From: a virus
Lineage: Duplodnaviria; Caudoviricetes
Reading direction: 5' to 3' (one strand)
Length of the DNA: 48,922 nt
Virus record (IMG/VR): IMGVR_UViG_3300032267_000653
Coordinates: 1-48,922 of that record
The notes beneath the pieces are model-generated. The model was given only the letters and a program-made list of their open reading frames with translations. It was not told the DNA's origin and did no database searches. This document shows, in pieces, positions 1 to 48,922 of this stretch. Every line of letters begins with the position of its first letter. Position 1 is the first letter of the stretch. Both the position numbers and the translations under genes were made by a program.

Positions 1-2
1 CC

Positions 3-1082
3 AAAACAAATCAAGTTCTTTCTTCGGCTATTCAACGTTTTGTAATAGCATTTGGCGCTAATTCTTATAGCCCTGGTGATCCTGCTACACCGTTTGACCC
101 TATGATTGTGCGCTGGTCAGACCAAGAAAACCCTTATGAATGGGTGCCAGCAGTAACTAACCAAGCAGGTGAATTTAGGCTATCTAACGGCTCATATATT
201 ATGACCGCCCGTTCAACCCGCCAAGAGATTCTAGTTTGGTCTGATTCAGCCCTCTATTCTATGCAATATCTTGGACCTCCCTATGTTTGGGGCTTCCAGA
301 TCCTGATGGATAACATTTCCATTATTAGCCCTAATTGCGCAGTTACAGTCAATAACGTGACTTACTGGATGGGTACGGATAAGTTCTATATGTATTCTGG
401 ACGGGTAGAAACCTTACCTTGCTCACTACGCCAGTACATATTTAATGACTTAAATAGCAATCAAGGCTTTCAAGTATTTGCTGGCAGTAACGAAGGCTAT
501 AACGAAATCTGGTGGTTCTATTGCTCTACTAACTCTAATAGCATAGATAAATATGTCATTTACAACTACTTAGACCGTGTCTGGTATTACGGTTCTATGG
601 CACGAACAGCTTGGTTAGATTCACCATTGCGCCCTTATCCAATGGCTGCAGACTATAACAGACGCTTGCTTTACCATGAGGCTGCGGTAGATGATGTGGC
701 TGGAGATACCCCTGTGCCAATTGACTCCTATGTTCAGTCTTCTGACTTTGATATTGGTGATGGGCATAACTTTGGTTTTGTTTGGAGAATCCTGCCTGAC
801 GTTAACTTTAACGGCTCAAATATAAATAATCCAGAAGTCACTATGACGGTTAGACCTCGTCAAAACTCTGGTGCTCCTTATGGACAGGCTGATAGCCCAA
901 AGGTTGTTAGTGCAAATAACTTTACTAATATAGGCGTTTACAACATCCAAGAGTTTACTGGGCAGGTCTATACCCGCCTGCGTGGTCGTCAATTAGCCTT
1001 TAGGATTGAATCGGCTACCCTAGGGGTGGCATGGCAATTAGGTAGCCCAAGGATTGATATTAGACCTGATGGAAAGCGTTAA
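3..1082 (+). CDS. Tail/DNA-stabilisation (nozzle-like) virion protein, 5'-truncated
   Basis: Frame is open from position 3 (KTNQVLSSAIQRFVIAFG...), so the gene starts before the window. Beta-rich, aromatic sequence lying just upstream of the ejection-protein genes. Confidence 0.6.
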   Translation, partial: KTNQVLSSAIQRFVIAFGANSYSPGDPATPFDPMIVRWSDQENPYEWVPAVTNQAGEFRLSNGSYIMTARSTRQEILVWSDSALYSMQYLGPPYVWGFQILMDNISIISPNCAVTVNNVTYWMGTDKFYMYSGRVETLPCSLRQYIFNDLNSNQGFQVFAGSNEGYNEIWWFYCSTNSNSIDKYVIYNYLDRVWYYGSMARTAWLDSPLRPYPMAADYNRRLLYHEAAVDDVAGDTPVPIDSYVQSSDFDIGDGHNFGFVWRILPDVNFNGSNINNPEVTMTVRPRQNSGAPYGQADSPKVVSANNFTNIGVYNIQEFTGQVYTRLRGRQLAFRIESATLGVAWQLGSPRIDIRPDGKR

Positions 1083-1432
1083 TGTCTGTCATTTTACGTC
1101 CTTCTAAATCGCCTAATCTATTAATTGCTCCAGTAGATTATGACCAGCGCTACCAAGACCAGCTTAATAATGCCCTACGTCTTTACTTTAACCAAGTAGA
1201 TAACTTTACGGGTTTTTTAGGGCAGACCATATCAGGCACTTCGCAAGAGCGCCCAGCAGTTAACCTATATATTGGGCAGATGTATTTTGATACAACCCTT
1301 GGAATCCCTATTTGGTGGGAAGGTTCTTATTGGGTAGATGCAACAGGCTTAGAAAACACCCCTGTTTTTATTTCTCCTACTGGGTTAAAAGCCGTTGGAA
1401 AAACAGGAACCGTAGTAGTTACAACTGTATAA
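1082..1432 (+). CDS. Hypothetical virion protein
   Basis: 116 aa, TAATG-coupled to the previous gene. Contains a GQMYFDTTLGIPIWW motif of the kind seen in tail-associated proteins. Confidence 0.6.
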   Translation: MSVILRPSKSPNLLIAPVDYDQRYQDQLNNALRLYFNQVDNFTGFLGQTISGTSQERPAVNLYIGQMYFDTTLGIPIWWEGSYWVDATGLENTPVFISPTGLKAVGKTGTVVVTTV

Positions 1433-1474
1433 CAACATGATAAACTTCAACATAATCAATCCCGTGAGGTTCCT

Positions 1475-3232
1475 ATGAGCCATGCTGCTGCCCAACATTT
1501 AGCTTCTTATGGTCGTGGACCAGATACCGAACTGGTTCATATGTCCAAAGGCGAGATTAAAGGCTTGCAAGCTTTGGCTATGGCACAAGGTGGTTCCCTA
1601 ACAATTAACCCTCATACAGGGCTAGTAGAAGCTGGTTTTCTAACTAAGATGCTTCCAGTGGTAGCAGGTGCAGCTCTTGCTGCTACTGGAGTAGGCGCAC
1701 CAATGGCGGCTTTAATGGTAGGTGGTGCATATGGCGCCTATACAGGAAGCCTTACAAAAGGTTTAATGGCGGGTCTTGGAGCATGGGGTGGTGCAGGTCT
1801 AACAGGTAGCCTTGCCTCTTTGGGTGCAGAAGCTACCGCAGAAGCCGCTGGAACTGCAGCTACCGAGGGTTACAAAGAAGTTGCTAAAGAAGCCATTACT
1901 CAAGGAACAGATGCTGGTCTACGAGAAGCTACTAAAAATGCCGCTTTAGAAGGGGTACAACTACCATCTAACTACGCTGAGATGTATAGTGCTCAAACAG
2001 CAGCACCTCAAGCAGCACCTCAAGCTTTAGAAAAAGCTATTAATGCAGATGCTTTAAAAGGGTTAACCCCACAGCAAATACAAGCGTCTAAAGAAGCAGT
2101 GCCAGGGTTATTAGAAAGTGGCGCTAAACCAGAAAACATTATGCAAGGGCTTGGTAGAGCTAGTGCAGCCCAAGGTACAAGTACAGCTGCTAATGTAGGT
2201 ACAGGACTTAAAAACGTATTTACTAGTGCTGATACTGCTAAGACTTTTCTTGGCGATAATGTAATGACATTGGGTAGTGCCGTTGTCCCTGCCTTAATGC
2301 AAGAACCAAGAACTGGTGCTGGTCCAGCTGGGTATCAAGAAGATGAATACGACAGAAAGCTTAAAGGCTATAGATTAGGTTCTGATTATCAAGCATACGA
2401 AGCGCCTCGCCCTAACCCGTATTACCAAGCTCAATACGCTTCTGGTGGTATTGCTCGTTTAGCCCCTGGGGGCGGTCCAGTTGAGCAAATGAGCCGTAAT
2501 GTTATGGGCGGTCAAGGCAATATGTACCCACAAAGCCAGCAAGAGCATACTTATTTTGCTACCCCTACTCAGATGCCCGCATCCGCAGAAGTTATTCGTG
2601 CCGACTATGACACAAAGACAAATCCTTACACTGGCGTAATGATGGCTGGTGGTGGTATTGCCCGTTACGCATCTAGAGGTCAAGTTAATGTGTTACAAAA
2701 TTATTTAGATGCCCAGCAACAGCAACAACAGCAAATGGGTGCATTACCAGAAGGTGTTGGGGTACCACGCACTGGTATATACCGTGATACTGACGTAGAT
2801 ACAGCTAAAAAAGATGCTTTATCTGCAACCTTAGTAAGATTAAATAAGACCCGTAAAGCTGCGGGTATGAAAGGTCTAGAGCTACCTAAGACCTCAATTA
2901 AAGGTTTAGGTCAACCTGATGTTGAAGAAGCTGCCGCTGGCGGCACAATGCGTTATAACTTAGGAGGTTACTCGGATGGTGGTCGTATGCTTAAAGGTCC
3001 TGGCGATGGCATGTCTGACTCTATCCCTGCTAGTATTTCTGGTAAACAGCCCGCTAGATTGGCAGATGGTGAGTTTGTAGTCCCAGCCGATGTGGTATCT
3101 CATCTAGGCAATGGCTCTACTGATGCTGGTGCTAAAAAGTTATATGGCATGATGGATAAGATTCGTAAAGCTCGTACAGGTAAAAAGAAGCAAGCCCCCG
3201 CAGTTAAAGCTGATAAGTACATGCCAGCATGA
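1475..3232 (+). CDS. Internal virion/ejection protein
   Basis: GAGG RBS. Gly/Ala-rich hydrophobic N-terminal segment and C-terminal GPGDGMSDSIPA...LADGEFVVPADVV motif typical of tape-measure/ejection proteins. Confidence 0.65.
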   Translation: MSHAAAQHLASYGRGPDTELVHMSKGEIKGLQALAMAQGGSLTINPHTGLVEAGFLTKMLPVVAGAALAATGVGAPMAALMVGGAYGAYTGSLTKGLMAGLGAWGGAGLTGSLASLGAEATAEAAGTAATEGYKEVAKEAITQGTDAGLREATKNAALEGVQLPSNYAEMYSAQTAAPQAAPQALEKAINADALKGLTPQQIQASKEAVPGLLESGAKPENIMQGLGRASAAQGTSTAANVGTGLKNVFTSADTAKTFLGDNVMTLGSAVVPALMQEPRTGAGPAGYQEDEYDRKLKGYRLGSDYQAYEAPRPNPYYQAQYASGGIARLAPGGGPVEQMSRNVMGGQGNMYPQSQQEHTYFATPTQMPASAEVIRADYDTKTNPYTGVMMAGGGIARYASRGQVNVLQNYLDAQQQQQQQMGALPEGVGVPRTGIYRDTDVDTAKKDALSATLVRLNKTRKAAGMKGLELPKTSIKGLGQPDVEEAAAGGTMRYNLGGYSDGGRMLKGPGDGMSDSIPASISGKQPARLADGEFVVPADVVSHLGNGSTDAGAKKLYGMMDKIRKARTGKKKQAPAVKADKYMPA

Positions 3233-3663
3233 ATTTGGAGATAAGTCTTGTACCTATTGGAAACATATCACCACTTCTGCCAGGGCTTTTGCCACACTTA
3301 CAAAAGTCTGAGTTATGGACTCGAGGACGCTCTAAAGTTGATGACATATTACGTTTCTTACTTAATGGACAAATGCAGTTATGGGTGGTATTTTGTACAG
3401 AAGAGCAGCAAATTTATGGGCATGTCATAACGGAAGTTAAAGACTACCCACGTTGCAAAATGTTAGTAATTCAATACTGCGCTGGAGAAGAAAACCACAT
3501 GCAGTATTGCGAAGATAAAATGTATGACCTGTTAGATAAGTTTGCTAAGGATACTGGCTGTGCTGGTGTTGAATTAATTGGGCGCCCTGGGTGGGGCAAA
3601 CACGTTAAAAAGCGTGGGTATGAGGTGCAAAGTGTGATGTACCAAAAGTTTTTTAAGGACTAA
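3229..3663 (+). CDS. GNAT-like small protein in the internal-virion gene cluster
   Basis: 144 aa with ATGA overlap and GCAGVELIGRPGWGK motif. Positioned among ejection genes, like T7 gp13. Confidence 0.45.
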   Translation: MNLEISLVPIGNISPLLPGLLPHLQKSELWTRGRSKVDDILRFLLNGQMQLWVVFCTEEQQIYGHVITEVKDYPRCKMLVIQYCAGEENHMQYCEDKMYDLLDKFAKDTGCAGVELIGRPGWGKHVKKRGYEVQSVMYQKFFKD

Positions 3664-3666
3664 ATT

Positions 3667-5985
3667 ATGTTTCATTGGAAAAGAAAACTATGTGCCGACG
3701 GTGGCGTCCTTAGGGATTCTGGCGGTGGTGGCGGTGGCGGTGGTACACCTGCCCCTACTCAGTCCACTTCTTACAATACTAACGTTCCTGAGTATGCAAA
3801 GCCTTATGTAACAAATATGTTAGAGGCTACCCAGAAGCAGTTATATAAGGGTACTCCTACTGAAGGCGGTGGCTACGACATTACTGGCTTTAGACCTTAT
3901 GCACCTTACAGTACTAATGTAAACGATTATTTTGCTGGCTTTAGCCCAATGCAACGGCAAGCGCAGCAAGCAACAGCTAATCTACAACTTCCAGGGCAAT
4001 ACGGTCAAGCTACAGAAATGACTGGCTTAGCTGGCGCTGGCTCTTTAGGTTTGGCAGGTCGAATGGCTGGTGCTGGGCAACAATATGCTCAACAAGCTCA
4101 AGATCCAAGAGCTATGCAAGGTTACATGTCACCTTACATGCAAAACGTTGTTGACTATCAAAAGTCTCAGGCATTGCGTGATTTTCAAATGGCTGACCCT
4201 ATGCGTAAAGCGCAAGCAGTTGGTCAAGGTGCTTTTGGTGGTAATCGTATGGCATTACAACAAGCTGAAGCTCAACGTGGTTTGATGTCTCAACTACAAG
4301 GTATTGAAGCTCAAGGTGCGCAACAAGCGTTCCAAAATGCTCAAGCCCAACAACAATACGCTGCTAATTTAGGGCTGCAAGGTCAGCAAGCTGGTTTACA
4401 AGGTTTGGGTCAATATGGTCAGATGGGCGCTCAGTTAGGTCAACTAGGCACTACTCAATTAGGTGCTCAACAAAATATTATTGCAGCGCAAAATCAATAC
4501 GGTAAAGAACAACAAGCTGCTGAGCAAGCTAAGATTAACCAAGCTATTCAAGATTACGCTACACAACAACAATACCCACTCATGCAACTTGGTTTCATGT
4601 CAAACATGTTGCGTGGCTTGCCATTACAAGCAACCACTACGCAGTCTTACCAAGCTACGCCTTCGGCGCTTAACCAAGGTCTTGGTGTTTTGGCTGGTGC
4701 AGCTGGTGCTAAACAAGCTGGATTGTTTGCAGAGGGAGGAACTATCAAAGGTTTAGCAGCGGGGGGTGTTACTGGATACGCTAATAGAGGTTTAACAGAA
4801 GCCAACCCAACCAGCGGTGTGGTTCAAGGTATTAAAGCTAAATTAGAAATGATGCCTGTAGAGCAATTAAAACAAGTAGCTCAAACTAGTTCTAGTGAAG
4901 AAGTACGCACCATGGCATTAGAAATATTGCGTGAAAAAGAAATAAGAGCGCAAGCTGAGCAACAAGCTCAATCATCTATTGCTAAAGACCAACAAGCTAT
5001 GCCTACTCCTGTATCTCAAGGTATTGGATTACCTGCAGCGCCAGCTGGTGCTATGGATACATTAAATGCCGCTAGTGGTGGCATTGTGGCTTTTGCTGAT
5101 GAAGGGCAAGTTGAGTTAGATCAAGAAGAAGCAGACCGTCTGCAACAAGAATTTATGTCTCGTCAAAAATACGCTGACTTCTATAAAAAACAACGTGAAG
5201 CTGCTGGTATTGGCGCCCCTAAAGCTGGACTTGCTGATTACTACACTAAAGAACAAGCTGATATAGCAGAAGCCAGAAAACAAAAAGGCGGTTACAACTT
5301 ATTAGACTTTGGACTTAACTTTGCTACTCAAACGGGTCCATTAGCTTATGCAGCAGCTAAAGCAGGAAAAGCTACGTTGCCTGGAATGATTGCTCGTGAA
5401 GACGAACTTAGAGGTCGTAACCGTGATGTAGCAAAAGGTCTAGCTGAAGTTGAAGAAGGTAAACGTTTATTAGCATTGGGTGATATTGAAGGCGGCAATA
5501 AGATGTTTGAGAATGCACAAAACCGCATTAACAAGCTAGAAGTAGCTTCAAGTAGAAAAGCTACGGATATGGTTACTTATGCAGAAACCTATTTGCAAGA
5601 AAAAATAGCTGCTGGGGATAAGCGTGATCCAAACGTGATTTTCCGAGAAGGCATGGACATTAAGAAGAGATTGGACGCCGAAGCAGCAAATAGACGTACA
5701 GATGTTGCGGCTACTACTGCAACAGGTAATCTTAAAGATAAAGCTGTTGATAATGTAACTAAGACTTTAGAAGACTATAATTCTCCAGAAGCTAAGCAAC
5801 TTCGTAAACTTCAAAAAGAAGATAAGAAGAATGGTACTAGAACTGCGCAAACTTATAAAGATGGTTTGGTTGAAAAAGAAATAAAGAGAGTACAACCGTC
5901 TTCATCAGCTGGTTCTAATACTGGTGGTGGTAAAAATACAGGGTCTCCTGCGTTACCTGCAGGATTTCAACGAGATAAAACTTAA
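3667..5985 (+). CDS. Gln/Ala-rich internal virion (DNA ejection) protein
   Basis: 772 aa, helical and Q/A/G-rich, with YMSPYMQNVVD and GAFGGNR motifs, in the ejection cluster. Confidence 0.65.
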   Translation: MFHWKRKLCADGGVLRDSGGGGGGGGTPAPTQSTSYNTNVPEYAKPYVTNMLEATQKQLYKGTPTEGGGYDITGFRPYAPYSTNVNDYFAGFSPMQRQAQQATANLQLPGQYGQATEMTGLAGAGSLGLAGRMAGAGQQYAQQAQDPRAMQGYMSPYMQNVVDYQKSQALRDFQMADPMRKAQAVGQGAFGGNRMALQQAEAQRGLMSQLQGIEAQGAQQAFQNAQAQQQYAANLGLQGQQAGLQGLGQYGQMGAQLGQLGTTQLGAQQNIIAAQNQYGKEQQAAEQAKINQAIQDYATQQQYPLMQLGFMSNMLRGLPLQATTTQSYQATPSALNQGLGVLAGAAGAKQAGLFAEGGTIKGLAAGGVTGYANRGLTEANPTSGVVQGIKAKLEMMPVEQLKQVAQTSSSEEVRTMALEILREKEIRAQAEQQAQSSIAKDQQAMPTPVSQGIGLPAAPAGAMDTLNAASGGIVAFADEGQVELDQEEADRLQQEFMSRQKYADFYKKQREAAGIGAPKAGLADYYTKEQADIAEARKQKGGYNLLDFGLNFATQTGPLAYAAAKAGKATLPGMIAREDELRGRNRDVAKGLAEVEEGKRLLALGDIEGGNKMFENAQNRINKLEVASSRKATDMVTYAETYLQEKIAAGDKRDPNVIFREGMDIKKRLDAEAANRRTDVAATTATGNLKDKAVDNVTKTLEDYNSPEAKQLRKLQKEDKKNGTRTAQTYKDGLVEKEIKRVQPSSSAGSNTGGGKNTGSPALPAGFQRDKT

Positions 5986-5993
5986 ATATAACC

Positions 5994-8900
5994 ATGGCTT
6001 ATGAAAGTGCTACCAACCCCACTACAGGGGAAAAGTTATTTCTTGTTGGTGATAAATGGTTGCCGCCTAGCGAAACAGCAACTAACCCTAAAACTGGGCA
6101 ACGTGCATTTTTAGTTAATAATGAGTGGCAAGTTCTTGATACACCTAAAGCTGCTCCTGTTACTTCTACTGCCCCAGTTGCAGATTCAAAAGGTAGGTTT
6201 GATGCCAATAATCAACCTCGTACTCCTGCCGTAGCTGCTGAACCTATATTAAGTCCAGAAGAACAAGTAGCTTCTCAAGTAGGTGCACCTTCAACTGCGC
6301 CTATTGCCCCTACCGTTGCGGCACAACCTAAACCCCCATCTGAACTTAACATGGGGCGTGAGTTTATAGAAAAAGGTTTGCCATCTGGTTATATTGGCCT
6401 TAAGTCTACGGCTGCTGGAGTTAACCTTCTTAAAGAAGCTAACTTTATTGGTAGCGCAATGAAAAACCTTGACGTCTACAAACAAATTGACGAAGGCAAA
6501 ATAACTTCTCTTGCTGATGCTGAAGGACTTGGGCTACCAAAAGACCAAGTAAGAATGTATCTGGCTGCTAAATCTCCCGAAGCAAGGGAGCAAATGAAGC
6601 AAAACCAACAAGGGATTATTGAGAAGCGCCAAGGATTTGTTAGAGAAGGATTAAATTTATTTAAGCAATATCAAGCTGAAGCTGAGAAAGTTAAGGGCGT
6701 AACTCCTGACATTACAGATGTAGGTACAGTTAAAGATTTTGGAAACTGGCTTGCATTTAACGTAGGTTCTGGCGCTGTACAACTTGCTCCTATTATATTA
6801 GCTGCATTAACTACGGGCGGTCCTGGTGCATTTGCTCTTGGTACTACGATGGGTGTTGGTGAGACTGTTGGTAATCGTCTTCAGTTTATTCAAAACAAAG
6901 TTAAAGACTTGCCCCCTGAGCAACAAGCAGATGAAATAGAAAAATACATTAGAGACACTGCTGACACCACAATGGCAATTGGTTTAGCCTCTGGTGCTTT
7001 AGATTTGTTTGGTCCTGTTGGTTCTATTTTGCGTGGTCGGGCGGGTAAAGAAGGTGTTAAGTACTTAACCAAAAAAGAAGCTTTAAAAGCGGGCGCTAAA
7101 GCCGCACCTAGGGATATTGTTGAAGAAGGTCTTACTGGCGCTGGACAAGAAGCCGTTCAAATTGGTGGTAAACGTACTTTAGGTGAGCAAAAAGGAGATT
7201 TGTTTTCTGAAGAAAACATTAAAGACGTTATTAATGCCGCTGCCGCTGAAGCTGCTGGAGGTGTTGGTGGTACTACGGTAAACACAGGGTTAAAAGTAGC
7301 TCAAGCACAAGCTGCGCAAAATCAAGAAAAAGAAGCTAAAGTTATTGAGGCGCAAAAGAAAATACTTGATAGGCTTAATGCACCTGGGGCTATGGATGCT
7401 TTGGGGCAGCAATTTAACAATGAAGTTGAAAGATTAAGAAACACAATAAACCCTAAGACAATAAAAAAAGATGGGTCAGGTGGGCGCCTTTATACTGAAG
7501 AAGAAGCTTATGCGATTGCTGGCGATGCCATACTCCAAGAGGAGAATTTAGATGGACTTGAATCAACTATCGGTGGAACAAATCAATCAGGCGTTTCTGT
7601 GCCTAGCGGACCAAGCGAAACCGACACAGGAATTGAAGGCACTACCACAGGAGACGTGGCAGCAACTAGCGAGACTACTACTGCTGTTGGAGGCGGAGAA
7701 GGAACTGAACTCAATACACTAGCTGCAGACCTAAAAGCTAAGTACCCCCAGTTAACAGATGAACAAGCATTAGCAAATGCTAAAGAAAGCCTACGTCAAA
7801 AACAAATGGCGGCTGGCATGGGTGCACCTACCCCAACAAGCGCATTAACTCCTGAGCAAGAACAAAGAAGAATAGACCTAAGAAACATTCTTGAAGCTGG
7901 TACTTTTGATGAGGCGCAAGGTCGTGCCATAGTAGAAGAATTAATAGCTTTAGAAAACTTAGCTGAAGGCGATATAGCCCCACCCCAAGACACAACGATA
8001 ACTGAGGAAGAAGCACCTACAGATACCACAGAAGATGGAAAACCCCCAGTTAAAATAGGTAAGCCACGTGGTAGACCAAAAACAGAGAAAACCCCAGAGC
8101 AACAAGCTGCCGCTGCTGAATATCGTAAGCAACGTCAAGATATAGGTAAAAATGCTCTTACTGAAGTTACTAAAGCTGAAAAAGTTTTAAACAGAGTAGT
8201 TGATGAGCAAGCCATTATTGAGAATTCTGGCACTGAGAAAGAAGCTCAAGATACTTTGTTTGGTTTAAGAGAAGAACGCATTGGCGCTCTATCGGTTGCG
8301 TATGGTTTATCTGTTGACCCAGACCAAAAGAATAAAACTGCGGGTAAAAGAGCTACTGCTTTACTAGAGAAAGCTGACCCACAAGAACGTGAACTTGGTA
8401 AACAAAGACACGAAGCTAAGCAAAAACTAAGCGCACCTAGTCGTTCCGAAATGACGGCACAAGATTTAAAAGATCGACAACAACTTGCAATAACAAGACG
8501 AAGACTAGAGTTACAAAAACCAATATCCATATTTACAGAAGCTTTTAAGAAATGGTTTGGTAAGAGCAAAATAGTTAACAAAGATGGTACTCCTAAAAAG
8601 ATGTATCACGGCACTGCTCGTGATATTGGTGAGTTTCAACCCAAACAAGCTAATGCTATTTTCTTAACAGAAGACCCAAAGTTTGCGGAAGGGTTTACAG
8701 CTGCTTCAAAATACTTTATGTCCAAAGAAGCATTTAGTAAATTACCGTTTGAACAGCAAGAAAAAATAGCCAAAGAAATGTTTGGAATGGCTGTAAAGAA
8801 CAGTTATATGAGTTCTAAAGATGCTCAAATGGGCATAAAATTTTTACTTTCTAGTAGTGATTCTATTCTTTCTGGCGCATTTAGTAAATGGGGAATGGAG

Positions 8901-11900
8901 CCATATGTTAATAAGTTTATGGAACCCTATGTAGGAAACGGTCCAAACATTATTCCTGTCTATGCCAAAGCAGAGATGCCATTTGATTATGAAAACCCAG
9001 ATCATGTTGATTTTGTAATTGCAGCATTAACCCCTGAAGAAAAACAAGCAGCTTTATCAAATGTTTCTTATGACCCAAATAGATTAGTAACTGCGTTGCA
9101 ACAAGGTGCGTGGGTTCACATAGAATCCGCACCAATACAAGCCGCAATGAGACGTGTTGGTTTTGACGGGTTTTATGTTAGAGAAGGGGGTAATAAGAAC
9201 CTTGCTGTTTATAACTCTAATCAAATTAAGTCTGTATTTAATCAGACTCCAACTGAAGATGCCAATATATCCCGTTCCGAAATTATTGAATCCACTAACG
9301 GGCAAGACAATCCAGCGTTTGAAAAATTTAATAATGCTAAAGGTGCACTTAACTATATAGCTCGAAAGGGCAACCCGTTTGAGAAAGCTCTAGCTCAGCG
9401 CCTTGTGCCATTCCTTAACGGGGTTAAGTTTGTCATAGTAGACAGCGAAGCAGACATGCCTACTCCTAAACTACAAAAGTTTATGAAAGGGGCAGCGGGG
9501 CTTTTTGATCCTGAGACAAACACTATCTATGTAGCACGTGAAGGCGGTATTAATAATACTGTTGTGCTACACGAGGCTTTACATGCAGCAACCATTGCTA
9601 AAATTAATACTTATATTTTATTAAAGAACGCAAAGAAACCCATTCCTAATGATCTGCGAGTTGCTGTTGCAGAACTGTACGAAACCATGGATGAGGCTAA
9701 GGCGCTATACGACCAGCTTAATGAGGCAGGAATGCTTCTTCCTGAAATGGAAGCAATTCCTTATATTGCCTTTACAGATGTTAAAGAGTTTGTAGCTTAC
9801 GGATTATCTCTCCCTGTAATGCAAGACTTCCTCCTTTTTGCTCCTGGTGAGTACGCTGGTGAAGCACCTGGGTTTATTAGCAAACTGTTTAATAAGTTTG
9901 TACAGAGCTTGCGCAAGATGTTTAACATGGGCGAAAACCATAAGTCCGCCTTGCAAGATTTAATGATTGTTACTAATAAGCTGTTAGACGTACAACTTTT
10001 AGAAACAGTTGCAACGGGTGAGCCGTCACAAGCTAAAGCAAAACAACCTAAAGCACCTAAGCAGTTAAAGATGGTAGAGAACGTGCTTAGAAAGCTTAGA
10101 CTATCTCATAGCAGTTCCGATATGAACACTTCAATTGGTCAGCTGATAATGCAGACTAGAAATGCTAATGATGCTATTCGACTAGTAAAAGCTGTTTATA
10201 ACACTATAAGCGTAGCTAAATTAAAACTTGTAATGCGCGCATTTGATACAGGGGATATTACCCGCATAGCAGGAGATAAGCTTAGTAACATCAAAGTTAT
10301 TAATAATGCTGTAGAAGGTATGGCTGGTATGCGCACCCGTATGATTCGTGAGCTATCAGAAAAAGTCCCTGCTTGGATTAACTTTAATCAAAAATACAAA
10401 CAAGGTGGCAAAGCACTGGCTGATGTAATAAATGCAGCTACGTTGCTACAAGTCGACCCTGCTAAGCACCCTGATGCAGCAACTGCTATAAAAAATGACC
10501 CAGATTTACAACGAATAGAAAACGCTATTCTTAACCCGTCTACAGATCCTAAAACTTTGCCTAACCTTAAAAAGCAAAGAACAGAACGTACTGCGGCTAT
10601 AAAGTTATTGTATGAGGGTGGTGTTTTAAATAACCCAATTACGGGTGAAAAATTTACTATGCTTGGTTGGGATGCCTTGGGCAAGTTTGGAAAAGGCGAA
10701 GGGCATGATATATACAGGATGGCTAGGGATAGCTATAAGCAAACATTTGATTTGCATGAAAAGCTGCTAAAAGAAAAGATTGCAGCTTCTAATGTACCTG
10801 GAGATGTTAATGATGCTGCTACTCCAAAAGGTAAATTAATTGCAGCTATTACTAAAACTTTCCAAGAAGCTAGGTTGCTAGATATTTATTTCCCATTGAT
10901 GCGTTATGGCAACTTCTGGTTTAGCAAGGGTAAAGGCAAGAGTGGTGAGTTCTACATGTTTGAAAGCGCTACTGCTCGTAATGCCGCCGTTGAAGCTCGT
11001 GTTGCTGAGCTTAATAAAGCCAGTGGCACTAATCGTAGTTTAGATCAAATGATTGCTGACGGGGATATAGACGTTGGAGACGATATACGCAAGCTAAGAG
11101 AAAAGCATGTTGAATCTAGTGACATGCTTAAAGAAATCTTTGCAATGCTTGATAGCAACAAGATGACGGATATAGAGGCTGTCAAAGATAACATCTACCA
11201 AATGTATTTAATGACGTTGCCTGATAAAGACATTCGTCGTAAGTTTGTACACCGCCAAGGCAAAACTGGTTTTAGCGCCGATGCAATCCGTAACTTTATT
11301 ACTAGCCAACACACTGCTGCTAATCAACTATCTCGTTTAACTTACGCAGATAAGATTCGTAACGGCATAGCAGCTGCATATGCAGAGATAGCACAAAACC
11401 CAGATAAGCTAAAACTAGCTGTAATTATTAGAGAAATTAGCGCTAGAGCGCTTGACGAAATTACACCTAGCATCCCTGATGAGGGTATAGACTGGAATAA
11501 AGTTGCATCCGTAGGTAATAAGTTTGTGTTCTATTGGTTGTTAACCTCTCCTAAGTCTGCATTAATACAGATGACACAGCTACCTATTGTTGGTCTACCC
11601 ACCCTTGGGGCTGAATTTGGTATAGGAAAAGCCACTGCTACTGCCGCTAGATACTCTGCACTTTGGAACAAATTTGGTATACCAGTAAAAGACCCAGACG
11701 GAAATATTATTACTAAGTGGGGTCAACCCTCTATAGGTGACTCTAGCTATATTGCTAAGCACCCAGACCCAGCGTATAGAAAAATGCTAAAAGACGCTTG
11801 GAACTTTGCCAATGACAAAGATATTTTTATGTCTACCTATGCGGGAGACATGACCGCAATGTCTGAAGTCCCTACTGCGCAATACCACAATGTAATTAGT

Positions 11901-13223
11901 AGAGGAACTAGGGGCGTATTTAATTTTATGGGTGGTGCGTTCCACCACGCTGAGCGTATCTCTCGTGAGATTATGTTTATGTCGTCTTTTGAATTAGCCT
12001 ACGCTGATTACAAACAAAAGGGCATGGATGATAAAGCTGCGTTTAATGCTGCTACTGAAAAAGCTTTAACTTTAACTTACGACGCTCTATTTAACTACAC
12101 ACAGTACAACAAACCTAGGTTGATGAAGGGTAGCCCAGGAGCTAAGCTAGCTACTCAGTTCTTAACTTATCCACTGCAAATGACATCGTACTTGGTGCGT
12201 AACTTCTATGGCATGTTGCCATTACTAAACAAAGACGAGAAGAAAGAAGCGGCTATTAAGTTCTTTGGCACTTTGGGTATGACTGGTTTGTTTGCTGGTG
12301 TTACAGGGTTCCCTTTATATAGCTTTATTATGGGTGTAGCAGAGGGCATGCGTGAGTTAATGCGTGATGAAGAAGACGAAGATTACGACGAAGATGATGA
12401 AGGAAACCCACTTGGAAAACGTAACCTAGACTTATGGTTTAGAAATTCGTTTATACCTAGCTATTTTGGCCCCGATAGTAATTTAGCAAGCATTTTAGGG
12501 TTAACTGAAGAAGCTGCTAAAACATTGGCTCGTGGCGTTGAAATGGGTCCATTATCTGCATATACAGGTTTGAATCTTGGTGCATCTACTTCGTTAGATG
12601 GCTTATGGTTTAGAGACGATACCCCTGGAAATACTTCTCGTGAAGCTTTCCAAAACTTTATATTTGGTTTTAGTGGTCCTATAGGTAGCATAGGTTCAAA
12701 TTTTGCTGGTGCTTTTGACGATTTTAATAATGGGCAAATAAATAGAGGTTTTGAAAAACTTGCCCCAGCATGGCTTAGAGGCAGTTTGACCGCATATAGA
12801 TTGAGCACAGAGGGTGCTACTACCACCAAAGGCGCTGAAATTAAAGAAGCTGAGTTTTATACAACAGGTAAATTAGCTGCTCAAGCTTTAGGGTTTGGAA
12901 ATACTGAAGTAGCACAAATACAAAAATCTAACTTTATGGCAAAACAAGTAATCGAGCAGATAAAGAAAGAAAAAGCTAATTTACTTAATCGTCTAGACGT
13001 AGCAGTGCGTAATGATGACGATGATAAGGTTGAAGAAATACTGGATAAAATAACCAAGTTCAACACCAAAAATGCCATGTTGCCTATTAGCGGAGAAACA
13101 GTTAATAAGTCTTTACAGTCCCGTGCAAAAGCTCGTGGCAAATCATACCAAGGTTTGTCTGTAGCAGATAAAGAAGCTCCGTTCATTTATCCTTTAGTAG
13201 AAGGCACTCGTTCTCCTGATTAA
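5994..13223 (+). CDS. Giant polyvalent-type internal virion protein (AT-hook, ART-like domain, HExxH zincin domain, helical C-terminus)
   Basis: 2409 aa. KPRGRPK at 8061; FKKWFGKSKIVNKDGTPKKMYHGT...AVYNSNQIKS at ~8540-9240; HEALH at 9570-9584 with downstream EFVAY. Confidence 0.7.
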   Translation: MAYESATNPTTGEKLFLVGDKWLPPSETATNPKTGQRAFLVNNEWQVLDTPKAAPVTSTAPVADSKGRFDANNQPRTPAVAAEPILSPEEQVASQVGAPSTAPIAPTVAAQPKPPSELNMGREFIEKGLPSGYIGLKSTAAGVNLLKEANFIGSAMKNLDVYKQIDEGKITSLADAEGLGLPKDQVRMYLAAKSPEAREQMKQNQQGIIEKRQGFVREGLNLFKQYQAEAEKVKGVTPDITDVGTVKDFGNWLAFNVGSGAVQLAPIILAALTTGGPGAFALGTTMGVGETVGNRLQFIQNKVKDLPPEQQADEIEKYIRDTADTTMAIGLASGALDLFGPVGSILRGRAGKEGVKYLTKKEALKAGAKAAPRDIVEEGLTGAGQEAVQIGGKRTLGEQKGDLFSEENIKDVINAAAAEAAGGVGGTTVNTGLKVAQAQAAQNQEKEAKVIEAQKKILDRLNAPGAMDALGQQFNNEVERLRNTINPKTIKKDGSGGRLYTEEEAYAIAGDAILQEENLDGLESTIGGTNQSGVSVPSGPSETDTGIEGTTTGDVAATSETTTAVGGGEGTELNTLAADLKAKYPQLTDEQALANAKESLRQKQMAAGMGAPTPTSALTPEQEQRRIDLRNILEAGTFDEAQGRAIVEELIALENLAEGDIAPPQDTTITEEEAPTDTTEDGKPPVKIGKPRGRPKTEKTPEQQAAAAEYRKQRQDIGKNALTEVTKAEKVLNRVVDEQAIIENSGTEKEAQDTLFGLREERIGALSVAYGLSVDPDQKNKTAGKRATALLEKADPQERELGKQRHEAKQKLSAPSRSEMTAQDLKDRQQLAITRRRLELQKPISIFTEAFKKWFGKSKIVNKDGTPKKMYHGTARDIGEFQPKQANAIFLTEDPKFAEGFTAASKYFMSKEAFSKLPFEQQEKIAKEMFGMAVKNSYMSSKDAQMGIKFLLSSSDSILSGAFSKWGMEPYVNKFMEPYVGNGPNIIPVYAKAEMPFDYENPDHVDFVIAALTPEEKQAALSNVSYDPNRLVTALQQGAWVHIESAPIQAAMRRVGFDGFYVREGGNKNLAVYNSNQIKSVFNQTPTEDANISRSEIIESTNGQDNPAFEKFNNAKGALNYIARKGNPFEKALAQRLVPFLNGVKFVIVDSEADMPTPKLQKFMKGAAGLFDPETNTIYVAREGGINNTVVLHEALHAATIAKINTYILLKNAKKPIPNDLRVAVAELYETMDEAKALYDQLNEAGMLLPEMEAIPYIAFTDVKEFVAYGLSLPVMQDFLLFAPGEYAGEAPGFISKLFNKFVQSLRKMFNMGENHKSALQDLMIVTNKLLDVQLLETVATGEPSQAKAKQPKAPKQLKMVENVLRKLRLSHSSSDMNTSIGQLIMQTRNANDAIRLVKAVYNTISVAKLKLVMRAFDTGDITRIAGDKLSNIKVINNAVEGMAGMRTRMIRELSEKVPAWINFNQKYKQGGKALADVINAATLLQVDPAKHPDAATAIKNDPDLQRIENAILNPSTDPKTLPNLKKQRTERTAAIKLLYEGGVLNNPITGEKFTMLGWDALGKFGKGEGHDIYRMARDSYKQTFDLHEKLLKEKIAASNVPGDVNDAATPKGKLIAAITKTFQEARLLDIYFPLMRYGNFWFSKGKGKSGEFYMFESATARNAAVEARVAELNKASGTNRSLDQMIADGDIDVGDDIRKLREKHVESSDMLKEIFAMLDSNKMTDIEAVKDNIYQMYLMTLPDKDIRRKFVHRQGKTGFSADAIRNFITSQHTAANQLSRLTYADKIRNGIAAAYAEIAQNPDKLKLAVIIREISARALDEITPSIPDEGIDWNKVASVGNKFVFYWLLTSPKSALIQMTQLPIVGLPTLGAEFGIGKATATAARYSALWNKFGIPVKDPDGNIITKWGQPSIGDSSYIAKHPDPAYRKMLKDAWNFANDKDIFMSTYAGDMTAMSEVPTAQYHNVISRGTRGVFNFMGGAFHHAERISREIMFMSSFELAYADYKQKGMDDKAAFNAATEKALTLTYDALFNYTQYNKPRLMKGSPGAKLATQFLTYPLQMTSYLVRNFYGMLPLLNKDEKKEAAIKFFGTLGMTGLFAGVTGFPLYSFIMGVAEGMRELMRDEEDEDYDEDDEGNPLGKRNLDLWFRNSFIPSYFGPDSNLASILGLTEEAAKTLARGVEMGPLSAYTGLNLGASTSLDGLWFRDDTPGNTSREAFQNFIFGFSGPIGSIGSNFAGAFDDFNNGQINRGFEKLAPAWLRGSLTAYRLSTEGATTTKGAEIKEAEFYTTGKLAAQALGFGNTEVAQIQKSNFMAKQVIEQIKKEKANLLNRLDVAVRNDDDDKVEEILDKITKFNTKNAMLPISGETVNKSLQSRAKARGKSYQGLSVADKEAPFIYPLVEGTRSPD

Positions 13224-13248
13224 AAAAGACCCCGCACTAGGCGGGGTT
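13222..13248 (-). terminator. Intrinsic terminator at the convergence of the two arms
   Basis: ACCCCGC-ACTAG-GCGGGGT hairpin with A6 on + (U-tract on -). Confidence 0.75.
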
Positions 13249-13316
13249 CAAGAGGATTGGAAGGAGCTAACTTCCGAGGAGAAACAACAAGGAGTTGTTC
13301 TACGCCCGAGTATAGG

Positions 13317-13511
13317 TTAAATCCTCCAGATGCGTAAGCCCCTCACCCCTTCTTCAATAACTAATTTTGTAATCACTTCTATCTTTAATCTTTTTGTAAC
13401 ACGTAGGATATCTTTCTTAGCTACACTGGTGTCAATGCAGGGTATAAAAATTGAATACCCCACTTTGAAATTTCTCCAGTTAACGTTGTAACTAATCTTC
13501 TCTACTAGCAT
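13317..13511 (-). CDS. Small hypothetical protein
   Basis: 64 aa, overlaps the primase stop, ends GVRGLRIWRI. Confidence 0.6.
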   Translation of the reverse strand: MLVEKISYNVNWRNFKVGYSIFIPCIDTSVAKKDILRVTKRLKIEVITKLVIEEGVRGLRIWRI

Positions 13512-16332
13512 TCTCAACTATAGGTGCAACCATCGCATCTATATCAATAAAGTCTGCCACAGAACAATCAAATATCAACGCATAGACCCCAGGGGACGTG
13601 ACCCGCATGCCTTTTGACATCTGCTTGGTATCGCCTTTTAAGAATATGCCCTTAGTTTTAAGCTCATGCAATGTGTCTTTGTACGATGCTTGTGACTCCA
13701 CGCAATCCTTTTTAAAATGCTTGGCAACAATATACATTAGCTTTGTATCAGGCTCGTAACGGATATACAACTTGTCCCGTGGCTCTTGTATCGGCAATGT
13801 GTGCATATTGGTACGCTTGTCTGTCTCGTTGTTTACAACCAACATATTTTGTATATGACGGTTAATGTAGTCACCAATTACAGAAGAAGAGTTATTAGCT
13901 GGAGGTGCGATGTCTTGACGTACTGTAGTTAACATCTGCATAGACCATGCGTAAATAGCTTTCATATCGTAGTCGTGCAGACCCAGCATGCGGGCAATCA
14001 AACCCCCTGTTAAGTTACAAGCAATAACCGCAGACCAGAAGCGCTCCTTGTTAGTTAGGCGCATCTCCTTATCAATCTTCTGCTGGATAGCTAGCATGTT
14101 GCTCTTAGCATCTTCTAGGTTATTGACTAGGTATGAGCAGTAAATATCCCCAGCATGACCGTAATTCTCCTTGAGCTGGTGGTCAAACATATGCTTAGCC
14201 ACGTGCGTAGGGATGATGTTACTTGGGTGGATTTGGTACTCTAGCAAGCGCATCATCTCACCATCAGGGCTATTTTTATGCACACCCATTTTTTCATAGA
14301 AGCTAGCGTTTGAACTGGCTAAAGACATAGTCTGCCAAGTAGTCTTATTAATACGCATCTCGTTCTTATCAGACCTAGACCTGTTTGCACCACGACCTTG
14401 AGACATGCTATACGCTAGGGTGGAGAAGTCCGCAGGGGTAAGATTGGTAATCTCATCTACAGTAAACGGTAGGTTATTCATAATGCCTAGGTGCAGTACC
14501 TTAGCCGCTAGGGTATCTTTCCAAATAGCTGCTAGCTTGTCAGGATGCCCGTACACGCTGTTACACATATACAACGCAGTAGACTTACCTGTACCTGAGT
14601 CCTTGTGGATCAAGTTTATGATTGCTCCGCTATGACCAGTAAACTTAAGAAGCGGCGCGCCAAACGCAGTAAGCGCAGCGAACGCATGGGGTTCTAGACC
14701 AGGTGCCCCGTACATATTAAATACTTCTTTCCACTTCTCAAATGTACCCATAGGGTGCATGCTTTCTGCAAACTGTTGTGTAACTGTGGATGGCGGGCTA
14801 TGGAATACACCATCCTTGTTAATTTCTCTGTCGCCAATAATAAACTTGCTGTCTTTATCTACCCAGCCAAATTGTGTCCTCATAAGTTCCGCTTTCTTTT
14901 TATATTGCAATTCTTTAATGAACGTCATTAAGAACGCCATTAATTGATCCATCTGTTTTGGCATTCCTGCCACACCCTTGGTAGAAAGAGCTTCACGCAA
15001 TCTTTCTTTAACCGCCACCGTAGAAAGGGGTATTGTAAATTCTCGTACACCGTCTTGAGGTAAATGCAAACGTAACAGTACTAACTCACCCACAGAAGGG
15101 TCAGGGTCGTTCATGCGCTTTACTACATACAAGTCATGCTCGTACACGCATATAGGTTCTGTTTCTTCATCGCTACTAACAGTTATGTAAATGCCACCGT
15201 TTTTGCCACGGAAGTAAGGGTGTGGGTAAGACGGTATTTTGTGTGTTGCAAAGTCATCTAGCTCTTCGGTCTCGTGAACCTCTGTCTCTTCTGCCTTTAC
15301 TATTTCTCTACCCAACGCAATAGGAGAACCGATACGACCTTTCCATTGGCAGCCATCACAACCCCCTGGGTTATTTTTCTCAAACGTAGCGCATCGTTGT
15401 GCGAACGCAGTGTGGCTAGCTTTGTTCTCTGTATCTTCGGGTGAATACTCAGGATGCCGTTCTGAAATCTTATGAATTGCAGTTTCTCTATCTACGCAAC
15501 GGTGTGCAATAGATAAGGCATTGAACCACATAGGTTCGGATACAGAATCTTGGTTTTGATATTGGTACAACAACTGTGCACAACCTTCATTGTTGGCACT
15601 GCGAATCATAATCTTGCTAAACCGTGATACGGTATTAGCAGCCATGGCTTTTTGCAACTCACTTAATTCTTTTGGTGCGGAAGGTTTTGTTGGCGCTTCT
15701 TTCACGCCTAGTAAATTTTTAAATGTTTCGTATTCTACATCTGGTGCATCACTGATTAGCTCTACTGGCTTAGGTGGATTATCTTTAAAGTTCAGTGTGC
15801 CTGGTACTCTAAGAACACGGGCTATTTCAAATACGCTTGCATCGACATAAAGGTTGTGCAATACACATAGCTCATTCAAACGATTAGCAACTGGCTCCCA
15901 TTCCTCTTTACTTACAGGATTAGTAAGGGGCCAATACGCATGGATGCCTCTACCTGAGTTAACAAGTAACGGCTTGGGTAATCCGATTAGTTTGCAAAAC
16001 TTTTGTAGCTCTTGTAATCCAGTAGGTTGGTCAATGTATCCATCGGGGCGACCTGTCTTTGGGTTTACTTCTGCCTTAGACTCGCCACAATCTAAATCAA
16101 TCCAAAAGGATTTAAGGTCTTTTACGTTTTCCTTTTTGCGGTTTAAATTGGTTTCAAACTTAGCTACGCCAAAATAAACATCCCTACCTTTTTTTAAAAA
16201 CTCTGCTACATACTTATCGAATTCTTCCCGTGTTTGAACAAGCTCTTGTATAGCAGACTTTCCCTTTAAGCCGAGCACGGTCAGCCACCCATCGGGGCTT
16301 TGCACTCTGTTTAATAGGTCAATATTTGCCAT
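13492..16332 (-). CDS. Primase-helicase (N-terminal primase domain, Cys-rich middle, DUF927-like P-loop helicase)
   Basis: WIDLD, VNSGRGIHAYW and RVLRVPGTLN primase motifs; Cys cluster CATF...CDGC; Walker A SGTGKST and Walker B TVDE. Start taken at MANIDLL, downstream of a terminator. Confidence 0.8.
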   Translation of the reverse strand: MANIDLLNRVQSPDGWLTVLGLKGKSAIQELVQTREEFDKYVAEFLKKGRDVYFGVAKFETNLNRKKENVKDLKSFWIDLDCGESKAEVNPKTGRPDGYIDQPTGLQELQKFCKLIGLPKPLLVNSGRGIHAYWPLTNPVSKEEWEPVANRLNELCVLHNLYVDASVFEIARVLRVPGTLNFKDNPPKPVELISDAPDVEYETFKNLLGVKEAPTKPSAPKELSELQKAMAANTVSRFSKIMIRSANNEGCAQLLYQYQNQDSVSEPMWFNALSIAHRCVDRETAIHKISERHPEYSPEDTENKASHTAFAQRCATFEKNNPGGCDGCQWKGRIGSPIALGREIVKAEETEVHETEELDDFATHKIPSYPHPYFRGKNGGIYITVSSDEETEPICVYEHDLYVVKRMNDPDPSVGELVLLRLHLPQDGVREFTIPLSTVAVKERLREALSTKGVAGMPKQMDQLMAFLMTFIKELQYKKKAELMRTQFGWVDKDSKFIIGDREINKDGVFHSPPSTVTQQFAESMHPMGTFEKWKEVFNMYGAPGLEPHAFAALTAFGAPLLKFTGHSGAIINLIHKDSGTGKSTALYMCNSVYGHPDKLAAIWKDTLAAKVLHLGIMNNLPFTVDEITNLTPADFSTLAYSMSQGRGANRSRSDKNEMRINKTTWQTMSLASSNASFYEKMGVHKNSPDGEMMRLLEYQIHPSNIIPTHVAKHMFDHQLKENYGHAGDIYCSYLVNNLEDAKSNMLAIQQKIDKEMRLTNKERFWSAVIACNLTGGLIARMLGLHDYDMKAIYAWSMQMLTTVRQDIAPPANNSSSVIGDYINRHIQNMLVVNNETDKRTNMHTLPIQEPRDKLYIRYEPDTKLMYIVAKHFKKDCVESQASYKDTLHELKTKGIFLKGDTKQMSKGMRVTSPGVYALIFDCSVADFIDIDAMVAPIVENASRED

Positions 16333-16351
16333 CGTTGTCTCGTTGTTGGGG

Positions 16352-16375
16352 AAAAAAGGGGGGACTACTCCCCCC
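16352..16375 (-). terminator. Intrinsic terminator just upstream of the primase gene
   Basis: Minus strand reads GGGGGGA-GTAG-TCCCCCC-TTTTTT. Confidence 0.7.
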
Positions 16376-16394
16376 AAACCTCCAGTAATAAGGC

Positions 16395-16652
16395 TTACTT
16401 TAAATTTGCTTCTTTAATGTGCTTGTTAAAACTATTGAGTAATCTAGTGACGTCTTTAGTAACGTTGCCCTTTGGTGTATACAACCCAATGAACCAGTTA
16501 TAAACGGTTTGACGGCTAACTTTAAGCGTACCAGCTACATCCGCAACTGATATGCCTAGTTTAATAGACGCCCTACCCAACGCAACTCCAAGCCTACTGC
16601 TATCGGCTCTTTTGTTTAACTGAATAGTCTTGGCACTATAGCCGTAACTCAT
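16395..16652 (-). CDS. Cro/XRE-like HTH DNA-binding protein
   Basis: ISVADVAGTLKVSRQTVYNWFIG helix-turn-helix pattern. Confidence 0.75.
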   Translation of the reverse strand: MSYGYSAKTIQLNKRADSSRLGVALGRASIKLGISVADVAGTLKVSRQTVYNWFIGLYTPKGNVTKDVTRLLNSFNKHIKEANLK

Positions 16653-16654
16653 TT

Positions 16655-17542
16655 TTAGCTATCCGACCAAGCACTGACAACGTCAGCTAGATTTGCCTTT
16701 GGCGCTGCAGGAGGCGCTTCAGCTTTCTTAGACCGTTTAACTACAGGCTCTTCAATTACCTCAACCTCAGCTTCTTCTTTGAATACTGGGGCTGGTGCTT
16801 TAGCTGCTGGGGGTAACTTAACAACACCATCTTGCTGGGCTACAGTTAGCTGGATTACAGTCTTAGCCTCTTGTGTTGCCTGAGCAGCTTCTACTACATC
16901 AATCTCTTCATCAGTTAGATGACGCACAGGAGTGAACTTCAATACATCAGCAGTCTCGTCCTCGTCAAAAGAAATCTGAGTAACGATGCGGTCAATGCTT
17001 TCTCCGTTAGCTGGCAAGAACTTAATATAACTTTCAAACGGATGTGTGTTACCAGTGCCCTTACCAAACAATGACTTAGCTGGGATGTTGAACTGATAAA
17101 TGTCACCACTCATATCACCTTCGAGTACTACTGCTATACGACGGTTAAATCGGCATGCACGACCTTTGCCGTTAGTGCCTGAGCCATCAATGTTTTGTGG
17201 GCAACTAGCGCAGTTTGCTGATTGTGCATTAGCAGCTTTAGGGTCAGGTACATCACCTAGGTTTGACCAGCAGTCTGGCAGAGTAGGAGCCGCATCAGGA
17301 TCATACGCAGTTGCGTAGAACTGACGAGATACTTTAGGTAAGGCATTGATAACGATGACGTTCATGTGCCCGTCTTTAATCTTACCTGCTTCTTTACCAT
17401 TAACGATACGACGGAATACACCCTTAGCCATAGTGATACGACGGGATGTACTAGTAGTTGCACCTAATGCCTTAGATAGCTCACTAACTTCACGACCTGC
17501 TACTGGTGCTGTTTTTTGTTGAAAAATAGAAATGTTACTCAT
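16655..17542 (-). CDS. Putative ssDNA-binding/annealing protein
   Basis: CWS...CASCPQN...RAC Cys motif, Pro/Ala linker and acidic/aromatic tail (..SAWSDS), in the replication cluster. Confidence 0.5.
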   Translation of the reverse strand: MSNISIFQQKTAPVAGREVSELSKALGATTSTSRRITMAKGVFRRIVNGKEAGKIKDGHMNVIVINALPKVSRQFYATAYDPDAAPTLPDCWSNLGDVPDPKAANAQSANCASCPQNIDGSGTNGKGRACRFNRRIAVVLEGDMSGDIYQFNIPAKSLFGKGTGNTHPFESYIKFLPANGESIDRIVTQISFDEDETADVLKFTPVRHLTDEEIDVVEAAQATQEAKTVIQLTVAQQDGVVKLPPAAKAPAPVFKEEAEVEVIEEPVVKRSKKAEAPPAAPKANLADVVSAWSDS

Positions 17543-17940
17543 TATTTGCTCCTTCTAACGACCACGGTGTATTTTCTGTCTGCTTGTAAACCAGCAGGTA
17601 ACAGTTCGGGATTCTCTTCGAGAAACTGCTTGAGGTTAGTTTGATGTATCCTCTTCTCGAGCAGGGGGTATGCGTCATGTTCTTCGATGAACTGATACAT
17701 AGAATCCCAATCAGTCGTCCAGTACCGTGTATCCACTTTACGAATGATTGTCCCTGCTGGTGTTTTAATGCTGTCAGCGTTGTTGTCCCTACATATATCT
17801 AGCATCTTCTCCGCTAGCAGTTCTTGTTGGGCTTTCAAGCCTTCGTCTTGTGCTTCATACTGCTCTTTTAATTCTGCTCGTTTATCACGAATTTTTATGT
17901 AAACTTCGGCGAGTTTATCTGTTGTGAAATCTTCCATCAT
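17542..17940 (-). CDS. Hypothetical protein (coiled-coil N-terminus)
   Basis: 132 aa, AAGGAG RBS, TAATG-coupled to the next gene. Confidence 0.7.
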   Translation of the reverse strand: MMEDFTTDKLAEVYIKIRDKRAELKEQYEAQDEGLKAQQELLAEKMLDICRDNNADSIKTPAGTIIRKVDTRYWTTDWDSMYQFIEEHDAYPLLEKRIHQTNLKQFLEENPELLPAGLQADRKYTVVVRRSK

Positions 17941-17967
17941 TTAGCTCCTTCAAACTACGAACTTTTT

Positions 17968-17995
17968 ATTATATAGATGACTTTGACAATGTCAA
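17968..17995 (-). promoter_or_regulatory. Sigma70-type promoter
   Basis: TTGACA (17990-17995), 16-nt spacer, TATAAT (17968-17973). Confidence 0.6.
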
Positions 17996-19386
17996 GCTAT
18001 ATTTTCTATTTCTTGTCTATATAAGTCAATTATTTTTGTATGACTGTCTATGTTACTTTGTAGCATTCTGTATAGCTTTGCTTCTACTTCACTTCCTTTG
18101 ATATGCACAATGGTCATAGGGTTCTTTTGCCCAGGACGGTTAATACGAGCGTTGGCTTGTAAATACGTCTCTACACTGGTCATAGGAGCATACCAAATGA
18201 TTACGTTAGCGGCAGTCAGTGTTAACCCGTGCGATGCCGCTTGTGGTTGGATAATCAGAACACGAATGTTTTCTGTTGATTGAAAGTCGTTGATTATGTC
18301 GTGCCTTCTGTTTACAGGAACTTGCCCGTTGATAACCGCACAAGGAATATTAGCTGCTGTTAAATATTTGTTTAGTAGTTCTATAGTATGAGTAAACGGA
18401 ACAAACACCAGGACCTTATGTGATGCTTCGTTAATAACTTCTTCTATAACTTTCAAGCGGTTAGAAACATCAAACTCTATGACTTCTCTAGTATCGGTAT
18501 ACACCGCACCGCCAGATATCTGCAGTAGCTTGTTAATGTTAGTAGCTGCGTTTACAGAGGTTACTTGCTCTCCATCCGCTGACATAGTCATCTGTCGTTT
18601 GAGCAATTTGTAATACTTCATTTGCTGGGCAGTTAGGGGTGCATCCCGTTCAACAAAGGTAACGTCAGGTAAGTCTAGGCATTGGTCTTTCTCAAACCGA
18701 ATAGCTGGCTGTAACACTTTATGTATGGTGTCTTGGGCATTAGCTTTAGGTAGCCAACGATACATGCCAACTTTGTACATAACTTGGTCACGGAACTGAC
18801 CATAGAATTTGGGTGTGCCAGTTGGGTTAATAAGCTTGGCTAGGCCAAACGCATCTACGGGTGATTGGGCTGCTGGAGTACCAGTAAGCATCCATATACC
18901 CTTAACTTGACCAGCTATGTCTCTGAGGGTCTTCCAACGGGTTGTCTGTGCATTCTTATAGGCACTAGCTTCATCAACTACGATTAGGTCAAAGCCTCCG
19001 TTCAAGATGTCCTGCTTAACAATATCTACACCATCAAAGTTAATGATGACAAACTCAGCGTTGTTAGCAAATATCTTCTTGCGTTGAGTTGGGTTGCCAT
19101 GAGCTACATCGCATGTGCGGTGGATAGCAAACTTAAACAAGTCCTGTTGCCATGCTGACTTCATAATAGACAAAGGGCAGATGACCAGCACACGACGGAC
19201 TACACCCAACTTCATTAGGTAGTCTGTTGCCCATATTACGCTAGCTGTTTTACCAGTACCTTGCTCGTTAAAGCAGAATGCCTTGCGGTTTAATGTAAGA
19301 AACTCAGAGGTTAACTTCTGATGGTCAAACGGCTTAAATTTTCCAGGCCAGTTATAGTCCGTTAAGATGCTATTTTTTGCTGACAT
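17992..19386 (-). CDS. SNF2-family (SF2) helicase
   Basis: EQGTGKT, VDEAS, LTGTP, HGLTL and QANARINRPGQ motifs. Probable start MSAKNS. Confidence 0.85.
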   Translation of the reverse strand: MSAKNSILTDYNWPGKFKPFDHQKLTSEFLTLNRKAFCFNEQGTGKTASVIWATDYLMKLGVVRRVLVICPLSIMKSAWQQDLFKFAIHRTCDVAHGNPTQRKKIFANNAEFVIINFDGVDIVKQDILNGGFDLIVVDEASAYKNAQTTRWKTLRDIAGQVKGIWMLTGTPAAQSPVDAFGLAKLINPTGTPKFYGQFRDQVMYKVGMYRWLPKANAQDTIHKVLQPAIRFEKDQCLDLPDVTFVERDAPLTAQQMKYYKLLKRQMTMSADGEQVTSVNAATNINKLLQISGGAVYTDTREVIEFDVSNRLKVIEEVINEASHKVLVFVPFTHTIELLNKYLTAANIPCAVINGQVPVNRRHDIINDFQSTENIRVLIIQPQAASHGLTLTAANVIIWYAPMTSVETYLQANARINRPGQKNPMTIVHIKGSEVEAKLYRMLQSNIDSHTKIIDLYRQEIENIA

Positions 19387-19654
19387 TCCGTTTAACGGTG
19401 TGGTCTGAGTTCCTACTGAACGATCTGTTGTTGCTAGCGGATTTAACCTTGAGATTACTTTTAGCACTTGTGCCCCCCTTGCTGAGAGGCTTTGAGTGGT
19501 CGACGTCTTTTCCATCACCTTTTGATACCTTTCCTTCTTTCATTAGCTCCGCACGGGCAGTGTTACGTTTTGCCCTGTTTTTTAATTGTTCGGGTTTACC
19601 CTGATACTGTTCGTATTCTTTTTTGTATGGTCTAGGTTTGTTCACGTATGGCAT
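19370..19654 (-). CDS. HNH endonuclease-like protein
   Basis: DVDHSKPLSKGG...NL...NRS motif. Confidence 0.7.
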   Translation of the reverse strand: MPYVNKPRPYKKEYEQYQGKPEQLKNRAKRNTARAELMKEGKVSKGDGKDVDHSKPLSKGGTSAKSNLKVKSASNNRSFSRNSDHTVKRNVSKK

Positions 19655-20015
19655 GTTTTCTGTTCCATTCTTCTTCGTGTTCTTCGGCAGTCTTCATTTT
19701 GCCGTAAAAAGGGATAGTCATCAAGCCAGTTTGCTGTAATGCTGTAAGAAACCCACCCCTTTCGTATGACCCTTTAATTACTAACCGCATGGCTTGGCAC
19801 GTAACCCATGTCCATTTGCCGTTTATTTTGACCGCCAGCTCCATATCGTAAGTGCTACCCAAATCCCCATTTACGTCTATATAGCTTTCGGTTATTTTGC
19901 CCTTATCTTTTCCAACTCCAAACTCAATTACAAAGTTAGATGCAGGCTCGTAGTAGTCGTTTTTAAACTCAGGAGGTTCTACCTTTAAAGGGCACTCGTC
20001 AAAAGTCTCGCTCAT
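19632..20015 (-). CDS. Hypothetical protein
   Basis: 127 aa, ATGA-coupled, GGAG RBS. Confidence 0.6.
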   Translation of the reverse strand: MSETFDECPLKVEPPEFKNDYYEPASNFVIEFGVGKDKGKITESYIDVNGDLGSTYDMELAVKINGKWTWVTCQAMRLVIKGSYERGGFLTALQQTGLMTIPFYGKMKTAEEHEEEWNRKHAIREQT

Positions 20016-20683
20016 TTCCTTCTCTCCCTATAGTTATGGCACGTTTTAACAGGGCACCAACCGCATAACGGGCTTGATACTGCGTTCCATACCCCTGTCT
20101 CCATAGCCTTCTCTAGCCGTTCTAGGTCAAACCGCACATGCTCAAAGTAAGCCAGTCTATGGTGCGCATCGTGTTCTTTATTAACAAACTCATTACTGAC
20201 TACAAATATCAAAGCAGACTTAAGGCTCTTAACATCGGGAAAGTGTGTAAATACCGCCGCCGCTAATAAATCTAATTGCTTTAAGTCTGCATACTTGGCG
20301 TTCTTACTGCTCTTGTAATCAACCAAATACCCTTCATCACCATTGATGATTAGCAAGTCTGCAATCCCTCGATACCACGCATTCTTGTCGTAAAACCCAC
20401 AAGGGCTAAGCTTGCCGCCATTGTTAGCTACACCTAGTTCAATCTCAGTATGCTTCTTACCTGGGATGTTCTTAAGCGCATCAACTGTCTTTTGTATAAA
20501 AGCAAACTGGGGAGGTAATGGTACGTTATCACGTACGTAATCTTCAGCCGCTTTATGCAACTCTTTGCCATACACAGTAGCTTCACTGCCGTCATCCTTT
20601 ACATCCTTAGCAACCTTTAAGTGGTAATACTTTTTAGGGCACTGTTGGAATGTTTTTAAACTACTGTATGACCATGCTGGCAT
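20012..20683 (-). CDS. PD-(D/E)xK nuclease, Cas4/RecB-like
   Basis: SYSSL..F.QCP, RGIAD, VDYKS and C-terminal CGWCPVKTC (1+3 Cys pattern). Confidence 0.8.
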   Translation of the reverse strand: MPAWSYSSLKTFQQCPKKYYHLKVAKDVKDDGSEATVYGKELHKAAEDYVRDNVPLPPQFAFIQKTVDALKNIPGKKHTEIELGVANNGGKLSPCGFYDKNAWYRGIADLLIINGDEGYLVDYKSSKNAKYADLKQLDLLAAAVFTHFPDVKSLKSALIFVVSNEFVNKEHDAHHRLAYFEHVRFDLERLEKAMETGVWNAVSSPLCGWCPVKTCHNYRERRK

Positions 20684-20684
20684 A

Positions 20685-20942
20685 TTATCTTCCGTACTTT
20701 GGTGAGCAAGTTACATCGACTGGGACGTCTGATAAGTATCCATTAATCTTGCGTCTAGACATAACCATATTAGGTCTAAGCCCACTAGACTCGCACTCTT
20801 GAACCGCTATGATTACTTGGTTTCGGCTCATTTGGGGTAGCTCTTTTTCTACCAATACTGTCGTATTAGGTAAGTTTGAGTTGTCTACATAGGGTGATGA
20901 GCATGCCCCTAGCAATCCTGTTAATAATAAAACTTTTTTCAT
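20685..20942 (-). CDS. Putative lipoprotein
   Basis: MKKVLLLTGLLGAC: signal peptide with lipobox. Confidence 0.6.
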   Translation of the reverse strand: MKKVLLLTGLLGACSSPYVDNSNLPNTTVLVEKELPQMSRNQVIIAVQECESSGLRPNMVMSRRKINGYLSDVPVDVTCSPKYGR

Positions 20943-21158
20943 TTAATCCTCCTCTTTGCTACTGTATCTACGAACTGAAGCCCTAGCTTTACATTGGGCA
21001 CAGCGCCATCTAGTTCTAGCTGTTACTACAATTTCTCCACCAAGTTCAGGTTTCATAAACATACAACTAGAACAAAACTTTTTGTTGTTATCGGGAATTG
21101 CGTCTAAGGTACTTACGTTTAGGTTTAACCGCTGCGATTCCAAGCTCTTCTCCGTCAT
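20943..21158 (-). CDS. Small zinc-ribbon protein
   Basis: CSSC...WRCAQC. Confidence 0.55.
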   Translation of the reverse strand: MTEKSLESQRLNLNVSTLDAIPDNNKKFCSSCMFMKPELGGEIVVTARTRWRCAQCKARASVRRYSSKEED

Positions 21159-21288
21159 CTTCTTCTTTCCCTGCTTCAACTAGCATGTCTGCTATTTCCC
21201 ATATTGCTTTTGGATTTATTTCGCCTTTCATTGCAAACCCAACTGTTAGCATAAATGCAAAGCAATCTCTTCGGTCTTGGTCATTCAT
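21088..21288 (-). CDS. Hypothetical protein
   Basis: 66 aa with GGAG RBS, overlapping its neighbours. Confidence 0.55.
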   Translation of the reverse strand: MNDQDRRDCFAFMLTVGFAMKGEINPKAIWEIADMLVEAGKEEDDGEELGIAAVKPKRKYLRRNSR

Positions 21289-21469
21289 TTATACCATGCT
21301 CCATTAGTTTTGCTTTTAGCCTACCAATTTCATTTTGTTGTATACGAATCTGATCTCGGAGCATTTGTTCTTTTTCGTTTTGGTCTTGTAACTGAACCAT
21401 ACCTACAAAAGGGATTGGCTCTACTGTAATCTCTGCATCAATACGATCTTGTGTTGTAAAAGTTGTCAT
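21281..21469 (-). CDS. Hypothetical coiled-coil protein
   Basis: 62 aa, ATGA-coupled, GAGG RBS. Confidence 0.6.
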   Translation of the reverse strand: MTTFTTQDRIDAEITVEPIPFVGMVQLQDQNEKEQMLRDQIRIQQNEIGRLKAKLMEHGINE

Positions 21470-22197
21470 TTTGTTTCCTCATGGTTAGGGTGACGGGCAA
21501 TATTGTTTTCGCCTATTTCTATGATGTTGTACCCATGCCCTCTTAGGTATTCAAATAGTGCATCACGTTTATCTTTATACCAAGGTTTCCATGTCCATGC
21601 TTCAAAAATAATTGGAGGGTAGTTGTTACGTTTAATGGTTTCGATACCACCTTGTATTACCTCTAGCTCATGCCCTTCAACGTCAATTTTTAGCAAACGG
21701 ATATTGTCAAAATTTAACCAATCAAGCAATGTCACATCAATCCGATCAGTAGTATTTACTGTGGGGCATTCGTATTCATTAGCACGGACTTCAGCGTTAA
21801 TACTAAACGCACCGATGTTACCTTCGGTTGCGTAGTCAGGTGTAATTAGTTCTAGCGACGTGCTTTCATTAGACAAAGCTAGTTCATAAGCGTATACGTT
21901 TTCTAAGCTATTAATAATAACGTTAGCACATAGCTGATAGCTTATTATGCGCTGGGGTTCAAAAGCATGGAACTTAATATGTGAATGCTTCTTTGCTAGT
22001 GGAATGCAATAGCTACCTAAGTTAGCGCCAATGTCTAAAACTACACCATCTTTGTGTTTGCTTAGTATTCTTTCAGACATTGCATGAAGGTCAAGCTCGT
22101 AGCCACCATTACGCAAAGCATTAGATATTAAATCGTTCCCGTTAAATATAAGGAACTGCGCATCCATTGATTCAATTATTTGGCAATTTGGAATCAT
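21466..22197 (-). CDS. FkbM-family SAM-dependent methyltransferase
   Basis: VLDIGANLG, AFEP and KIDVEGHELEVIQG motifs. Confidence 0.85.
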   Translation of the reverse strand: MIPNCQIIESMDAQFLIFNGNDLISNALRNGGYELDLHAMSERILSKHKDGVVLDIGANLGSYCIPLAKKHSHIKFHAFEPQRIISYQLCANVIINSLENVYAYELALSNESTSLELITPDYATEGNIGAFSINAEVRANEYECPTVNTTDRIDVTLLDWLNFDNIRLLKIDVEGHELEVIQGGIETIKRNNYPPIIFEAWTWKPWYKDKRDALFEYLRGHGYNIIEIGENNIARHPNHEETK

Positions 22198-22198
22198 C

Positions 22199-22969
22199 TT
22201 AACCCCTTGGTAAAGTACCGCTAAAGTTATAAGTACCGCTATGAGTTAGCTTTGCCCAAGGTGCGGCATACACTTTAAAGCCAGCCTTACGAGCAATCTT
22301 GCAGAAGTGGTAGTCCTCAGATAGCAGTCGGTTTGTTTCTTCGTCAATGCTGGTATCAAAGAACTCGCTAATGACTTTCTTTACTGGGTTCTTATCAACA
22401 ATTAAAATCATGTCGTTGGTATAAGTTGGCACTAATGGCTTTAAAGTTTCAAACACATTGCGTCTAATCAACATATAGCCTGTACCACCATTGTCAATCT
22501 CCATTGGCTCGTTGATGTTCCCTGTGCTTTCTCTAACACCGCCTACAAGATTAACCACAAAAGAGCCTGTGTAGTTAGGCAAGTCTTTATAGTCAACACC
22601 TTTTTTGACCGCATCAGATACTAACTGCCAATTAATTTCTTTCTTTGGGTATAGACCGCAGATAATGTCCTTGTCTGCTCTAACCATACGAACAATATCT
22701 TCGGGGTCAAAACTAATGTCAGCATCAATAAACATTAGATGAGTAGCATCTGACGCTAAAAAGTCATAAGCCATCCCGTTACGGGCACGGGTAATCAAAG
22801 ACTCGTTTTGCATGTAGGAATAATACATTTGAATTTTATGTTTCATAAAAGTTTGTACGCAATTCAAAATACCCATGGTGTATCCACCTACGCACATACC
22901 ACCATACATTGGTGTGGCTATAAATAACTTAGCGGGCTTCGGTGCTTGCTCTGCGTTTAGTTCTAACAT
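22199..22969 (-). CDS. GT-A fold glycosyltransferase-like protein
   Basis: FIATP, ITRARN, FIDAD (DxD), GTGYMLIRR and LSEDYHFC motifs. Confidence 0.8.
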   Translation of the reverse strand: MLELNAEQAPKPAKLFIATPMYGGMCVGGYTMGILNCVQTFMKHKIQMYYSYMQNESLITRARNGMAYDFLASDATHLMFIDADISFDPEDIVRMVRADKDIICGLYPKKEINWQLVSDAVKKGVDYKDLPNYTGSFVVNLVGGVRESTGNINEPMEIDNGGTGYMLIRRNVFETLKPLVPTYTNDMILIVDKNPVKKVISEFFDTSIDEETNRLLSEDYHFCKIARKAGFKVYAAPWAKLTHSGTYNFSGTLPRG

Positions 22970-23443
22970 TTATTTCTTTTCCTTTTTAAGTTTATAGCCT
23001 TTGCTAGCAAGAGCTTCTTTAATTTGACCTACACCTACTTTGCTAAGTCCAGGGGTTCTCCAAGTTAAATCAGATTCGGTCTGAGTAAGCAACTCTTGAA
23101 GATTATTTACACCGATGCCTTTCAAAGCATTTATGGCACGAACAGTTAGTGTCACAGGGCAATCAGGGTCATCAAGCTTTAGATACTCTTCTTTTACAAA
23201 CCCTTTCGCATCTTTGTTAGCCGTTATACCTTTAGGGTCGATCATACGAATGCGATCATAAGCCCTTTCAAGGTTAGCTACTGTTGTATCAAAGTCAGAC
23301 TTAAGTTTTTCATAAGCCTTTTTATATCTTTCCTCAGATTCAAGTTTTGCTTTAGAAGGTGGCACTTGAACCAAGTCATTACCCGCAAACTTACTAAAGC
23401 TAACCATCTCTGCAATCGAATTAAACTCCACATGTATTTTCAT
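22970..23443 (-). CDS. Protein with an RNA polymerase alpha C-terminal-domain-like module
   Basis: LTVRAINALKGIGV...L...TESDL...TPGLSKVGVGQIKEALASKG resembles E. coli alpha-CTD LTVRSANCLK...[20 protein letters not shown]. Start MKIHVEF is TAATG-coupled to the polymerase. Confidence 0.75.
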   Translation of the reverse strand: MKIHVEFNSIAEMVSFSKFAGNDLVQVPPSKAKLESEERYKKAYEKLKSDFDTTVANLERAYDRIRMIDPKGITANKDAKGFVKEEYLKLDDPDCPVTLTVRAINALKGIGVNNLQELLTQTESDLTWRTPGLSKVGVGQIKEALASKGYKLKKEKK

Positions 23444-25266
23444 TAACATTCTCCATAAGATTTTCCAACTCCCGACTCGCAACTCAGAGGTAGGTCTACT
23501 GCCCACTTAGGTCGCATCCTCATACACATCTCAACATACTCTTGACCAGTTTGTGCTTCTTGCTCAGGTATAACGCAAGCAATCGCATCATGCACAGTCA
23601 TTACAACTTTGTACTTCTTTGCTACTTGTAACATCTGCTCACCAATAATGATTCGAGCTAAGGCTTGACAAACATTCTCAATAACCTTACCGCCATATAT
23701 CCTGTTAGGGATAACGGCTTTGCCCTTCTTGGTGTCGTATACATACTCGTCTTTGCCCTGTTCGTTACGCATCTTGCGTAGGTTTGGGTATTTAACATAT
23801 AAGCCGTTAGGCAGACGAATGCCTTTGCGCCCATCTACAAACAACACACCCTTGCGCCCTATCGGAGCAGTTTGGTCGTTAATGATGGCATCTAAAGCTA
23901 GCCCCGCTTGTTTCCACAACTGCGGTATCCAGTCATAAGTCTCACGATATACTTGGATAATACGGGTGGCTTCCCCCTCTTCAATCTCCACATTAAAAGT
24001 TTTGAGCTGAGTTTGGAATTTCTTACTGCCCATGCCATAGCCACATCCCAATATCGTCGTCTTACCGACGAACCTTTCATCCTTGCTAATTTCTTCTTGA
24101 TTCTTGCCATAAATAGACGATGCCATGATTTTGTATACATCTTCGCCCCTTTCAAATGCGTCAACCAAATCGTTCTGTTCGGCCAGCCACGCTAATGTTC
24201 TTGCTTCTATTTGGCTAGAGTCAGAGTCCACAAGCACCGATCCAGGCGGCGCCATTATTGCTTTCTTTAACATCGACCCCCTTGGTAGGTTCTGCAAGTT
24301 AACCTTGTCATCACCGCCCCAACGACCCGTATGAGCCGCATAGTAGCGTAGGGGTATGGGGAATAAGCCTCGCTGCGCTATCTCAATAAACCGCTCAGTC
24401 CTTGTTTCTTCAATGGTTGACTTCACTCCTAAGCGCGCTGATGCTAACGCTTGCACCACTTCGTTCTCGTGCTCAAGTAGTTCTTTGAACCCTTCGTCAG
24501 TCTTAGCAAATGCCCATGCTTCTTTACCTGTCGTAGCACTAATCTTGCGTGGGGGTTCTATACCCTGCGCTATGAGCAACTCAGCAAACTTGTCATTGCT
24601 CATCAACAATTCTTTTTCTTTCTCAATGCTAGCGAGCAGACTTTCTTTTCTCTGCCGTACCACACCCAAGTGGTCATGCAATATAGTGCCGTCAAGCCAT
24701 AAGCTAGGCTCAGTAAACATACGGATGGTCAGGTCTATCAGCCGTAGCTCAATAGGGGGAAAGCCTGCACTTAGAATTTTAAACAAATCCATCGTAAGAA
24801 CCACGTCGTTCTTACAGTATTCACCATACTTGGCTAGGTCTTGGGCATTGAAGTCTATGCGATGCTTACCAAGCGCATTTAACACCTCTGTGCCCTTGAC
24901 CCCTAAGTTATAGTGTTCAGCCAACTTAGCAAGGCTACCGCCAACTTCCGTGCCATGTATTGCTCTTGCCATGGATAGCGTATCTACAATGGCTTTAGGT
25001 CTTATATCAAATATAAAACTAAGGATAGCCATATCAAAAACAGCGTTATGCGCAATGACCAAATTTTTATCGAGTTCATATTTATCTAATGCTTTCTTTA
25101 ACTGTGCTTTAGTACCGCTATACCAACGGGGTTCCCCACCATCCTCTTGAATAGCAAAGCCAATCGTCTCAAACTCAGAGCCACGGATGTATTCCTCCGT
25201 AGTCATTTTGCTAAGCGAGTAGGTTTGGGAATAATACGTTTCGAAGTCTATGCAAAATATTTTCAA
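23443..25266 (-). CDS. polA: Family A DNA polymerase with 3'-5' exonuclease
   Basis: DFET and HNAVFD exonuclease motifs; HTGRW, NLQNLP; motif A DSSQIEAR, motif B RFVGKTTILGCGYG, motif C VHDA. Confidence 0.92.
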   Translation of the reverse strand: MKIFCIDFETYYSQTYSLSKMTTEEYIRGSEFETIGFAIQEDGGEPRWYSGTKAQLKKALDKYELDKNLVIAHNAVFDMAILSFIFDIRPKAIVDTLSMARAIHGTEVGGSLAKLAEHYNLGVKGTEVLNALGKHRIDFNAQDLAKYGEYCKNDVVLTMDLFKILSAGFPPIELRLIDLTIRMFTEPSLWLDGTILHDHLGVVRQRKESLLASIEKEKELLMSNDKFAELLIAQGIEPPRKISATTGKEAWAFAKTDEGFKELLEHENEVVQALASARLGVKSTIEETRTERFIEIAQRGLFPIPLRYYAAHTGRWGGDDKVNLQNLPRGSMLKKAIMAPPGSVLVDSDSSQIEARTLAWLAEQNDLVDAFERGEDVYKIMASSIYGKNQEEISKDERFVGKTTILGCGYGMGSKKFQTQLKTFNVEIEEGEATRIIQVYRETYDWIPQLWKQAGLALDAIINDQTAPIGRKGVLFVDGRKGIRLPNGLYVKYPNLRKMRNEQGKDEYVYDTKKGKAVIPNRIYGGKVIENVCQALARIIIGEQMLQVAKKYKVVMTVHDAIACVIPEQEAQTGQEYVEMCMRMRPKWAVDLPLSCESGVGKSYGEC

Positions 25267-25661
25267 AACGAACCTTTGGGGCTTCCGCCTGCAACTCGCC
25301 GAGAAAGAGATGATAGTTCCTCAACAGAAAGAGTAAGGGAATGGGGTAGGGTAGTAGTAGGTACATCTGAAAGACGGAACTCACGGGATTCGCCTAGCAG
25401 GGTATTCATAACTTGCTTAGTAAAAAGATCTCCTTGCAAACCCCGCAGCTTTTCGTATAGCGCTTTGATTTCTTTGTCGGTTAGGAACGGCAACTGATCT
25501 CTGTAGTCCTTGCCCCCATTGGTTCGCATTTCAACGGAGAGAAGAATGTCTCGCCACTTAGGGGGATACCCATCCCGAAGGCTAGGAACAAACTCATCAG
25601 GGTTACTGCTCATGCGTTCAAGTAATATCTGAACACCTTTATTTAATTCAACATCTGCCAT
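25263..25661 (-). CDS. Hypothetical protein
   Basis: Start MADVEL with GAGGAGG RBS. Confidence 0.6.
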   Translation of the reverse strand: MADVELNKGVQILLERMSSNPDEFVPSLRDGYPPKWRDILLSVEMRTNGGKDYRDQLPFLTDKEIKALYEKLRGLQGDLFTKQVMNTLLGESREFRLSDVPTTTLPHSLTLSVEELSSLSRRVAGGSPKGSF

Positions 25662-25968
25662 CAATATCCTCCTCGTCAAGTAAGCTCCTTAAGGTTGCAC
25701 CTAACAATGTTAGGCTTTCCTCATTTACTACATAGGCAATTCCACCCGCATCACGGATGTCTGCCATTTCTTTTTCTTGTAGCGCAGTAGGCTTATTGTT
25801 TCCCGCCTTGCATTCTATGGCAAGGAACTTCCCATTAGCACAGCATATGATATCAGGCACACCGCTTCTGCCATAGCCATGTGTCGCAGGGAAAAAATAA
25901 TAAATGCCGTAAGCCTTGATTAGCTTAACGACTTTATCTTTAACTTTCTTTTCGGGAGTAGATGCCAT
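25648..25968 (-). CDS. VRR-NUC-type nuclease/resolvase
   Basis: PEKKV, GVPDII, AIECK, PTALQ and GGIAYVV motifs. Confidence 0.85.
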   Translation of the reverse strand: MASTPEKKVKDKVVKLIKAYGIYYFFPATHGYGRSGVPDIICCANGKFLAIECKAGNNKPTALQEKEMADIRDAGGIAYVVNEESLTLLGATLRSLLDEEDIDGRC

Positions 25969-25974
25969 GCCACC

Positions 25975-26002
25975 ATACTAACATGGTGTTGGACTTTGTC
26001 AA
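25975..26002 (-). promoter_or_regulatory. Sigma70-type promoter, probably leaderless
   Basis: TTGACA (25997-26002), 16-nt spacer, TGT-TAGTAT (25975-25980). The ATG lies 6 nt after the -10 box. Confidence 0.55.
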
Positions 26003-26033
26003 GGGGGGAATTAAAATATATTTGGGAGGGGTT

Positions 26034-26167
26034 GGGGGGATATGTAGATTATCTGCCCCCCTCAGATTTTGGATTCAGCTAGCGTAAGAAGTCATTGGGG
26101 CAACTAGCTGAGGATAAAATCGTTTGCATCTACAAGGCTAATAGGTTCTATCGTAATCAAATGCCCC
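26034..26167 (-). ncRNA. Candidate structured RNA element
   Basis: Five complementary segment pairs within 134 intergenic nt, with two pseudoknot crossings. Confidence 0.4.
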
Positions 26168-26175
26168 TAACATTG

Positions 26176-26700
26176 TTAGGTCTTGCTTAGATTTGCAACC
26201 GCACGATTGAGATACCATTGCGCCTTCTTAAGGTTTTCCAACTTCTCATCCTTGTGGTCAGCACGACTAATGTATTTCACTACATTACCTAAATGATAAT
26301 CCAACTGCTTAGCTTCGATAAAGTCGATAGTCTCAATACCACCCACCTTATAGTGGCTCGGGCTATTCACCTTGTCCTCTGCAAACAAAACCATTGATGC
26401 TACTGCGTTAGGTGCAAGTGTTGAAGGTATCTGGCGACGAGGGCGACGACCACGCTTAGCGAAAGTAGCTTTACCCCGAGGCGATGCGCTCTTGTTGTAT
26501 CTATCTACAACATCCTTAACCATTTGCTTGGCAGTAACAAACTTGTTGCCTTTAGTCGCTGCCGATTTCATATTACTCCTACGCTGATATACGCTAGCCA
26601 TGCTAACACCAAACTTCTTGGCAACTACGCTAGTCTTTACATCAGGGTTGTTTGCCATGTATGCGTTAATCTTTTTGCTTTTGGTTGATACTTTTCTCAT
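26176..26700 (-). CDS. HTH plus DUF3310-like protein
   Basis: N-terminal TSVVAKKFGVSMASVYQ; C-terminal DKVNSPSHYKVGGIETIDFI...GNVVKYISRA...LKKAQWYL. Confidence 0.75.
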   Translation of the reverse strand: MRKVSTKSKKINAYMANNPDVKTSVVAKKFGVSMASVYQRRSNMKSAATKGNKFVTAKQMVKDVVDRYNKSASPRGKATFAKRGRRPRRQIPSTLAPNAVASMVLFAEDKVNSPSHYKVGGIETIDFIEAKQLDYHLGNVVKYISRADHKDEKLENLKKAQWYLNRAVANLSKT

Positions 26701-26875
26701 TTACTTCTCCTTGTTGTTGAATATAACTAGCTAGCACTTCCCTAATCTTTGCGTTCTTGTTAGGGTAAGCATTAAAAAACTGCATTACTTCTGTTGGTAA
26801 TCTGAGGGGGAAGTAAACCATTGCAGGCTTTACCCCCTTACCTCTACCTTTCTTTGGGCTTACTTCATTCATCAT
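26666..26875 (-). CDS. Small ribbon-helix-helix (BrnA-like) protein
   Basis: GRGKG..PAMVYFPLRLPTEVMQFF...KIREVLASYI fits a beta-alpha-alpha pattern. Confidence 0.5.
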   Translation of the reverse strand: MMNEVSPKKGRGKGVKPAMVYFPLRLPTEVMQFFNAYPNKNAKIREVLASYIQQQGEVNEKSINQKQKD

Positions 26876-27083
26876 TTTCTCTTTGGTTAGCTTCTCTGTT
26901 AATCTTAAATAAATAATCATCACGATACTCAGTAGGTGGAACAAACCCATACCGCTTAAAGGTTTTCATTACATCAGAACCGCCTGTGTATACGAACTTA
27001 GAGTTAGTATCTATAGCCATAGCTTGTCTCCTTTCCTTAGGTTGGTCTGCAACTACATCAAATTTGCGTTTGAATATTCTCAT
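26865..27083 (-). CDS. Hypothetical protein
   Basis: 72 aa, AAGGAG RBS. Confidence 0.6.
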   Translation of the reverse strand: MRIFKRKFDVVADQPKERRQAMAIDTNSKFVYTGGSDVMKTFKRYGFVPPTEYRDDYLFKINREANQRENDE

Positions 27084-27092
27084 ATCTACTCC

Positions 27093-27929
27093 TTAGCTAA
27101 CATTGTTAGGCATCACCAAGAAAGTCGTTTCGCTTGCACGAACACCGACACCATCTATTACTTGGTTATCTTCAACTAATTTAAGTAGCCCTACTGCCCT
27201 TCGCATAAAGTCAGGCAACTCTTCACTTGCTTTTATTTCTAAAGGGTCTTTGCCCTTTTGTATAGAATAGTTTACTCCATCTATGAACACAATGTAAGCG
27301 TCTCCTAAACGCAACGCTTCTTGCATTGCATCAACTGAACTAAACTCAGCTATGGCAGATGGCAACTTCTCTAGGTTATCACTTGGTTTTTTATCCCCTG
27401 CTACTGTGCTAGCAAACATAGCATAGTTATCATAGATAAACTTTTGTGTATGCTCTTGCAACGCATCCCACTTGTGAGACAAGTCCCACCTCTTCTGATT
27501 GTGAACTTGCCCTAGCACATTAGTGATATCTCGATGAGCCTCAGTAAACTTTTCGCTTACATTCTTTTTACCAAAGAACTTACCCACATGCTTGAGTGCT
27601 TTATCTTCGTGGATTGTTTTCATACCACGACCACGCTCTCGCACACCATTGATACGATGGTTATCTACACAATACCGCCACCCACCATTGCTCGTATACT
27701 CTTTGTCAATTGTGCCTAGCACTTCTCTCTTATCCACAACATTAAAACGATACGCTTCGTGAATCTTTTTGGTTCTGTCGGTAGACATATGCACTTCTTC
27801 AAATGTCCATTGTGGATACTTGAGTGCTAGCTTCTCTATAAAGCTTTTGAGAAAGGGGTCGATAACTGATTCCTTTTCACCCTCTCCAAACATGTCATGC
27901 TTCTTTAATTTGATGTTCTCGTATGTCAT
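27093..27929 (-). CDS. Hypothetical protein
   Basis: 278 aa, GGGGAG RBS. Confidence 0.75.
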   Translation of the reverse strand: MTYENIKLKKHDMFGEGEKESVIDPFLKSFIEKLALKYPQWTFEEVHMSTDRTKKIHEAYRFNVVDKREVLGTIDKEYTSNGGWRYCVDNHRINGVRERGRGMKTIHEDKALKHVGKFFGKKNVSEKFTEAHRDITNVLGQVHNQKRWDLSHKWDALQEHTQKFIYDNYAMFASTVAGDKKPSDNLEKLPSAIAEFSSVDAMQEALRLGDAYIVFIDGVNYSIQKGKDPLEIKASEELPDFMRRAVGLLKLVEDNQVIDGVGVRASETTFLVMPNNVS

Positions 27930-28041
27930 CTGATTACTTCTCCCCTAAATAAATATTAACTAAAACATATAAGGCAAAAGCCCATGTAAGCGCCCCTGTT
28001 AAAGCAAGTATTGTTACTATTACAGTAAACATAAACCCCCC

Positions 28042-28899
28042 TTACCAATCAAACTTCTTAAGAATGTCATCAACCTTAGACTTCACAGACTGCCGAACTT
28101 CTGCATGTTCTTTAATGTCCTCGATATCAACACCTAACATTGTTAGCTCGAGGGAACGGCGAGCGCTCTCAAGCAATGGGTCTTTCGTTATGTTTAAGTG
28201 TGTAAGTAAACCGCATAGCTCCTGCGCATTTGTAATCAGGGTATCGTGATACCGCTTCTTAGTATCGTCATCACCCTCTATGTCGGTTAGCTTTTCTGAG
28301 ATATGCACAAGGTTCTTATGCAACTTCTCCCATGGTTCACGCATGGCATCTTTGAGCCTGTCATTAAACGCTGACTCATACTGCTCACCCAATTCATCCA
28401 TGTCCGCTTTTGGAATATCTAAACGGAAGTCACCACCCTCAGGCAACGGAGAGAATACCAATCGGAATCCGAACTTGCTACGCAACTCCTCGATACTTGG
28501 ATAGTCGTAAGGGTTGAACAACGCACCCATATGATGTTTCGCTAAGTCGATCAGGTCTGCATAGTTTGCATAGAAGTCCTCAATCATGGTAGTCATGTTG
28601 CTCTGATACACATTCATGTTTGACTTGTAGTCCATGAACAAGCTTGTGGGTAGTAGCCTAGCACCTTTGTCTGACCACGACAGCGTAGTCTGATTATGGT
28701 AGAGCCTAGCCCTAGCAGCGTAGTCAGCTATCTTCTTACGCTTGTCCGTTCCTGCCATTAGATTCTTCCGCACTTGGGCTGAACCGCTACTTGCACTATT
28801 ACTCGCAAGCACGATATCGGTTGCACCCTTGTCCAACTTGTTAGCAGTCCAAACACTAATGTTTAGCTCTACTAATACTGCGCTACTAGATATACTCAT
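28042..28899 (-). CDS. Helical protein, DUF3150-like, in the AAA/vWA module
   Basis: 285 aa. LVELNISVW, KNL, GARLLP, YDYPS and LN pattern, adjacent to the AAA and vWA genes. Confidence 0.5.
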   Translation of the reverse strand: MSISSSAVLVELNISVWTANKLDKGATDIVLASNSASSGSAQVRKNLMAGTDKRKKIADYAARARLYHNQTTLSWSDKGARLLPTSLFMDYKSNMNVYQSNMTTMIEDFYANYADLIDLAKHHMGALFNPYDYPSIEELRSKFGFRLVFSPLPEGGDFRLDIPKADMDELGEQYESAFNDRLKDAMREPWEKLHKNLVHISEKLTDIEGDDDTKKRYHDTLITNAQELCGLLTHLNITKDPLLESARRSLELTMLGVDIEDIKEHAEVRQSVKSKVDDILKKFDW

Positions 28900-28901
28900 G
28901 A

Positions 28902-29144
28902 TTAACTTCCCTCAGGTTTGCCAGCTAACTTCGCTAGGTTATAAAAAGAACCGCTTAACACACGCATGTCACACAAAAACTTATCTTGGGCAAAGACATG
29001 AAAGGTGCTACCCCCTTCCTCCGCATTCCGATACTTCTCTACATACATCTCTGCATCTTTGAGAAGGTCTAACATTGTTAGGGCTTTGTCAGCATCCATA
29101 ACAAACTCCTTATTCCATCCCATGTTTACAATTACTTTGCTCAT
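28902..29144 (-). CDS. Hypothetical protein
   Basis: Start MSKVIV after an AAGGA RBS; 80 aa. Confidence 0.6.
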   Translation of the reverse strand: MSKVIVNMGWNKEFVMDADKALTMLDLLKDAEMYVEKYRNAEEGGSTFHVFAQDKFLCDMRVLSGSFYNLAKLAGKPEGS

Positions 29145-29148
29145 ATGA

Positions 29149-30390
29149 TTAGTCCTTAACATGTATCGTCTTACCCACAGAGGCAACAGATTTATTACCT
29201 CCCACAATAGTCCATAAAATCGGTGCATCCCAATCATCTCCCCACTCCCCCACATAGCCATCGGTTAGCATGATGATTGCCTCGGGCTTAATCACCTTCT
29301 CTTTCAAGTAACGCATTACGCAAGTAGGGTCAGTGCCACCACCCCCCTTGGGTTGAGTCGAGCTAACAATGTTATCCACTTGGGAAGAGTCATACTCCTC
29401 ATGCCCTGCAACTGCACCATCCCAATAGATAAGATCGACCTTATCAGGATGAACATCTTTAGCAATCCCTTGCACCTCGGATAAGAACTCCGCTAACTCC
29501 TTACCACCTACTGAGCCACTCGTATCAATGCCAATCACAAGATGACCTACACGCTCACCTATTAGAGTAGGCATATAAATATCTTGACCTAGGTATCTAC
29601 GATTAACTCTGCGCCATGAACTTGTGTCTTTCGCATTACATGTAGAGCGAACAAACTCCTTGAGCAACTCTCTCCAATCCACTTTGGGTTCAAGCAACTC
29701 TTGCAACTCTCGAGACATTCCACCGCCACCGCTACCTACAAGTTTCTGCTGAGCAATTACACCTTGTCTAATAGCCTGATCTATATCACGCTCTAGCTCT
29801 TTCTTACCTTCTTCGCTCAACGCTTTCGCACCTTCCCAATCGTGGTCATCAAAGCCACCGCCTTGCCCATCTTTACCACCGCTACCACCTCCGCCACCAC
29901 CTCCGCCACCGCCTTCTTCCTCTTCCTCTTTCAGAATGTCGAATACTTGTTTAGCGTTCATACCTCGGAATCGTTCATCGACTGCACCTATCGCCTTACC
30001 ATTACGCTGAGGCATGGCAATAAGTAATTCATCCTTGTCCATATCCTTTAGCTGAAGGTTAATTACATAGTCACACGCTAGGTTTGCAAGATGAGGGTTC
30101 TCATCATTTAGCTTGCGCCATGTAAACAGATGACGATAAGCCTTGTGCAATGTTTCGTGTAAGACTACGAATGCCAACTCTTTATCATCTAAAGATTTAA
30201 TAAACTCACGACCATAGCGTTCATCTCTACCATTAGTGCATGCCGTTGGAACATTGTCATCTACACTTGTCTTGCCGACAGTCATCAAGCCTGACCATAA
30301 TGCGAACTTCGGATTACGCATGATTGAAATCTTAACTTTGCTCAATCTGCGTTCTTCTTTGTCTTTGACTACTTGAGTATCACCTAACAT
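29149..30390 (-). CDS. Metallopeptidase-vWA protein (DUF2201-like)
   Basis: TACTNG, HETLH, NLACDYVIN, Gly-rich linker, MIDAS-like IDTSGS, GGGT and LTDG. Confidence 0.85.
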   Translation of the reverse strand: MLGDTQVVKDKEERRLSKVKISIMRNPKFALWSGLMTVGKTSVDDNVPTACTNGRDERYGREFIKSLDDKELAFVVLHETLHKAYRHLFTWRKLNDENPHLANLACDYVINLQLKDMDKDELLIAMPQRNGKAIGAVDERFRGMNAKQVFDILKEEEEEGGGGGGGGGGSGGKDGQGGGFDDHDWEGAKALSEEGKKELERDIDQAIRQGVIAQQKLVGSGGGGMSRELQELLEPKVDWRELLKEFVRSTCNAKDTSSWRRVNRRYLGQDIYMPTLIGERVGHLVIGIDTSGSVGGKELAEFLSEVQGIAKDVHPDKVDLIYWDGAVAGHEEYDSSQVDNIVSSTQPKGGGGTDPTCVMRYLKEKVIKPEAIIMLTDGYVGEWGDDWDAPILWTIVGGNKSVASVGKTIHVKD

Positions 30391-30392
30391 TG

Positions 30393-30557
30393 TTAGCCCT
30401 TTCTTTTTGTTGTATCAAAAAAATCTTCTGCTTTATAACCTTTGGCATACATCAACTTGCGCAACTTACCTAGCGCCCGCTCTTGTATCTGCCTTACTCT
30501 TTCTCTACTAATCTTAGACTCCTCAGTAAGGCGTGGTCGCCCTCGTTGTTTGTCCAT
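30393..30557 (-). CDS. Mini protein with the sigma70 region 4.2 helix
   Basis: MDKQRGRPRLTEESKISRERVRQIQERALGKLRK; TAATG-coupled to the AAA gene. Confidence 0.65.
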   Translation of the reverse strand: MDKQRGRPRLTEESKISRERVRQIQERALGKLRKLMYAKGYKAEDFFDTTKRKG

Positions 30558-31624
30558 TACAGTAAGTCCTCGTTCTTCTGCACCCAATCAGCGAACTTGC
30601 TACTAGAGAATGCGATAGCCTGTTTACTTGGTGACTTAGCAATGTTGATAGCAAAGCATGCTTGCCACTCGGGTTGGAATCGTTCAATGTATTCCATGAA
30701 CTTAGGCATACTCTGCTTATCCATCTTGCTGATAGCACCGAATACAATGATTGCGCATGCGCCTGCACTCTCGGGAACTAAGGCAGTCTTAGGATTAGCA
30801 ATCACCGACTCCCATGTAGGAAGCTGGTCTGAGAACTCTATGTATGCTTGCATATCACGACTCGCTGATTCACCTACCGCACCACTCATTGCACATATCA
30901 AGCTATCGGCATCTAATTGTGAACGCACCCTAACAATGTTAGATACTCTCTCCAATGAACGAGGCGATACGAATGCCATCTGCATCTTCTTTGGATTGAA
31001 GATATACGGATTGTCTGCTTGCCCATCATCTAAGTAGCTAGCCATTGCATGAGGGAATTGTCTTACCCACGCAATAATCTCAGGCGCAATATCATTCTCG
31101 ATTGCCCAAGCCATCCACTCCTCAGCATCAGGCTTTCTTACATGTAGCGGAATAATACGATTCATACTATGGGCTTTCAGGGAATCGCCTACACCATCAC
31201 TAGATAGATTGCCTGTCAGAAAAGTAATAGACTCGGGGTGCAATGAGATATCACCTAGTCGTGGGTTTGCCACCTCCAACATGGGGTGCAACATATTCTT
31301 AATAGGGTCAGCGCCCTTCGTATACTCATCTAACATTGTTATGACGGGTTTACCCAGATGCAATTTAAATCTACTGTTAGGGTAGTAGGCAGTAGTCTTT
31401 GTCTCCCGATCAATGACGGGCATAGCAATATCGCCCAAGTCCATGTTAGGCACATCTATATAGGACACCTCATGGTCGGGGAGCTTTGCTGATAGCGACT
31501 TAAGTAGAGACGATTTGCCAATCCCTGGCTCGCCACGCAAAAAGTAGCGATTCATCGGGGTAGAAAGAATGATGTTTGATGCTTGTGCTAGTGTCACTGT
31601 TTTACCAAAGTTTATTTCAGCCAT
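30557..31624 (-). CDS. MoxR-like AAA+ ATPase
   Basis: Walker A GEPGIGKS, Walker B MLDE, TGN, NR and SPRS motifs. Confidence 0.85.
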   Translation of the reverse strand: MAEINFGKTVTLAQASNIILSTPMNRYFLRGEPGIGKSSLLKSLSAKLPDHEVSYIDVPNMDLGDIAMPVIDRETKTTAYYPNSRFKLHLGKPVITMLDEYTKGADPIKNMLHPMLEVANPRLGDISLHPESITFLTGNLSSDGVGDSLKAHSMNRIIPLHVRKPDAEEWMAWAIENDIAPEIIAWVRQFPHAMASYLDDGQADNPYIFNPKKMQMAFVSPRSLERVSNIVRVRSQLDADSLICAMSGAVGESASRDMQAYIEFSDQLPTWESVIANPKTALVPESAGACAIIVFGAISKMDKQSMPKFMEYIERFQPEWQACFAINIAKSPSKQAIAFSSSKFADWVQKNEDLL

Positions 31625-31723
31625 GCTTTGTTTCTCCTGTTGTTGTGATTACATCTACTGCGTTAGCCCTAACATTGTTAGGGGGGTTGAAAACTTTAAC
31701 ATTTATTATTTAATATATACTAT

Positions 31724-31752
31724 ATTATAACACATTTTATTAGACAGATCAA
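31724..31752 (-). promoter_or_regulatory. Early sigma70-type promoter
   Basis: TTGATC, 17-nt spacer, TATAAT with extended TG and an AT-rich upstream tract. Confidence 0.75.
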
Positions 31753-31797
31753 GTATTCTTCCGAAAAATAAAAATAATTCGGAATGACCTAACATTG

Positions 31798-32727
31798 TTA
31801 TGCCTCATGTAATCTGCGCCATCCGTCTCTAAAGTATTTGCCATTGCTATCTCTGCGAGCCACACCTATGGGCACTTGCTTAGGCACAAGCACATCATCT
31901 CGGTGGAATCCCACAATCAAATCGTCAAGGGCTACCTTGATCTTCTTCTCCATCACCACATAGCCTTCGGGTTCATGGTATTTATGGTTGCCATATGACT
32001 TAGCTAGTAGCAGTAAAGCCTTATAGAAATTCTCATGCTGACTTTCACCCTCTGACTTCATCAGGGTAAATAGATTCTTGATTGAATCAGTCCACTTATC
32101 GTAAGCACGATTGCCTAACTCAACACCCATATCCATTGCATTGGGGAACTTAGAATGGGGGAACACTCGAGCCATCTCCGATGCTAGGTAAGGGTCATTG
32201 CCTTTAAGTCTGCTCATCCGACTAACATAATCAAGGAAGGGCTTGTATTGCGCCCTAACATTGTTAGCCTTCTTGCGGTCAATCGCATGCACATACTTAG
32301 GCGGTAGCTTGTCAGTCTTAACCTCAAGGTTGCCTTGCCCATTCATGCGTAGCCATATACCCTCATCGCCCAACGCAAACTCACCTTGCTTGGTGCGCAC
32401 ATACAGATCGTTGTTATAGATACGACTGCTCACACCCCATAGAACTTCGTCTATGAAATTGCAAGTCGATACACTATTCCACATATCATTCATGATGCGG
32501 ATATCACCGTCTGCAAAGAAGCTTACTACTGCTGTCTTATACAGAACACAAGCCACACCCCCCTCGGGTAGCAACTCGATCTTGTATTGGTCAGCCTGTC
32601 GTCTGTTGCCAAGGGGTCTTACATCTACACCCCTACCACGAATGGGCTTGGTCGACTCCCACTTGTGGAATGCCTCGTTGTAATTTGCAAGGGGATGAAT
32701 CCCCGAATTTCTATGGTGTCCGTACAT
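31798..32727 (-). CDS. Hypothetical protein
   Basis: 309 aa, GAGG RBS. Confidence 0.75.
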   Translation of the reverse strand: MYGHHRNSGIHPLANYNEAFHKWESTKPIRGRGVDVRPLGNRRQADQYKIELLPEGGVACVLYKTAVVSFFADGDIRIMNDMWNSVSTCNFIDEVLWGVSSRIYNNDLYVRTKQGEFALGDEGIWLRMNGQGNLEVKTDKLPPKYVHAIDRKKANNVRAQYKPFLDYVSRMSRLKGNDPYLASEMARVFPHSKFPNAMDMGVELGNRAYDKWTDSIKNLFTLMKSEGESQHENFYKALLLLAKSYGNHKYHEPEGYVVMEKKIKVALDDLIVGFHRDDVLVPKQVPIGVARRDSNGKYFRDGWRRLHEA

Positions 32728-32759
32728 GATTACTTATCCTCGTTTAGTTGCGCTGCGCA

Positions 32760-32897
32760 TTACTCTTCTATACCTACTCTCTTAGTCCTAACAATGTTAG
32801 GCTTGTGCTTCCCACTACTGCGTTTCGGTTGCATGATTAGCGCCCGCACAATCGGGTTGCGTTGTAGCGGTATCTTCTTTCTTGGTCTCTTTTTCAT
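32760..32897 (-). CDS. Small basic hypothetical protein (not in the ORF track)
   Basis: MKKRPRKKIPLQRNPIVRALIMQPKRSSGKHKPNIVRTKRVGIEE (45 aa). Confidence 0.45.
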   Translation of the reverse strand: MKKRPRKKIPLQRNPIVRALIMQPKRSSGKHKPNIVRTKRVGIEE

Positions 32898-33339
32898 CTG
32901 TATCTCTCTTTCCTAAGTAATCATCAGCATCAAACTGCAATGCACTAAAGGCATGGAAGTAGTCATAGCATGGGTCATCCCCAAACTCCATCTCCTCTAT
33001 GTCATCGTTCTCCTCGCCCACTCGCACAAAGTAGCCTGATATACCCTCGATATCTTGCATCTGCTCCCACATCTCGTTCCATGCTTTCACATCTTCGTAG
33101 TCGGGATACCACTTCCAATCGTTGCCATACAAAATAAACTTGCCATTCTGCCACCCAAAGCTATCGGCATCTGAGGTGTTGTTTATCTGCCATAACTCAT
33201 AGAACCTAGACAACTTGATGAACCCAATCATCTCTTTGAACTTAGCCCTGTCGTAGTCAAAGTAATGACTGCCTTTCTCATCTTCTTTACGCACTACATC
33301 TACGCTGATACACCCAGCTAGCTGAGATCTATACCCCAT
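32815..33339 (-). CDS. Acidic hypothetical protein
   Basis: 174 aa; MGYRS start, WKWY and RVGEENDDIEE; GAGGAG RBS. Confidence 0.7.
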   Translation of the reverse strand: MGYRSQLAGCISVDVVRKEDEKGSHYFDYDRAKFKEMIGFIKLSRFYELWQINNTSDADSFGWQNGKFILYGNDWKWYPDYEDVKAWNEMWEQMQDIEGISGYFVRVGEENDDIEEMEFGDDPCYDYFHAFSALQFDADDYLGKRDTDEKETKKEDTATTQPDCAGANHATETQ

Positions 33340-33499
33340 CTTTCATCTCCTCTAACATTGTTAGGGCTTTCTTACGCATGGCTTCCATGCCCTGATTGAA
33401 TCCTTCGCAAAACAATAGGCGGTCATCATCCGTAAAGATGTTGCCTTCCATCTCGTCAAAGGTATAGAACGCATCCATTGCATCTAAAGTATCTTCCAT
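33329..33499 (-). CDS. Small acidic protein (not in the ORF track)
   Basis: MEDTLDAMDAFYTFDEMEGNIFTDDDRLLFCEGFNQGMEAMRKKALTMLEEMKDGV, AGGAG RBS. Confidence 0.65.
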   Translation of the reverse strand: MEDTLDAMDAFYTFDEMEGNIFTDDDRLLFCEGFNQGMEAMRKKALTMLEEMKDGV

Positions 33500-33500
33500 C

Positions 33501-33680
33501 TCATTCTCCTGTTAAAAATTTAATTGCGCTTAAAAGTTTTGGTGCTAGATAGTCGTCATAATCTGATTCATCTGCCAACCTATCACTAAGTTCTACAAGA
33601 AAATGAATTAAATCATCGTCTTCTTCGATAAATGTTCCTTCGTGATACTCAGGGTTCTGTGTAAATAGTCCGTCTTTCAT
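33501..33680 (-). CDS. Small, highly acidic protein (not in the ORF track)
   Basis: MKDGLFTQNPEYHEGTFIEEDDDLIHFLVELSDRLADESDYDDYLAPKLLSAIKFLTGE, GAGGAGG RBS. Confidence 0.65.
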   Translation of the reverse strand: MKDGLFTQNPEYHEGTFIEEDDDLIHFLVELSDRLADESDYDDYLAPKLLSAIKFLTGE

Positions 33681-33838
33681 GTCACTTCCTCCTCGTTTGT
33701 TAATACACCTTCAATAAACCCCCTAACGAAAGGCTCAAGCCCATCATCAACAGGGTCGTTGTCCATCTCGTTGATATACAAATTCCTAGCGTAAGCATCT
33801 AATCGCTTGATGCGTTCTACATTTTCTTTGGTTCTCAT
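33677..33838 (-). CDS. Small hypothetical protein (not in the ORF track)
   Basis: MRTKENVERIKRLDAYARNLYINEMDNDPVDDGLEPFVRGFIEGVLTNEEEVT, AAGGAG RBS, ATGA overlap. Confidence 0.65.
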   Translation of the reverse strand: MRTKENVERIKRLDAYARNLYINEMDNDPVDDGLEPFVRGFIEGVLTNEEEVT

Positions 33839-33839
33839 A

Positions 33840-34022
33840 CTATTCTCCTTGTAGTGCGGTTAGTTTTGCCTTTGCTATTGCTAGCGTAGTCCTTGCCTCT
33901 ACTGCTCTTAATGCTTGCGTCTCGTTTTCGTAGGCATCGTGGTTATCTTCCAATGCTTTGCTCAACTCATCTATCTGCTTAAGCAACTCACTAATGCGTT
34001 GCCCTTTGTAATACTCTTTCAT
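33840..34022 (-). CDS. Small coiled-coil protein
   Basis: Start MKEYYK with GGGAG RBS; 60 aa. Confidence 0.6.
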   Translation of the reverse strand: MKEYYKGQRISELLKQIDELSKALEDNHDAYENETQALRAVEARTTLAIAKAKLTALQGE

Positions 34023-34195
34023 ACAAACTCCCTTATCCAATCAATCCTAACAATGTTAGGGTCTATCCATTTAGCCATGCGCTTTTGATACGGCTTATCT
34101 ATCGGGTATTCAACTAGCAATCCCCACTTACCACTACGCACATAGGCATAGAACTCTGGCTTATCTGGCTTTTGATAAACCTTAATCACTACCAT
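34019..34195 (-). CDS. Small hypothetical protein (not in the ORF track)
   Basis: MVVIKVYQKPDKPEFYAYVRSGKWGLLVEYPIDKPYQKRMAKWIDPNIVRIDWIREFV, ATGA overlap with the next gene. Confidence 0.55.
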   Translation of the reverse strand: MVVIKVYQKPDKPEFYAYVRSGKWGLLVEYPIDKPYQKRMAKWIDPNIVRIDWIREFV

Positions 34196-34200
34196 TTAAA

Positions 34201-34467
34201 TCACCCATTAAATCCCCCCATCCTGTAAGCCACTCCATCGAGAAACCCTTGCACATACCCATCACAGGCAGATGCTCGTCTGTCCAACTTGACTACCTTA
34301 TCGCTCTCTGCATACTCATAAGCCTTGGTCAATGCGTAGTCAAAGATTGTCCCTCGGTCTTTCGGTTGCATATCATCTAACAATGTTAGGACTTTTTTGC
34401 GTTGCTCTGCCCCCAAACTAAACACCAAGTCGCATAGCTCGTAGTAGTCCCTGTCTTTTACTTTCAT
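34201..34467 (-). CDS. Hypothetical protein
   Basis: 88 aa, GGGGGAG RBS. Confidence 0.65.
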   Translation of the reverse strand: MKVKDRDYYELCDLVFSLGAEQRKKVLTLLDDMQPKDRGTIFDYALTKAYEYAESDKVVKLDRRASACDGYVQGFLDGVAYRMGGFNG

Positions 34468-34718
34468 CTGCTCCCCCTTCGGTTATCTAAATACCCTTCA
34501 ATCCACATAAACTTTTCGTGGTCGTTGGGGTTGTTCGGATACTTATACTTAATACTGTCGGGGTTGTTATCCCTAAGCCACCGCAAATAAGCATCTTCTG
34601 CTCTGTTGCGTAGGTATTGCTCATGCTCTAAATGTTCATACATAACCCGACACGCATTCCAATATGGATATTCCCTTTCTCGTTGCTTTAGTTTGCGTAG
34701 CATCTGCTCTTCTGTCAT
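34464..34718 (-). CDS. Hypothetical protein
   Basis: Start MTEEQML with GAGGA RBS and ATGA overlaps. Confidence 0.65.
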   Translation of the reverse strand: MTEEQMLRKLKQREREYPYWNACRVMYEHLEHEQYLRNRAEDAYLRWLRDNNPDSIKYKYPNNPNDHEKFMWIEGYLDNRRGSR

Positions 34719-34918
34719 GTTGTCCTCTTCGGGTTGGTAAAACACAATTCTTGTGGGTTGTGGATATATTGATACGCACCCTTGGAATATGGGATTTGCA
34801 CAATATGCTTTACACGCTTTGCGACTTTATCGCCACATCCTAGGCATGTCGTATACCCTAAGTCAAGTCTGCCAATCGGTATCTCCTCGCCACATTCACA
34901 ATCTATGCCATATAACAT
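34715..34918 (-). CDS. Small zinc-finger protein (DksA/TraR C4-like spacing)
   Basis: MLYGIDCECGEEIPIGRLDLGYTTCLGCGD...; the ATG lies inside a palindrome copy. Confidence 0.6.
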   Translation of the reverse strand: MLYGIDCECGEEIPIGRLDLGYTTCLGCGDKVAKRVKHIVQIPYSKGAYQYIHNPQELCFTNPKRTT

Positions 34919-34928
34919 TGTTAGCCCC

Positions 34929-35198
34929 TTATCTTGGTTGAGTGCGTTCTCTGAGTGATGCAATATCCCTGCCCGATACCATACATAGGGATAACAACAT
35001 AGGTGTTTTCTCCTGTAAGGCACAGCCAATACCCCAAAGGAACGCATGCTGATTCTCTTTATACTTCTTGGTCTTAGGGTTGAGGCGGTTGCTATTTGCA
35101 TACTCTTCCCACTTGGCTACCAATTCTTGAGTAGGGCTAACATTGTTAGGCGCAGCCTGCTTAACATCATCACCAAAGTCAATATCTAACTGAGCCAT
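34929..35198 (-). CDS. Hypothetical protein
   Basis: 89 aa, AAGGAG RBS. Confidence 0.65.
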   Translation of the reverse strand: MAQLDIDFGDDVKQAAPNNVSPTQELVAKWEEYANSNRLNPKTKKYKENQHAFLWGIGCALQEKTPMLLSLCMVSGRDIASLRERTQPR

Positions 35199-35293
35199 TA
35201 TTGAACTCCTTTCTGAACTAGGAACATAACAAAGTGGAACATGAAATACATTGGTGCAACGACCAATGCCATAAACGCAATAAACTTATTCAT
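35198..35293 (-). CDS. Small membrane peptide (not in the ORF track)
   Basis: MNKFIAFMALVVAPMYFMFHFVMFLVQKGVQ; GGAG RBS, TAATG overlap. Confidence 0.55.
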   Translation of the reverse strand: MNKFIAFMALVVAPMYFMFHFVMFLVQKGVQ

Positions 35294-35380
35294 CTGACTA
35301 TCTCCAAAGTAGACCTAACAATGTTAGGGGTTGAACAAAATATAAAATGAGGCTTTTTTAAATTCTCACATATATCTTAT

Positions 35381-35409
35381 ATTATAACACATTTAATTGG
35401 ACAGATCAA
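35381..35409 (-). promoter_or_regulatory. Early sigma70-type promoter
   Basis: TTGATC, 17-nt spacer, TATAAT with extended TG. Nearly identical to the promoter at 31724. Confidence 0.75.
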
Positions 35410-35612
35410 GTTTTTTGGGCAGAATTCGACCCTCGTTCCGAATTATTTTTGGGCACAATTCAATCCCTAGCCTCTCCCTTTGGGGAATTCCCTTTGGGCT
35501 ACCACCCCTCTAGGAACTGTCATTTCCCGAAATGACAATCGGGAAAAAGCTTTGGGCAAAAATGGCAAATGGGGCAAATGGGGCAAAGACCTAACATTGT
35601 TAGGGCATGGAC

Positions 35613-35641
35613 AAAAAAATACCCTGCACTAGGCAGGGTAT
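35613..35641 (-). terminator. Intrinsic terminator
   Basis: ATACCCTGC-ACTAG-GCAGGGTAT with an A7 tract on +. Confidence 0.8.
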
Positions 35642-35660
35642 GTAAGTGGGAGGGCAGGGG

Positions 35661-36188
35661 TTAGTCTGCAATCATCCCGATATCAACTCCCATTTCAGCC
35701 AAAGCCTCAGCAATCTTCTGCTGAACTTTAGTCAATTTTGGGGACAGAGATTCCTGTCTGCGGTTGAACTTATAGAGGGTTGTCAATTCCTCAAGATTAC
35801 GCAACTCAGGGGAACGATTGTGCTTTGCATCATCCGAACCTTCTGCAACTTCACCATCTGCACCTTCTGCAGTAGGTGTATCAGGTTTGCCATAACGAGC
35901 CTCAAGACCATAATCACGCACATCCTTCCAAACCTTAGAGGGGTTTGAATGTTTGCCCGCTTTCAAGCCCACAAAGAATAATTCCTTTTCCTTGCGAACT
36001 GCTTTGCCCTCATCCGAAGAATCGGTGTGGCTTACTGCGAACCAATCGAATGAATCGAACTTCAGATTAAGGGCTTTTGCGTATTCCACATTAGCACCAT
36101 AAACAGAGGTTTGAGCCTCGATTGCACCTTGACGCTTTTCAGCAACGATTGCATCAACATCCACACCATACACATTTAATTGAACCAT
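35661..36188 (-). CDS. Unknown early protein, paralog A
   Basis: 175 aa with its own promoter and terminator. Clearly homologous to 37413-37925. Confidence 0.85.
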   Translation of the reverse strand: MVQLNVYGVDVDAIVAEKRQGAIEAQTSVYGANVEYAKALNLKFDSFDWFAVSHTDSSDEGKAVRKEKELFFVGLKAGKHSNPSKVWKDVRDYGLEARYGKPDTPTAEGADGEVAEGSDDAKHNRSPELRNLEELTTLYKFNRRQESLSPKLTKVQQKIAEALAEMGVDIGMIAD

Positions 36189-36263
36189 TTTGATTACTCC
36201 CTAACAATGTTAGGTTGAATAGAGAACCTAACTAACTCTTTACTGCTTTCATACTATAAGTAT

Positions 36264-36292
36264 AGTATAACACATTATAATGACTAAATCAA
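36264..36292 (-). promoter_or_regulatory. Early sigma70-type promoter
   Basis: TTGATT, 17-nt spacer, TATACT with extended TG. Confidence 0.7.
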
Positions 36293-36324
36293 GTATTCTT
36301 CCGAAATATTTAAATTTTTCGGAA

Positions 36325-36690
36325 CGGGGGTAATATTAGAAAAAATAGGTAATATTAGAAAAGTGGAGGTTTTTCTAATGTATTTTCTAATAATGTAAAA
36401 CCCAATAAGTATAAGGCTTAGAGAGGAGAAAATTAGGTATTATTAGATTATTAGACTTTTTAAAAATTTATATACCCCCAGAGGGATTCTTGCTATTGTA
36501 AGATTTCGCACTGCGCTAAAGGCTCTCTTTAGAACTTCATACACAATTTCTTGCACTTTTCTAATAATACCCCAAAAACGCTTGTAAGTCTTTGATTATA
36601 AAGGCTTTTGTATTATAAGAATTGGACTTTGCTTTTCTAATAATACACGCAAGTCCTTGATTTTAAAAGATGCAATATTAGAAAACCTTT
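36325..36690. other. AT-rich iteron-like region with two IHF-consensus sites (candidate origin)
   Basis: Non-coding. About 7 copies of TTTTCTAAT(A) in both orientations; YAANNNNTTGATW at 36585-36597 and 36650-36662. Confidence 0.5.
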
Positions 36691-36865
36691 TTTGGCCAAG
36701 CCCTAACATTGTTAGGGGCACAATGGGCTTCCACTCCTCTGAGAACTGTCATTCCCAACATGACAAAATCTTGACTTCGGGGCTTTGGACTCCCACCCTC
36801 CTGAGAACTATCATTTCCAGAAAATGATGGAAACAAAAAAGCCCTAACAATGTTAGGGCATGGGC

Positions 36866-36890
36866 AAAAAAAATCCCCTTTCGGGGATTT
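36866..36890 (-). terminator. Intrinsic terminator
   Basis: Minus strand AAATCCCC-GAAA-GGGGATTT followed by a U-tract. Confidence 0.8.
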
Positions 36891-36897
36891 GGTGCGG

Positions 36898-37035
36898 TTA
36901 GTATTTTCGCCAAGTGACTGCAACATAGTCGGTATAGCTTGTGCCGTATCTAACAAAATTCATTTGGTACGGGCTTACATGTATTGGCATAAGTGAAAGC
37001 AATTTGTATAAGCGGGATTTGTATTTGATTACCAT
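36898..37035 (-). CDS. Small hypothetical protein
   Basis: Start MVIKYK with GGAG RBS; 45 aa. Confidence 0.55.
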   Translation of the reverse strand: MVIKYKSRLYKLLSLMPIHVSPYQMNFVRYGTSYTDYVAVTWRKY

Positions 37036-37054
37036 TATAGATACTCCAGTAGGG

Positions 37055-37345
37055 TTAAGAGATTTGTTTACGATATTCATAAGGTGAATCAGCACCATGA
37101 CTATTCTGAGATAGGTAAGCAGATATACATTCCTGCGCCATAGTGTAGTCTGAGAAAATTGTAGGTTTGCCGTTTTCCTGCCCTAAATAAGTAAAGCGCA
37201 CCAAATATTTTCCGTCTTGCAGAGTATCAATAGATGCAGAGAATTTAGGGAATAGCTCCATTTGTCTCCATCCATCACCCATTATCGAATCTAAATGCTT
37301 ATAAAAGGTGGTTTCTACTTTTTTGGTTTTATAAAATACTGGCAT
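37055..37345 (-). CDS. Hypothetical protein
   Basis: 96 aa. Its leader CTTAACCCTA.TGGAGTA is shared with the downstream ORF. Confidence 0.65.
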   Translation of the reverse strand: MPVFYKTKKVETTFYKHLDSIMGDGWRQMELFPKFSASIDTLQDGKYLVRFTYLGQENGKPTIFSDYTMAQECISAYLSQNSHGADSPYEYRKQIS

Positions 37346-37412
37346 GTTATTACTCCATTAGGGTTAAGGGTTTCGGAGGATACCCTAACAATGTTAGGGT
37401 ATCCATTCCTAC

Positions 37413-37925
37413 TTAGTCGCCAATCATTCCAATATCAATACCCATTGACTCTAGGGCTTTGATAATGTTGCGTTGACAATCTTTGAGGTTATCGCTCAAT
37501 GACTCTTGGCGACGGTTGAATTTAAACAACACGGTCAACTCCTCAATGTTGCGTAGCTCGGGGCTACGGTTATGCTTAGCGTCACCTGAGGATTGGCTCT
37601 CAGTTGTTTCACCCTCAGTAGTTGGCACTACTGGCTTACCATAACGGTCAACCCTTGCGTAGTCACGGATTTGTTTCCAAGCCGTGCTAGGGTTAGAATG
37701 CCAATCTTTGATACCCTTGCGGAAACGGTCGCCCTCACCTTTTACCGCTTTGCCCTCATCTGAGGTATCGGTGTGCTTTAGTTCGAACCAGTCAAATGTT
37801 GACCACTTTTTGTTTAACAACTTAGCGTACCTAACATTTGCACCGTAGCTGGTTTCGTACTGGGCGATTACTGTATTGCGAGCCTCTTCGATTAATTGCT
37901 CTAGGTTTTCAATGATTTCTTGCAT
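37413..37925 (-). CDS. Unknown early protein, paralog B (first gene of the early arm)
   Basis: Start MQEIIE with AGGAG RBS; 170 aa; homologous to 35661-36188. Confidence 0.85.
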   Translation of the reverse strand: MQEIIENLEQLIEEARNTVIAQYETSYGANVRYAKLLNKKWSTFDWFELKHTDTSDEGKAVKGEGDRFRKGIKDWHSNPSTAWKQIRDYARVDRYGKPVVPTTEGETTESQSSGDAKHNRSPELRNIEELTVLFKFNRRQESLSDNLKDCQRNIIKALESMGIDIGMIGD

Positions 37926-37982
37926 GTTGATTACTCCTATGTAGTTTATAAAGTGCTCAGGATTTTTCGTTCCCTTAGGTTT

Positions 37983-38012
37983 ATTATACACCATTTTGTA
38001 TCACAAAATCAA
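37983..38012 (-). promoter_or_regulatory. Early sigma70-type promoter
   Basis: TTGATT, 18-nt spacer, TATAAT; same family as the other three early promoters. Confidence 0.6.
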
Positions 38013-38423
38013 GTACCCTAGAAACAATAAATACCCCATCCCCTAACAATGTTAGGGTATAAAAAAGCAAGCATACCCATGACCCCATTTTTAAAAAAGA
38101 AGTATCAGTCCACCTATACTCACTAATTTGCACATTAGATACACAATTTTAAAAAATCCCCCTTACAAAACTCTCTATAACTTGTCTACGGTACGTTAAG
38201 GTATATCTGGTTAGCAGCGTATACATAACATTAAGGGAACTTCTTGCTGCCAATTAGACCCCCCTCCCCCTACTTAAATATCCACAAGTCTCCCCACAAT
38301 TTCCCACATAGAACCCACCCCCTATCTTTTTTATTTCAATACCCCCAGGGGGGTATATATTTTTTTTGGTATATACTACTTCTGAGCGCTTTTGCTCATA
38401 CACACAACACACAGGAGTTTTAT

Positions 38424-38612
38424 ATGAATGCTTATGAACTACGCTACCAATTGCTTGAATCTGCTAAAAGCATGCTAGAGGGGCAATTTCACGCCACAAT
38501 GCACCTTTGGGATTTAACTGGTAAAGCGGGCGAACCACCAAAATTCCCTTCCTTTCAAGATATTCTTGATCGAGCTACGGAAATGAATAAGTTTATTAGC
38601 GAAAGCAAGTAA
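38424..38612 (+). CDS. Small hypothetical protein
   Basis: Start MNAYELRYQLL with AGGAG RBS; 62 aa. Confidence 0.7.
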   Translation: MNAYELRYQLLESAKSMLEGQFHATMHLWDLTGKAGEPPKFPSFQDILDRATEMNKFISESK

Positions 38613-38754
38613 ACTAACAGTGCAATCAGTCACGTGAGGGCACTGGGGGAAAGCGGGTTTAGCTTCACATATCTAGGACCGTGAGTACCCCTTTTATTTA
38701 TGTTGTGCTATAGTTCAAAAAACTGGAGCGCAACCACTTGCATTACGCCCTGCA

Positions 38755-39354
38755 ATGACAATTAATATTGAGCCTACCAAGGACATTCCACCTCCGTACG
38801 ACATGACGGATAGTCAAACTTCGTCTTTTGCTGAAGAGCTTGCGGTGGTATCTAATACCCAAGACTTACTAGAACAACTCGGTCCTCCCCCTGAGATGGA
38901 CAAGGAAGACGCTATTAAAACGGCAAATCTTTTGGAAAGTGCAGTCAAAAACCAAGACAAGGGTGCGCTCTCTAGTCCGCCTGTGGCGTTCGCAGCACGG
39001 GAGTTTTTGCGGGTATATAGCTCACGGATAGCCGCCGAGATGACGGATGTAAGATCAGCTCTTACTAATAAGCTATTAGAACTAGCTAATTGTGGAGACG
39101 CCAGGTACGAGCTAAAAGCCATTGAGCTACTGGGCAAGCACTCAGACATAGCCTTGTTCACCGAGCGATCCGAAGTCACTATTAATTACAAAGACTCAAC
39201 CGATCTGGAAACAGCAATTAAGGAAAGGGTCAAGCGCTTACTAAACGCTAAAGACATTACCCCCGAGAATGACGCCATGAGTAACCTGGACGACGCGCTA
39301 GGTATAGTAGATATGGGTACGCCAGTAGAGGTAAACAAAGATAATGCTAGCTAA
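38755..39354 (+). CDS. Putative terminase small subunit
   Basis: Directly upstream of and overlapping terL; contains LKAIELLGKH. Confidence 0.6.
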   Translation: MTINIEPTKDIPPPYDMTDSQTSSFAEELAVVSNTQDLLEQLGPPPEMDKEDAIKTANLLESAVKNQDKGALSSPPVAFAAREFLRVYSSRIAAEMTDVRSALTNKLLELANCGDARYELKAIELLGKHSDIALFTERSEVTINYKDSTDLETAIKERVKRLLNAKDITPENDAMSNLDDALGIVDMGTPVEVNKDNAS

Positions 39355-40873
39355 AGAAGTCATAGAAAATGTTACGTTAAAAGATATCCCTAAGATATTG
39401 CATCTCCTACCTGAAGGAGAGCAGCTAAAGCTATTAGAAGACTTAGACCTACTGTACAAGCTACAAGGCAAAGAGCAGGCCCAGGTTAAGTTTATGGAGT
39501 TTGTTAAGAAGGTTTGGCCTTCATTCATCGCAGGAAAACATCATGCAGACATGGCAGCAGCATTCGAGGAAGTCGCTAACGGGACTTGCAAACGGCTTAT
39601 TATTAATATGCCTCCACGTCACACAAAAAGCGAATTTGCGTCTTACTTGCTTCCTGCTTGGTTCTTGGGTAAGTTTCCACAGAAAAAGATTATTGAAACA
39701 GCCCATACTGCGGAGCTTGCTGTCGGGTTTGGACGAAAGGTACGTAACCTTGTCGACTCAGAGGTATATAAGTCTATATTCCCAAATGTTGGATTGCAGT
39801 CTGACAGTAAGGCGGCTGGAAGGTGGGCGACCAACCATGGTGGAGACTATTTTGCTATCGGTGTTGGGGGCGCTGTCACGGGTAAGGGCGCGGACGTCCT
39901 CATTATTGATGACCCTCACTCAGAACAAGAGGCAACTCTAGCCGAGACTAACTCGGATATTTACGATAAAACTTACGAGTGGTACACCTCAGGTCCTCGT
40001 CAGCGTCTGCAACCTGGTGGGGCAATCATCATCGTTATGACCCGTTGGTCTAAGAAGGACTTGACTGGTCAGGTATTAAAATCAGATGCCCAGAGGGACG
40101 GAGAAGGATGGAAGGTCATTGAGTTTCCAGCCCTATTTGACGACGACACCCCACTTTGGCCTGAGTTTTGGAGCCAAAAAGAGCTATTTGCCCTACGGGA
40201 AGAACTCCCAGTTAGTAAGTGGCAAGCCCAGTATATGCAAAGCCCCACCTCTGAGGTGTCGGCAATCATTAAAAGAGAGTGGTGGAAGAACTGGAACGAG
40301 GATACCCCACCCCAGTGTGAGTTTGTGATCCAGTCTTGGGATACGGCGTTCCTTAAAACAGAGCGCTCAGACTATTCTGCATGTACAACATGGGGAGTTT
40401 TCTATCAAGAAGATGAAACAGGACGCTCTCAAGCAAACATTATTCTCTTAAATTCGTTCAAAAAGCGGATGGAGTTTCCCGAATTAAAGCAAAAAGCGGT
40501 ACAGGAGTACAAAGAATGGGAACCAGATAGCTTAATTATTGAGGCAAAAGCGTCAGGTGCGCCTCTAGTATTTGAGCTTAGAGCGATGGGATTGCCTGTT
40601 CAAGAGTACACTCCGTCAAAAGGTAACGACAAAATCTCACGATTGAATTCAGTTGCGGATATATTTGCATCTGGTAGAGTATGGGTACCAGGAACACGCT
40701 GGGCAGATGAGTTAGTTGAAGAAGTTGCAAGCTTTCCGTCGGGTGAACATGACGACTTGGTAGACTCATTGAGTCAAGCAATGTTAAGATTTCGGCGTGG
40801 GGGCTTTATACGCTTAGATTCAGATGAAGAAGACGAGCCAATGGGTTTTCGTCGGAAGCAGCCCTATTATTAA
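39344..40873 (+). CDS. terL: Terminase large subunit
   Basis: MPPRHTKS (Walker A), IIDDP (Walker B), MTRW, SWDTA and HDDLVD nuclease motifs. Confidence 0.92.
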   Translation: MLAKEVIENVTLKDIPKILHLLPEGEQLKLLEDLDLLYKLQGKEQAQVKFMEFVKKVWPSFIAGKHHADMAAAFEEVANGTCKRLIINMPPRHTKSEFASYLLPAWFLGKFPQKKIIETAHTAELAVGFGRKVRNLVDSEVYKSIFPNVGLQSDSKAAGRWATNHGGDYFAIGVGGAVTGKGADVLIIDDPHSEQEATLAETNSDIYDKTYEWYTSGPRQRLQPGGAIIIVMTRWSKKDLTGQVLKSDAQRDGEGWKVIEFPALFDDDTPLWPEFWSQKELFALREELPVSKWQAQYMQSPTSEVSAIIKREWWKNWNEDTPPQCEFVIQSWDTAFLKTERSDYSACTTWGVFYQEDETGRSQANIILLNSFKKRMEFPELKQKAVQEYKEWEPDSLIIEAKASGAPLVFELRAMGLPVQEYTPSKGNDKISRLNSVADIFASGRVWVPGTRWADELVEEVASFPSGEHDDLVDSLSQAMLRFRRGGFIRLDSDEEDEPMGFRRKQPYY

Positions 40874-40883
40874 GGACTAGATT

Positions 40884-43364
40884 ATGGCAATGGAAAAAGG
40901 ATTATACGCAGCCCCTCTGGGTATGGAGCAGTTAGCCATGGAAGAGGAGCCTCTCGAGATTGAGATTGAGAATCCTGATGAAGTTGAAATTAATATGGGT
41001 CCCTTAAGCATTCAGATAACACCTAATGCAGAAGATGAAGATGAGTTTAGTGAGAATTTAGCAGAAGATTTAGATGAAACTGTTCTTCAGTCATTAGCTT
41101 CTGATCTTATTTCTGACTTTGAAGATGATATTGGTGCTCGCAAAGACTGGATGCAGACCTACGTCGACGGTTTAGAGCTGCTCGGTATGAAGATTGAAGA
41201 AAGAACCGAGCCATGGGAAGGCGCTTGCGGTGTATATCACCCACTATTAAGTGAAGCGCTCGTTAAATTCCAGTCTGAGACCATGATGGAAACGTTCCCA
41301 GCGTCAGGTCCAGTTAAAACAGAGATTATTGGTAAAGAAACTACTGAAAAAAAGGAAGCTGCCTTGCGTGTACAGGCAGATATGAACTACCAACTCACTG
41401 ATGTGATGAAAGAATACCGTCCAGAGCATGAAAGAATGCTTTGGGGCTTGGGTCTTTCTGGTAATGCGTTCAAAAAAGTCTATTACGATCCAGGTTTAGA
41501 GCGTCAAGCGTCTATATTTGTCCCTGCAGAAGATATTGTTGTGCCATACGGCGCAAGTAATCTTCAAACTGCAGAGCGTGTCACTCATGTAATGCGCAAA
41601 ACTAAGAATGAAATTCTTAAACTGCAAGTTGCAGGCTTCTATCGTGACGTAGATCTTGGTGATCCAGTCATGGTAATGGATGAGGTAGAGAAAAAGATTG
41701 CAGAGAAGATGGGTTTCCGTGCAACTACGGATGATCGCTTCAAACTATTAGAGATGCACGTTGATTTAGACTTACCTGGCTATGAACATAAAGATAAAGA
41801 CGGCGAGCCTACTGGTATAGCTCTACCATACGTGGTAACTATTGAGAAAGGAACCTCAAATGTTCTTTCGATTCGTAGAAATTGGCAACCTGATGACAAA
41901 ACTCATGCAAAGCGTAACCACTTTGTTCATTATGGCTATATCCCTGGTTTTGGTTTCTATTGCTTTGGTCTTATTCATCTCATCGGCGCATTTGCTAAGT
42001 CAGGAACTTCAATCCTCCGTCAGTTGGTTGATGCGGGGACACTCTCAAATCTGCCAGGTGGCTTTAAGACCCGTGGACTGCGTGTCAAAGGTGACGACAC
42101 CCCGATAGCACCAGGAGAATTCCGTGACGTAGACGTTCCAAGCGGAACAATGCGTGACAACATCTTGCCTCTTCCATATAAAGAGCCAAGCCAGACTTTA
42201 TTTGCATTGATGAATCAAATCATTGACGAAGGTCGCCGCTTTGCAGCTGCTGCTGATATGAAAGTATCAGATATGTCTGCTAACTCACCAGTTGGTACGA
42301 CATTAGCTATTCTTGAGCGTACATTGAAAGTGATGAGTGCTGTACAAGCTCGTATTCACTATTCAATGAAGGAAGAGTTCCGTTTACTTAAGAAAATTAT
42401 TGCGGATTACACCCCGCCAGACTATACGTACGAGCCAATTGAAGGTAGTCCTCGTGCCAAACGTTCTGATTACGATCAAGTAAACGTTATTCCTGTATCA
42501 GACCCCAACGCGGCAACTATGTCGCAAAAAGTAGTGCAGTATCAAGCTGCTTTACAACTAGCCCAGACTGCTCCGCAGCTGTATGACTTGCCACTATTGC
42601 ATCGTCAGATGTTGGACGTGTTGGGAATCAAAAACTTTTCTAAGCTTGTTCCAACTATCGAGGACCGCAAGCCAGAAGACCCTGTTACTGAGAACCAAAA
42701 CGTTCTTATGCAAAAGCCAGTCAAAGCTTTCTTGTATCAAGACCATCAAGCGCACATTGCTGTACATATGTCAGCTATGCAAGATCCAAAAATTCAGCAA
42801 TTGGTTGGTATGAACCCTATGGCTCAGCAAATTCAAGCTGCAATGCTAGCTCATATTAACGAGCATATTGCGTTTGGATACCGTAAAGAAATGGAAAGAA
42901 TGATGGGTGTAGAACTTCCTCCACCCAACGAAGAAAACGAAGAGGGCATTCCAGAAAATATGGAAGTCCAAATTTCGCAACTCGCTGCTCAAGCAGCGCA
43001 ACAACTCTTGCAGCAAAATCAGCAGCAAGCACAAGCGCAACAAAACGCTCAGGCGCAACAAGACCCATTGGTCCAAATGCAACAGATGGAACTCCAACTT
43101 AAACAACAAGATTTGGATATTAAGAAGCAAAAACTCATGGTGGATACTGCCGCAAGGGAGGATCAACTTGAGATCGAACGTCAACGCATAGCTTCTCAAG
43201 AGAAGATTGCAGGAATGCAAGTTGGCGCAAAAACTGCCAAAGATAAAGCCGACCTAGAAGCTAAGATGGAAATGGAAGGTTTAAAAGTTGGCGCAGAAAT
43301 CGCTCGTAATAAAGAACAACTTAAAGTTCAAGTTATGAGAGATAGTAAAAAGAAAGGTGAGTAA
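40884..43364 (+). CDS. Portal protein (P22-like, with Gln-rich helical barrel)
   Basis: 826 aa after terL, with a C-terminal Q-rich coiled coil. Confidence 0.85.
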   Translation: MAMEKGLYAAPLGMEQLAMEEEPLEIEIENPDEVEINMGPLSIQITPNAEDEDEFSENLAEDLDETVLQSLASDLISDFEDDIGARKDWMQTYVDGLELLGMKIEERTEPWEGACGVYHPLLSEALVKFQSETMMETFPASGPVKTEIIGKETTEKKEAALRVQADMNYQLTDVMKEYRPEHERMLWGLGLSGNAFKKVYYDPGLERQASIFVPAEDIVVPYGASNLQTAERVTHVMRKTKNEILKLQVAGFYRDVDLGDPVMVMDEVEKKIAEKMGFRATTDDRFKLLEMHVDLDLPGYEHKDKDGEPTGIALPYVVTIEKGTSNVLSIRRNWQPDDKTHAKRNHFVHYGYIPGFGFYCFGLIHLIGAFAKSGTSILRQLVDAGTLSNLPGGFKTRGLRVKGDDTPIAPGEFRDVDVPSGTMRDNILPLPYKEPSQTLFALMNQIIDEGRRFAAAADMKVSDMSANSPVGTTLAILERTLKVMSAVQARIHYSMKEEFRLLKKIIADYTPPDYTYEPIEGSPRAKRSDYDQVNVIPVSDPNAATMSQKVVQYQAALQLAQTAPQLYDLPLLHRQMLDVLGIKNFSKLVPTIEDRKPEDPVTENQNVLMQKPVKAFLYQDHQAHIAVHMSAMQDPKIQQLVGMNPMAQQIQAAMLAHINEHIAFGYRKEMERMMGVELPPPNEENEEGIPENMEVQISQLAAQAAQQLLQQNQQQAQAQQNAQAQQDPLVQMQQMELQLKQQDLDIKKQKLMVDTAAREDQLEIERQRIASQEKIAGMQVGAKTAKDKADLEAKMEMEGLKVGAEIARNKEQLKVQVMRDSKKKGE

Positions 43365-43555
43365 TGGATAGAACGCTTGAAGTATTGCTTATGCAATACA
43401 GGGAGAAGCGCAACCAAATAGCTGAAGCAGTTTCCAGTGGCGCAGCTAAGGATTACGCGGAGTACCGCGCACTTTGTGGTGAGGTTCGAGGACTGCTCAC
43501 TGCCGAGTCATATTTAACAGACCTTGCAAAAAAACTGGAGAATTCTGATGAGTAG
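43364..43555 (+). CDS. Hypothetical protein
   Basis: 63 aa, TAATG-coupled to the portal gene. Confidence 0.7.
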   Translation: MDRTLEVLLMQYREKRNQIAEAVSSGAAKDYAEYRALCGEVRGLLTAESYLTDLAKKLENSDE

Positions 43556-43955
43556 TATTGATTTAAGCCAAGCAGTAGATTTATCCGCCATTATGGATAA
43601 ACCTGCCGAAGAAAAAGCAAAACAACTACCTAAGCCGCAAGGCTATAGGATTCTTTGCGCCATTCCTGAAGTTGAAGATACGTTTGACAGTGGTATTGCT
43701 AAAGCCGATACAACTATAAGAAACGATGAGCTTCTGACTACGGTGTTATTCGTAGTGGACTTAGGTTCGGATTGTTACCAGGATAAAACTAGGTTCCCAA
43801 ATGGACCTTGGTGCAAGAAAGGCGATTTTATTTTAGTTCGCCCTAATGCTGGTACCCGTCTGGTTATTCATGACCGAGAATTCCGAATTATTAATGATGA
43901 CTCTGTGGAAGCAATAGTTGACGATCCACGTGGCATTAAACGTAAGTTCATTTAA
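43548..43955 (+). CDS. groES: GroES/Cpn10-like co-chaperonin
   Basis: PQGYRIL, SGI, VVDLG, KKGDFIL, AGTRL and FRIINDDSVEAIV. Confidence 0.75.
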   Translation: MSSIDLSQAVDLSAIMDKPAEEKAKQLPKPQGYRILCAIPEVEDTFDSGIAKADTTIRNDELLTTVLFVVDLGSDCYQDKTRFPNGPWCKKGDFILVRPNAGTRLVIHDREFRIINDDSVEAIVDDPRGIKRKFI

Positions 43956-43965
43956 GGAGAAAACC

Positions 43966-44952
43966 ATGGCAGATACGCAAAATGAAGAATTTCAGTTTCC
44001 TGACGAAATAGAGGAAACTAAGGGTAAACCCTTAGAAGCACAGGATGATGGTGGGTTTGAGTTAGAAATTCAAGACGATACCCCCGTAGAAGATAAAAAG
44101 GCTAAGCCTTTACCTGATGAGGTAAAAGAAGAGCTTGAAAAAGACAACCTTATGGATTATTCCAATAAGGTAAAAATGCGTCTTGAGCAGATGAAAAAGG
44201 CTTGGCATGATGAAAGACGTGCTAAAGAAGCAGCTGATAGAGAGCGTGAAGAAGCAATTAATTACGCTAAAAAGGTTTCGGAAGACAACAAAAAGCTTAA
44301 AGAACGGTACTCTGCGGGTGAAAAGGAGTACATTACTACCGCCCAAAATGCTGCCGATTTTGAGTTAGAAATAGCAAAACGATCCTATCGTGATGCGGTT
44401 GACTCTGGCGATACCGACAGAATGGTAGAGGCACAAGCCAAACTAACTGAGGCTAGCTTAAAGCAAGATAAAGTTAAAAACTTTAGACCTACTTTACAAG
44501 AAGAAGATTTTGATGTACAAATGCCTCAAACGACTCAGACTCAAGAAAGTCCGAAGATCGACCCGTTAACAGCTAAGTGGCTTGAAAAAAATACTTGGTA
44601 CGGGCCTGATGAAGAAATGACTGCCTTGGCTTTGGGTACGCATGCAAAGCTTGAAAAAGAATTTGGTAAAGGTTATATTGGTACCGAAGAGTATTTCAAA
44701 CGTATAGATAACACTATGCGCAAAAGATTCCCCGAAAATTTTTCGGAGGAAGAAACAGAAGTAGAAACGCAATCTGGGGGCGACAAGCCTAGTTTGCGCA
44801 GCGAAGCTAGAGCATCATCAGTTGTTGCACCAGCAACGCGAAGCACAGCGTCAAAAAGAATTGTGCTAAAAGCAAGCCAGGTGGCAATTGCCAAAAAACT
44901 TGGTTTGACCCCTGAGCAATATGCTCGTGAAATGCAAAAACTGGAGGCTTAA
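43966..44952 (+). CDS. Putative capsid scaffolding protein
   Basis: Acidic coiled coil with C-terminal AKKLGLTPEQYA; AAGGAG RBS. Confidence 0.7.
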   Translation: MADTQNEEFQFPDEIEETKGKPLEAQDDGGFELEIQDDTPVEDKKAKPLPDEVKEELEKDNLMDYSNKVKMRLEQMKKAWHDERRAKEAADREREEAINYAKKVSEDNKKLKERYSAGEKEYITTAQNAADFELEIAKRSYRDAVDSGDTDRMVEAQAKLTEASLKQDKVKNFRPTLQEEDFDVQMPQTTQTQESPKIDPLTAKWLEKNTWYGPDEEMTALALGTHAKLEKEFGKGYIGTEEYFKRIDNTMRKRFPENFSEEETEVETQSGGDKPSLRSEARASSVVAPATRSTASKRIVLKASQVAIAKKLGLTPEQYAREMQKLEA

Positions 44953-44954
44953 AA

Positions 44955-45404
44955 ATGGCTAATACTAAACTTGCTCGCGAATTAGATACACGTGAAATGA
45001 CTGTACGCCCTATGCAGTGGCAACAGCCAGAGTTGCTACCTGAACCTGATAAACAGGCTGGGTACGCATACCGATGGATTCGTGTTTCAACTCTTAACAC
45101 TGCGGACCCTAGAAACCTTTCAGCAAAACTGAGAGAAGGATGGGAACCTGTAAGACTTGAAGAACAACCCAAATTTCAACTGCTAGCTGATCCCAATAGT
45201 CGTTATAAAGACAACATTGAGATTGGTGGATTGTTACTTTGCAAAACTCCACTTGAGTTTGTTGAACAGCGTAATTCACATTACTCTAAACAAGCAGATG
45301 CTCAAATGAATGCTGTAGAGAACACTCTTATGCGTCAAAGTGATCCTCGTATGCCTATCTTCAATGAAGGTAAAACTACAAGTAGCTTTGGCAAAGGTGG
45401 TTAA
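44955..45404 (+). CDS. Hypothetical head-module protein
   Basis: 149 aa, GGAGG RBS, YRWIR...EGWEPV motif. Confidence 0.7.
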   Translation: MANTKLARELDTREMTVRPMQWQQPELLPEPDKQAGYAYRWIRVSTLNTADPRNLSAKLREGWEPVRLEEQPKFQLLADPNSRYKDNIEIGGLLLCKTPLEFVEQRNSHYSKQADAQMNAVENTLMRQSDPRMPIFNEGKTTSSFGKGG

Positions 45405-45426
45405 TTTTTAATTTTAGGAGATTCAA

Positions 45427-46050
45427 ATGGCTTATCCAACCGTTAATGCTCCCTACGGCTTACGCCCAATCAACAGCGTGGATGGTAAACCCTACGCTGG
45501 TGCAACCCGTCAGTTACCAATTGCGAGTACTTATAACACTCCAATCTACTACGGTGATATTGTGGCTTTGGTCGATGGTGGCACTATTGCAGTATCAGGC
45601 GTTACAAACGACTCTACAACTTCAGCTGCTAACTACACTTATGGTGTATTTATGGGCTGCCAGTATGTAAATGGTCAAAGTCAAACAGTACAGGCTCAAT
45701 ACTATCCTGGCAATGCTGCTGCTACTAGCGCTATTGCTTATGTAGTTGACGATCCTATGGCTGCTTTTCAGGTAGCTGTTGTATACGCAAACAGCGTTGT
45801 TACTACTGTTAACCAAAGTATTGTTGGTGTAAACATGGCGATTGACCAAGGTACTGGTGATGCAACTACTGGTAACTCTGGTATGGGCGTTCTTGTAGCT
45901 ACCGATAATGCAGGTAACGCAGCAACATTACCTGTTCGTGCTGTTTCTGTAGTTCCAGGCACTGCCACCACTGCTGGTTATGTAGAGGTAGTAGTTAAGT
46001 TAAACAACCCGCAGATTCTCCGAGCCACTGGCTTGGATTACGCAGCTTAA
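45427..46050 (+). CDS. Putative capsid decoration/cement protein
   Basis: A/T/V/G-rich beta protein immediately upstream of the major capsid gene. Confidence 0.55.
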   Translation: MAYPTVNAPYGLRPINSVDGKPYAGATRQLPIASTYNTPIYYGDIVALVDGGTIAVSGVTNDSTTSAANYTYGVFMGCQYVNGQSQTVQAQYYPGNAAATSAIAYVVDDPMAAFQVAVVYANSVVTTVNQSIVGVNMAIDQGTGDATTGNSGMGVLVATDNAGNAATLPVRAVSVVPGTATTAGYVEVVVKLNNPQILRATGLDYAA

Positions 46051-46062
46051 GGAGCTTAAAAA

Positions 46063-46971
46063 ATGGCTATTTCACGCGCACAACTACTGAAAGAGTTGCT
46101 CCCAGGCTTGAACGCATTGTTCGGACTTGAGTATGCAAAGTATGGTGAAGAAACTAAAGAGATTTACGAAACTGAATCTTCTGAGCGTTCCTTCGAAGAA
46201 GAAACCAAATTGTCTGGCTTTAGTGCAGCTCCCGTTAAAAACGAGGGTTCACCAATCGCTTATGACAACGGGCAAGAAGCATGGACTGCTCGCTATACAC
46301 ACGTAACGATCGCTCAGGGTTTCTCTCTGACCGAAGAAGCAATTGAAGATAACTTGTATGACTCATTGTCTGCTCGTTATACCAAGGCTTTAGCTCGTTC
46401 CATGGCGTATACCAAGCAAGTTCGTGGTGCTGCTGTTATCAACAATGGTTTTAGCGCTAGTTACCCAGGTGGTGACGGTGTTGCATTGTTTGCTAACGAT
46501 CACCCATTGGTTTCTGGTGGTACCAACAGTAACATCCCAGCAACCCCATCTGACTTGAATGAGACTTCTTTGGAAGCCGCTGTTATTCAAATCTCTTTGT
46601 GGACTGATGAACGTTCATTGTTGATCGCTGCTAAACCTAAGAAGATGATTGTCCCTCCATCATTACAGTTCGTTGCAACTCGTTTGCTCGAAACTGAACT
46701 GCGTGTTGGTACAGCTGATAACGACATCAACGCAATTAAGAACAATGGCTCGATTCCAGAAGGTTACACAATTAACCACTTCTTGACCGACACAAACGCA
46801 TGGTTCTTGACAACTGATGTTCCAAACGGTATGAAGCATTTTGTTCGTACACCACTCCAGAATTCTATGGATGGTGACTTCGATACAGGTAACGTACGTT
46901 ACAAGTCTCGTGAGCGTTATAGCTTTGGCTGGTCAGATCCACTAGGTATGTGGGGTTCCCAAGGAGCCTAA
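46063..46971 (+). CDS. Major capsid protein
   Basis: 302 aa, strong RBS, biased codon use, followed by a terminator. Contains EEAIEDNLYD, LARSM and RERYSFG. Confidence 0.85.
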   Translation: MAISRAQLLKELLPGLNALFGLEYAKYGEETKEIYETESSERSFEEETKLSGFSAAPVKNEGSPIAYDNGQEAWTARYTHVTIAQGFSLTEEAIEDNLYDSLSARYTKALARSMAYTKQVRGAAVINNGFSASYPGGDGVALFANDHPLVSGGTNSNIPATPSDLNETSLEAAVIQISLWTDERSLLIAAKPKKMIVPPSLQFVATRLLETELRVGTADNDINAIKNNGSIPEGYTINHFLTDTNAWFLTTDVPNGMKHFVRTPLQNSMDGDFDTGNVRYKSRERYSFGWSDPLGMWGSQGA

Positions 46972-46976
46972 AAATT

Positions 46977-46999
46977 GGGGGGAGAAATCCCCCCTTTTT
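46977..46999 (+). terminator. Intrinsic terminator after the capsid gene
   Basis: GGGGGGA-GAAA-TCCCCCC-TTTTT. Confidence 0.85.
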
Positions 47000-47026
47000 G
47001 TTTTATTTATAGTAGTATCTTATTAA

Positions 47027-47100
47027 CTGGGTGTTACCCGCTTATTAGACTGCCCCAGCAGACGCATACAAGACTAATAAGCTGAACTTTGTATGAAGGA
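47027..47100 (+). ncRNA. Candidate pseudoknotted leader RNA
   Basis: Three interleaved complementary pairs ending at the RBS of the gene starting at 47110. Confidence 0.4.
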
Positions 47101-47109
47101 AAATTTATC

Positions 47110-47562
47110 ATGGCATTTACCACATTTACAGGCCCCGTCAGATCGCTTAACGGTTTTGCACAGCCTATTATTTACATTACTTCAGCGTTAGCTGCCCAAT
47201 ACAGCAACGTAATTCCTATTACTGCTGGTTCACAAGTCCTTATTCTTTCACCTGCTGATGGCGGTCCTGCTAGTGAAGTTACTTTAACTTTGCCTTTAGT
47301 ACAGACAACCAACGGTCAAGCCTTTAGCATTACTAACGCAGATCCTAACTATGCTGGTCTACGTGGTTTTATTTTGAACTATGGCGCAGTTGCCCACGTT
47401 TTAGCTGGTTATCAGACATCTGCTGGCGTATTCCAACGTGTTAACTTGGACGCAGATGGCGTTGTTTTACCTGCTGGCTATGCTGTTGAGTACGGTGGTA
47501 ATGGCAACCCTGATGCTCCTTGGGCTGCAAGCCAAATGGTTCTTTGCACTGGCAATACTTAA
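47110..47562 (+). CDS. Putative virion structural protein
   Basis: Start MAFTTFTGPVRS after AAGGA; beta-rich, with VTLTLP. Confidence 0.65.
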   Translation: MAFTTFTGPVRSLNGFAQPIIYITSALAAQYSNVIPITAGSQVLILSPADGGPASEVTLTLPLVQTTNGQAFSITNADPNYAGLRGFILNYGAVAHVLAGYQTSAGVFQRVNLDADGVVLPAGYAVEYGGNGNPDAPWAASQMVLCTGNT

Positions 47563-47619
47563 TTAATCTTGTGGGTTAGGGTTTTCCCTAACTCATCTTA
47601 ACTTTTTTGGAGATTAATT

Positions 47620-47904
47620 ATGGGTATGCAATATGACGTAAGTTCAGCATCTAATAATGCAAGTTCAACATTTGTTGCAGGGCCAGCTCGTTTAAAAGCC
47701 GTGTATTTTACTGGTGGAGCAAATGCTGGTTCTATTACATTTAAAGATGGCGGGTCTAGCGGGGATGTAAAACTTGTACTTCCATCAATTGCTAATGCAA
47801 CTGCACCAACATATATGTTGCTTCCTGGTGAAGGTATTCGATTTAACACTAATTTGTACGCTAATTTAACTAACGTATCTGTGTTAACAGTAATTTATGG
47901 CTAA
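47620..47904 (+). CDS. Putative small virion protein
   Basis: 94 aa, GGAG RBS; GPARLKA...PGEGIRF...YG. Confidence 0.7.
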   Translation: MGMQYDVSSASNNASSTFVAGPARLKAVYFTGGANAGSITFKDGGSSGDVKLVLPSIANATAPTYMLLPGEGIRFNTNLYANLTNVSVLTVIYG

Positions 47905-48154
47905 GAAAAAAGGTCCTTCTCTTGCGGTTGGTCGTGGTGAAAAGTTGCCTGTATCTAAGGGCGCTGGGCTTACCGCCAAAGGCCGTGCTAAATATAATGC
48001 GGCTACTGGCTCGAATCTAAAGGCTCCACAGCCACAAGGCGGGTCTAGAAAAGACTCTTTCTGCGCACGTATGTCTGGTATGCCTGGCCCAATGAAAGAC
48101 AAAAAAGGTCGCCCTACTAGGAAGGCTGCCTCATTAGCGAGGTGGAAATGCTAA
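47897..48154 (+). CDS. Small basic phage protein
   Basis: GLTAKGRAKYN...SFCARM...SLARWKC. Confidence 0.7.
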   Translation: MAKKKGPSLAVGRGEKLPVSKGAGLTAKGRAKYNAATGSNLKAPQPQGGSRKDSFCARMSGMPGPMKDKKGRPTRKAASLARWKC

Positions 48155-48384
48155 ACGTGATGGAGCTTTGGACAGGTGGGCTAACAATATTTGTAGCCTT
48201 AATTGGATATATCATGCACGAGAAGTTTAATGAACTTAGTCGTATTGGTATTTTGGTAAACAAAACAAGAGAAGAGGTAGCCCGTGATAACGTTACTAAA
48301 GCAGAAGTTGAGCGCATTATGGAGCACATTGATGCAAGGTTTAACAAGCTTGAAAGCAAAATTGACCAACTTATTCAAAGGTAA
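48148..48384 (+). CDS. Membrane-anchored coiled-coil protein (holin/spanin-like possible)
   Basis: N-terminal hydrophobic helix followed by heptads. Confidence 0.5.
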   Translation: MLNVMELWTGGLTIFVALIGYIMHEKFNELSRIGILVNKTREEVARDNVTKAEVERIMEHIDARFNKLESKIDQLIQR

Positions 48385-48387
48385 ATT

Positions 48388-48588
48388 ATGAAACATGATG
48401 ACATCAAACAAGACATGCCAATGATGAAAAAAGTGGCTAAGCAAGAAGTTGCTGCGCACGAAAAGCGTATGCACAAAATGGCTAAAGGCGGTATGACTCG
48501 TGCCGATGGCTGCATCTCTAAAGGTCACACTAAAGGCACAATGGTTGCCATGTGTGGCGGCGGTATGTACGGTAAAAAAGGTAAGTAA
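48388..48588 (+). CDS. Small basic hypothetical protein
   Basis: 66 aa with MAKGG and ADGC..KG.TKG motifs. Confidence 0.6.
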   Translation: MKHDDIKQDMPMMKKVAKQEVAAHEKRMHKMAKGGMTRADGCISKGHTKGTMVAMCGGGMYGKKGK

Positions 48589-48839
48589 TGAAAGCGTCTA
48601 GGGGCATGGGCGCAGTAATGCCGAGTAAAATGCCTAAAGCAACTAAAAGCGCTGTTCTTTTAAAGGATGGTGGTAGCGTTAATGCTGCTGGTAATTACAC
48701 CAAACCAGAGATGCGCAAGCGTATTGTTTCTCAAGTTAAAGCTGCTGCAACACAAGGTACTGGCGCAGGTCAGTGGTCGGCTCGTAAAGCCCAACTAGTA
48801 GCTAAAAAATATAAGGCGGCTGGCGGTGGGTATAAATGA
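48588..48839 (+). CDS. Small basic hypothetical protein
   Basis: YTKPEMR...WSARKAQL...GGGYK. Confidence 0.65.
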   Translation: MKASRGMGAVMPSKMPKATKSAVLLKDGGSVNAAGNYTKPEMRKRIVSQVKAAATQGTGAGQWSARKAQLVAKKYKAAGGGYK

Positions 48840-48922
48840 GTGGATTGGCAAAATCGCAGCGTTCTTTAAAGGCTTGGGGCGACCAAAAGTGGACAACCAA
48901 GTCAGGGAAGAAATCGTCCGAG
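48836..48922 (+). CDS. Hypothetical protein, 3'-truncated
   Basis: ATGA overlap; MSGLAKSQRSLKAWGDQKWTTKSGKKSSE runs off the window end. Confidence 0.6.
   Translation, partial: MSGLAKSQRSLKAWGDQKWTTKSGKKSSE

Follow-up and report, generated by a model that had tools for sequence, protein, structure and literature searches.

The palindrome TAACA-W-TGTTA recurs 25 times in the early arm of this uncultured aquatic phage. The reading that we favour, at a probability of roughly 45%, is that the sites are operators for the first early protein of the phage itself; bound there, it would roadblock early transcription and turn it down.

The palindrome array

The window, which is the whole stretch of 48,922 nucleotides that was analysed, is the entire record. 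Since the genomes of complete relatives are 62–66 kb, about a quarter of the genome, with late genes, is probably missing from it. No nucleotide-level relative was found in the GenBank phage set and no ATPase relative in the genome contigs searched; one 6.5-kb fragment of the family sits in a betaproteobacterial bin. The array and the zone that coincides with it are as follows.

25701..38055, no strand: array of 25 (C)TAACA-W-TGTTA(G) sites, from a motif scan
13-mer starts, first part: 25701, 26167, 27097, 28134, 29069, 29363, 30384, 30930, 31330, 31669, 31789, 32255, 32788
13-mer starts, second part: 33352, 34047, 34377, 34912, 35137, 35315, 35591, 36201, 36703, 36844, 37385, 38043
25450..38190, no strand: zone poor in restriction-type words, from word counts

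The rest of the window is free of sites. The motif scan reproduced the counts of the preliminary description exactly, with 21 perfect copies of CTAACAWTGTTAG (0 in 100 shuffles) and four more with one mismatch. When up to two mismatches were allowed, only one extra match appeared, at 48181 (chance mean 1.95). The 9-bp core AACA-N-TGTT has 25 copies in the window, and every one lies inside 25701–38055, so that the claimed confinement to about 12.4 kb held over the full window; it is also kept in four terminally repeated relatives, single outliers aside. The gaps of 120–1037 bp and a 27-bp palindrome (13-bp arms, centre 37391) agree with what had been described (spacing of 0.12–1.04 kb and one arm extended to 27 bp). 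The centre base is A in 11 sites and T in 14, never C or G, and the coding-strand A/T count is 14/11. Thirteen sites lie within ORFs, three cross ORF ends and nine are intergenic, in a zone that is about 85% coding. The spacing is more even than random (CV 0.51, P=0.0002, with the outer sites as bounds), there is no gap above about 1 kb (P=0.001), and the site density declines away from the presumed entry end. No helical phasing of the spacing was seen by eye.

First-step-transfer DNA of phage T5 avoids restriction sites, and the early block here is similarly purged of restriction-type words. Against an expected 25%, the interval 25701–38055 holds 0 of 111 ACGT, 4 of 161 GCNGC, 5 of 121 GTAC and 1 of 45 CCWGG words, and the zone is likely the first-entering DNA. 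In the part of the T5 report that was available, the first-step-transfer DNA is an approximately 10-kb, first-expressed block with distinct sequence constraints, and its repeats cluster in non-coding regions (10.1101/866236). Unlike those repeats, the sites in the window lie both within and between genes.

Conservation and spacer switching

The array recurs in 80 of 80 relative loci, each with at least four sites (the best 80 of 227, duplicates retained). The majority spacer is 1 bp in 49 loci, 2 bp in 29 and 3 bp in two, and its length is lineage-specific. Both orientations of every spacer were found across relatives (A/T, AA/TT, GA/TC, AC/GT). The absence of orientation bias noted in the preliminary description is true of the window but not of the relatives, where the coding strand prefers A (259 against 169 T) and AA (184 against 52 TT), a bias that is not accounted for by a purely symmetric site.

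The sites are selected at the DNA level with a strict spacer length. In four sister pairs with a switched spacer, the intergenic sites were lengthened by a single base at their original position and the coding 1-bp sites decayed, and palindromic codons were used in 165 of 181 compatible peptides in 1-bp genomes versus 5 of 36 in 2-bp genomes. Therefore, the spacer is read. The half-site is constant in the window's family over 62–99% ATPase identity, and the spacer changes at least six times on the ATPase tree. Together, orientations, spacer decay and codon use give good support to the two-fold symmetric reader implied by the "dimeric protein" first suggested; the host protein offered as one option did not fare as well, as discussed below. 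No array was found in HTVC023P (50 of 61 kb scanned de novo), HTVC027P, DSL-LC04 or psg01.

Predicted early promoters

A site lies 30–90 bp downstream of 92 of 96 predicted early promoters (null 10.9); the start points are likewise predictions, and the 96 are non-independent. The interval from −16 to +32 is free of sites across relatives. In the sister clade, 14 of 15 promoter-like motifs have a site of another motif at +30 to +90. The window has five predicted promoters, and just three are followed by a site at +40–55, the offsets being derived from promoter coordinates and estimated starts.

37983..38012, minus strand: predicted sigma-70 promoter, with a site some 73 bp upstream of its estimated start and none shortly after it
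36264..36292, minus strand: predicted extended −10 promoter; site at about +50
35381..35409, minus strand: predicted extended −10 promoter; site at about +53
31724..31752, minus strand: predicted extended −10 promoter; sites at about +42 and −78
25975..26002, minus strand: predicted promoter serving the replication block, with the last site some 260 bp downstream of it

Among the roles listed in the preliminary description, shut-off of early genes is the one that fits sites placed just past predicted promoters.

The candidate binding protein

The first early gene is present in two copies.

37413..37925, minus strand: first early gene copy A, product of 170 aa and candidate binder of the sites; site 37385 lies past its stop codon
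35661..36188, minus strand: first early gene copy B, product of 175 aa; one site borders directly on its ribosome-binding site

The two products are 55% identical and acidic (pI 5.2 and 5.7), and copy A is all-helical and of no known family. The copies have no shared family match in Pfam, no Pfam label is carried by the 120 best of 707 homologs, and fold and sequence searches gave nothing significant and no clear fold match; a weak likeness to DUF3102 is the sole lead. The protein heads the arm whether the genome has 1-bp, 2-bp or mixed spacers. Over 31 loci of the window's family, the first-protein tree needs one spacer change and the ATPase tree three; two of ten other proteins equal the first protein at one change, and two very different subtypes of the first protein both accompany the same 1-bp site.

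The sister clade retains the array layout with more than 15 other palindromes. There, 60 of 80 loci hold a top palindrome in at least four copies, its kind varying widely; many motifs occur among phages 75–95% alike, and orthologous sites are rewritten in both arms. The motif is tracked more closely by one helix-plus-loop of the first early protein than by any of 11 other families. Its best 9-residue window separates the motif classes by 0.56, compared with 0.20 or less for the others (10 close sister-clade loci, three motifs; label permutation P=0.0004, relatedness ignored). The four phages with the TTCCCAC motif fall in three separate parts of the ATPase tree (AU p=1e-12) and have this helix and loop in common, and the whole first-protein tree likewise rejects them as one clade (p=0.009). 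As judged from these comparisons, the covariation signal is local to one segment of the protein. Between the two families of first protein the alignment is weak (hhalign probability 58, E 1e-4). A large TGTTTAAACA group begins with an unrelated protein instead, and no homolog was detected in the array-bearing Pag-Yong1, QDWS535 and RHph_TM3_14A.

Other proteins were tried as the binder. The RHH-like protein (26666–26950) and the HTH-DUF3310 protein (26176–26700) were rejected, the predicted recognition segments of both being variable against a constant half-site and some members of the latter being without the HTH; neither is clearly better than the ATPase at tracking the spacer. The ORF at 27093–27929 had no match in an atlas search.

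Discussion

The sites are very probably bound by protein. Because close relatives use many unrelated palindromes, the binder is very likely encoded by the phage. Since relatives rewrite the whole set along with one stretch of the first protein, the sites are likely its docking sites, and the first early protein is probably the binder. In the proposed mechanism, a two-fold symmetric form of this protein would occupy the palindromes of the early arm and halt host RNA polymerase just past each early promoter, with further blocks every few hundred bases. Early transcription would be lowered as a result of these stoperator-like roadblocks. The joint, rapid rewriting of protein and sites would let a lineage escape silencing by the protein of its relatives.

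Repression is somewhat preferred to activation or protection. It is possible but unlikely that a phage protein of this kind covers the DNA that enters first without repressing it, pacing or pulling entry, shielding the DNA from nucleases or silencers, or loading a factor that aids polymerase through the early arm. The borders shared on both sides by the array and the word-poor zone in the window, the density gradient, the lack of long gaps and a block length of about 10–14 kb in relatives are consistent with coating, and the downstream site is also compatible with a loading site. However, QDWS535, Pag-Yong1 and RHph_TM3_14A also carry arrays with weak or absent depletion, the even spacing is significant in just two of seven relatives tested, and a fixed post-promoter offset is not predicted by entry or shielding.

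Rather improbably, the main role might be exclusion or a carrier state, in which later-arriving phages with the same motif would have their early arm silenced by the first protein, as in an immunity group, with self shut-off as a secondary effect. The fast diversification of motifs among close relatives resembles immunity-group evolution as presented in the accessible part of PMC9283540. However, no integrase or classical repressor was matched in the 66 ORFs of the incomplete window or found among 32 late ORFs of the complete relative G003, two chromosome-embedded relatives have no perfect-palindrome array, and the half-site is constant across the window's family.

We consider it quite improbable that a host or plasmid protein binds the sites, as a MatP-like organiser or as a MazE-type repressor titrated by the array. 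The geometry of the site is similar to that of matS, and isolated AT-spacer copies lie between genes in some bacterial genomes; the proteins flanking 4 of 14 such singleton sites have no common family. The parallel drawn earlier with matS/MatP, SlmA and Noc is unsupported in the bacterial genomes scanned: no matS-like array was found in 201 genomes of one order, where no genome has more than two copies, below a control pattern, and B. anthina has no array sites. Instead of a fixed motif with a conserved host reader, as for matS, SBS and NBS, the spacer changes, the sister clade has its many unrelated motifs, and the motif covaries with a phage protein. In the consulted portion of the pPAD8 report, the 11-mer TAACATTGTTA of the MtvA operator is protein-bound by EMSA, and MtvA is a MazE-like antitoxin autoregulating its operon (PMC11826091). 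This 11-mer, identical to that of the array, speaks for protein binding of such a site as well as for a plasmid binder; no MazE-like family was matched in the window, and the identity is likely convergence.

Action as a small boxB-like RNA hairpin close to the 5' end of early transcripts would suit the +40–60 position and the coding-strand bias to A/AA, but it is highly improbable, since both orientations are tolerated, three of four sites tried fold weakly or not at all (0 to −5.4 kcal/mol; one extended site, −9.4), and sites lie across stop codons and mid-gene. Nicking or cutting of the sites by a small HNH protein (19370–19654; only weak HNH matches to the model) is just as improbable: it is the sole family of 85 limited to the two array-bearing records among eight GenBank relatives and is also present in RHph_TM3_14A, but of ten further carriers scanned a single one has an array, another has four copies in a cluster and eight have none, near-identical copies accompany different spacers, and it occurs in chromosome-embedded relatives without arrays.

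No account of this array was found in the literature searched (main texts, mostly without subscription papers), and within those searches it is undescribed for this family; its design has published precedent. The closest published case is the 17-bp repeats of cluster O mycobacteriophages. As far as the available text of that study goes, these occur by the dozen, with invariant inverted arms and a short A/T spacer, in and between genes, genome-wide, denser at one arm and mostly away from promoters, in phages without integrase, and their binder and function are unknown (PMC4351075). The arms, the short A/T spacer and the genic and intergenic placement are shared. Unlike those repeats, the present array is restricted to the early arm, follows nearly every predicted early promoter, switches spacer and sequence between lineages and has a candidate binder.

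Cluster A stoperators (L5, TipsytheTRex), in the sections consulted, are more than 20 asymmetric, oriented 13-bp sites, bound by the monomeric immunity repressor of a temperate phage and proposed to stop elongation by host polymerase; reversed stoperators fail in L5, so that symmetric steric blocking is insufficient there (PMC9283540), a point against the roadblock reading. The array is similar in its number of sites (at least 20) and in the site-free interval around predicted starts; it differs in being palindromic and without promoter overlap. KorB of plasmid RK2 is, in the part of the report at hand, a ParB-type CTP clamp acting away from promoters on OB, a palindrome with 6-bp arms and one central base (PMC11790492). 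The array palindrome has the same format, and no ParB domain was matched by Pfam in the 66 window ORFs.

Dispersed palindrome arrays in integrase-less phages such as cluster O have until now lacked a binder and a function. As this family offers a protein that may be the binder, sites at a fixed distance from promoters and natural switches of specificity, the question can be tested directly with one small protein and a few oligonucleotides. The family also presents a multi-site operator set that can be rewritten in place despite coding constraints. For genetics, QDWS535, RHph_TM3_14A and Pag-Yong1 are cultured array phages, whose binders may be unrelated. More tentatively, widespread aquatic and soil podovirus-like phages may possess a new self-recognition system, in which a first-made helical protein with a swappable helix and loop would recognise a lineage-specific palindrome, tile the first-entering DNA and gate early transcription or entry, the protein and its 10–25 sites being rewritten together. 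If true, this system would provide dozens of DNA-binding specificities as a natural library whose code can be read.

Results

By gene content, the record is a podovirus-like phage, and the nearest to its terminase and capsid are the HTVC023P-type phages, DSL-LC04 and Pag-Yong1. Complete relatives are 62–66 kb long; therefore, late genes are probably missing from the window. The features are as follows.

+ strand: terminase, portal, capsid and a 2,409-aa ejection-type protein
38 kb to 13.5 kb, − strand: early/replication arm
25701–38055: 25 TAACA-W-TGTTA palindromes, spanning small early genes, the ATPase-VWA pair and genes up to DNA polymerase
37413..37925 (−) and 35661..36188 (−): copies A and B of the first early gene
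36300–36700, between both copies: AT-rich, non-coding, with repeated TATTATTAGAAAA / TTTTCTAATA words; possibly an origin or upstream element
21466–23506 (−): FkbM methyltransferase, glycosyltransferase-like and RNA-polymerase-alpha-CTD-like genes, present in only 2 of 80 loci
19370–19654 (−): conserved HNH-type protein of 94 aa with 4,626 homologs; Zobellviridae and T7-like marine phages have it too, in many cases next to packaging or lysis genes
5994–13223 (+): the ejection-type protein, with an ADP-ribosyltransferase (ART-PolyVal) domain and an LPD39-like part; its C-terminus matches a PHROG labelled DarB-like antirestriction

The preliminary description of a 25-copy array confined to the early arm was borne out by a motif scan of the window, which gave 21 exact CTAACAWTGTTAG and four one-mismatch copies. 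CTAACAWTGTTAG did not occur in 100 shuffled sequences, and all 25 occurrences of the 9-bp core in the window lie within the array block. About 85% of the zone is coding; ORFs contain 13 of the sites entirely, another three overlap the end of an ORF, and nine are intergenic.

A comparable restricted array was sought in relatives and was found. At least four TAACA-N(1–3)-TGTTA sites were present in 80/80 loci (the best 80 of 227 ATPase relatives, duplicates kept). Across five relatives with complete or near-complete genomes, the sites were confined to a 10–14 kb block, except for one outlier in each of two. The array is real, strongly selected and family-wide. The majority spacer was 1 bp in 49 loci, 2 bp in 29 and 3 bp in two, with five loci mixed. 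The spacers are W, AA/TT and AAA/TTT, each in both orientations, and their coding strand leans to A. The spacer label changed six times on the ATPase tree (76 loci). In four sister pairs, intergenic sites stand at orthologous positions, one base apart in the A/T run, and coding 1-bp sites have decayed in the 2-bp lineage, mostly at synonymous positions. Peptides able to spell the site do so in 165 of 181 cases in 1-bp genomes vs 5 of 36 in 2-bp genomes. These switch patterns indicate that spacer length is read, which would fit a two-fold symmetric protein on duplex DNA. The phage-like contig L148 has CTAACA-N4-TGTTAG twice (at 1136 and 9334), possibly a further spacer variant.

The array block was purged of restriction words (block/window counts: ACGT 0/111, GCNGC 4/161, GTAC 5/121, CCWGG 1/45), and normal density returned about 140 bp beyond the outermost site. 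Five relatives showed similar depletion, strongest in two. Therefore, the block is likely the first-entering DNA. The depletion was weak in three cultured array phages, and thus it is a companion feature rather than the explanation of the array. Separately, CCGG does not occur anywhere in the 48.9 kb, and there are very few copies of CGCG and GGCC, an avoidance that is genome-wide and distinct from that of the early zone.

Other palindrome arrays were found in the following phages.

Pag-Yong1: 25 GTTCA-N3-TGAAC, genome-wide
Alcaligenes phage QDWS535: 11 CCTAA-N2-TTAGG, mostly early arm
Rhizobium phage RHph_TM3_14A: 26 TTACC-N6-GGTAA
G023, a sister-clade genome: seven GGTAC-N2-GTACC

The scan of four HTVC023P-type records, two chromosome-embedded relatives and the genome G024 gave no palindrome array. 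In the clade of G023, sister to the window's family, a top palindrome had at least four copies in 60 of 80 loci, more than 15 palindrome kinds occurred, and close relatives had orthologous sites rewritten in both arms. One motif of this clade, TCCCTAT-N-ATAGGGA (records L271, L276 and L277), resembles tetO. In L120 (CRP-901), four TGACA-N2-TGTCA copies at 12027–14289 overlap promoter-like sequences, a classical operator layout. OL906435.1, OQ594354.1 and PP438419.1 are equal in length (65,014 bp) under three different cyanobacterial host names, and L102/L109 (OL906435.1) has 69% GC; these labels may therefore be doubtful.

Placement was analysed with 99 dereplicated extended −10 promoter motifs, transcription being taken to start 6 nt after the −10. 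Sites are most frequent at +38 to +61, and none falls between −16 and +32. A site stands at +30..+90 in 92 of 96 predicted promoters vs 10.9 expected, these promoters being related by descent. Of the five predicted promoters in the window, three are followed by such a site, and 14 of 15 in the G023 clade have one of that clade's palindromes at +20..+100.

Discussion

As the binder, the first early protein is a good lead and not a proven assignment. Its gene is duplicated in the window, and a homolog heads the arm in 1-bp, 2-bp and mixed genomes. An N-terminal domain of four helices and a C-terminal helical pair, joined by a disordered linker, make up the predicted structure (pLDDT 79); a fold search with this model gave no clear match. 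Both window copies are acidic. The alignment of the first protein with a first-protein family of the sister clade is weak; it covers the last N-domain helix and extends past it. With motif classes assigned by hand (66 of 80 loci; 18 distinct first proteins), the best contrast of a 9-residue segment of the first protein was 0.56 in ten close loci, where none of 11 other families exceeded 0.20, and 0.68 with all 18 proteins, where none of eight families exceeded 0.50. TTCCCAC phages are scattered on the ATPase, VWA and 285-aa gene trees and have the helix and loop of the first protein in common, as do the three TTCATAT phages; of the three TTCATAC phages, one deviates there. The first-protein tree of the window's family places all 13 two-bp loci in a single clade; the ATPase tree does not (AU p = 0.03). 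Two other genes equal the first protein at tracking the spacer, on their own subsets, and the 1-bp site is common to two divergent first-protein subtypes. The HNH, RHH and HTH-DUF3310 candidates either failed or did not distinguish themselves.

The literature searched gave no description of the window's array. The closest likeness is to cluster O repeats (PMC4351075), from which the array differs by confinement and promoter linkage. In its proposed action the array is like stoperators; it is not a member because its sites are symmetric (PMC9283540). KorB-OB has geometry alone in common with it (PMC11790492), and MtvA shows that this 11-mer can serve as an operator (PMC11826091).

Protective, entry-pacing, loading or exclusion roles of the sites are less likely alternatives. 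The proposed analogy to host-chromosome arrays was not supported, no genome having more than two motif copies among 201 of one bacterial order, and a phage-encoded reader of the sites is the simpler account. In three bacterial genomes (L407–L409, at ~2001), one copy of CTAACA-AA-TGTTAG lies between convergent genes of similar size.

Since the sites avoid promoter cores, follow nearly each promoter and recur through operons, we favour a roadblock reading. An early phage product bound downstream of the promoter cores would form elongation roadblocks that recur through operons. For copy A, the stretch from its predicted promoter to its start lacks a site, and a site directly follows its stop; judged from this layout, the regulator would be spared and the genes beyond blocked. 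The array is probably a variant of the multi-site phage operator array with a testable candidate binder, and its roadblocks would act as negative feedback, quieting host-polymerase transcription of the early arm.
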